64,000 bases of DNA from Octopus sinensis. Its lineage: Eukaryota. The notes beneath the pieces were generated by a model. The model was not told the origin of the DNA, ran no database searches, and worked only from the letters and a program-made list of their open reading frames with translations. This document shows positions 1 through 64,000 of this stretch, in pieces. The stretch lies in contig NC_043007.1 of the NCBI RefSeq assembly GCF_006345805.1, forward strand, positions 14,136,001 to 14,200,000, in the 5' to 3' direction. The position numbers and the translations under genes are program-made. Positions within the stretch are counted from its first letter, which is position 1. Each line of letters opens with the position of its first letter.

Positions 1-540
1 GTCTGTGGGGGATTGAGATGTCACTGTGATAGGCCTTCATGGTTTGTCTTGTCGCCTAAATGCCGGTCATTTCGTTCGTCACATCAAGCTAAACCTGACC
101 ATTAAAGGGGCCATAGCTCAGGCTAATATTTCCTCAGTTCTGGAGCCGGCGGAATTATCCAGAAGTGATGGGAAGAGACCAGGTGGTCTTACGCTTTGTC
201 CCATGCGTAAGAGATAGGTGCCTCCTCTGGGGGCATCACAGTTGGTGACTCCTTTGTTCCCTTCAACATCCTGGATGCTGCTGTAAAAGGGAGGATCACT
301 GCTTCGGTAGCCGAACGGAACAAAATCCTAAAGTATCGGGACTTGGTGGAACCATTTCTTCCAGCCTTTGGCGTTTGAGATGTTTGGAGCTGGACCGCTG
401 ACAACGAAGTTCTTGTCATCGTTAGTGGCTCTCGCCTTACCGAGACGTCGGGTGATGCTCGTGAAGACACTTGGCATTTCCAACGCTGTAACCTCGCCCA
501 TCACCCACGTGATGCCGTGATCGTGTTGGCTTGCTTCACC
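1..540 (+). mobile_element. Degenerate 3' end of a CRE/R2-group non-LTR retrotransposon (restriction-like endonuclease domain)
   Basis: Frame from 26 reads HGLSCRLNAGHFVRH...LEPAELSRSDGKRPGGLTL, and downstream frames read AERNKILKYRDL and ETSGDAREDTWHFQRC. These match the H-x2-S-C...RH knuckle, KRPDG endonuclease motif and C-terminal FQR block of CRE-type elements. Broken by stops and frameshifts. Confidence 0.75.
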
Positions 541-626
541 AAGTCCCGTTAACCCTTATTGTGCGCGACCAATTGATGCATTAAGTGCTAAATTGATGTT
601 TTCTTTCTTTCTTCGCTCATGATTAT

Positions 627-897
627 GGCGATCTTTCGTCTCTAGTAGACCTTTCCGTCGATTTACACAACATACTGTCTGTCTCCCACACCCCATCAAA
701 CACACACATACACACACACATGTACATCAATGCGTCCCATGCACGGTAACTTCAAAAGAACTTCCCTCGTCATACAATCGCTTTCTCTTAGTCTCTTTCG
801 CTCTCATTACTTCAAAAGTTCCCGCAAGCCCATATGTAAAAAAAAAAATTTTTTTACGGAAATCGACGGAAAGGTCTACTAGAGACGAAAGATTGCC
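627..897. repeat. 38-bp inverted repeat pair (627-664 / 860-897), probably subterminal repeats of a MITE
   Basis: ggcgatctttcgtctctagtagacctttccgtcgattt is the reverse complement of aaatcgacggaaaggtctactagagacgaaagattgcc with one mismatch. Confidence 0.75.
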
Positions 898-1183
898 ATG
901 ATTATATTTTCTTTTGTTTGGGATTTATATTTTAATGTGGAATATTTATGTAATTAAGTATGCTGTGACAAAACTATTTCACAAATAAAATTTACAGGTT
1001 TACAACTCATGCAAAAGAGAAAAAAATCAGTTCTAAGGATATCCTCACTGTTACGCTCCTAAATTCAAAATAACTGCAGAATTCTACTCGCCACCTCCGA
1101 CTTTAGTTTCCTCATAACTTTCTTTAAAATGCATGCTGTTTTTAACGAAATGGCGACCTTTGGTCTTAGGTATATCTAACTGC

Positions 1184-2125
1184 AGAGACGGCGAGCTGGC
1201 AGAAACGTTAGCACGCCGGGCGAAATGCGTAGCGGTATTTCGTCTACCGCTACGTTCTGAGTTCAAATTCCGCCGAGGTCGACTTTGCCTTTCATCCTTT
1301 CGGGGTCGATAAATTAAGTACCAGTTACGAACTGGGGTCGATGTAATCGACTTAATACCTATGTCTGTCCTTGTTTGTTCCCTCTGTGTTTAGCCCCTTG
1401 TGGGTAATAAAGAAATAGGTATTTCGTCTACCGCTACGTTCTGAGTTCAAATTCCGCCGAGGTCAACTTTGCCTTTCATCCGCCGCACTGGAGTCGATGT
1501 AATCGACTTAATACGTTTCTCTGTCCTTGTTTGTCCCCTCTGCGTTTAGCCCCTTGTGGGCAATAAAGAAATAGGTATTTCGTCTGCCGTTACGTTCTGA
1601 GTTCAAATTCCGCCGAGGTCAACTTTGCCTTTCATCCTTTCGGAGTCGATTAAATAAGTACCGGTTACGCACTGGGGTCAATGTAATCGACTTAATCCGT
1701 TTGTCTGTCCTTGTTTGTCCTCTCTGTGTTTAGTCCCTTGTGGGTAGTAAAGAAATAGGTATATCTTCTGCCGTTACGTTCTGAGTTCAAGTTCCGCCGA
1801 AGTCGACTTTGCCTTTCATCCTATCGGGGTCGATAAATAAAGTACCAGTTTCGCACTGGGGTCGGTGTAATCGACTTAATTCGTTTGTCTGTCCTTGTTT
1901 GTCCCCTCTGTGTTTAGCCCCTTGTGGGCAATAAAGAAATAGGTATTTCGTCTGCCGCTACGTTCTGAGTTCAAATTCCGCCGAGGTCAACTTTGCCTTT
2001 TATCCTTTCGGGATCAATTAAATAAGTACCAGTTACTCACTGGGGTAGATGTAATCGACTTAATCCCTTTGTCTGTCCTTGTTTGTCCCCTCTATGTTTA
2101 GCCCCTTGTGGGCAATAAAGAAATA
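1184..2125 (+). mobile_element. Tandem pentamer of a SINE (one headed unit plus four head-less units) inside a single 13-bp TSD
   Basis: Units restart at ggtat near 1418, 1575, 1758 and 1941, each ending aataaagaaata or agtaaagaaata. tatatctaactgc occurs at 1171-1183 and 2126-2138. The core ctttcatcctttcggggtcgataaattaagtaccag resembles the Deu/Nin SINE central domain. Confidence 0.85.
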
Positions 2126-4286
2126 TATATCTAACTGCTGTTGTAAGCCAAAATAATCCGGGGACTTGCAAAAATAGACTGGGATGTCCCGAGAAAGTGT
2201 ATTAAATGATATTATTAATGATTTTCCTTTTTTAATTGTTGAATTTTTGGAAGCTATTACGCCAGTATTAAAATACAGAAAGGAAATATTCCTTGATATT
2301 ATTTTGGCGTGTGGTGTACGAGGGAAATTACTTTAGGTTACTTTTTACTTTACTTTTCAATTTCTAAAAACCCGTAAGATGTTGGCTAAAGAGAGGAGAG
2401 AGAGAGAGAGGTGTACCAAACACACACACGGCTCTCTTCATCTCTCTCCCTCTCTGTATATATATATTATTTTGAAAAGCTGTCACTTTGTACCCGGAAC
2501 AGTGGCCTTTGAATTCCAAGGCAATGAAAACTGGTGACAAAATTCTTTCTGTACCAAAAACAAGGCAGAAGTTCGTGTGTGTGATATATAGGGAACCAAA
2601 TATTGTTCGCTCATTGTCACCAAGCATCTCAATTCTTCAGTTGTAACTAGTTTGTGATCGAGGAATTTTATTTTGCAAGGTACTATTTTCCTTCGAATTT
2701 GTGATTTCTTCATATTTTGCATCTCTAGTATTTAGACTTTAATTTGAATGGTAGTATTGTCTATCCAATCGCAACAGCTAACAGTGAATTATAGAATTTA
2801 AAAAAGGCTTTTTCGACTCTTATCAACTCTTCGAGAACATTCACATATGTTTTTCAAAAATATATTATTTGAAATAGTTTGATTTTGTTTTGGACAGAAA
2901 ATTTTCTGTATTTTAATGTTCTTGAATAAATTCCTTCGCATACAAAAGCTGAGACAACTATACTTCACAGTTGTTTGATATTTGTGAGTCCATTGAATAA
3001 ATATTCAACCCTATTAAATATTGGTCTTCCTAAGCATGAAATAATATGGTAGTTCCAGCCCTAAATAAATTTAACTTGTACTTTTAAAGATGTTCTTTAG
3101 GATAACGAGAAATATTGAACTTCAGATAGAATAAAGTAAAATATAGCTATGAATAAAAGGTACGTGGATTATGAATTTTGATTGAAGAGATGGGGCCTCG
3201 AAATAAAAAGTTGCAGGGAGCCTTTAAAGCCCTACTTTAACATGGCTATCCGTTTGAGCGGACTCTACTGCGATTTTTTAACCCCAAGAGGACATTTCCT
3301 TTAGCTGGTTTTGAAAAATTACATTTACAATGCTAAGTATATGTAACGGTTTTAATTGTTTGGTAAACGTTATTATTTTGTTGGAGTCACCAATTGTAAC
3401 GGGAGAAATTGATTTGTAAACAATATGGTTAAGTGTCGAAGTCAGCTGTTGTGATGATAAAAATTTGTTGTTATTATTGCATACGGTAATATGTGAAAGA
3501 TGAACAATGCATGAAGTTTTAAGGAAATATTTATTTACCGTTACGATACCTTGCCTCGACGAGCAGGTTATGATAAAGCCAAAAGCATGAGAAGTAAAGT
3601 TTGTGCTTGTGTCCTCTTCATTGTTTAGTAGTAATTGCTGAGACAGATAGAATCATGTTGTAAGAGAACAGAATTAGAGCTAGTGAGAATTGTAGGGGGT
3701 TGTCTCATAGTTGCTGACAGTAAACTTCATTTCTCCCTCTGACCAATGTTCTAGCTGGTCAGCCAGACTTCGTTGAGTCGTCACCAACTGTGAAGAACTG
3801 ATTTTTGCTTGGGATGTGCTGGCTTATATAACTATCCAGAAGGATAGATATATCATAGAAAACAATAGATTTAGTTGGTGGTCTTGTTATCTCTACTCTA
3901 GCTTTTTGGTAAAGTAGAAGAGGTTAGAAAGGGTCAAGTGGTGAAGACATTATTTCGGCCTAGCTAAAGGCAATCTGGCAAATGTAAAACTGCTGTCAGA
4001 GGAAAACCATTGTTCCACCGTGGGAAAAGTTCTGTTGCAGTGTTAATATAAATTTGGCTATGGTGGATCGAATCCACTTCATGCCTGCAAGATTCGCTAC
4101 ATATGTACAAAATAATTTTAAAAGTAACCTCAAGTAATCTCGCCTGTAGATCACATGCCAAAGTAACACCCATTTCTTATGAAAAAATATATTTGAAAGC
4201 AACAGTAAATTGAAAAATTCAAGAGCTGGAAGAAACGCTGCTAAGCATTTTGTCTGATACACAAATGATTCTATCCGCTCACCACC

Positions 4287-4287
<1 letters not shown>

Positions 4288-4341
<54 letters not shown>
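4288..4341. repeat. (TAA)n microsatellite
   Basis: Direct reading of the sequence. Confidence 0.95.
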
Positions 4342-4344
<3 letters not shown>

Positions 4345-4345
<1 letters not shown>

Positions 4346-4705
4346 AGCACTCACAGAGAGCAAACCTGTGCCAAGGCAACACTGACGTCCTCTCAACGAT
4401 TAGCCAGAGAGGATTTTTAAAATGAGAATATCTGAAATAAACTCGACTGCTCTCTCAAACAAGAATAGTAAAAATGAACGTGACATTTCTCAAAAATTAA
4501 GTAAAAACACAGGAAAAATAATCCAGAATCCTTGTCCAGTACCAGGTCGATCCCAAAATCTAATCAGTTCGTGGCAGTCACGAGGCCAAACATCCTCGAA
4601 AGTTTCATCTGAATCCATCCAGCGGTTCTTGAGATATCTTGTCCACAGACAAACACAACTGAAAACAATACCTCCGCCTTCACCAAGGCAGAGGAAACAA
4701 TTCTA
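4345..4705. mobile_element. Putative non-autonomous Helitron/Helentron-like repeat
   Basis: Contains caaaatctaatcagtt...gaaagtttcatc...acagacaaac followed by a terminal hairpin cctccgcctt/aaggcagagg. This layout is recalled from aquatic-animal non-autonomous rolling-circle repeats. Confidence 0.4.
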
Positions 4706-5904
4706 ATTTTGGCACAATGCCAGCAATTTTTAGTGGAGTGGGAAGACAATTATATCGACCATAGTGCTCAACAGGTGTTTGTTTTATCAACCCCCAAATT
4801 ATTGAATGGCAAAGTTAGCGTTGGCAGCATTTGAGCTCAGAATATAAAGAGCTGGAAGAAACGTCACTTAGTATTTATGTCCAAACTGGTAACGATTCTG
4901 CCAGCTCACTGCCCTAAAGCAGCAACAAAAACACATATCAACTGCAGAGAACAACCATAAAAGCATAGCCAATATTTTCATAAACTGGATGCCCTGCATT
5001 TGTTTTTAAGTCTGTTTTATTTTTACCTCTATGTTAAATGAGCATATTATTGAGGCATTTTTTTACAGCTGGATGCTCTTCCTATTGCTAACCTTTACCT
5101 GTTTTTCAAGTAAAGGAACTTATTGCCACACATCTTGAAAAGCACAAAGCAACTGGTTTGTTCAATGGTACCGCTGATTGTAGCTCATGATTCTCAGAGA
5201 GGGTCCACTGTAAACAGACGCAAAGTGCAACATGCACACATGCTCACTCACAAACATGTACACACACACACACACACATACTATGCATGTTTGCAGGTGT
5301 GTAACTAACTGGAACTCTGTCACATGACAAATGTCATTTTCCATAGCCTTGTGTTATGCATTGTTTCGTTCGTGATGGGGTGATAGACAACTCAATGAAG
5401 GCATTGTTATTGTTTTACGTGTTTATTTTGCTTAACCTGTTTTCGAACTGTCGATATACAGCGGAGTGATACACATTGTGCGTATCCGCCTTCGCAGTTC
5501 ATACTGTTTACTAACAAATAGTGCCGATAGCGGGGATGCACTCATACATACGCATACCTACGTATACACATAGATATGAATTGAGTTGACCCACACCTTG
5601 TGAGCGAAGTTGAATAGAGGACTGACACGCTTTCAACAATGGGCAGCCACAGCGTTCAGCCAGCTAAGAATTTGAACTCAAAGTGTAAACAGCTGGAAGA
5701 AATACTGCAAGGCAGTTTTCCTGAAGCTCTAACGGTTTTGCTTAATAAAGATAATACTGATAATAGCTATTTATGATAATGCTATCAATCGATGCATGCT
5801 GCAACATTTCTTGATCTTCCCCTTTCTATCATAACAGAATGACTTTGCAATCTCCTCGATTCATGATTAAGCTCTTGTATGACTAAAATGTTGAAATAGG
5901 TTTG

Positions 5905-6337
5905 GGATCTTTTCGGTTTGACCGGCAGTTTTTTCTTGCGGTGTCATATGAAATTGTCACCCATAATTATGACCCTAGTATCGATCTATTGCATTTCAAT
6001 CTGTTTTAGGTTTAGGGTTAGTTAGGATTAGGGTTAGGGGTGGGGGGAAGGGTATCTTTTTTTCTTCAGAAATGTAAATAAACCCAATCTGTTTCTTAAA
6101 CGAAGGACAAATTCATACGGCACAGAATGTTTTCACCTCAATAGACATCACTGATTGGTTGAAATTGCAGAAATTGAAGAAAAAAAACAACAAATATCTT
6201 ACAAACTATAGAATTTTCTCAATAAAGCCAAGAGAAAAAGATGTTTTTTAAACACATTCTACCAATATACGAAGTTTAAAAGTGTTTAGTTACGTGGATA
6301 TTATTTTTAAAAACAGCCGGTCAAACCGAAAAGATCC
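5905..6337. mobile_element. MITE with 29-bp TIRs and 8-bp TSD (hAT/P/Merlin-type TSD length), containing short TTAGGG-like repeats
   Basis: TIR ggatcttttcggtttgaccggcagttttt (5905-5933) pairs with aaaaacagccggtcaaaccgaaaagatcc (6309-6337). TSD taggtttg at 5897-5904 and 6338-6345. Confidence 0.9.
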
Positions 6338-6459
6338 TAGGTTTGTTCCTTTCTCATTTATTTATATCGTTGTGGGTTTTTTTGTTTTTTTCAATAATTT
6401 TTAGTAATAATAATTATTATGTTTTATTAATACCTTCAGATATTTGAAGAAGTTGCAAA

Positions 6460-7989
6460 ATGACTATGATGCGGAAAATTCTATTTAGCAGCATACTACT
6501 TCTGGCATTTTGGAACAAGAATAAAGTTGCTGAGGCTGACAACGTACTTCTACTGTCGTGGCCCCTCTTTAGTCATGTACAGGCTTTGGCTTCTATGGGC
6601 AGAGAACTGAGTAAATTTTCTCATACAAGTTACTTGCCCATTACCGAAGACCTCGTTGAGCATTTCAAGACATACAAAGGAGTAAAAATTATGCAAATGA
6701 AAAGTGACCCAAACCTTCTGACATTTACGGAAAAGGGAATGCAGCTACTTTATAAAGATTCAAATGTAACATTTAAGCAGCTTCAAGAAATCATGGACGT
6801 TATTTGTGATAACTTATTATTCGATGAAGATTGGTTTCAGTCATTGAAAGCTGTCAATGCCACAATCGCAGTGATAGATTATGTGTTTATGAGTAACTGT
6901 CTGGCTATCATACCATACAGATTATCTATTCCATATGTATTTCAAGGACTTAATTTTCAACATTATGCTATCAGTCGAACACCCTGGCTGCCGTCAACAT
7001 TTCCTCACCAGGGACTTATTAACTCAGATAAAATGAATTTCTACGACAGACTTGAAAACAGTTTCGTAACGATGTCTGCATATTTCAGACGACTAAATGG
7101 AGCTCCACAGAAAAGTGTTAAAACGTTTGCTCCACAAAAGCCTGATATAACTTTTACGAGTTTGATGCAGCAAGCTGATTTATATCTGATTGAGACAGAC
7201 ACAGTACTGGACTATCCAATTCCGACACTTCCTAATGTCGTATCCATCGGTGGAATTTCAACCCGACCAGCTTCTGCATTGAAAGGGGACTTACGTAAAT
7301 TTGTCGATGAATCTAATCATGGGATTATCGTTGTTTCGTTTGGAAGTTTTTTGGAAGAGTTACCAAAGGAAGTCATTGCAAAGATGGAACTGGCATTTCA
7401 AGAAATAAAATATAGCGTCGTTTGGAAACGGCCAGATGCAAAACAATTGGCACCAAACATCTTTGTCACAAAATGGTTGCCACAAAATGATCTTTTGGGT
7501 CATTCAAAAACAAAACTCTTCATTACACATTGTGGAAATAATGGTCAGTTTGAAGCTCTTTATCATGGAGTTCCAATGCTCGGATTCCCAGTATTTGCCG
7601 AACAATATCATAATGGACATCGAATACACATCAAGGGATATGGTATATCAATGGATTTGTTTAATTACAGTAAAGACGAACTTGTATCAAATATAAATGA
7701 ACTGATTGAGAATCCAAAATATAAAGCTAAAATAAAAATTGCAAGTGAAATATATCGGTCACAACCAGAACACCCAGCAGCTAAAGGTGCGAGGTATATA
7801 GACCACGTAATAAAATACGGTGGAGATCATTTAAGATCTTCTTGTCAAACTATGCCACTTTATCAATATTTCATGCTGGATATATATTTAGTAATATTTA
7901 TGATTTTCATTATTTTAACATTAATGATGAGTATTGTCATTCGAAAATGTTATTTACATTTTACAAAGAAAAATATTAAGCTTGATTAA
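6460..7989 (+). CDS. UDP-glycosyltransferase (UGT family, membrane-bound), type 1 paralog, intronless CDS, 509 aa
   Basis: Has an N-terminal signal peptide, catalytic-His region FSHVQ, the UGT signature WLPQNDLLGHSKTKLFITHCGNNGQFEALYHGVPMLGFPVFAEQ, a C-terminal TM helix and a Lys-rich tail. A candidate splice acceptor ccttcag lies just upstream (~6439). Confidence 0.95.
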   Translation: MTMMRKILFSSILLLAFWNKNKVAEADNVLLLSWPLFSHVQALASMGRELSKFSHTSYLPITEDLVEHFKTYKGVKIMQMKSDPNLLTFTEKGMQLLYKDSNVTFKQLQEIMDVICDNLLFDEDWFQSLKAVNATIAVIDYVFMSNCLAIIPYRLSIPYVFQGLNFQHYAISRTPWLPSTFPHQGLINSDKMNFYDRLENSFVTMSAYFRRLNGAPQKSVKTFAPQKPDITFTSLMQQADLYLIETDTVLDYPIPTLPNVVSIGGISTRPASALKGDLRKFVDESNHGIIVVSFGSFLEELPKEVIAKMELAFQEIKYSVVWKRPDAKQLAPNIFVTKWLPQNDLLGHSKTKLFITHCGNNGQFEALYHGVPMLGFPVFAEQYHNGHRIHIKGYGISMDLFNYSKDELVSNINELIENPKYKAKIKIASEIYRSQPEHPAAKGARYIDHVIKYGGDHLRSSCQTMPLYQYFMLDIYLVIFMIFIILTLMMSIVIRKCYLHFTKKNIKLD

Positions 7990-8303
7990 TTTCATTAATA
8001 TTGTATCTGGTTAATCATACAAAATATCCACCTGATAATATTTCATTAAAAAAAATGTTTAAGCCATTAATCTTTACAATTCTATACAAAATTTCAAACC
8101 ATTACTTTTCAATAAAGAGATTTTTTTCCTTGGTAAAAAAATTTTGCAAATTTATTAGAAAGAATAAAATTGTCTTTCTTTTGTGTCTTTTCCAAAGTTT
8201 TCACAGCATAATACATTGGGACCAAACCCAGAATCTTATGGCTGGAAAACAAGCTTTTTACCACACAGCCATATGTGCATCTATACTCTTTACTCTTTTA
8301 CTC

Positions 8304-8512
8304 TTTTACTTGTTTCAGTCATTTGACTGCGGCCATGCTGGAGCACCGCCTTTAATCGAGCAACTCGACCCTGGGACTTATTCTTTTGTAAGCCCAGTAC
8401 TTATTCTATCGGTCCCTTTTGCCGAACCGCTAAGTAAGGGGGACGTAAACACACCAGCATCGGTTGTCAAGCAATGCTAGGGGGACAAACACAGACACAC
8501 AAACACACATAC

Positions 8513-8545
<33 letters not shown>

Positions 8546-8718
8546 TACATATATACGACAGGCTTCTTTCAGTTTCCGTCTACCAAATCCACTCACAATG
8601 CATTGGTCGGCCCGGGGCTATAGCAGAAGACACTTGCCCTAGGTGCCACGCAGTGGGATTGAACCCGGAACCATGTGGTTGGTTAGCAAGCTACTTACCA
8701 CACAGTCACTCCTGCGCC
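8304..8718 (-). mobile_element. tRNA-derived SINE with internal (TA)n
   Basis: The reverse strand starts ggcgcaggagtgactgtgtggtaag...gggttcaatccc (A/B-box-like). The family recurs at 10126, 28375, 32396, 46446, 52803 and 59220. Confidence 0.85.
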
Positions 8719-9049
8719 TATGAATATTTAATTTTCAAAAAGCAAATATGTATTACCTTATAATATTATTAAATAAAACACATTTCTCATTTCGTTAAAT
8801 TCACCCCATTACTACTACCTCATTTACTCCCTCTCTTCCTTCCTGTTTTCTATGATTCTTTCTCTCTCACCATGTTTAGCTTTCCTTTATTCATTGCCTG
8901 CCACCAAGCCCAGTACATGCACTCGTCCTGCACCTCTTCTACTATCTCTCTCTGTATCTCTATTATACTCTCTCTCCCTCTCTCTCTTCACTCTATACAA
9001 TGTAAAGCATGACTGGAGAAATCAAGCAACCAGCATTTATATCAGCTAG

Positions 9050-9358
9050 ACACCAGTGCTGGTGACACATAAAACCACCATTCAAGCGTAGCAGTTACTA
9101 ACATCGCCTGACTGACGTCCGTGTCGGTGACACGTAAAAAGCACCAACCGATCGTGGCCGTTTGCCAGCCCTCTCTGGCCCCTGTGCCGGAGGCACGTAA
9201 AAAGCACCCACTACACTCATGGAGTGGTTGGCGTTAGGAAGGGCATCCAGCTGTAGAAACACTGCCAAATCAGACTGGAGCCTGGTGCAGCCTCCATGGC
9301 TTACCAGACCCTGGTTGAACCGTCCAACCCATGCTAGCATGGAAAACGGACGTTAAAT
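9050..9358 (+). mobile_element. RTE 3'-UTR-derived short element
   Basis: gagtggttggcgttaggaagggcatccagctgtagaaac...gcatggaaaacggacgttaaa matches the 3' UTR of the RTE at 15682-16240 in reverse complement. Confidence 0.75.
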
Positions 9359-9575
9359 TAACAGAACCATTAGCATGTCAGGCAAAATTTCTTAACAGTA
9401 TTTCGTCCATCTTTATGGTCTGAGTTCAAATTCTGCCAAGGTCAACCTTATCTTTCATCATTTCAGTGTCATTAAAATACGTACCAGTTGAGCACTGAGG
9501 CCCATGTAATTGACTTACCTAACCCCCTAAATATTGCTGGCCTTGTGCTAAAATTTGAACCCAATACTATATAGA

Positions 9576-9830
9576 GAGGTGGAGGCGCATGGCTTAGTGG
9601 TTAGGGTGTCAGCATCATGATCGTAAGATTGTGGTTTCGATTCCTGGATCGGGCGACGCGTGTTCTTGAGCAAAACACTTCATTTCACGTTGCTCCAGTC
9701 CACTCAGCTGGCAAAAATGAGTAACGCTGTGATGGACTGGCGTCCCATCCAGCTGGGGATCACATACGCCATAGAAACCGGGAAACCGGGCTCACGAGCC
9801 TGGCTAGGCTTTAAAAGGGCGCATTTATTT
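9576..9830 (+). mobile_element. tRNA-derived SINE (second family)
   Basis: A box tggcttagtgg, B box ggtttcgattcc, then the body ttgagcaaaacactt...gatggactggcgtcccatccag. No tRNA acceptor stem. Confidence 0.8.
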
Positions 9831-10125
9831 TCATTATTATATAGAGATGAAAGGCAGTGAGCTAGCAGAATTGTTAAGCCTGTTGTGCAAAAATGCTAAG
9901 CAGCATTTCACCTATCTTTACATTCTGAGTTCAAATACTGCCAAGGTTGATTTTGTCCTTCATTCTTTTGGGGGCACGGGGCCTTAAAATAAGTACCAGT
10001 TAAGCATTGGGGTCAAAGTAATTGTTCTCTTCCACAAAATTGCTGGCCGGGCCTTGTACTAAAATTTGTAAGCATTATTATATAGTGATGAGGTGCAAAT
10101 AAGATGTGATTCCTTTAATGGTGTT

Positions 10126-10292
10126 AGCACAGGCATGGCTGTGTGGTAAGAAACTTGCTTCCCAACCACATGGTCCTGGGTTCAGTTCCACTGCGTGGAA
10201 TCTAGGATGTATTCTACTATAGCCTCAGGCTGACCAAAGCTTTGTATGTGGATTTCATAGATGGAAACTGAAAGAAGCCTATTGTGTGTATA
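10126..10292 (+). mobile_element. SINE head, interrupted at its microsatellite by the Penelope-like element
   Basis: gcatggctgtgtggtaagaaacttgcttcccaaccacatggtcctgggttcagttcc is the same family as 8304-8718. Confidence 0.75.
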
Positions 10293-10299
10293 TATAGGC

Positions 10300-12800
10300 T
10301 CTCCGCCAACTCAATGACACCTCCTTCTACTCTCCTCTGTCCTCTAACCCCACACGTAGCTACCAACAGACGGTATCCTCTACTGTCCACGACCTCATCT
10401 CGTCCTCCTGCATCCCCCACACCGCATCCAACCTAATTGTGCGAACCCCACGTACCCCCACCATTTACTTCCTCCCCAAAATCCACAAACCCAACAACCC
10501 TGGCCGCCCCATCGTCTCCGCCTGTAACTGCCCCACGGAGCTCATCTTTAAATACCTCGACCGTGTCCTTGCCCCCCTAGTGGCATCTCTTCCCTCCCAC
10601 ATCCACGATACCAACCATGCTCTCCGGCTTTTCAACTCTTTCTCCTTTCCTCCCGGCTCCTCCAAAATCCTTTTTACTATGGGCATTCAGAGCCTCTATA
10701 CCGTTATCCCTCACCACGAAGGACTGCAGGCACTTCAACACTTTCTTGACCTCCGCTCCAACCCTGAGCCTAACACCTCCACACTCATTCGTCTGGCCGA
10801 ACTTGTCCTTACTCTTAACTGCTTCTCGTTCACGGGCGAGTTCTACCATCAGGTCTCGGGAGTGGCCATGGGAACGCGAATGGGCCCCAACTATGCGAAC
10901 CTGTTCGTTGGCTATGTTGAGGCCCAAATATTCTCTAATTTCACTGGTCCCACTCCTGAACTATATGGTCGTTACATTGACGACATTTTCGGTGCCACCT
11001 CACTCTCCCGTGAACATCTAGATTCCCTCCTCTCTTTCGTTCAATCTTTCCATCCAGCCCTCCACTTCACTTCCACTATCTCCTACACCTCTGTCTCCTT
11101 CCTCGACATTTCGGTTAGCATTCTTCACTCCACTCTTACCACCTCCATTCACTACAAACACACAGACTCACACTCATACCTCAACTTCTCTTCCTCCCAC
11201 CCAGAACACACCAAGCTTTCCATCCCCTATTCCCAATTCCTCCGTCTACGTAGGCTCTGTAGTGACGACCATGACTTTGAGACTCAGTCTTAACGTATGG
11301 CTCACCACTTCATCCTACCTGGATACCCCCTCACCACTATCCACACCGCCCTTGCCAGAGCACGTTCCGTGGACCGTGTATCTGCTCTCTCTCCCCGAAC
11401 CCGCCCTGTAGTCTCCCGCCTCCCTTTTCCCCTCACTTACCACCCCACGACCCTACCTCTCCAACGCACCATTCTTCGAGCTTTCCGTCATCTCCAGTCC
11501 GACCCGTCCACTTCACACCTCTTCCCTAACCGACCCCTCCCCTATTTCAAACGAGCCCATAACCTTCGAGACCTTTTGGTCCATAGCTCCTTCCCTGACC
11601 CTACCTCCCAACCTGGCTCGTTCCCCTGCTCCCGCCCACGTTGCCGCACTTGCCCTTACCTCTCCAACACCACTCTCCTCACTGGCACCCATCATCGACC
11701 CTATCGCATCATCAACTCCTTCACCTGCACCTCCAGCAATATTATCTAATTGCGTCTCTTGCTCTCTCTGCCATTCCCTGTACATCGGACAAACGGGACG
11801 CCGCTTGGCTGACCGGTTCGCGGAACACCTTCGTGATATCCGCCTTGCGAACGACACACCGGTCTCACGCCATTTCTGCTCCATCGGTCACTCCTTGCAA
11901 CACCTGTCTGTGTTCGGTTTGTCCTTACACAGAGGCCATCCGGATTCCCGTTTGCGCCGTGAACAGGAATTAATCTTCTCTCTTCGCTCTTATACGCCAT
12001 TTGGTCTCAACTCTCCCCCCTCCTCATCTAACCTCCCCCCGACCCCTACTTCTCTTCAGTCCTTCATCCTTTCACCCCTACTCCTCTTCCCTTCTTCCCT
12101 CTTTCTCCCTCCCTCCTTCTTCCCTCTTCCCCTTCCCTCTTTCTCTCTGCTCCCTCACTCCCCTTCTCTCTCTCTCCCCCTCTCCCTCTATCTTCCCTCC
12201 TCCTCTCCCCTCCTCTTCTCCTCCCCTTCCTTCTCCCCTCCTCTTCCTTCTCCCCCTTCCCCTTCCCCCTCCTCTTCTCCCCCCTCACCACCTCCCCTAT
12301 CCCCCCTTACCTCCCCCTCCTCTCCTCTCTCTACACTACACCATACGACTTTACACATCACATCATATATACATACACACGTCCAGACCTCTCATACGCA
12401 CTAATACTCTCTCATACACACACACACACACACACTCTTCTCATACACACACACACACACTCTTATGTTGGAGTGAGGTCATTCAACCCTATTATCTCCC
12501 CTAATTTCGCTCTTGCGTCTCATGTTTGATCTTTGACTTCTGTCCGAAATCAGATCGCCATGTTGATTCGCTAGCTTCTGCACGCATATTTTTTCTCTCC
12601 TTCTTTCTGTGTTTTTTCTCTGTGTATCTTTCTGTTGAAGAGCGTAGGCTCGAAACGTTAAAGACTTGTTTTATTTATATTTCCTGAGCGCCATACTAAT
12701 ACAATTGTTTGTTTGTATTCCACCTGCCTTCGTCTTTTGTTTATTTCCATAAAACTTCCTTCGTCTTTTGTCTATTTTCATAAAGCTTCCCGTTATATAT
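10300..12800 (+). mobile_element. 5'-truncated, inactivated Penelope-like retroelement (RT + zinc finger + GIY-YIG), probably Neptune-type
   Basis: RT motifs PKIHKP, GRPIVS, QVSGVAMG, RYIDD. Linker CSRPRCRTC. GIY-YIG SNII(Y)C...LYIGQTGRRLADRFAEH. Defects: in-frame stop at 11291-11293, +1 frameshift at ~11748, and TMGIQSLY in place of the expected TMDIQSLY catalytic Asp. Confidence 0.92.
12627..12664 (+). ncRNA. Minimal type I hammerhead-like motif in the PLE 3' region (CUGUUGA variant core)
   Basis: tcttt-CTGTTGA-a-gagc-gtag-gctc-GAAAC-GTT-aaaga gives a 5-bp helix I, a 4-bp helix II and a palindromic AACGTT helix III. Core position 6 is U rather than A. Confidence 0.65.
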
Positions 12801-12974
12801 ATGTATATATATATATACATACATACACACACATATATAAGAGAAAGCGGTGTCATTGAGACCCAAAGGTGTCAGGTAATGCTGAATAAGTGCTATAGAC
12901 AGACCATAGTTAAGTTCCAGATTCGGTAATATTGCAAATAAAGGGTTCAACGTTGGTTCTATGTCAGTGTATGT

Positions 12975-13133
12975 ATATAAGAATTTTTTGCATAATGAGA
13001 TAAAAAAACCCAAGGCTGTGTAGATATTAGAGCATTTTTAGATAGAAGGTTATAGATAGAGCATTTATCTAAAAATGCTCTAATATCTATACAGCCTTGG
13101 TTTTTTATCTCATTACGCAAAAAATTCTTATAT
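12975..13133. repeat. Near-perfect ~70-bp-arm inverted repeat with a ~21-nt spacer
   Basis: atataagaattttttgcataatgagata...agagcatttttagata pairs with tatctaaaaatgctct...tatctcattacgcaaaaaattcttatat. Confidence 0.9.
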
Positions 13134-13423
13134 GTATGAATATATTTATATAACAATTGCAGCGTGGAAGGTGTTTGTAAGCCATTTAAGAAACACACAA
13201 AAGCCGTTCGATTCACTTCAACATTTAAGTTTAATTTGTCAAAATATTTTCGTCGCTAAAATCCGCGACCTGTTCACTGAAGTGAATCAAACGGCTTTTG
13301 TGTGTTTCTTAATGATGACTACTCATGCTCTGACAGAAAATAATAGAATCAACTTCTGCAGAATTTGATTTCAGGTCACTGCTACCACCACCGCTGTTGT
13401 TGTCAATCCGGCAGCTGCTGTTG

Positions 13424-13675
13424 CTTCTTCTTCGTTTTCTTTTTCTTTTCTTTTTCTTTTTCTTTTCCTTTTCTTCTTCTTTTCCTTTTCTTCTTCTTTT
13501 CCTTTTCTTCTTTTTTTCTTTCTTCTTCTTCTTCTTCTTTTCCTTTTCTTCTTTTTTCCTTTTCTTCTTCTTTTCCTTTTCTTCTCTTCTTTTCTTCTTC
13601 TTTTTTTCTTCTTTTCCTTTTATTTTCTTTTTCTTCTTTTCCTTTTCTTTTCCTTTTCTTCTTCTTTCTTCTTTT
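13424..13675. repeat. Polypyrimidine (CTT/CTTTT)n tract
   Basis: Direct reading; source of the spurious K/E-rich and F/S-rich ORFs. Confidence 0.95.
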
Positions 13676-14253
13676 AAAATAACAAAAAAAACATTCACAA
13701 AAACAAGTTCCTGGTTATTCAGCACTTCTCTCTGCATATCTAAGCTGATTTACCTAATTTCAAATTTCAAGAGGCAGATAACGAACTGTAAATCAATGTC
13801 AGGTGTATCTTTTATCTTTTATCTTTTATTTATTTAAAGCATTTAACTGTGGCCATGCTGGGGCACCACCTTCTCTCTTCCTTTTCTTCTTCTTTTCCTT
13901 TTCTTTTCCTTTTCTTCTCCTTTTCCTTTTCTTTTCCTTTTCTTTTCCTTTTCTTCTTCTTCTTCTTCTTCTTCTTCTAATCAAGACTCATGTCATTACC
14001 CACAAAGAATAATCTCTAATTCGAGCCAACTCTAAGCTACGAAGAATGTGTGCTGCAACTTGAAGATCCACCCACCACATGCAATAGACTGGCAGTTGCA
14101 CATGCACAAAAGCTACGTTGTTATCCTCATTCCATAAATGGTGGCTTTTAACGGGTGGAGAGCTGAACCATCCTGGGGTACAGAGGATTCGCAATCTAGA
14201 CTAGGGTCTGAAAGTTTACTACACCATAGTGGGTTACACCATGGTTCCACCAT

Positions 14254-14694
14254 GGCGAGCTGGCAGAAACGTTAGCTCGCCGGGCGAAATGCGTAGCCGT
14301 ATTTCGTCTGTTGTTACGTTGTGAGTTCAAATTCCGCCGAGGTCGACTTTGCCGTTCATCCTTTCGGGGTCGATTAAATAAGTACCAGTTACGCACTGGG
14401 GTCGATATAGTCGACTTAATAACTATGTCTGTCCTTGTTTGTTCCCTCTGTGTTTAGCCCCTTGTGGGTAATAAAGAAATAGGTTCCTCTGCTTTGTAGC
14501 AGAGGTAGGAAGAAAGAGTGAGAGAAAGTTGTGGTGAAAGAGTACAACAGGGGTTGCCACCACCCCTGCCGGAGCCTCGTGGAGCTTAGGTGTTTTTGTT
14601 CAATAAACACTCACAATGCCCGGTCTGGGAATCGAAACTGCGTTCTTATGACCGCGAGTCCACTGCCCTAACCACTGGGCCATTGTGCCTCCAC
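14254..14694. mobile_element. Two adjacent SINEs: + strand 14254-14480 and - strand tRNA-headed 14490-14694
   Basis: The first has the ggcgagctggcagaaacg...aataaagaaata layout. The second reads gtggaggcacaatggcccagtggttaggg...gtttcgattccc on the reverse strand. Confidence 0.8.
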
Positions 14695-15681
14695 AGCTTT
14701 TGTTGCTGTTGTTGCTGTTCTTTTGTTGTTTGTTAAGTCCCAGTGCTACTCAAGTTATTCAGACATATGATCAAAATCACTCCAGCCTTGACCATCTCAA
14801 CATATGTCAGGACTATTGTTATCTAATGTGTTCTTTTTGAAAAGAAGATGGTGATGTAGTTTGAGGCGGTGGTGGTGGCGGCGGTGGCGATGGCGGCTTG
14901 GGGGTTGGTCGGGGTGGGGTGGGGGTGGTGGGGGTGGGGGGTGGTGTGGTGGTGGTGGTGGTGTGTGTGTGTGTGTGTGTGACTTTAAAATAACAAAAAA
15001 AAACATTCACAAAAACAAGTTCCCTGGTTATTCAGCACTTCTCTCTGCATATCTAAGCTGATTTACCTAATTTCAAATTTCAAGAGGCAGATAACGAACT
15101 GTAAATCAATGTCAGGTGTATCTTTTATCTTTTATCTTTTATTTATTAAAGCATTTAACTGTGGCCATGCTGGGGCACCACCTTGGAGAATTTAGTCTAA
15201 TCATTCAAACACAGTACCACACTGTACATACATTCTCAAAGCTGGTTCTTATTCTTTCAGTTTCATTTACTAGACACTAAATTGCAGAGGCTTAAACAAA
15301 CAAACACTAACTGTCAAGCAGAAGATAGGCAGGACAAACACAAACACACGCATATACACACACGCACGCACACGCGCATGCACACATACACATATATATG
15401 TATATAGCAGGTTTCCACACAGTTTCCACATATTAAACTCACTTACAAGGCATTAGTGAATCTGGGACCATAGCAGAAGACACTCACCCAAATTGCTGTG
15501 TAGTGGGATTGAACCCCAAATCACGTGGCTGCAAAACAAGTTCCTTAACCACACAGCTGTTCCTGCATCTCTCTACGTGGTAATAAACAATCAGTTTCTT
15601 ACTTGAAAACCAAGAGAAGGTAGGTAAGTTTAACTCTTTACTATTTAGATCAATCTGTCAAAGGCAATGTTCATTTATTCA

Positions 15682-18088
15682 CATCATCATCATCATCATC
15701 ATCATCGTTTAACGTCCACTTTCCATACTGGCATGGATTGGACAATTTGACTGAGGACTGGCAAGCCAGAAGGCTGCACCAGACCCCAATCTGATCTGGC
15801 AGAGTTTCTACAGCTGGATGTCCTTCCTAACGCCAACCACTCTGAGAGTGTAGCGGTTGCTTTTACGTGCCACCAGCACGAGAGCCAGTCAGGTGGTACT
15901 AGTGATGGCCATGCTCCAAACGGTAATTTTTATGTGCCACCTGCACAGGTGCCAGTCCAGTGGAACTGGCAACAACCTCACTCAAATGTTGTTTTTCCTG
16001 TGCCACCAGCATAAGTGCCAGTAAGGCGATGCTGGTAATGATCACGCTCGAATGGTGCTTTTTATGTGCCACTGGCATGGGGAGCTTTTAATGTTCCACT
16101 GGCTCAGGTGCCATCAGGAGGTGCTGTCATTGGCCACGTCAGCGAATTTGATTTTGATTGGGATTTCACTTGCCTCAACAGGTCTTCGCAAGCAACGCAT
16201 AAGTAGGCTGGTCATACTACCGGCATAAGCCATGATATTATGGTTTCATTTGGCTTGCCAGGTCTTCTCAAGCACAGCATATTTCCAAAGGTCTCGGTCA
16301 CTAGTCATTGCCTCAGTGAGGTTCAATGTTTGAAGGTCGTGCTTAACCACCTCATCCCAGGTCTTCCTGGATCTACCTCTTCCACAGATTCCCTCATCTG
16401 CTAGGTTGTGACACTTTTTCACGCATCTGTCCTCATCCATTCGCATTACATGACCATACCAGCGCAGTCATCTCTCTTGCACACCACATCTGATGTTTCT
16501 TAGGTCCAACTTTCCTCTCAAGTGTATGGACACTGGCATTACACATCCATCGAATCATACTGGCTTCATTCCTTGCAAGCTTACGCATGTCCTCAGCAGT
16601 CACGGCCCATGTTTCACTGCCATGTAGCATGGCTGTTTGTACACATGTGTCATACAGTCTACCCTTTACTCTGAGATAGAGGCCCTTTGTCACCAGCAGA
16701 GGTAGGAGCTTTCTGAACTTTGCCCAGGCTATTCTTATTCTAGCAGCTACACTTTCAGAGCACCCTCCCCCGCTACTGACTTGGTCACCTAGGTAACGGA
16801 AGCTATCAACTACTTCTAGTTTTTCTCCCTGGAATGTGGTGGAAGTTATTCTCTGTACATTTTCAGTGTTATTTATTGCTCCCGAGCATCTGCCACATAC
16901 AAAAACTATCTTCCCAGTTAGCCTTCCTTTGATACTGCTGCACCACTTATATGTCCATAGCTTACACTGGGTACATCTTATAGAGTTTCTACCCACGCAT
17001 TTTCTACAGATCGAGCAGGGCCATCTACCTGAAGGGATTTGTGGTTTGCCTGCCTTTCTACTTATTAGGACTTTGGTTTTTGCTAGATTGACTCTAAGGC
17101 CCTTCGATTCTAATCCTTGTTTCCACACTTGAAACTTCTCCTCTAGTTCTGATAGTGACTCAGCAATTAGAGCAAGGTCATCAGCATAGAGGAGCTCCCA
17201 GGGGCATCCTGTCTCGAATTCCTCCGTCATTGCCTGAAGGACTATGATAAATAGGAGGGGGCTGAGGACTGAACCTTGGTAGACCCCTACCTCTACCCTG
17301 AATTCTTCACTGTACTCGTTGCCAACCCTCACCTTACTGACAGCGTCCCTGTACATGGCTTGCACGGCTCTCACTAACCATTCACCTATCCCTAGTTTCC
17401 TCATTGACCACCAGATAAGGAATCGGGGGACCCTGTCAAAGGCTTTCTCCATGTCAACGAAAGCCAGGTACAGGGGCTTGTCTTTGGCTAGGTATTTCTC
17501 CTGCAAGGCGGCGAGCTGGCAGAAACGTTAGCATGCCGGGCGAAATGCCTAGCGGTATTTCTTCTGCCGTATGTTCTGAGTTCAAATTCCGCCGAGGTCG
17601 ACTTTCCCTTTCATCCTTTCGGGGGTCGATTAAATAATCGACTTAATACCTATGTCTGTCCTTGTTAGCCCCATCTATGTTTAGCCTCTGGTGGGTAATA
17701 AAGAAATAGGTATTTCTCCTGCAGCTGTCTTACCAGAAATATAGCATCAGTGGTACTTTTCCCTGGCACGAAACCAAACTGCATCTTATCCAATCTGACT
17801 CTCTCCCTAATTAGTTGGGCTATGACCCTCTCCATGACCTTCATTACCTGATCCAACAGCTTGATACCTCTGTAATTATTTGTATCTAAAGCATCACCTT
17901 TACCTTTGTAGCTGTTGACTGTTATGCTGCTACACCAGTCATTGGGTATGACTCCTTTGTGTATCACCTGGTTAACTATACGGGTGACTAGGCTATAGCC
18001 AACACTGCAAAATATTTTGAGCATCTCTGAAGTGATTCCTGATGGTCCGGGGACTTTCCCTGTCTTCATACTTTTAATTGCTTTATCT
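15682..18088 (-). mobile_element. 5'-truncated RTE-clade LINE (RT, Cys-rich finger insert, (GAT)n tail)
   Basis: MKTGKVPGP, NYRGIKLL, QFGFVPGKSTTDAIF, FVDMEKAFDRV, GVYQGSVLSPLLF, LLYADD, RGRSRKTW. The 3' UTR ends ggacgttaaacgatgatgat. Interrupted by a SINE at 17506-17706. Confidence 0.92.
17506..17706 (+). mobile_element. SINE inserted into the RTE ORF with a 17-bp TSD
   Basis: taggtatttctcctgca occurs at 17489-17505 and 17707-17723. The RT frame (RQLQEKYLAKDK) rejoins on removal. Confidence 0.92.
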
Positions 18089-18218
18089 TGTATATCTAGT
18101 CCATTGGCGCGCTGTTAGTTGGGGCATTTGAATTATAACGTCGGATGTAATCAATTGAACCACATGCGTATTTATCGTTATGGTAAAATCTGGCATGTGA
18201 TTGAGTGGATTTCATCCA

Positions 18219-18310
18219 GATAGTTTTGGCTGACGAGCTACAAGTGGATTTTTTTGTAAGTAAAATTACATTTAATTCATATAATAGCGAAACAATGTCC
18301 CAAAATAATC
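18219..18310 (+). ncRNA. Type I hammerhead ribozyme, copy 1 (helix III loop AAT)
   Basis: ttttgg-CTGACGA(18230)-gcta...tagc-GAAAC-aat-GTC(18297-18299)-ccaaaa. Confidence 0.8.
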
Positions 18311-18746
18311 TGTATTTTGTATTTTTTATTTGCCTGTCCGTGTGAGCTAACAATCGTACTGACTTTCATGGGAAACATGTATTTTTGTGGTTGAAACCTT
18401 TTGGATTAATGGTGCTAGAGTGAGCCATATAGTGACCTCTCTCTTATATTTATTTGTAAAAATATATAATATATTATAAAATATTATAATAATCAGGTTT
18501 CTCGGAAGCACTAGGCCACTTGGTGTTGAATAGATATACTATTAAATTAGTATCTAATTCTCTCACCCTTATTAATTAATTATAATTATGCTGCATTTAT
18601 TTCTAAATGCTAGTATTGTTTTCCGTGAAAGTTTGGCGCGCTGTTAGTTGGGGCATTTGAATTATAACGTCGGATGTAATCAATTGAACCACATGCGTTA
18701 TTTCGTTATGGTAAAATCTGGCATGTGATTGAGTGGATTTCATCCA

Positions 18747-18837
18747 GATAGTTTTGGCTGACGAGCTACAAGTGGATTTTTTTGTAAGTAAAATTACATT
18801 TAATTCATTAATAGCGAAACAATTGTCCCAAAAAATC
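18747..18837 (+). ncRNA. Type I hammerhead ribozyme, copy 2
   Basis: ttttgg-CTGACGA(18758)-gcta...tagc-GAAAC-aatt-GTC(18825-18827)-ccaaaa. Confidence 0.88.
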
Positions 18838-19276
18838 TGTATTTTTTTATTTTTTATTTGCCCTGTCCGTGTGAGCTAACAATCGTACTGACTTTCATGG
18901 GAAACATGTATTTTGGTGGTTGAAACCTTTTGATTACTGGTGCTAGAGTGAGCCATATAGTGACCACTCTCTTAATTTATTTTGTAAAAATATTATAATA
19001 TATTATAAAATATTATAATAATCCAGGTTTCTCGGAGCACTAGGCCACTTGGTGTTGAATAGATATACTATTAAATTAGTATCTAATTCTCTCACCCTTA
19101 TTAATTAATTATAATTATGCTGCATTTATTTCTAAATGCAGTATTTGTTTTCCGTGAAAGTTTGGCGCGCTGTTAGTTGGGGCATTTGAATTATAACGTC
19201 GGATGTAATCAATTGAACCACATGCGTATTTATCGTTATGGTAAAATCTGGCATGTGATTGAGTGGATTTCATCCA

Positions 19277-19368
19277 GATAGTTTTGGCTGACGAGCTACA
19301 AGTGGATTTTTTTGTAAGTAAAATTACATTTAATTCATTAATAGCGAAACAATTGTCCCAAAATAATC
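19277..19368 (+). ncRNA. Type I hammerhead ribozyme, copy 3
   Basis: ttttgg-CTGACGA(19288)-gcta...tagc-GAAAC-aatt-GTC(19355-19357)-ccaaaa. Confidence 0.88.
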
Positions 19369-19810
19369 TGTATTTTTGTTATTTTTTATTTGCCCTGTCC
19401 GTGTGAGCTAACAATCGTACGGACTTTCATGGGAAACATGTATTTTTTTCTTATGGTTGAAACCTTTTGGATTAACTGGTGCTAGAGTGAGCCATATAGT
19501 GACCACTCTCTTATATTTATTTTGTAAAAATATTATAATATATTAAAAATATTATAATAATCCAGGTTTCTCGGAGCACTAGGCCACTTGGTGTTGAATA
19601 GATATACTATTAAATTAGTATTAATTCTTCACCCTTATTAATTAATTATAATTATGCTGCATTTATTTCTAAATGCAGTATTGGTTCCGTGAAAAGTTGG
19701 CGCGCTGTTAGTTGGGGCATTTGAATATAACGTCGGATGTAATCAATTGAACCACATGCGTATTTATCGTTATGGTAAAATCTGGCATGTGATTGAGTGG
19801 ATTTCATCCA

Positions 19811-19901
19811 GATAGTTTTGGCTGACGAGCTACAGTGGATTTTTTTGTAAGTAAAATTACATTTAATTCATTAATAGCGAAACAATTGTCCCAAAATAAT
19901 C
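19811..19901 (+). ncRNA. Type I hammerhead ribozyme, copy 4
   Basis: ttttgg-CTGACGA(19822)-gcta...tagc-GAAAC-aatt-GTC(19888-19890)-ccaaaa. Confidence 0.88.
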
Positions 19902-20174
19902 TGTATTTTTGTTATTTTTTATTGCCCTGTCCGGTGAGCTAACAATCGTACTGACTTTCATGGGAAACATGTATTTTTGTGGTTGAACCTTTGGATTAAC
20001 TGGTGCTAGAGTGAGCCATATAGTGACCACTCTCTTATATTTATTTGTAAAAATATTATAATATATTATAAAATATTATAATAATCCAGGTTTCTCGGAG
20101 CACTAGGCCACTTGGTTGTTGAATAGATATACTATTAAATTAGTATCTAATTCTCTCACCCTTATTAATTAATT

Positions 20175-20183
20175 ATATACACA

Positions 20184-20217
<34 letters not shown>

Positions 20218-20254
20218 ACATATATATTATATATATAGATATATATATATATAT

Positions 20255-20299
<45 letters not shown>

Positions 20300-20350
20300 C
20301 ACATATATATATATAACATATATATATACATATATATATTATATATATAC

Positions 20351-20426
<76 letters not shown>

Positions 20427-20565
20427 CACATTATATATATATATTACATATATATATACATATATATATATTATAATATATATAATATATATATAATATA
20501 TATATACACATATATATTATATATAATATATATATATATATATAAATGTGTATATAGATAGATAT
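20175..20565. repeat. Imperfect (TA)n microsatellite
   Basis: Direct reading. Confidence 0.95.
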
Positions 20566-20714
20566 ACATCATATCATCATCATCGTTTAACGTCCGCTTT
20601 CCATGCTAGCATGGGTTGGACTGCTAGCATGGAAAGCAAAACCAAGGCAGGCTGAGTGGCTCAGGTCATTTAGAATATTTAATTAAAGTAAGGTGAATCA
20701 AAAATGGAGAAGTA

Positions 20715-21965
20715 GAAATAATTAATGTCTTACAGCTGTTTCTGTAGTAACCCAATAATGGGTCAACAACTCTATACACTTGGTATTTGATCCTCAGAGA
20801 GGTGTGTATGCAGGAAAGATCCAAACAGAGATTTCACAGTATATAGAAGAATAATGTTTACAGTTCGTCTTGTCCTAGAGGGTATTGAGGTTAGTCCATA
20901 CTGCCATAAAGGTATAGCCCCTTACATATATTCCCAAATATTCCAGGCAGTATTTTGAATGGTGCATTCAGATTGAAGGAATAGATCTAGTGGTCAGTGT
21001 GTAAGAAAAATGGTGTGCATGGATATGTAATGTGAGAGAGACAGACATCATGATAGACAGATAGATCAGAGAGAAGGGACGGTGAGTGAAGAGAAGAGAG
21101 AGTAGTAGAAATGAATGAAAGATAAAAATGTAATGAGGATAAGTAATGGAAATAAAAAGAATGAGAGTGAAAATAAAAGAAAAATAAAGATAAAAGGATG
21201 GTATTATTCTTCATCAGGGTAGGTTCAGGGTGAGAGGTCAGGGGTTAAGGTTTTGGTAAAATAGAGGAGAAAGGCATTTATGGCTATTAAATTGTAATTA
21301 GAGAGATAGATGGATTCCTGGTTCAGCATGGTCGGAAAGGATATTTAACTTTGGTTCAGTGGTTAGTAAAGAGATCTAAAATGCTAGAAATAGATGCCTA
21401 ACTTAAAGAGAGGGAATATATTAAAATTAAAAGTTAAAAATTAAAACAATTAACAAGACTCATACGGCTAATGTACTTCGAAGATACATATGTTGAGGTA
21501 ATAAATATTTATAGATGAAGGAAATGTGTATATTGTTACGACTGTGAATGTAGAGAGTCAGGTGTCATGCATGTTGATTTTGCTTGCATTTGGACCTGAG
21601 GAAAAACTTAAGGTACAATAAAATTTATGTTTGCAAGAAGAGAATACTTTGTGTTGTCTATTAAGTAATTGTAATAAATCATGAATTAATATTTGGAGGG
21701 CTTCCTTAAAGCAGAGTCTACATGCAGAGCACTAGCCTTGGTATGGGACACCAAAGTCTATTATGACCCAGGTTATCCTATATGGTATTTTCTTATCAGG
21801 TGGTGTATGTGGTTGCCTAAGGATGTGGATTTGCTCTGCTCCTCATATTTAGATGAATTCAGATATCCAGAATATCTCTACTTAAAATTAATTGTATACC
21901 TGATGTAATGGCTAGTAGAACTGTGCAGTGTGGTGTGCACAGTGCATTTATACATAACATTAAAT
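20715..21965 (-). mobile_element. Degraded Penelope-like element remnant (GIY-YIG end and 3' region)
   Basis: Reverse-strand frames read NVMYKCTV...FK*RYSGYLNSSKYEEQSKSTSLGNHIHHL...ITWVIID...CRLCFKEA. A terminal gaaacagctgtaag lies near 20730. Confidence 0.65.
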
Positions 21966-22009
21966 CTTTAATTTACAGATTTAAAGATTTAATGTTGAGA
22001 AAACCCGTC

Positions 22010-22495
22010 AAGCTATGTAAGATCATAGCCATGGCCGATGCCAGTGTTTTGTAAGTGGCCTGCTAAATGCAGCCTTCAGATATTGGGCGATATGCTGTCC
22101 TTGTCAAGACCTGTCGAGCCAAGTTAAATCATAGTCATGACCGATGCCAGTACCATCTGACACATAGAAAGTACCGTTCAAGAATTGGGCTGCATAGAAG
22201 CAGTGACAGGTAACTGAGACCTTTGGCAATATGACATGCTTGTGTACCCCTGCCAAGCCAAATGAGACTGTATTCATGGCCAATATCGGTGTCAGGTCAA
22301 TGGCACCTATGCCAGTGGCACATAAAAAAAAACACCCACAACACTCTTGGAGTGGTTGGCATTAGGAAGAGTATTCAACAGTAGAAAACTTGCAAAATCA
22401 GATTGGAACCTAGTGCAGCTCCACAGTTTACCAGTTTTCAGTTATATCATTCAACTCATGCCAGCAAGGAAAATAGACATTAAATGATGATGATA
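22010..22495 (+). mobile_element. RTE 3' fragment with (GAT)n tail
   Basis: gtgacaggtaactgagacctttggcaatatgac...gagtggttggcattaggaag...gacattaaatgatgatgat, collinear with the RTE 3' end. Confidence 0.7.
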
Positions 22496-22536
22496 TATTT
22501 ATAAACACACACACACACACGCACACATGCACACAT

Positions 22537-22649
<113 letters not shown>

Positions 22650-22687
22650 ATAATATATATATAAATGTTTGTCAATATATATATATA

Positions 22688-23292
22688 CTAGCAGTATTGC
22701 CCGGCTCAACGGGGATTTCAGGGGAGAGTTTCAGAGAGTCGCTGGCGATGTATCGTGATGATCAAAAATCCGGCCTGCTAAAATTTGGTTAAAGTGATTC
22801 AAACTGCAGACTCAACGCAAAATGGTCACATTTGATTCAAAGCGTTAAAAATGCTATGAAAACAATTGGTATGTGTTCACAAAGTCCAAACGATTAATAG
22901 GAAAAAAACCTCCGGGCTACATCCTGAAAATTCCTTTTTTTGCCGAATTTCTACAATGTTTACGGCGATTCGTTTTTATATCTTGATTTTTTATTTTTCA
23001 TGCAATTTACGCATGCTTGCACGCGTGGTGAACACAGTTCACGTCAAACAGGTGACTGAGTAAAGTTCACTATTCAAGGCCTAAACAAACACATTATCGA
23101 TTTTTGCACTTGCAAGATGAATTTCGGAACAGAAATAGCACAGTTCAATTTTCATTCGCCTAAACTTTAAGTGACCCATTTTTGGTGGTTCTACGATTTG
23201 TTGGCTAGGAGGAGATGTGCCGGGAAGTTAAACACACAGACCCACACACAGATACACACACAGACACACAAGTTGAGTTTTATATATATAGA
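22688..23292 (-). mobile_element. Non-autonomous Helitron
   Basis: On the reverse strand: A|TC 5' end (23292), CTAG|T 3' end (22688), and a short GC-rich subterminal hairpin-like sequence (ccc ggctcaac ggg) near 22700. Inserted in an AT microsatellite. Confidence 0.7.
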
Positions 23293-23390
23293 TATACATA
23301 TATAAACACATACAAAATGAGACCGCATGTGTACCGTTGGCGATTTTTTTTTCCTCTGTCTTCCATTCCTTGCATCTTTCCTTTTCCTAT

Positions 23391-23425
23391 GTTTCTGATG
23401 AAGAGCTCTACTCGAAACGTTATAT
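23391..23425 (+). ncRNA. Minimal hammerhead motif in a solo PLE-like fragment (23325-23505)
   Basis: CTGATGA(23395)-a-gag-ctcta-ctc-GAAAC-GTT. The core is canonical but helix I is weak (gttt/atat). Confidence 0.55.
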
Positions 23426-24207
23426 CATCCTTCTTCCTTTTCTGAGCAAACAGTAACACTATACTTGTTCCACGTCCTCGCGTTGTGTTTTCATGTTTGG
23501 ATTAACTATATATATGTGTGTGTGTGTGTGTGTGTTTATAAATATATATATATATATTCATTTATATCAAACAGTGAGAATGAGTGATCAACACTGCATT
23601 GGTGGATAAATCTCTTTATTTGTGGGTTAACAGGGCTGCCAATGCTTTCACATAAAGAGATCTTCACAATTGTTCAAGCTTGCCACAAGAAAGTGTTGGT
23701 ACTTGTCTCCATTTTGGATAGGAATATTCCTATTCAAAATGGAGACAAGTAATATTTTTCTGCGGTACACAGGGAGCATATCTTGGAACCATTTATGAAA
23801 AGGTTAACATCGTCTATTAATGTCCAGTTTATATTTATATCAGTAACATTCTCTCTTAAAATTCAATTTTGCGTAATAAAGACATTCTGTTTCATCTTTA
23901 AATGTTACAGAAGAAGTATATATCTTGTCTTGCTTGTACTTTAAATATAGATTTTGGTGGTTTGTACTTTTTTGCATTTTACTGTATAGAACTGCATTTT
24001 TTTGTTAGCCAATTTCCTTTTAATGGATATAACTTTGATCTCTTGAAGTTGGATCTGTTTTCAATTGTGACTTTCTTTTATATATAGTTATTTAAATCTT
24101 GGATGCTGAGCATTTTGCTTCTTGTACAGCTATGGACATAATTGTCATTCAGTAAATAACATGATACTTGTTTCTTTGTTTAGGTCACAGAATATCCAGT
24201 GAGAAAG

Positions 24208-26597
24208 ATGAACACAATGAGAACATTCAAACTCAGCTTCTTCTATTTAAGTCTATTATCAATAAACCAACAAAGCAAAGCTGATAATATACTTTTCCTT
24301 TCAATGCCCGCTTTCAGTCATGTTCAAAACCAAATTCATACAGCGATGAAATTAAAGGCATATGGCCACACAAGTTACTTCTCATTACCACCTAAACTGA
24401 TAACTCATTTCAAGAATAAAGATGGTATTAAGTTCATTCCTATTAAAGAAGACCAAAATGTAACTTCATTTATTGAATTATCAATCAAATTCTTTTTAAG
24501 AACAGAGGAAATTAGCTGGCTTCAAATAAAACAGGTGACAAAAAATATGTGTGACAACTTCCTCTTAGACAGTGATTGGTATCATTCTATAAAAGAACTA
24601 AATGCCTCTTTGGCAATTGTAGATTCTGCTTTCTTTACTGAGTGTTTAGCTATTGTCCCATATAGATTATCAATTCCATTTGTATTTCAGGGTTTGTTTA
24701 CTGGACCACCTTTTTTGAGGAGAGTTCCTTGGAATCCAGCCGTGTTTCCAGTACTTGATTCTAAATATTCTGATAAAATGACATTTTTCCAAAAGCTTAA
24801 AAACACTATTGCAACATATGGCTTTTATATCACTGCCCCCTTGGCTCCCCCATCAAAGAGTGTCAAGGAATATGCCCCAGAAAAAAATGATATACCATTT
24901 GAAAGCGTTTTGCGAAAAGCTGTTATTCTTAACTGAGAGTGATCTGTTACTGAGTTATCCAAAACCCAGTCTCCCTTCTGAAGTATTTATTGGTGGAGTA
25001 GCAACTCATCCTGCATTGCCTCTACAAGGTGACATAAAGGAGTTTGTTGAAAGGTCTAAGCATGGAATCATCGTTGTTTCCTTTGGAAGTTACATAAGAG
25101 AGTTACCAAAAGAGCATATAGCGAAAATGGAGAAGGCTTTTAAAGAAATAAAGTATGATGTCATTTGGAAACGACCAGACTCAAAGCAATTAGCATCAAA
25201 CATCCTCATAAAACAATGGCTGCCACAAAATGATCTTTTGGGTCATCCAAAAACAAAACTCTTCATTACACATTGTGGAAATAATGGTCAGTTTGAAGCT
25301 CTTTATCATGGAGTTCCAAAATGTAAGCAGATTTATTGAGTTATCTATGAAATTCTTTTCAAGAAAGAAAGAAGGCAGCTGGCTTCAAATAAAACAGCTG
25401 ATACAAAAAATGTGTGACAACTTCCTCTTAGACAATGATTGGTATCATTCTATAAAAGAACTAAATGCCTCTTTAGCAATTGTAGATTCTGCTTTCTTTA
25501 GTCAGTGTTTAGCTATTGTCCCATATAGGCTATCAATTCCATTTCTATTTCAAGGTCTGGCTCTTGGACCACCTTCTTTAAGGAGAGTTCCTTGGAATCC
25601 AGCTGTGTTTCCACTTCTCAGTTTTGCACATTCTGATAAAATGACATTTTTCCAAAAGCTTAAAAACACTCTTTTAACATGCAGCTTCTTTATCTTTTTC
25701 CCCATGGTTTCCCCATCAAAGAGTGTCGAGGAATATGCCCCAGAAAAAAATGATATACCATTTGAAAGCGTTTTGCGAAAAGCTCAGTTATTCTTAACTG
25801 AGAGTGATCTGTTACTCAGTTATCCAAAACCCAGTCTCCCTTCTGAAGTATTTATTGGTGGAGTAGCAACTCATCCTGCATTGCCTCTACAAGGTGACAT
25901 AAAGGAGTTTGTTGAAAGGTCTAAGCATGGAATCATCGTTGTTTCCTTTGGAAGTTACATAAGAGAGTTACCAAAAGAGCATATAGCGAAAATGGAGAAG
26001 GCTTTTAAAGAAATAAAGTATGATGTCATTTGGAAACGACCAGACTCAAAGCAATTAGCATCAAACATCCTCATAAAACAATGGCTGCCACAAAATGATC
26101 TTTTGGGTCATCCAAAAACAAAACTCTTCATTACACATTGTGGAAATAATGGTCAGTTTGAAGCTCTTTATCATGGAGTTCCAATGCTCGGATTACCAGT
26201 ATTTGGAGATCAGTTTCAAAATGGCCATCAAATGCACGTAAAGGAATATGGAATTTCTATGGATATATATAATTACAATAAAGATGAACTTGTATCAAAC
26301 ATTAACGAACTGATTGAGAATTCAAAATATAAAACTAATATAAAACTTGCCAGTGAAATATTTCATTCCCGTCCAGAACACCCAGCAGAAAGGGCTGCTC
26401 GGTATGTAGACCATGTGATAAAGTATGGCGGAGATTATTTAAGATCACCCTCTCAAAATATGCCTCTTTACCAATTTCTCATGCTGGATATCTATGCTAC
26501 ATTTCTGGCTATAATCATAGCTGTTGTGTTGGTTGTTAAGTTTGTGGTTTTAAAATGTTATCGATGTTGTTTTGCGAAAAAGAAGAAAACGGAATAA
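24208..26597 (+). pseudogene. UGT type 2 locus with a 2-bp frameshift and an ~865-bp internal tandem duplication (chimera of two paralogs or alleles)
   Basis: ATG at 24208. aaagctgtta at ~24920 versus aaagctcagtta in paralogs. At 25316-25323 the sequence jumps from the signature motif (HGVP) back to the N-terminal QNVSRFIEL via a ccaa(a)atg microhomology, then runs to a normal end (AKKKKTE). Confidence 0.85.
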
Positions 26598-27065
26598 ACA
26601 GAAGCAATGTTATTGTAACTGACTGGTGAGGCAATGAGCTGGCAGAATTGTTACTATGCTGGACAAGATGCTTAGCAGCATTGCCATTCGTCTTTATGTT
26701 CTGAGTTCAAATTCTGCTGAGGTCGATTTTGCCTTACATATTTTAGGAATCAATAAAATAAGTACCAGTTGAACACTGGTGTCATTGTAATCGACTAGGC
26801 CTCTCCCACCAAAATTTCAGGCCTTGTGTCTATTGCAGGAAGAATTTTTAAAACTGACTGATCTCATCAAAATATTCTTATTCAATATAATATTACTTAA
26901 CATTTCGATTGTCAGAATATAAAACGGAATAGGTGGATATTAACTACTACTACTACTATTACTACTACTACTACTACTAACACTAACACTACCACCATCT
27001 CTACCACTGTGACAAATACTGCTACCAGTTGGTTACAGGTTACAGTAGCTATTCAATATCAGGTC

Positions 27066-27285
27066 TAAGTTAAGGTGGCAAGCTGGCAGAATCGTTAGCG
27101 TGTCAGGCGAAATGCTAAGCGGTATTTTGTCTGTCTTTAGATTCTGTGTTCAAATTCCACAGAGGTTGATTTTGCCTTTCATCCTTTCAGGGCCAATAAA
27201 TTAAGTAGCAGTTCCATACTGGAGTCGTTCTAATCAACTGGCCCCCTCCCCCAAAATTTCGGGCCTTGTGCCTAGAGTAGAAAAG
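27066..27285 (+). mobile_element. SINE with degenerate ~11-bp TSD, absent from the paralogous flank at ~50580
   Basis: aatatcaggtc / aatatcaaatc flanks; the empty site aatatcaagtcacag lies at ~50578. Confidence 0.75.
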
Positions 27286-28374
27286 AATATCAAATCACAG
27301 TTGTACCAAATGTATTCAGACAACATTTATGTACGTGTGGAGAACTGTTGTGCCTCAGTTCTGCATATGTTAGTCACCCCTGCAGTGACTCCTTCTACAC
27401 TTTTCTAAATCTTCTACCAATGTGGTAGTTCAGTCTCTTTTCCTGAACCACTAAGTTACAGACATACACACACACACACACAAACAAAACCACTTACACA
27501 TATGTATATATACACTCGGTGTAATTGTGACCCATTGGGTCAAAACCACTTCTACTTGAATATGTCGATGCACAATGGTGAAGGAAAAAATGTTATTTGC
27601 CCTCAAAACTTCATGTAATAAACTCAAAACTTCATGCAATAAAACAGTTCTCCTGCCATTGGTGTGACAACATAAACACAACCAAATCTTTCTTCTTTGA
27701 AAATATTCACACAGCCTTCAAATTTTTTCCTTGCTTTCTTTTTGCTATTCTTTGTTATTACTGTTCAAAGTGAAATACATGGGTACCTAAGCATAAATAA
27801 TGTTTTTGCAAATTCATCAGCAATTCACAATGAAAAGAATTCTGTCAATGTTGTTCTCATGTGTCGTTCACTGACAGCCATATATAACCTTATTATTTCT
27901 GAGCAATATTCTTTGTTCATCTGCTAGCTGAACTTGCAGTTTCAATTTTGTAGGTGCTCTTACTGTGTCGTTGTTTACCACCACCACCCACCCACCCAGA
28001 TACTCACCAGTCACAGCATTCCCCAACCTCACACTTCTTGGCAATACCCTGACCTCTGTACCACAGGGGTATGACCCAGCACCCTCAACCATTTATTTCT
28101 CTCTTCCTTATTCTACCATCCCATCAATACTCTGGTCCCTGTTCCTTGCAAGTGTACCCTAGCACCTCGCTGCCATCTCTCTCCTACTCTCACTTGCATT
28201 CCTGTCATCTCCCACCCACTCTCTTTTTCCCTTATTTTTCCCTCTGGCTGACAAACCAAGTATCACTTTTACTGCTGCACACCTCTTTCTGTCCTCTTTC
28301 TCCTTAACTCTCTCTCTCTGGCTGGGTAACCATGTACTTCCTCTTCCTAAGCACACCTGTTTCTTATTTACTTT

Positions 28375-28750
28375 CTCTTTTACTTGTTTCAGTCATTTGA
28401 CTGCGGCCATGCTGGAGCACCACCTTTAGTCGAGCAAATCAACCCCGGGACTTATTCTTTTGTAAGCCCAGTACTTATTCTATCAGTCTCTTTTGCCAAA
28501 CTGCCAAGTGACGGGGACGTAAACACACCAGCATCAGTTGTCAAGCAATGCTAGGGGGACAAACACAGACACACACATACATACATATATACGACAAGCT
28601 TCTTTCAGTTTCCGTCTACCTAATCCACTCACAAAGCTTTGGTCGGCCCGGGGCTATAGCAGAAGACACTTGCCCAAGGTGCCACGCAGTGGGACTGAAC
28701 CCGGAACCATGTGGTTGGTTAGCAAGCTACTTACCACACAGCCACTCCTA
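28375..28750 (-). mobile_element. tRNA-derived SINE
   Basis: Same family as 8304-8718. Confidence 0.85.
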
Positions 28751-28796
28751 CATTATTTACAGGTGACAGACATTTGTCCTCAACTTGTTTGTTGTT

Positions 28797-28842
28797 AACA
28801 CAACATTTCGGCTGATATATCCTCCAGCCTTCATCAGGTGTC
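28797..28842 (-). ncRNA. Minimal type I hammerhead motif (PLE-type)
   Basis: Reverse strand: gacac-CTGATGA-a-ggctg-gaggatatat-cagcc-GAAAT-GTT-gtgtt. Helix I and a 5-bp helix II are intact. Confidence 0.7.
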
Positions 28843-29120
28843 TTGGGGGTATTTCAAACCTGGGTTCTCATTCCTAAGGTATTTTTTGATGGTGTTATTT
28901 TTATTAATACAAAATTTTGTATTATTATTATTCAGGTCACTGCCTGGATCGAACTTGGAATCTTGGGGTTAGTAGCTCGCGCTCTTAACCACTGTGCCAT
29001 ATGCACGTTTCTGCACACATTTTTGACCTCTCTCTCTCTCTCCTTCTCTTGCTCTTCCCTCCAGCTAGGCAATCATGTGTCTCCTTTACTGCAGTACAAC
29101 TCTCCAGTTATTTCTCTTAT

Positions 29121-29161
<41 letters not shown>

Positions 29162-30568
29162 TTTTTTTACAGCTGGATGCTCTTCCTATTGCTAACCTTT
29201 ACCTGTTTTTCAAGTAAAGGAACTTATTGCCACACATCTTGAAAAGCACAAAGCAACTGGTTTGTTCAATGGTACCGCTGATTGTAGCTCATGATTCTCA
29301 GAGAGGGTCCACTGTAAACAGACGCAAAGTGCAACATGCACACATGCTCACTCACAAACATGTACACACACACACACATACTATGCATGTTTGCAGGTGT
29401 GTAACTAACTGGAACTCTGTCACATGACAAATGTCATTTTCCATAGCCTTGTGTTATGCATTGTTTCGTTCGTGATGGGGTGATAGACAACTCAATGAAG
29501 GCATTGTTATTGTTTTACGTGTTTATTTTGCTTAACCTGTTTTCGAACTGTCGATATACAGCGGAGTGATACACATTGTGCGTATCCGCCTTCGCAGTTC
29601 ATACTGTTTACTAACAAATAGTGCCGATAGCGGGGATGCACTCATACATACGCATACCTACGTATACACATAGATATGAATGTGTAACACCTTGAGTTGA
29701 CCCACACCTTGTGAGCGAAGTTGAATAGAGGACTGACACGCTTTCAACAATGGGCAGCCACAGCGTTCAGCCAGCTAAGAATTTGAACTCAAAGTGTAAA
29801 CAGCTGGAAGAAATACTGCAAGGCAGTTTTCCTGAAGCTCTAACGGTTTTGCTTAATAAAGATAATACTGATAATAGCTATTTATGATAATGCTATCAAT
29901 CGATGCATGCTGCAACATTTCTTGATCTTCCCTTTCTATCATAACAGAATGACTTTGCAATCTCCTCGATTCATGATTAAGCTCTTGTATGACTAAAATG
30001 TTGAAATAGGTTTGGGATCTTTTCGGTTTGACCGGCAGTTTTTCTTGCGGTGTCATATGAAATTGTCACCCATAATTATGACCCTAGTATCGATCTATTG
30101 CATTTCAATCTGTTTTAGGTTTAGGGTTAGTTAGGATTAGGGTTAGGGGTGGGGGGAAGGGTATCTTTTTTTCTTCAGAAATGTAAATAAACCCAATCTG
30201 TTTCTTAAACGAAGGACAAATTCATACGGCACAGAATGTTTTCACCTCAATAGACATCACTGATTGGTTGAAATTGCAGAAATTGAAGAAAAAAAACAAC
30301 AAATATCTTACAAACCATAGAATTTTCTCAATAAAGCCAAGAGAAAAAGATGTTTTTTAAACACATTCTACCAATATACGAAGTTTAAAAGTGTTTAGTT
30401 ACGTGGATATTATTTTTAAAAACAGCCGGTCAAACCGAAAAGATCCTAGGTTTGTTCCTTTCTCATTTATTTATATCGTTGTGGGTTTTTTTGTTTTTTT
30501 TCAATAATTTTTAGTAATAATAATTATTATGTTTTATAATACCTTCAGATATTTGAAGAAGTTGCAAA

Positions 30569-32095
30569 ATGACTATGATGCGGAAAATTCTATTTAGCAG
30601 CATACTATCTGGCATTTTGGAACAAGAATAAAGTTGCTGAGGCTGACAACGTACTTCTACTGTCGTGGCCCCTCTTTAGTCATGTACAGGCTTTGGCTTC
30701 TATGGGCAGAGAACTGAGTAAATTTTCTCATACAAGTTACTTGCCCATTACCGAAGACCTCGTTGAGCATTTCAAGACATACAAAGAGTAAAAATTATGC
30801 AAATGAAAAGTGACCCAAACCTTCTGACATTTACGGAAAAGGGAATGCAGCTACTTTATAAAGATTCAAATGTAACATTTAAGCAGCTTCAAGAAATCAT
30901 GGACGTTATTTGTGATAACTTATTATTCGATGAAGATTGGTTTCAGTCATTGAAAGCTGTCAATGCCACAATCGCAGTGATAGATTATGTGTTTATGAGT
31001 AACTGTCTGGCTATCATACCATACAGATTATCTATTCCATATGTATTTCAAGGACTTAATTTTCAACATTATGCTATCAGTCGAACACCCTGGCTGCCGT
31101 CAACATTTCCTCACCAGGGACTTATTAACTCAGATAAAATGAATTTCTACGACAGACTTGAAAACAGTTTCGTAACGATGTCTGCATATTTCAGACGACT
31201 AAATGGAGCTCCACAGAAAAGTGTTAAAACGTTTGCTCCACAAAAGCCTGATATAACTTTTACGAGTTTGATGCAGCAAGCTGATTTATATCTGATTGAG
31301 ACAGACACAGTACTGGACTATCCAATTCCGACACTTCCTAATGTCGTATCCATCGGTGGAATTTCAACCCGACCAGCTTCTGCATTGAAAGGGGACTTAC
31401 GTAAATTTGTCGATGAATCTAATCATGGGATTATCGTTGTTTCGTTTGGAAGTTTTTTGGAAGAGTTACCAAAGGAAGTCATTGCAAAGATGGAACTGGC
31501 ATTTCAAGAAATAAAATATAGCGTCGTTTGGAAACGGCCAGATGCAAAACAATTGGCACCAAACATCTTTGTCACAAAATGGTTGCCACAAAATGATCTT
31601 TTGGGTCATTCAAAAACAAAACTCTTCATTACACATTGTGGAAATAATGGTCAGTTTGAAGCTCTTTATCATGGAGTTCCAATGCTCGGATTCCCAGTAT
31701 TTGCCGAACAATATCATAATGGACATCGAATACACATCAAGGGATATGGTATATCAATGGATTTGTTTAATTACAGTAAAGACGAACTTGTATCAAATAT
31801 AAATGAACTGATTGAGAATCCAAAATATAAAGCTAAAATAAAAATTGCAAGTGAAATATATCGGTCACAACCAGAACACCCAGCAGCTAAAGGTGCGAGG
31901 TATATAGACCACGTAATAAAATACGGTGGAGATCATTTAAGATCTTCTTGTCAAACTATGCCACTTTATCAATATTTCATGCTGGATATATATTTAGTAA
32001 TATTTATGATTTTCATTATTTTAACATTAATGATGAGTATTGTCATTCGAAAATGTTATTTACATTTTACAAAGAAAAATATTAAGCTTGATTAA
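30569..32095 (+). pseudogene. Near-identical copy of the type 1 UGT with two small deletions (or sequencing errors)
   Basis: A 2-bp loss at ~30608 (catactatctgg vs catactacttctgg) gives MTMMRKILFSSILSGILEQE*. A 1-bp loss at ~30786 (aaagag vs aaaggag) follows. Downstream translation 30797-32095 is identical to copy A. Confidence 0.8.
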
Positions 32096-32608
32096 TTTCA
32101 TTAATATTGTATCTGGTTAATCATACAAAATATCCACCTGATAATATTTCATTAAAAAAAATGTTTAAGCCATTAATCTTTACAATTCTATACAAAATTT
32201 CAAACCATTACTTTTCAATAAAGAGATTTTTTTCCTTGGTAAAAAAATTTTGCAAATTTATTAGAAAGAATAAAATTGTCTTTCTTTTGTGTCTTTTCCA
32301 AAGTTTTCACAGCATAATACATTGGGACCAAACCCAGAATCTTATGGCTGGAAAACAAGCTTTTTACCACACAGCCATATGTGCATCTATACTCTTTACT
32401 CTTTTACTCTTTTACTTGTTTCAGTCACTTGACTGCGGCCATGCTGGAGCACCGCCTTTAATCGAGCAACTCGACCCTGGGACTTATTCTTTTGTAAGCC
32501 CAGTACTTATTCTATCGGTCCCTTTTGCCGAACCGCTAAGTAAGGGGGACGTAAACACACCAGCATCGGTTGTCAAGCAATGCTAGGGGGACAAACACAG
32601 ACACACAA

Positions 32609-32657
<49 letters not shown>

Positions 32658-34403
32658 TACGACAGGCTTCTTTCAGTTTCCGTCTACCAAATCCACTCAC
32701 AATGCATTGGTCGGCCCGGGGCTATAGCAGAAGACACTTGCCCTAGGTGCCACGCAGTGGGATTGAACCTGGAACCATGTGGTTGGTTAGCAAGCTACTT
32801 ACCACACAGTCACTCCTGCGCCTATGAATATTTAATTTTCAAAAAGCAAATATGTATTACCTTATAATATTATTAAATAAAACACATTTCTCATTTCGTT
32901 AAATTCACCCCATTACTACTACCTCATTTACTCCCTCTCTTCCTTCCTGTTTTCTATGATTCTTTCTCTCTCACCATGTTTAGCTTTCCTTTATTCATTG
33001 CCTGCCACCAAGCCCAGTACATGCACTCGTCCTGCACCTCTTCTACTATCTCTCTCTGTATCTCTATTATACTCTCTCTCCCTCTCTCTCTTCACTCTAT
33101 ACAATGTAAAGCATGACTGGAGAAATCAAGCAACCAGCATTTATATCAGCTAGACACCAGTGCTGGTGACACATAAAACCACCATTCAAGCGTAGCAGTT
33201 ACTAACATCGCCTGACTGACGTCCGTGTCGGTGACACGTAAAAAGCACCAACCGATCGTGGCCGTTTGCCAGCCCTCTCTGGCCCCTGTGCCGGAGGCAC
33301 GTAAAAAGCACCCACTACACTCATGGAGTGGTTGGCGTTAGGAAGGGCATCCAGCTGTAGAAACACTGCCAAATCAGACTGGAGCCTGGTGCAGCCTCCA
33401 TGGCTTACCAGACCCTGGTTGAACCGTCCAACCCATGCTAGCATGGAAAACGGACGTTAAATTAACAGAACCATTAGCATGTCAGGCAAAATTTCTTAAC
33501 AGTATTTCGTCCATCTTTATGGTCTGAGTTCAAATTCTGCCAAGGTCAACCTTATCTTTCATCATTTCAGTGTCATTAAAATACGTACCAGTTGAGCACT
33601 GAGGCCCATGTAATTGACTTACCTAACCCCCTAAATATTGCTGGCCTTGTGCTAAAATTTGAACCCAATACTATATAGAGAGGTGGAGGCGCATGGCTTA
33701 GTGGTTAGGGTGTCAGCATCATGATCGTAAGATTGTGGTTTCGATTCCTGGATCGGGCGACGCGTGTTCTTGAGCAAAACACTTCATTTCACGTTGCTCC
33801 AGTCCACTCAGCTGGCAAAAATGAGTAACGCTGTGATGGACTGGCGTCCCATCCAGCTGGGGATCACATACGCCATAGAAACCGGGAAACCGGGCTCACG
33901 AGCCTGGCTAGGCTTTAAAAGGGCGCATTTATTTTCATTATTATATAGAGATGAAAGGCAGTGAGCTAGCAGAATTGTTAAGCCTGTTGTGCAAAAATGC
34001 TAAGCAGCATTTCACCTATCTTTACATTCTGAGTTCAAATACTGCCAAGGTTGATTTTGTCCTTCATTCTTTTGGGGGCACGGGGCCTTAAAATAAGTAC
34101 CAGTTAAGCATTGGGGTCAAAGTAATTGTTCTCTTCCACAAAATTGCTGGCCGGGCCTTGTACTAAAATTTGTAAGCATTATTATATAGTGATGAGGTGC
34201 AAATAAGATGTGATTCCTTTAATGGTGTTAGCACAGGCATGGCTGTGTGGTAAGAAACTTGCTTCCCAACCACATGGTCCTGGGTTCAGTTCCACTGCGT
34301 GGAATCTAGGATGTATTCTACTATAGCCTCAGGCTGACCAAAGCTTTGTATGTGGATTTCATAGATGGAAACTGAAAGAAGCCTATTGTGTGTATATATA
34401 GGC

Positions 34404-47411: not shown

Positions 47412-48938
47412 ATGAACACAATGAGAACATTCAAACTCAGCTTCTTCTATTTAAGTCTATTATCAATAAACCAACAAAGCAAAGCTGATAATATACTTTT
47501 CCTTTCAATGCCCTGGTTCAGTCATGTTCAAGGCCAAATTCATACAGCGATGAAATTAAAGGCATATGGCCACACAAGTTACTTCTCATTGCCACCTAAA
47601 CTGATAACTGCTTTCAAGAATAAAGATGGTATTAAATTCATTCCTATTAAAGAAGACCAAAATGTAAGCAGATTTATTGAGTTAACTATGAAATACTTTT
47701 CAGTAAAGAAAGAAGGCAGCTGGTTTCAAATTAAACATCTGATACAAAATATGTGTGACAACTTCCTCTTAGACAATGATTGGTATCATTCTATAAAAGA
47801 ACTAAATGCCTCTTTCGCAATTGTAGATTCTATTTTCTTTAGTCAGTGTTTAGCTATTGTCCCATATAGGCTATCAATTCCATTTCTATTTCAAGGTCTG
47901 CTTTTTGGAGAACCTTTTTTGAGGCGAGTTCCTTGGAATCCAGCTGTGTTTCCACTTCTCAGTTCCCCACATTCTGATAAAATGACATTTTTCCAAAAGC
48001 TTAAAAACACTCTCTTAACATACAGCTTATATACCTTTTCCCCCTGGGCTCCCCCATCAAAGAGTGTCAAGGAATATGCCCCAGAAAAAAATGATATACC
48101 CTTTGAAAGCGTTTTGCGAAAAGCTCAGTTATTCTTAACTGAGAGTGATCTGTTACTGAGTTATCCAAAACCCAGTCTCCCTTCTGAAGTATTTATTGGT
48201 GGAATAGCAACTCATCCTGCATTGCCTCTACAAGGTGACATAAAGGAGTTTGTTGAAAGGTCTAAGCATGGAATCATCATTGTTTCCTTTGGAGGTTACA
48301 TAAGAGAGTTACCAAAAGAGCATATAGAGAAGATGGAGAAGGCTTTTAAAGAAATAAAGTATGATGTCATTTGGAAACAACCAGATTCAAAGCAATTAGC
48401 ATCAAACATCCTCATAAAACAATGGTTGCCACAAAATGATCTTTTGGGTCATCCAAAAACAAAACTCTTCATTACACATTGTGGAATAAATGGTCTATTT
48501 GAGGCGCTTTATCATGGAGTCCCCATTCTCGGATTACCAGTATTTGCAGATCAATTTCAAAATGGCCTTCAAATGCACGTAAAGGAATATGGAATTTCTA
48601 TGGATATATATAATTACAATAAAGATGAACTTGTATCAAACATTAACGAACTGATTGAGAATTCAAAATATAAAACTAATATAAAACTTGCCAGTGAAAT
48701 ATTTCATTCCCGTCCAGAACACCCAGCAGAAAGGGCTGCTCGGTATGTAGACCATGTGATAAAGTATGGCGGAGATTATTTAAGATCGCCCTCTCAAAAT
48801 ATGCCTCTTTACCAATTTCTCATGCTGGATATCTATGCTACATTTCTGGCTATAATCATAGCTGTTGTGTTGGTTGTTAAGTTTGTGGTTTCAAAATGTT
48901 ATCGATGTTGTTTTGCGAAAAAGGAGAAAACGGAATAA
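47412..48938 (+). CDS. UDP-glycosyltransferase, type 2 paralog, intronless CDS, ~508 aa
   Basis: ATG at 47412 downstream of a candidate acceptor tttgtttag. Has a signal peptide, FSHVQ, the signature WLPQNDLLGHPKTKLFITHCGINGLFEALYHGVPILGLPVFADQ, a TM helix and a KKEKTE (KxKxx) ER-retrieval tail. Confidence 0.95.
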   Translation: MNTMRTFKLSFFYLSLLSINQQSKADNILFLSMPWFSHVQGQIHTAMKLKAYGHTSYFSLPPKLITAFKNKDGIKFIPIKEDQNVSRFIELTMKYFSVKKEGSWFQIKHLIQNMCDNFLLDNDWYHSIKELNASFAIVDSIFFSQCLAIVPYRLSIPFLFQGLLFGEPFLRRVPWNPAVFPLLSSPHSDKMTFFQKLKNTLLTYSLYTFSPWAPPSKSVKEYAPEKNDIPFESVLRKAQLFLTESDLLLSYPKPSLPSEVFIGGIATHPALPLQGDIKEFVERSKHGIIIVSFGGYIRELPKEHIEKMEKAFKEIKYDVIWKQPDSKQLASNILIKQWLPQNDLLGHPKTKLFITHCGINGLFEALYHGVPILGLPVFADQFQNGLQMHVKEYGISMDIYNYNKDELVSNINELIENSKYKTNIKLASEIFHSRPEHPAERAARYVDHVIKYGGDYLRSPSQNMPLYQFLMLDIYATFLAIIIAVVLVVKFVVSKCYRCCFAKKEKTE

Positions 48939-49009
48939 ACAGAAGCAATGTTATTGTAACTGACTGGTGAGGCAATGAGCTGGCAGAATTGTTGCTATGC
49001 TGGACAAGA

Positions 49010-50193
49010 GTAAGTAGCATTAGAATCAACACCTTTTAGCCAACGAACTAGAAGTTTGTTTATTCCTGTAACATAAAAATGCGGAGTTCTGGGGCTGGTG
49101 AACACTTTGAATGTAATTTCAGCATCGGCTTGATTTTTGAACTCCCACAGTAAAATATCAAGGTGCTTATAAAAGTGGCAGGCAGTAGGAGAAAGGTCTG
49201 AGGAAATAACTGGGTGGGGAGGAACTTTGTAGCCAAGTTCCCTCAACTTCAGGAGTATCATTAGTGAAACATCTGGTCAAGCATAGCCTTGAAGAATGAT
49301 TGGCTCTCTTCTGTTGACCAGTCTGGGATGGAGGAGTAGCAGTTTTTCATTCAATTTACCGACTTCATGGCAATATGTTTCTGCAATAATGGTTTTTTCT
49401 GGTTTTTAAGAAGTTATAGTCGATAAGTCTAGCAGTACAGCACCAAACATTCTTTTTGAAGGGCTCAGGTTTAGAGAAGGTTTTCTGTGCTTCATTTTGG
49501 TCCAAACACTGTGAAGAACATTTTTTATAATTGTACAGAATCCTCTTTTCATCTCAAGTTACAAAATGGTTGAAAAATGGACAGCTCTAGCAACAAAGAA
49601 GTGACAAGCAAATTTCGTATCTGCGCATTTTCTGATTTTCATTCAAATCATGTGGTACCCATTTGTCAAGAATTTTGTGGTTTTCCAATCGCATGCAAAT
49701 GGTTGCAGGCAGTTTCCTGGCTAACTGGAAGTTCTTTTGCCAGTTCTTGAGTGGTTTTATGTGGATCTTTCTCAATGACTGTCTTTTATTGACCATCATC
49801 GATGACAGCTGGGCATCCATTATGCTCGCAATCTTCAAAGCTCAGGTTTCCACCAATAGATCGGTTAAACCATTTTCGAGCTGACCACTCACTGGTCATT
49901 TCCTCACCAATCATTTCTTTGATATTGCAAGCAGTTTCAGCTGCTTTACGTTCTTGTTTGAAGTTGAATTGCAAAATTATTTGAACTTCACACTCTGACA
50001 GTTCCATTTCAGATGATTGTAACAACAGTGAAAAGTATATCACTGTAAATTTATTGATGCATTTGGGCAATTCTATGTCTGTATTATCAGACAGTTGCAA
50101 AAAAAAATGTTTAAAAAGAAATTCAGAACTCTGCAAATATATGGTACAAATTCTTCATGGTTCAAGACGTTGCTTACTTTTTACTCAACCTGA
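49010..50193 (-). mobile_element. Degenerate mariner (cecropia/Hsmar1-like), one TIR retained
   Basis: MELSECEVQIILQFNFKQERKAAETA, DKWVPHDLNENQKMRRYEIC, SDLSPTACHFYKHLD and FYVTGINKLL motifs. TIR tcaggttgagtaaaaagtaa ends at 50193 next to TA. The 3' end is lost at 49010. Confidence 0.9.
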
Positions 50194-50234
50194 TAAAATG
50201 GAATAGGCAAAACTTTACTACTACTGCTATTACT

Positions 50235-50462
50235 TATTTCTTTACTGCCTACAAGGGGCTACACACAGAGGGGAAAAACAAGGAGAGACAAACGGATTCA
50301 GTCGATTATATTGACCCCATTGCGTAACTGGTACTTATTTAATCAACCCCGAAAGGATGAAAGGCAAAGAAGACCTCGGCGGAATTTGAATTCAGAACGT
50401 AGCGACAGAGGAAATACCACTAGGCATTCCGCCCAGCATGCTAACGTTTCTGCCAACCCGCC
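50235..50462 (-). mobile_element. SINE (same family as the 1184-2125 units)
   Basis: Reverse complement of ggcgggttggcagaaacgttagc...agtaaagaaata. Confidence 0.85.
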
Positions 50463-51710
50463 TACTACTACTATTTCTACTACTACTATTACTACTACAA
50501 ATACTACTAACTCTACCACTATCACTACTACTGTGACAAATACAGCTACCAGCTGGTTACATGTAACATTAGCTATACAATATCAAGTCACAGTTGTGCC
50601 AAATGTATTCAGACAACATTTATGTATGTGTGGAGAACTGTTGTGCCTCAGTTCTGCATATATTTGTCACCCCTGCAGTGACCCCCTTCTACACTTTTCT
50701 CAATCTTCTACCAATGTAGTAACCCTACACAAGAGGATTTGTTACTTATTCTGTCAGTCTGCTGTGCTGAACCACTAAGTTACAGGGTCAGACACAAATA
50801 CAGAGACACACGCCTCATACATATATTCATACACACACACGTGTGTGTTTGTGTATAAAAACATATGAATTCACATGTTCAACTATTTTTGTTCTATTTA
50901 CAGTTTGTTTTATTTCATTGGTTTTCAATCAACCAACCGTAACCGAGACAAAGAAATTCAAAAAAATTATTAACCAATTAGATTAAGTAAATGATTAAAA
51001 AATAATCCCTCCTCAATCCCCGTAAGATTTAAACTACTCCAATATTAATAAACAATGGAGAAGATAGATTACCACATTCCTCTCTTAGTCTGCGAATTAT
51101 CTTACATTCAAAAACATATAATACGTGTGTACATATTAGTATGTTTAAATGGAAAGACGGAGATGTACTCGCATAGCAAGTGATTTGATCTGAGATCGTG
51201 TGCTGGAACGAAAACAATTGCAGCGTGAAAGGTGTTTGTAAGCCATTTAAGAAACACACAAAAGCCGTTCAATTCACTTCGACATTTAAGTTTAATTTGT
51301 CAAATTTCTTTAAATGGAAAGAAAAATATTTATATGTGTATATATATATATATATATATGTTTGTGCATATATGTATGTGTGCATATGTATATACATGCG
51401 TTACTCGTGTGTATGCAGAATAATTTTGACGTAACTGTAATATTTGTATGATATATTGATATATTAACTGTAAAATTTATATCCTTATTACTTTCATGAA
51501 TATCTGTTTATATATTATATTATATTCTATATTTTATATACTATATATTGTGAATAACAGAATAAATCAAATATTAATAATAATTATATTAGTAATAACT
51601 GAATATTAGATATGCTTATGGATGTAGATGTGTATATATATTTCAGTATGTATAAGTAGTAATGTATCACTATATATGTATGTATATTTATATATATCTA
51701 TATATATATA

Positions 51711-51741
<31 letters not shown>

Positions 51742-52165
51742 ATACAAATGTTTGTGTATTTTGTTTATTTCATGTATATATTTATATTTATTATTATAAC
51801 TTAACATTTGTACTTTATAATCTCTGACGGAGCCTAGAGATATATACAAATACCTCATGTTCATCTACCTACTACCTCAATCCACTTGAGTAATATAGGT
51901 AGAATGAAGTATTTTTATCTATTGGCTGAAACAGCTGTAAGTCATTTTACCAATTTATATTCATGTTTTTGATAATAATTACTGGTATCCATATATATTA
52001 CTATATTTTATATCTTATATGTAAAGAATAATATGCTATATGTATGTATGTTATTATAATTATCAGTTTCATAAATAAGTTAACATTTTAATGTCCAAAA
52101 GTTGAATGAACCACCTATTGTTCTCCTCCATTTTCTTATTTGCTATATATATATATATATATATT

Positions 52166-52214
<49 letters not shown>

Positions 52215-52219
<5 letters not shown>

Positions 52220-52777
52220 CAGGAAGTAAATAGACACCTTTAATTTTCAAAATCTTTTATTTGAAATTAATTGGTTGAAGGTGAGGTTTTCTCCTAGCTG
52301 CTCATCCATAATACCCAAGCTTATGCAAATATGTAACACACGTTCTTGGATTAACTTCTAGCTGCTTTGCAATGACAGAAGCCTTCAAACGCGATTCGCT
52401 TTCCACAATTCTCTTCAAACAGCGAAGCTTCCTTTCCGAGGGCCCAGGTCAGCTGGGACAAGAATCTATTGATTCTTTTCCTTGGCTTTTGAATTGCACT
52501 ATAATTCTATTAACAGTAGCAAGCGGAATTTGAAGATTTTCAGCAATTCTTCGCTGGCTAAAACCAACCTCAGATAGCCCAACCATACGACCTCTTTGAA
52601 AATCTGACACTTCTGCTGAATGTTTTTTGTGCATGGCATGGTAACAAATGTTTAATATAATGGTACCTGGAATGTAAAAGAATAATTACACTGTATATTC
52701 TACACCTCTGATAACATATAAAGAAGATTAGATCAGAAAGTTTGGAAATTAAAGGTGTCTATTTACTTCCTGCATGT
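52215..52777 (-). mobile_element. Internally deleted Tc1-like element retaining both TIRs and the N-terminal DNA-binding region
   Basis: TIRs acatgcaggaagtaaatagacacctttaatt / aattaaaggtgtctatttacttcctgcatgt. Coding remnant [24 protein letters not shown]...LHKLGYYG*AARRKP; no DDE domain. Confidence 0.88.
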
Positions 52778-53079
52778 CTGTATTCTTTCTATTCTTTTCT
52801 TTTATTCTTTTACTTGTTTCAGTCATTTTGACTGCGGCCATGCTGGAGCACCGCCTTTTAGTCGAGCAACTTGACCCCGGGACTCATTCTTTTTGTAAGC
52901 CCAGTACTTATTCTATTGGTCTCTTTTTGCCGAACCGCTAAGTGACGGGGACGTAAACAACCCAGCATCGGTTGTCAAGCAATGCTAGGGGAACAAACAC
53001 AGACACACAAACACAAATATATTTTTTTATTTTTTTTTATTTGAGGGAATATAAATCTATTTACTTCCTGCATGCCTGT

Positions 53080-53112
<33 letters not shown>

Positions 53113-53489
53113 TTTATTATTATTTGAGGGAATATAAATCCAAACTTACAGGGAAAAAAAATTCAATATAGGAATACCAAATCAAATTTCACACAATTAT
53201 AATAAATATATATGAAAAATTAGAAAAAAACCACCTTTTATCAATTCATAATGAACAATTAAATTACACCATCTAGAAAATTACATAGAGTAGAAATATT
53301 AAAATAACAATGAAAAAACAATAAAATATCAATGATTAAGTAAATTGCAAAAAAAATAATAAAAACGTATATAATTGGTAGAATAAATATACACTAGATG
53401 TGTCTGTGGCCCATTGGGTCTCAACCATTACACGTCGAAAATGTCATGCGCGGCGGCAAAGGAAAAAATATTATTTAACTTTTGCTCTC

Positions 53490-55810
53490 CCTGCTGGCAT
53501 GGTTCAGACACTTTGACTGGAGCTGATGAGCCAAGGAACTGCACCAGGTTCCTGCCAGATTTTGGCATGGTTTCTACAGCTAGGTGCCCTTCCTAGTGCC
53601 AACCACTCAAGGTATATAAATGGATGCTATTCCATGCCACTGGCACGGGTGCCATTTACATGACATTGGCATCGACCATGACCATGATCCACGGGTAGGT
53701 GCCATTTATATGGAACCAGCAATGATCACAACTACAATGCATGGTTGGCATTTAGGGGGCACCGACAGCAAGAACAACCACAATTACAATTCACTGGTGC
53801 CTTTTACATGGCACTGGCAACGACCCCGACTACGGTGCACAGGTGCAATTTACATGGCACCAGGAAGGCCTCAACTACGATTTCACTTAACACAACATAT
53901 TGCCAGAGCTCTCAGTCGCTTGTCGTCATTTCCGAGAGGCCTAACGTTCGAAGATCATGCTTCCTCACCTCTTTCCATCTCTTTCTGTGTCTACCTCTTC
54001 CACAGGTCCCTCCACAGCTAGAGATTGACCCTTCTTTACACATCTGTCCTCGTCCATATGCATCAAATGACCAAACCAATGCAGCCGTCGCTCTTACACT
54101 CCACAATCTTATTTCTTTATTGCCCACAAGGGGCTAAACATAGATGGGACAAACAAGGACAGACAGAGGGATTAAGTCGATTAGATCAACCCCAGTGCGT
54201 AACTGGTACTTAATTTATCGACCCAAAAAGAATAAAAGACAAAATCGACCTTGGCGGAATTTGAACTCAGAACGTAAAGACAGATGAAGTACCACTAAGC
54301 ATTTTGCCCTGTGTGCTAACGTTTCTGCCAGCTCGCTGCCTTCATTGTGTGTGTGTGTACACTCTGTCGTACACACACTTTCACATTGCACATCCAGCGA
54401 AGTATGCTAGCTTCATGTCTTTCAATCCTTCTTGGCAGTCACAACCCATCTTTCACTGCCATGTTGCATAGCTGTTCATACACAGGCATCATACAGTCTT
54501 TCTTTCACTCAGAGGGAGCGGCGCTTGTTACCATCAGATGTAGGAGCAATCTGAACTTTGTTCATCCTATTTTTATTCTCACGGCTACACTCTCGGAGCA
54601 TCCACCTCCCCTATTGACTTGGTCACCTAGATCAGTGCTTCTCAAAATAACTGATGTGGCATACCAGCATTTTTCCCCCAATGTGCCAGGGACCAGTTAT
54701 ATTTCTTAGTAATATTAATTTATACTGGAAACGATATAATAAATATAATAACAGTTTATTCATTTTATATTTATATATTTTATATTATATATTTTATATA
54801 TATATATATTTATATATTTTATATAATATATTTATTTTTTATTTTATATTTATTTTTTTATTTTATATTTATTTTGTAAATAAATAATACAATATTCCAT
54901 AAGCATTTTATAAAGTTTCTTTTCTGAACAAGCCACGTACTGGCAGCTGATGGCTCATGAACCGGTGCCGGTCCACGGAGCACCACTTTGAGTTGCACTG
55001 ACCTAGATAATGGAAGCTATCAGCTACCTCTCGCTTACCCATGTGCCATTTGATGGAGTCTATTTTCTATACATTTGTGGTGTCTATTGTACCTGTGCAC
55101 CTTCCCCCCCAAAAAACTGTTTTCCTTAGTGGTGCCGAGCTGGCAGAAACATTAGCACACTGGGCAAAATGCTTAGCAGTATTTCATCTGCCGTTACGTT
55201 CTGAGTTCAAATTCCGCCGAGGTCAACTTTGCCTTTCATCCTTTCGGGGTCGATTAAATAAGTACCAGTTACGAACTGGGGTCGATATAATCGACTTAAT
55301 CCGTTTGTCTGTCCTTGTTTGTCCCCTCTGTGTGTAGCTCCTTGTGGGCAGTAAAAGAATAAGAAATGTTAAAACGCTAGGCGAAATGCTTAGCAGTACT
55401 TCATCAGTCTTTACGTTCTGACTTCAATTTCCACTGAGTTTGACTTCGTCTCTCATCCTTCTGTTGGTCAATAAATTAAGTATCAGTTGCATACTGGGGA
55501 AAGTAAGCTGGGATTAGACCGTCGTGAGACAGGTTAGTTTTATCCTACCGATAGTAGCTCGGCGCCACTAAGGAAAACAGCTGGCACCCTCCCCAAGATT
55601 TCAGGCCTTGTGCCTAGAGTAGAAAAAAAAACTGTTTTCCTTTTTCACCTTCCTCTGATATTGCTGCACCTCTTATGTGTCCATAGCTTACACCTGGTAC
55701 ATCCTATGCAGTTTATACCTATGCCTTTTCTACAGATCAAGAAGGGCCATCTACCTGAGGGGATTTATGATTTGTCCACTTTCCTACCTACAAGGACTTT
55801 GGCCTTTGGT
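53490..55810 (-). mobile_element. Degraded RTE with nested SINEs and hAT MITE
   Basis: LVWSFDAYGRG...CGRGRHRKRWKEVRKHDL at 53912-54127, a SINE at ~54114-54345 and a MITE at 54633-55000. Confidence 0.75.
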
Positions 55811-56471
55811 TTTGGCATTTTATTATATGTAAGAAAATCCCTTCATCATAACCATCAACAGTAGCAGTCCTGGTAATAGTTGTAATGGTAGCAGTTGTAA
55901 TTGTGGTGTTGGTCGTGGTGGAGGTGGTAGTAGTAGGTATAGCAGGAGTGGTGATTATAGTAAGTGTAGTAGTTGTTAATATTAATGAATAACTGTGGTG
56001 GTGGTAGTAGTGGCAATTCTAATGGTAATAGTTGCAGCAGCAGCAGCAGTTGGAATAGTCTTAATTGTAATAGTAGTAGTAGTAGTAGTAATTGTGGTAA
56101 TGGTGGTGGTGGTGGTAGTAGTAGTAGTAGAAGCAGTAGTGTTGGTGGTGGTAATCTTAGCAGGGGCAGTGGGTTACGTTAACAGTGTTGGTGGTGGTTG
56201 CATTTGTAGTTGTAGTGACAGTGGAGGTAGTTGTTGGCCATGGGAATATGAACACAGGTTCAGGCTCATCCTGGAGGAGGGGGGGGCGTAGGGTGTGTGT
56301 GTGCTAAATCTGGTTTCAAGTTACAGGTTTCAAGTTTTGTTACAAGGCCAGCAATTTCAAACCCTTACCCTAACCTTCAAAACAAGATAACAAAACTGCA
56401 TGCATGAATGAATGACATTTGCAACGATCAGGTGATATCAAGACAAAGTAACACAGGTGTACACACATATG

Positions 56472-56541
<70 letters not shown>

Positions 56542-57076
56542 TACACACATCAGAAACAGGTGTGGTTTTGTGGTCTCAAGTCTTTATGCTGGTACACCAC
56601 AGATCTGAATGTTGAATTTCATGAGCTTCGGGCAACAGAATTACATATCAACCATTCATTTAACTTCATTTGGAAACATCCAGTAGGTAAGAATTTCCAT
56701 TCCATCTGACATCTCTTTTTATATTTTTGCATTATTTGTCCCATTTTTAGAAATGTCATCATCATCATCATCATCATCATCATTGTTTTAATGTCCACTT
56801 TTCCAGGCTTACTTGGCTCAGATACAACTTACTGAAGCAGGTTCTCCTGTTGCCAAACCTTGCCTGTTTTCCAGCAATGGTGTTGCTTGTATGACAATGG
56901 CACTTGTTTACAACACACTGTCAAATCAAAGAAATGCAAACACACACATATACACTTATTATTGTTTGTGTGTGTGAGACAGACAGACAGACAGGCTTCT
57001 TTAGGTTTCCATCAACCAACTCGACTCACAAGGCTTTCAGCCCTAAGCTATAGTAGAAACATTTGCCCAACATGTA

Positions 57077-57131
<55 letters not shown>

Positions 57132-57196
57132 ATATATATATATATATAATATATATATATATATAATATATATGTATATATATATATATATATATG

Positions 57197-57233
<37 letters not shown>

Positions 57234-57570
57234 GTATATATATATATATATATTATATATATATATATTATATATATGTATATATATATATATTGTATAT
57301 ATATATATATGTATATATATATTATATATATATATTATATATATGTATATATATATAATATATGTATATATATGTATATTATATATATATTATATATATG
57401 TATATATATGTATATATATGTATATATATGTATATATATAATATATATATATATATGTATATATATATGTATATATATATGTAATATATATATATATGTA
57501 TATATATATATTATTATATATATATATATTGTATATATATATATTATATATTATATATATATATACATAT

Positions 57571-57658
<88 letters not shown>

Positions 57659-57670
57659 CATATATATATG

Positions 57671-57728
<58 letters not shown>

Positions 57729-57743
57729 TATATATATATATGT

Positions 57744-57776
<33 letters not shown>

Positions 57777-59394
57777 TATATACATAATATATATATATTA
57801 CATATAATAAAATGACTGTCACTGATAAAAGGAGGCTAACACAACAAACGGATTGGAAGTTTAGTGACAGCAAAGATAACCACACACTCGCACACACAAA
57901 CACACATTCACTGACATATGCACATATATATACGTTCACGTACATACATAAATACACATACATACAACTTTTGCTTGATATTTTCACAAATCGTTTATGT
58001 ATATTTTGTGTATGCGTGTGAGTGTGTATGTATTGTATATGCATATTTGTGTATGTATGTATATTTTTATATGTTTGTATAGGTCTGTGAGAGGGTGGAG
58101 ATGTACAATAAGCATCCCACCCCATTTGGTTTTGTTTGTTTTTTTTTGTGGGTGTTTTACCTACAGATTCCGATGCTTTCGTTTTTCACTTTTTATGAGA
58201 AGTTTTTTTCTGGGTGGAATTCACATAAATACGGAAATTATGATTCGTGAATATTCCCGCCAACATTCCAGATGTTTTAAACTCGTTCGCTCATTTGCGC
58301 TTGTGTAGGAGATTTTCAAATACAGCATGAAGTTACACTTAGAAGGTCTCTTCACATGCTAGAAATAACAGCCAAATCTCTTGAATTTTTTAATAACATA
58401 TAGACAAAAACGAAAATTGCAGCTGTAAAAAAAATTGGGATCTTTTGGCTGCTGCTGTGGAAATTTCAAAGTTTATTGAAAATTTTATAATTTGGTGTAT
58501 TGATGTAGTTTTCCAAGCTGAATCTCAGGAGATATTTCACTTTTACTAGAAAAAATGTTTTTAAAAGTTATAGAGATTTAAAGTTTGATAATTTTTGCCA
58601 AATCAGGAAATAGGATTTTGAAGCTGTCATTTTATGCGTCATATGTTTTAATATGAAACTGTAAATAAATCAACTTCTGCTTTATGCACAACATATAACT
58701 CTTCATTTTTTGAAATTTTCTGGAAATTTTTGTGAATTTGTATTTTACACCCAGGAATTCATACAATTAGGCAAAAACCAAAAAAAAAACTTGTGGGTGC
58801 ATGATTCACATCTCTTGACCAGGGTACAAGCAGCAGATGGGCACAAACAGCAGAACACAGCTTCGATGCATATGCTTTTGCATAGAATATATTTGTCAAC
58901 ACGTGCAATCTCGCAGACAAAAAAGTTCTCATGTTTGGCTTGTTACTATGGAAACAGGATGGGTCTTTTGGTTTGGTTGCCAGTTTTGGGAAAATTTTTT
59001 AATTTGGCACATTGATATACTTGCCCAAACTGAATTGCTGGAGTTATTTCACTTTTTCCAGAAAAATGTTTTTTAAAAAATTATAGAAATTTAAAATTTT
59101 GATCATTGTTGCCCAGACAGGAAACAAGATTTGGAAGCAGTCATTTTGTACCTGACTGCACATTTTGTCTTCAACATACTCAATTTTGCATGTGTTGTCA
59201 AGAAAGAATAAACAACTCCTAGGCGTAGGAGTGGCTGTGTGGTAAGTAGCTTGCTTACCAACCACATGGTTCTAGATTCAGTCCCACTGCATGGCACCTA
59301 AGGCAAGTGTCTTTTACTATAGCCTCGGGCTGTCCAAGGCCTTGTGAGTGGATTTGGTGGATGGAAACTGAAAGAAGATCGTCGTATATATGTA

Positions 59395-59435
<41 letters not shown>

Positions 59436-61888
59436 ACATATATATATATGTATATATATATATACATATATATATATATAAACGATGATGATGATGATGA
59501 TGATATATATATATGCCAGTATCAGGTCAGTGGCACCCACTACACTCTTGGAGTGTTTGGCATCCAACTCATACCAGCATGGAAAATGGACATTGAATGA
59601 TGAGGAGGAGGATATATATATATATATAAACATGTATGTGGGTTAATATCAAACAGTGAGGATGAGTGATCAACAGTGCAGTAATGGATAAATATCACTT
59701 ATTTGTAGGTTAACGAGGCCACCAAAGTTTTCATGCAAAGAGATCTTCACAATTGTTCAAGATTGCCACAAGAAAGTGTTGGCACTTGTCTCCATTTTGG
59801 ATAGGAATATTCCTATTCAAAATGGAGAGAAGTAATATTTTTCTGCAGTACACAGGGAGCATATCTTGGAAACATTTATGAAAGGGTTAACATTGTCTAT
59901 TAATGTCCAGCTTATATTTATATCAGTAACATTCTCTCTTAAAATTCAAATTTGCATAATAGAGACATTCTATTTCATATTTAAATGTTACAGAAGTGTT
60001 TGTGTTGTCTTGCTTGTAGTTTAAATATAAATTTTGGTGGTTTTTACTTTTTACAGTATTATTTCCTTATAGACTGCATTTTTTTTGTTAGCGAATTTCC
60101 TTTTAATGGACATAACTTTGATCTCTTGCAGTTGCATCAGTTTTCAATTGTGACTTTCTTTTATATATAGTTATTTAAATCTTGGATGCTGAGCATTTTG
60201 CTTCTTGTACAGCTATGGACATAATTGCCATTCAGTAAATAACATGATACTCATTTCTTTGTTTAGGTCACAGAATATCCAGTGAGAAAGATGAACACAA
60301 TGAGAACATTCAAACTCAGCTTCTTCTATTTAAGTCTATTATCAATAAACCAACCAAGCAAAGCTGATAATATACTTTTCCTTTCAATGCCCTGGTTCAG
60401 TCATGTTCAAAACCAAATTCATACAGCGATGAAATTGAAGGTATATGGCCACACTAGTTACTTCTCATTGCCACCTAAACTGATAACTCATTTCAAGAAC
60501 GGAAATGGAATTAAATTCATTCCTATTAAAGAAGACCAAAATGTAAGCAGATTTATTGAGTTATCTATGAAATTCTTTTCAAGAAAGAAAGAAGGCAGCT
60601 GGCTTCAAATAAAACAGCTGATACAAAAAATGTGTGACAACTTCCTCTTAGACAATGATTGGTATCATTCTATAAAAGAACTAAATGCCTCTTTAGCAAT
60701 TGTAGATTCTGCTTTCTTTAGTCAGTGTTTAGCTATTGTCCCATATAGGCTATCAATTCCATTTCTATTTCAAGGTCTGGCTCTTGGACCACCTTCTTTA
60801 AGGAGAGTTCCTTGGAATCCAGCTGTGTTTCCACTTCTCAGTTTTGCACATTCTGATAAAATGACATTTTTCCAAAAGCTTAAAAACACTATTGCAACAT
60901 GCAGCTTCTTTATCTTTTTCCCCATGGTTTCCCCATCAAAGAGTGTCAAGGAATATGCCCCAGAAAAAAATGATATACCATTTGAAAGCGTTTTGCGAAA
61001 AGCTCAGTTATTCTTAACTGAGAGTGATCTGTTACTGAGTTATCCAAAACCCAGTCTCCCTTCTGAAGTATTTATTGGTGGAGTAGCAACTCATCCTTCA
61101 TTGCCTCTACAAGGTGACATAAAGGAGTTTGTTGAAAGGTCTAAGCATGGAATCATCATTGTTTCCTCTGGAGGTTACATAAGAGAGTTACCAAAAGAGC
61201 ATATAGAGAAGATGGAGAAGGCTTTTAAAGAAATAAAGTATGATGTCATTTGGAAACGACCAGACTCAAAGCAATTAGCATCAAACATCCTCATAAAACA
61301 ATGGCTGCCACAAAATGATCTTTTGGGTCATCCAAAAACAAAACTCTTCATCACACATTGTGGAATAAATGGTCAGTTTGAAGCTCTTTATCATGGAGTT
61401 CCAATGCTTGGATTTCCGATATTTGCAGATCAGTTTCACAATGGCCATCAAATACACGTAAAGGAATATGGAATTTCTATGGATATATATAATTACAATA
61501 AAGATGAACTTGTATCAAACATTAACGAACTGATTGAGAATTCAAAATATAAAACTAATATAAAACTTGCCAGTGAAATATTTCATTCCCATCCAGAACA
61601 CCCAGCAGAAAGGGCTGCTCGGTATGTAGACCATGTGATAAAGTATGGCGGAGATTATTTAAGATCGCCCTCTCAAAATATGCCTCTTTACCAATTTCTC
61701 ATGCTGGATATCTATGCTACATTTCTGGCTATAATCATAGCTGTTGTGTTGGTTGTTAAGTTTGTGGTTTCAAAATGTTATCGATGTTGTTTTGCGAAAA
61801 AGAAGAAAACAGAATAAACAGAAGCAATGTTATTGTAACTGACTGGTGAGGCAATGAGCTGGCAGAATTGTTGCTATGCTGGACAAGA
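54476..61888 (+). repeat. Duplication copy D (partner 41680-49008)
   Basis: Collinear; identical ORF translations at e.g. 42245/55041 and 44076/56860. Confidence 0.9.
60291..61817 (+). CDS. UDP-glycosyltransferase, type 2 paralog, intronless CDS, ~508 aa
   Basis: Signal peptide, FSHVQ, signature WLPQNDLLGHPKTKLFITHCGINGQFEALYHGVPMLGFPIFADQ, TM helix and KKKKTE (KKxx) tail. Confidence 0.95.
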   Translation: MNTMRTFKLSFFYLSLLSINQPSKADNILFLSMPWFSHVQNQIHTAMKLKVYGHTSYFSLPPKLITHFKNGNGIKFIPIKEDQNVSRFIELSMKFFSRKKEGSWLQIKQLIQKMCDNFLLDNDWYHSIKELNASLAIVDSAFFSQCLAIVPYRLSIPFLFQGLALGPPSLRRVPWNPAVFPLLSFAHSDKMTFFQKLKNTIATCSFFIFFPMVSPSKSVKEYAPEKNDIPFESVLRKAQLFLTESDLLLSYPKPSLPSEVFIGGVATHPSLPLQGDIKEFVERSKHGIIIVSSGGYIRELPKEHIEKMEKAFKEIKYDVIWKRPDSKQLASNILIKQWLPQNDLLGHPKTKLFITHCGINGQFEALYHGVPMLGFPIFADQFHNGHQIHVKEYGISMDIYNYNKDELVSNINELIENSKYKTNIKLASEIFHSHPEHPAERAARYVDHVIKYGGDYLRSPSQNMPLYQFLMLDIYATFLAIIIAVVLVVKFVVSKCYRCCFAKKKKTE

Positions 61889-62304
61889 TGCTTAGCAGCA
61901 TTGCCATTCGTCTTTATGTTCTGAGTTCAGATTCTGCTGAGGTTGATTTCTCTTTTCATCCTTTCGGGGTCAATAAATTAAGTACCAGTTCTGTACTGGG
62001 GTCAATCTAATCAACCAGCCCCCCCCCCTCAAAAATTTTGCACCTTGTGCCTAGAGTAGCAAAGAATTTTCATGCCAGCTAACCTTTTAGCAACTACAAC
62101 ATATATATTTATGCTCTCCAACATATTCCTCTCTCAGACTCACTCATTGTAGCATTCCTTCAGTTTTTTTCTAAGCCCTGTAAAAGAACTTGGAAGGTTT
62201 GTCTTCCAACCAGGTTTTTGCAATACTCTTCAAGCCAGGAACTTTTCAGCACCCCTTCATATAGATGTACATATATGTGTGTGTGTGTATGTGTGTATAC
62301 ATAT

Positions 62305-62720
62305 ATCATCATCATCATCATCATCATTTAATGTCCATTTTCCATGTTGGCATGGGTTGGACGGTTCAACTGGGGTCTGGCAAGCTCGAAGGCTGCACCA
62401 GGCCAGTCAGATCTGGCAGTGTTTCTACAGCTGGATGCCCTTCCTAATGCCAACCACTCCGAGAGTGTAGTGGGTGATTTTATGTGCCACCGACACAGGT
62501 GCCAGGCGAGGCTGGCTGACGACCACGCTCAGATGGTGTTTTTATGTGCCACATATATCATCATCATCATCATCATCGTCGTTTAACGTCCGTTCTCCAT
62601 GCTAGCATAGGTTGGACGGTTCGACCGGGGTTCTGGGAAGCCAGAAGGCTGCACCAGGCTCCAGTCTAATCTGGCAATGTTTCTACAGCTGGATGCCCTT
62701 CCTAACGCCAACCACTCCGT
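62305..62720 (-). mobile_element. Two tandem RTE 3'-UTR fragments with (GAT)n tails
   Basis: catcatcat...ttaatgtccattttccatg and catcatcgtcgtttaacgtccgttctccatg blocks. Confidence 0.75.
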
Positions 62721-62721
62721 G

Positions 62722-62752
<31 letters not shown>

Positions 62753-62799
62753 ATAAATTCAGGGTGAATACTTGATAAGTGTAAGCACCTGTATATGCT

Positions 62800-63450
62800 A
62801 GCTAGTAGCAGAGAGACAATGGCCTTCACTACCCCTATAGGAAACCAGAAGAAACCACTAGATATATTAACACATCATCCAATCACCCACCCTGTATAGT
62901 TGATACCACAGTCCAAGCTGTCTCTGACAGACTAATTAAGTTATCGTCAAACAATAGTATCTTCGGTGATTACGTGCATCACTATAACCAAGCCCTCTCT
63001 AACGCTGGGTACTCCCAGAAAATATCTTTCGGCAAAAAATCATATGATAAACCGCCTAGAACATCCGTCATCAAGAAAACTCCATCACATAAATGAACTA
63101 AGGATTCCGGAACCAATCATTTAAATTTGAATTTAAAATTAAATGAAATGAAATTAAATAGTTGCAATAAAAACACAGATTCAACTAATATAAATTCAAA
63201 TTTAAATTCAAACGGGACGAAGAAACAAACAGATAGAAATCACACCAATAGAAATTTAGTTTATGAAAACCCTACCAATAGGAGTATCACAGATAATATT
63301 AGAAGACACAAGAGTAAGAACGGTAGATTACGTAACTATATATGGTATAACATACCATATAATATAGCAGTTAAGGGTAAATTATGCAAAAAAATACTTT
63401 CAATAATATCAAATAACTTTCCACCCACTCATAAATATAGAAACCTGGAC
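62800..63450 (+). mobile_element. Penelope-like element remnant (linker upstream of GIY-YIG)
   Basis: RNYIWYNIPYNIAVKGKLCKKILSIISNNFPPTHKY resembles the IWFNPP(F/Y)...FP..H.L linker of PLEs. Confidence 0.55.
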
Positions 63451-63459
63451 GTTATCAAA

Positions 63460-63765
63460 GAAGCTTGAGAGGCGGTTGGATGGAACTTACATTCACCTCC
63501 TTATGAGAGCTCAAAATTTCTCATGGAAGCGCCATCCAACCAAAATGCAAATATATGGGAAATTACCACCTGTGTCATCTCTTGTGAAAGGTAGGAGAGT
63601 CCAGTTTGCTGGACATTGTTGTAGAGCTGAAAACGATGTAATCTCCAGGGATACAGGCATCCCGCAACAGGACCTCCGTAATGCCATGATGGACCGTGAA
63701 GTCTGGCGTAGCATGGTAAATTCCATTGTCTCGACCACGGTCGAACGATGATGAATGATGATGAT
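63460..63765 (+). mobile_element. 3' fragment of an RTE/RTEX-clade LINE with internal deletion and (GAT)n tail
   Basis: DGTYIHLLMRAQNFSWKRHPTKMQIYGKLP...RRVQFAGHC...DLRNAMMDREVWR, followed by gatgatgaatgatgatgat. Confidence 0.75.
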
Positions 63766-63789
63766 AAATATAGTATCTTTTCAAATAAA

Positions 63790-63926
63790 ACTATTAGGAT
63801 ATCATACTCATATATGTATATGTGTATATGTGTTTATTTTTATGTATGTATATGCGGGGGTGTATATATGTGTATGTATATATGTATGCATATGTGTGTG
63901 TGTGTATGCATATGTAAGTGTATATG

Positions 63927-63997
<71 letters not shown>

Positions 63998-64000
63998 CTT
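63790..64000. repeat. (TA/TG)n microsatellite
   Basis: Direct reading. Confidence 0.95.

Follow-up and report, generated by a model that had tools for sequence, protein, structure and literature searches.

What kind of sequence is the hammerhead-bearing tandem array found in a stretch of Octopus sinensis DNA: an ordinary satellite, the relic of a ribozyme, or a mobile element that moves through a self-cleaving RNA? The stretch analysed, referred to here as the window, spans 64,000 nucleotides (64 kb) of chromosome CM016869.1, and all positions below are counted from its first letter unless another locus is named. The O. sinensis assembly is noisy. A first-pass annotation of the window had proposed a retrozyme family of octopods, a proposal that is now supported by the O. 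sinensis source of the sequence, a second independent locus, an empty insertion site, arbitrary copy ends, covariation and eight intact hammerheads. With high probability, the array represents a single insertion of a family of Octopus retrozymes that is mobile, non-coding and of the non-LTR type, and that occurs in O. sinensis and O. vulgaris. Retrozymes are already on record from animals, molluscs among them. The literature searched, which covered octopus or cephalopods in combination with hammerhead ribozymes or retrozymes, describes neither a hammerhead nor a retrozyme from a cephalopod, and the array appears to be the first representative of the animal retrozymes in this group.

Organisation of the array

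The tandem arrangement of monomers of about 530 nt that was originally proposed is borne out (Table 1). From one head-to-tail copy to the next the distances are 528, 530 and 534 bp, and identity between copies is 96–97%. Differences between them are mainly private 1-nt indels that look like long-read assembly noise, so that conservation among the four window copies is uninformative. The earlier reading that the array holds no open reading frame (ORF) is equally sound: only spurious minus-strand ORFs of at most 90 amino acids occur, and these pseudo-ORFs, taken in all frames, have no homologues in a collection of 5.8 billion proteins. ORFs adjoining the array in the window have no exact match on record, and a metagenome pattern scan returned no further copies of the array. 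The unit has no LTR, PBS, PPT or real ORF, and a tRNA-like part was sought and not found; the repeats simply follow each other head to tail with one type I hammerhead each. A suspected similarity between the unit and the SINE core GTCGATGTAATCGACTT was rejected because it was not significant in a sensitive BLAST search.

Table 1. Positions of the array, its hammerheads and the neighbouring elements in the window.
Feature	Position	Strand	Remarks
Decayed Penelope-like element	10297..12795	+	RT 10439-11293; GIY-YIG endonuclease about 11750-12020
5'-truncated LINE, RVT_1 domain	15680..18100	-	(ATG)n tail at 15680; SINE inserted at 17495-17716
Retrozyme-like tandem array, 3.9 units	18104..20177	+	CM016869.1 about 14,154,104-14,156,177; consensus unit 535 nt, GC 0.32
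Hammerhead 1	18217..18312	+	predicted cut after 18299; loop III AAU, one U short; one extra A in helix II extension
Unit 1, cut to cut, 528 nt	18300..18827	+	
Hammerhead 2	18745..18839	+	predicted cut after 18827; one base missing in the distal 3' strand of helix I
Unit 2, cut to cut, 530 nt	18828..19357	+	
Hammerhead 3	19275..19370	+	predicted cut after 19357; consensus form; active fold -19.4, MFE -25.0 kcal/mol
Unit 3, cut to cut, 533 nt	19358..19890	+	
Hammerhead 4	19809..19903	+	predicted cut after 19890; one A missing in the helix II internal loop
(TA)n microsatellite; array 3' end runs into it	20174..20566	.	junction ...ttaattaattata / tacacaaatatata at consensus position 291
Duplicate Penelope-like element copy	34401-36899		

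The hammerhead motif

A complete type I hammerhead with the conserved core is present in four of four units, on the plus strand, as first proposed, and the four cut sites given then are correct when read directly from the sequence. Three helices surround the core. Helix I comprises 7 bp, an A.A mismatch and a further 4–5 bp, and is open-ended. The core CUGACGA is followed by helix II (GCUA/UAGC plus an extension, with G10.1-C11.1 as the closing pair) and then by GAAA, whereas helix III consists of AC/GU with an AAUU loop, after which comes C17. All conserved residues (CUGANGA, GAA, A15.1-U16.1 and an H17 that is not G) occur in the four window copies and in four further copies at a second locus in O. 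sinensis (L004) and its O. vulgaris counterpart (L005), with C or G at N7. The AAUU loop had been taken as uniform; this holds for units 2–4, and in unit 1 the loop is AAU. Likewise, the insert of about 45 nt placed in helix II is present, although it is a 43-nt imperfect hairpin and not an unstructured loop. A 2x2 internal loop after the 4 bp of helix II and the A.A mismatch after the 7 bp of helix I are compatible, in the modelled structure, with a loop 1–loop 2 contact.

The short palindromic helix III had been read as the design of hammerheads that act as dimers, and the evidence agrees. The arrangement GAAAC-NNNN-GUH with a palindrome is that of validated retrozyme hammerheads from mussel (ACGCGCGU) and axolotl (ACACGUGU), both of which are active. 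The octopus palindrome ACAAUUGU has a calculated energy of +2.4 kcal/mol as a hairpin versus -6.4 kcal/mol as an intermolecular duplex, and helix III is predicted to be stable only between two molecules. By nearest-neighbour energies, an alternative in which GACGA pairs with UUGUC is preferred over the active fold by 5.6 kcal/mol.

Chance expectation and model searches

A scan for CTGACGAGCTA-N(30-55)-TAGCGAAAC gave exactly four matches, at 18230, 18758, 19288 and 19822, all on the plus strand, and none in 100 shuffles of the sequence. Our own type I hammerhead descriptor, applied to both strands of the 64 kb, recovered those four sites alone. The strict form of the descriptor is expected by chance 0.02 times per 64-kb window (both strands); per shuffled monomer the rate is 1.2e-4 for the strict form and 5.8e-4 for the relaxed form, and no match that also had a palindromic helix III occurred in 60,000 shuffled monomers.

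Covariance models behave differently. A search with Infernal and the Rfam hammerhead models, which the first-pass annotation had put forward as a check, was run and found nothing: there was no match at gathering score, and none at E values up to 10 in 18000-20300 or in L004 7300-9100. Weak Rfam matches to U4, snoRNA and miRNA models were set aside as chance or inverted-repeat artefacts. A covariance model of our own, built on four validated retrozyme hammerheads, also left the motif unrecovered and aligned, with a score of 5 bits, only GAAACAAUUGU (helix III). These misses are probably due to the 43-nt insertion in helix II. We found no described natural precedent for an extension of this size, which is atypical, and censuses based on such models can miss hammerheads with a long helix II, so that the family may be under-counted.

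These results bear on the simplest alternative, namely that the array is an ordinary satellite or local tandem duplication carrying a chance hammerhead-like string, with no ribozyme, RNA intermediate or mobility. The silence of the covariance models would fit this alternative, as would the strict chance rate, because 0.02 matches per 64 kb amount to hundreds in a genome of about 2.8 Gb (size from PMC13282606); Perreault et al. cautioned that large databases yield fortuitous matches to a consensus (PMC3088659). The per-monomer rate of 1.2e-4, and 0/60,000 once the palindrome is included, argue the other way.

Conservation and RNA structure

Hammerheads are intact, with identical stems, in all eight copies from three loci and two species. 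The copies fall into two lineages that are separated by 14 fixed substitutions in 535 nt. The lineages have diverged by only 2.6%, which is too little for an intact hammerhead to be significant by itself, and no covariation occurs in the hammerhead stems among the eight copies. Elsewhere in the unit two compensatory pairs distinguish the lineages (G-C to A-U at 300/317 and U-A to C-G at 401/431) against a random expectation of 0.088 (P of two or more = 0.0022). Another 4–5 changes preserve pairing through wobble on the plus strand, compared with 0–1 on the minus strand. Folded as a circle, the plus strand of unit 2 reaches -144.7 kcal/mol with 66% of its bases paired (z = -7.05), whereas the minus strand reaches -108.6 kcal/mol (z = -4.27). 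The RNA of the unit is thus predicted to be highly self-paired, and the covariation supports the modelled fold. Compensatory and strand-specific wobble substitutions are not what an ordinary satellite would be expected to accumulate.

A second alternative accepts a real mobile element with structured RNA, but regards its hammerhead as a relic, or as too impaired by the helix II extension and the weak helix III to cut, with units arising from multimeric read-through copying or host nucleases. The extension is indeed atypical and defeats the models, the active fold is less stable than its competitor, helix III is unstable as a hairpin, and even the mussel hammerhead with the same helix III design is slow, at about 0.1 per min (PMC7229834). 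Against impairment, every conserved core base and all three helices are kept in 8/8 copies. The sole core change among them, C to G, falls at the free position N7, where it breaks the competing non-hammerhead pairing of the predicted MFE. Hammerheads in general tolerate helix II extensions, and engineered allosteric hammerheads carry aptamers there. Together with the evidence from the second locus given below, these points make a defunct hammerhead unlikely, and a mobile retrozyme whose ribozyme is intact is the reading preferred here.

Insertion sites and mobility

A second locus of the family lies on the same chromosome, 35 Mb from the window locus (L004 7882-9055), and is bordered by sequence without homology to the flanks of the window array. 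It holds a direct and an inverted copy. The insertion is common to O. vulgaris, whose assembly is independent, and the inverted pair is therefore real. In O. bimaculoides the site is empty: both flanks are contiguous, with about 85 nt of (TATG)n between them. Another O. bimaculoides locus (L002), considered as an orthologue, turned out not to be orthologous and was rejected. O. vulgaris has no array at L007, its orthologue of the window locus, but it lacks 7.3 kb there, more than the array alone, so that the array's own insertion is not isolated by this comparison. The copies are thus dispersed, at two loci with unrelated flanks, and their presence or absence differs between genomes, as retrotransposition would produce.

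Copy ends are informative as well. The array had been described as beginning and ending out of phase with the cut site, and the copies do end at arbitrary phases of the monomer, with 5' starts at consensus positions 340, 239 and 162 and 3' ends at 291, 161 and 350. The second locus has its direct copy ending at 161 and its inverted copy beginning at 162, on neighbouring nucleotides, even though some 450 nt are common to both copies. Such adjacency would result if a single circular or multimeric template were primed twice. It favours a circular template, or one of an exact multiple of the unit, and in this respect too it speaks against a hammerhead that no longer cuts. The X-Y-X segment adjoining the second locus contains no hammerhead core and has no Rfam match. 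Because the insertion targets are microsatellites, neither locus yields a clear target-site duplication.

Local tandem duplication is difficult to reconcile with the unrelated flanks of the second locus, its empty counterpart in O. bimaculoides and the arbitrary phases at which copies end. With dispersed copies carrying an intact hammerhead already partly shown, a satellite that resembles a ribozyme by accident has become very improbable, the weakest of the explanations weighed here, and the mobile retrozyme family remains the preferred one.

Flanking elements and the mobilising enzyme

The sense-strand 3' end of the element enters (TA)n at both loci, in differing phases. The O. vulgaris counterpart of the window's (TA)n tract runs without interruption and follows immediately on the 3' end of a Penelope-like element. 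In the window, the 3' end of the decayed Penelope-like element (...cataaagcttcccgtta) is likewise followed by a short (TA)-rich tract at 12796-12840. The unit shows no detectable similarity to this decayed copy, and no ORF encoding RT and GIY-YIG domains lies in or next to the unit, which is not an autonomous Penelope-like element; the nearby Penelope-like element is a separate, older one. Elements of this group are annotated in O. vulgaris (PMC13282606) and are reported to prefer microsatellite or (TA)n targets and to form tandem and inverted insertions (PMC8557442). The insertion sites of the octopus retrozyme point to Penelope-like elements as its mobiliser.

LINE reverse transcriptases are the other candidates, and in this case the window array and the adjacent LINE might form one template-switch chimera. 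Only 4 bp, with no intervening (TA)n, separate the truncated 5' end of the LINE from the beginning of the array, and the (TA)n tract downstream is continuous with the (CAT)n tail, at 20567, of another LINE- or SINE-type element. Annotated octopus repeats include the LINE groups Dong-R4, CR1, L1-Tx1 and RTE (PMC13282606). A template switch, however, predicts the same sense, whereas the hammerhead strand is antisense to the LINE; no LINE adjoins the second locus; and the (TA)n junction is common to both loci, as is the tandem and inverted architecture reported for Penelope-like elements (PMC8557442). Mobilisation by a LINE enzyme is accordingly considered doubtful, albeit less so than the loss of hammerhead activity, and Penelope-like elements are favoured.

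Proposed cycle

The following cycle would account for these observations. The plus strand of the array, or of a master copy, would be transcribed. The type I hammerhead in each unit, with the motif and energetics given above, would then cut after GUC. With a helix III of only 2 bp and a palindromic AAUU loop, hammerheads probably act as a pair, two of them associating through the 8-nt palindrome ACAAUUGU and cutting as a double hammerhead. Helix I could hold together the ends of the released linear RNA of about 535 nt, which a host RtcB-type ligase would close into a circle; the extensive base pairing of this RNA and the selection on it are described above. A reverse transcriptase would copy the circle for more than one turn, giving tandem copies with ends at arbitrary phases, and a nicked (TA)n target could serve as the primer by pairing with AU-rich stretches of the RNA. 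The junctions, phases, empty site and (TA)n targets are observed. The enzyme is presumably encoded by Penelope-like elements, given that the target is (TA)n and that copies are arranged both in tandem and inverted.

A stronger reading can be offered only tentatively, and it has a smaller chance of being right than of being wrong in some part: that the junctions record retrozyme integration, with priming from nicked (TA)n and, at the second locus, a second priming that ran round the circle to the first start; that a Penelope-like RT/EN mobilises the element; and that the hammerhead with its 43-nt helix II is functional. If true, the loci would provide direct genomic evidence that a Penelope-like RT/EN mobilises retrozymes, as well as a functional hammerhead with a 43-nt helix II domain that is invisible to current models. 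Clean insertion junctions are available at the octopus loci: the targets are (TA)n, a sister species has the empty site and one copy has an inverted twin. These features make the question of the mobilising enzyme testable. The family would extend hammerhead retrozymes to cephalopods, while the array involves no new principle.

Comparison with known systems

The closest molluscan parallel is the non-LTR retrozyme Mg353 of Mytilus galloprovincialis (Cervera and de la Pena 2020, PMC7229834). Both consist of non-coding, AT-rich units that are repeated in tandem and carry a single type I hammerhead each, both have GAAAC, a palindromic tetraloop and GUC (ACGCGCGU in mussel and ACAAUUGU in octopus), both RNAs are heavily self-paired, and Penelope-like elements occur in the same genome in each case. 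The two share no sequence similarity. The octopus unit is longer (535 nt versus 350–390 nt) and bears a structured 43-nt extension of helix II in place of the 5-nt loop of the mussel. In the mussel, cleavage and circular RNAs have been demonstrated; for octopus they are predicted.

Satellite 2 retrozymes of newt and axolotl (HHR_Amex1/2) are also tandem type I hammerheads with a very weak helix III and a palindromic loop. They cut efficiently only as dimers, and the modelled energetics predict the same for octopus. These vertebrate repeats differ in being GC-richer, with units of 330–350 nt in up to about 1e5 copies, and in having a canonical short loop 2 with conserved loop 1–loop 2 contacts. 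The repeat pDo500 of Dolichopoda cave crickets resembles the octopus unit in size (about 500 bp) and in its single hammerhead, for which single and double modes have been proposed, and compensatory changes have served there too as evidence of constraint. Unlike the octopus element, pDo500 is a classical satellite in long arrays with a hammerhead of 49–68 nt that has no helix II extension, and insertion-site evidence for mobility was no part of that work.

Penelope-like elements share with the octopus family insertion at microsatellites or (TA)n, partial tandems and an adjacent inverted, 5'-truncated copy, and the hammerheads of their pLTRs are of type I and thought to act as dimers. The octopus unit differs in its lack of an RT or GIY-YIG ORF. 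Its hammerhead is also set apart from the minimal variants of these elements by long helices I and II and by a helix III that is short but genuine. Animal retrozymes have been derived from the pLTRs of Penelope-like elements in a preprint that reports units of 51–972 bp and at most seven units in 75% of families (10.64898/2026.07.22.740005). The size and copy number of the octopus unit fall inside this range, although 535 nt exceeds the 150–450 bp given earlier (PMC7229834). The GC content of the unit (0.32) is below the limit of 45–50% for retrozymes, and Penelope-like elements co-occur in the genome, as the copy with RT and GIY-YIG domains at 10297-12795 and its duplicate attest.

Array structure and hammerhead motif

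The retrozyme-like array consists of head-to-tail copies spaced 528, 530 and 534 bp apart, with 96-97% identity, and is absent from TRF output solely because the TRF period limit is 500. On the plus strand, each unit reads CAGAU-A-GUUUUGG / CUGACGA / GCUA (43 nt) UAGC / GAAA / C-AAUU-G / UC, followed past the predicted cut by CCAAAAU-A-AUCUG. The gapped core pattern occurs four times in the window, always on the plus strand, and in none of 100 shuffles, and a custom type I hammerhead descriptor matches only these four array sites on both strands of the whole window. These results recover the four monomers with complete type I hammerheads proposed in the first-pass annotation, whose predicted cuts and resulting unit lengths of 528, 530 and 533 nt also stand. 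Its ~45-nt helix II insert is present, although the actual form is a 43-nt imperfect hairpin that prolongs helix II (2x2 internal loop, 8 bp, internal loop, 5 bp and hexaloop). The 103-nt hammerhead region folds with z = -5.2.

Features of the window and of the sampled orthologous and related loci
Feature	Sequence	Coordinates	Details
Hammerhead array	window	18104-20177	plus strand
Predicted cuts	window	after 18299, 18827, 19357, 19890	
GGCGCGC site	unit consensus; window; L004	340-350; e.g. 18104-18114; 7882-7893	GC-rich palindrome
U4 snRNA match	window	18859-19001	19.4 bits, E = 0.15
5'-truncated LINE	window, left of array		minus strand, interrupted by SINE
(TA)n tract	window, right of array		393 bp
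Penelope-like element	window	10297-12795	decayed
Hammerhead-like remnant	window	12632-12656; 36736-36760	CTGTTGAAGAGCGTAGGCTCGAAAC
Segment missing from L007	window	12841-20173	includes LINE and array
PLE part missing from L007	L007; window	5660-5690; 11811-12765	~950 bp
Near-perfect palindrome	window	13000-13130	...ccaaggctgtgtagatattagagcattttt / aaaaatgctctaatatctatacagccttgg...
Tandem SINE-like units	window	1331-2125	periods 156 and 184
SINE copy inside LINE	window	17495-17716	
Direct duplication 1	window	5055-17494; 29159-41579	99.4% identical
Direct duplication 2	window	41680-47327; 54476-60104	98.1% identical
Telomere-like run	window	5972-6073; 30081-30182	CCCTAA variants
UGT gene cluster	window	6460-7989; 24199-26597; 30797-32095; 47403-48938; 60282-61817	intronless
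Second locus	L004	7882-9055	
Segment X region	L004	7347-7885	X-Y-X, 1.5 units of 362-bp repeat
Segment X region	L005	3409-3584	X only

With helix I ≥6 bp, helix II ≥4, helix III ≥2 and loop 2 up to ~100 nt, the strict descriptor gives 0.02 matches per window in dinucleotide shuffles of the whole window, and a relaxed version gives 0.2. The motif alone is not decisive because such chance rates apply to a ~2.8 Gb genome (PMC13282606), and Perreault et al. give the same caution on chance hammerhead matches (PMC3088659). For shuffled monomers, the strict descriptor matches at a rate of 1.2e-4 each, and requiring a palindromic helix III as well yields 0 matches in 60,000 shuffled monomers. The search with Rfam hammerhead families proposed in the first-pass annotation returned no match at the gathering score in the window, nor at E up to 10 in a search confined to 2.3 kb. 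A covariance model built from four experimentally active retrozyme hammerheads (coral, mussel and two axolotl; supplement of PMC7229834) did not recover the array sites with filters off; forced onto one site, it aligns GAAACAAUUGU alone, at 5 bits. Recognition by covariance models, a feature of hammerhead membership, was not obtained, which is likely due to the 43-nt helix II insertion.

Second locus and species comparison

The UDP-glucuronosyltransferase (UGT) ORFs of the window agree with Octopus sinensis annotation, and the window corresponds to CM016869.1 (GCA_006345805.1), ~14,136,001-14,200,000. Sampling of other UGT loci yielded a second locus of the same family (L004) on the same chromosome, 35 Mb from the window array. 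A minus-oriented copy of 1.36 units there faces a plus-oriented one of 0.85 unit, head to head, and the inverted arms are 99% complementary. Flanking sequence at this locus shows no relation to that around the window array, which rules out a segmental duplicate. The O. vulgaris orthologue (L005), assembled independently, shows this inverted pair too, with (TA)n on either side, so the structure is real and older than the vulgaris-sinensis split. In the O. bimaculoides orthologue (L006), both flanks are contiguous with ~85 nt of (TATG)n between them, which is an empty site for the insertion. The family is shown to be mobile. The left (TA)n and the inverted copy are separated by a 176-bp segment, X, which is lacking in O. 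bimaculoides, contains no hammerhead core and gave no match in Rfam.

At the window locus, the truncated end of the LINE lies 4 bp from the array start, and the (TA)n tract on the right gives way to a (CAT)n tail belonging to another retroelement. About 6 kb upstream is a decayed Penelope-like element (PLE) with reverse transcriptase and GIY-YIG endonuclease, with its 3' end followed by a short (TA)-rich tract. In the O. vulgaris orthologue (L007), the PLE 3' end ...cataaagcttcccgtta runs into uninterrupted (TA)n and then into the same right flank as in the window. On this comparison the window array is lineage-specific, with its absence covering the array together with another 5 kb from which its insertion is inseparable.

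Conservation and RNA-level selection

The four window units differ almost exclusively by private single-base indels, as is typical of an unpolished long-read assembly, and these differences are therefore uninformative on constraint. Across three loci in two species, all hammerhead copies (8/8) retain each conserved base and the full set of helices. The sole core difference falls at N7, the single free position of the core, which reads CUGACGA in window copies and CUGAGGA at the second locus; this change disrupts an alternative GACGA/UUGUC pairing favoured by the minimum free energy fold. Between the window-type and second-locus-type consensuses there are 14 substitutions across 535 nt, and the O. 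vulgaris assembly confirms every one. Two pairs are compensatory: 300/317 (G-C to A-U, hairpin GCUGCAUUUA...UAAAUGCAG) and 401/431 (U-A to C-G, stem CACAUGC...GCAUGUG). Random substitutions with the same spectrum give a mean of 0.088 such pairs, with P = 0.0022 for two or more. Further changes preserve pairs by G.U wobble, 4-5 on the plus strand versus 0-1 on the minus strand, and, modelled as a circle, the plus strand folds at -144.7 kcal/mol (z = -7.05) versus -108.6 kcal/mol (z = -4.27) for the minus strand. The unit is structured and its structure is under selection at the RNA level.

Copy ends, proposed cycle and mobilizer

The best-supported account of the array is the animal retrozyme cycle described previously (PMC7229834, PMC7761336), in which the plus strand would be transcribed and cleaved by the hammerhead between GUC and C, the unit closed by host tRNA ligase, reverse transcription would continue beyond one unit length and the product would integrate. 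Helix III has a predicted energy of +2.4 kcal/mol as a hairpin versus -6.4 kcal/mol as an 8-bp intermolecular duplex; its design (GAAAC, palindromic tetraloop and GUH) is common to the octopus unit and to mussel and axolotl ribozymes, and axolotl ribozymes require dimers for good cutting. Together, these points lead us to expect that cleavage would occur as a double hammerhead.

Numbered from the first base past the cut, copies have 5' ends at consensus 340, 239 and 162 and 3' ends at 291, 161 and 350, and thus no fixed ends; the window array (340 to 291) starts and ends out of phase with the cut site, as had been noted from the sequence alone. On the sense strand, the 3' ends at 291 and 161 are each located within an AU-rich tract and pass directly into (TA)n. 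At the second locus, position 161 is the last of the direct copy and position 162 the first of the inverted copy, yet the copies overlap by ~450 nt. This adjacency suggests two reverse-transcription events on one circular, or exact unit-multiple, template, where the second would have stopped at the start point of the first. The palindrome GGCGCGC lies at both the window array 5' end (340) and the inverted-copy 3' end (350), which may be fortuitous or may mark a favoured site for stopping or priming.

PLEs are the favoured mobilizer. They are reported to insert at microsatellites, (TA)n among them, and to produce partial tandem copies accompanied by an inverted, truncated one (PMC8557442). A PLE also occupies the same (TA)n tract as the window array, and vertebrate retrozymes are traced to PLE pLTRs in a 2026 preprint. 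Comparison of the unit with a single PLE copy gave no similarity, which counts against this assignment. The octopus array is moderately interesting chiefly because its junctions bear on how animal retrozymes are mobilized.

The closest known elements are the Mytilus retrozyme, newt and axolotl satellite 2 and the Dolichopoda pDo500 satellite; no cephalopod hammerhead or retrozyme is described in the literature searched. As in all such families, the octopus family has its own sequence. At 535 nt, its unit exceeds the initially reported 150-450 bp but falls inside the 51-972 bp of the 2026 preprint, and current covariance models fail on its helix II domain. Newt satellite 2 is reported to use an snRNA-type promoter. 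A weak U4 snRNA match within the octopus unit (gathering score 46) is judged to be chance.

Other features of the window

The hammerhead-like remnant, ~140 nt before the PLE 3' end, is at the expected place for PLE hammerheads; three extra bases break its core and it departs from the consensus. The stretch missing from the O. vulgaris PLE copy takes in the final part of the GIY-YIG domain as well as the CT-rich 3' region. The ~130-bp palindrome, possibly a MITE-like element, lies within the 7.3 kb missing from O. vulgaris. Further copies of the tandem SINE occur across the window, the one inside the LINE among them. The first direct duplication ends exactly at the SINE inside the LINE, just before the array, and contains short, degenerate, interstitial telomere-like runs. 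The sampled O. vulgaris locus (L007) has a single copy of this segment, so the duplications either arose very recently or are false duplications in the O. sinensis assembly. In NCBI models of the UGT genes, the C-terminal part of one copy is spliced to N-terminal parts taken from a different copy (P0002), and the range of a 509-aa model that starts upstream of 20797 and ends at 26597 may span the array on the same strand.
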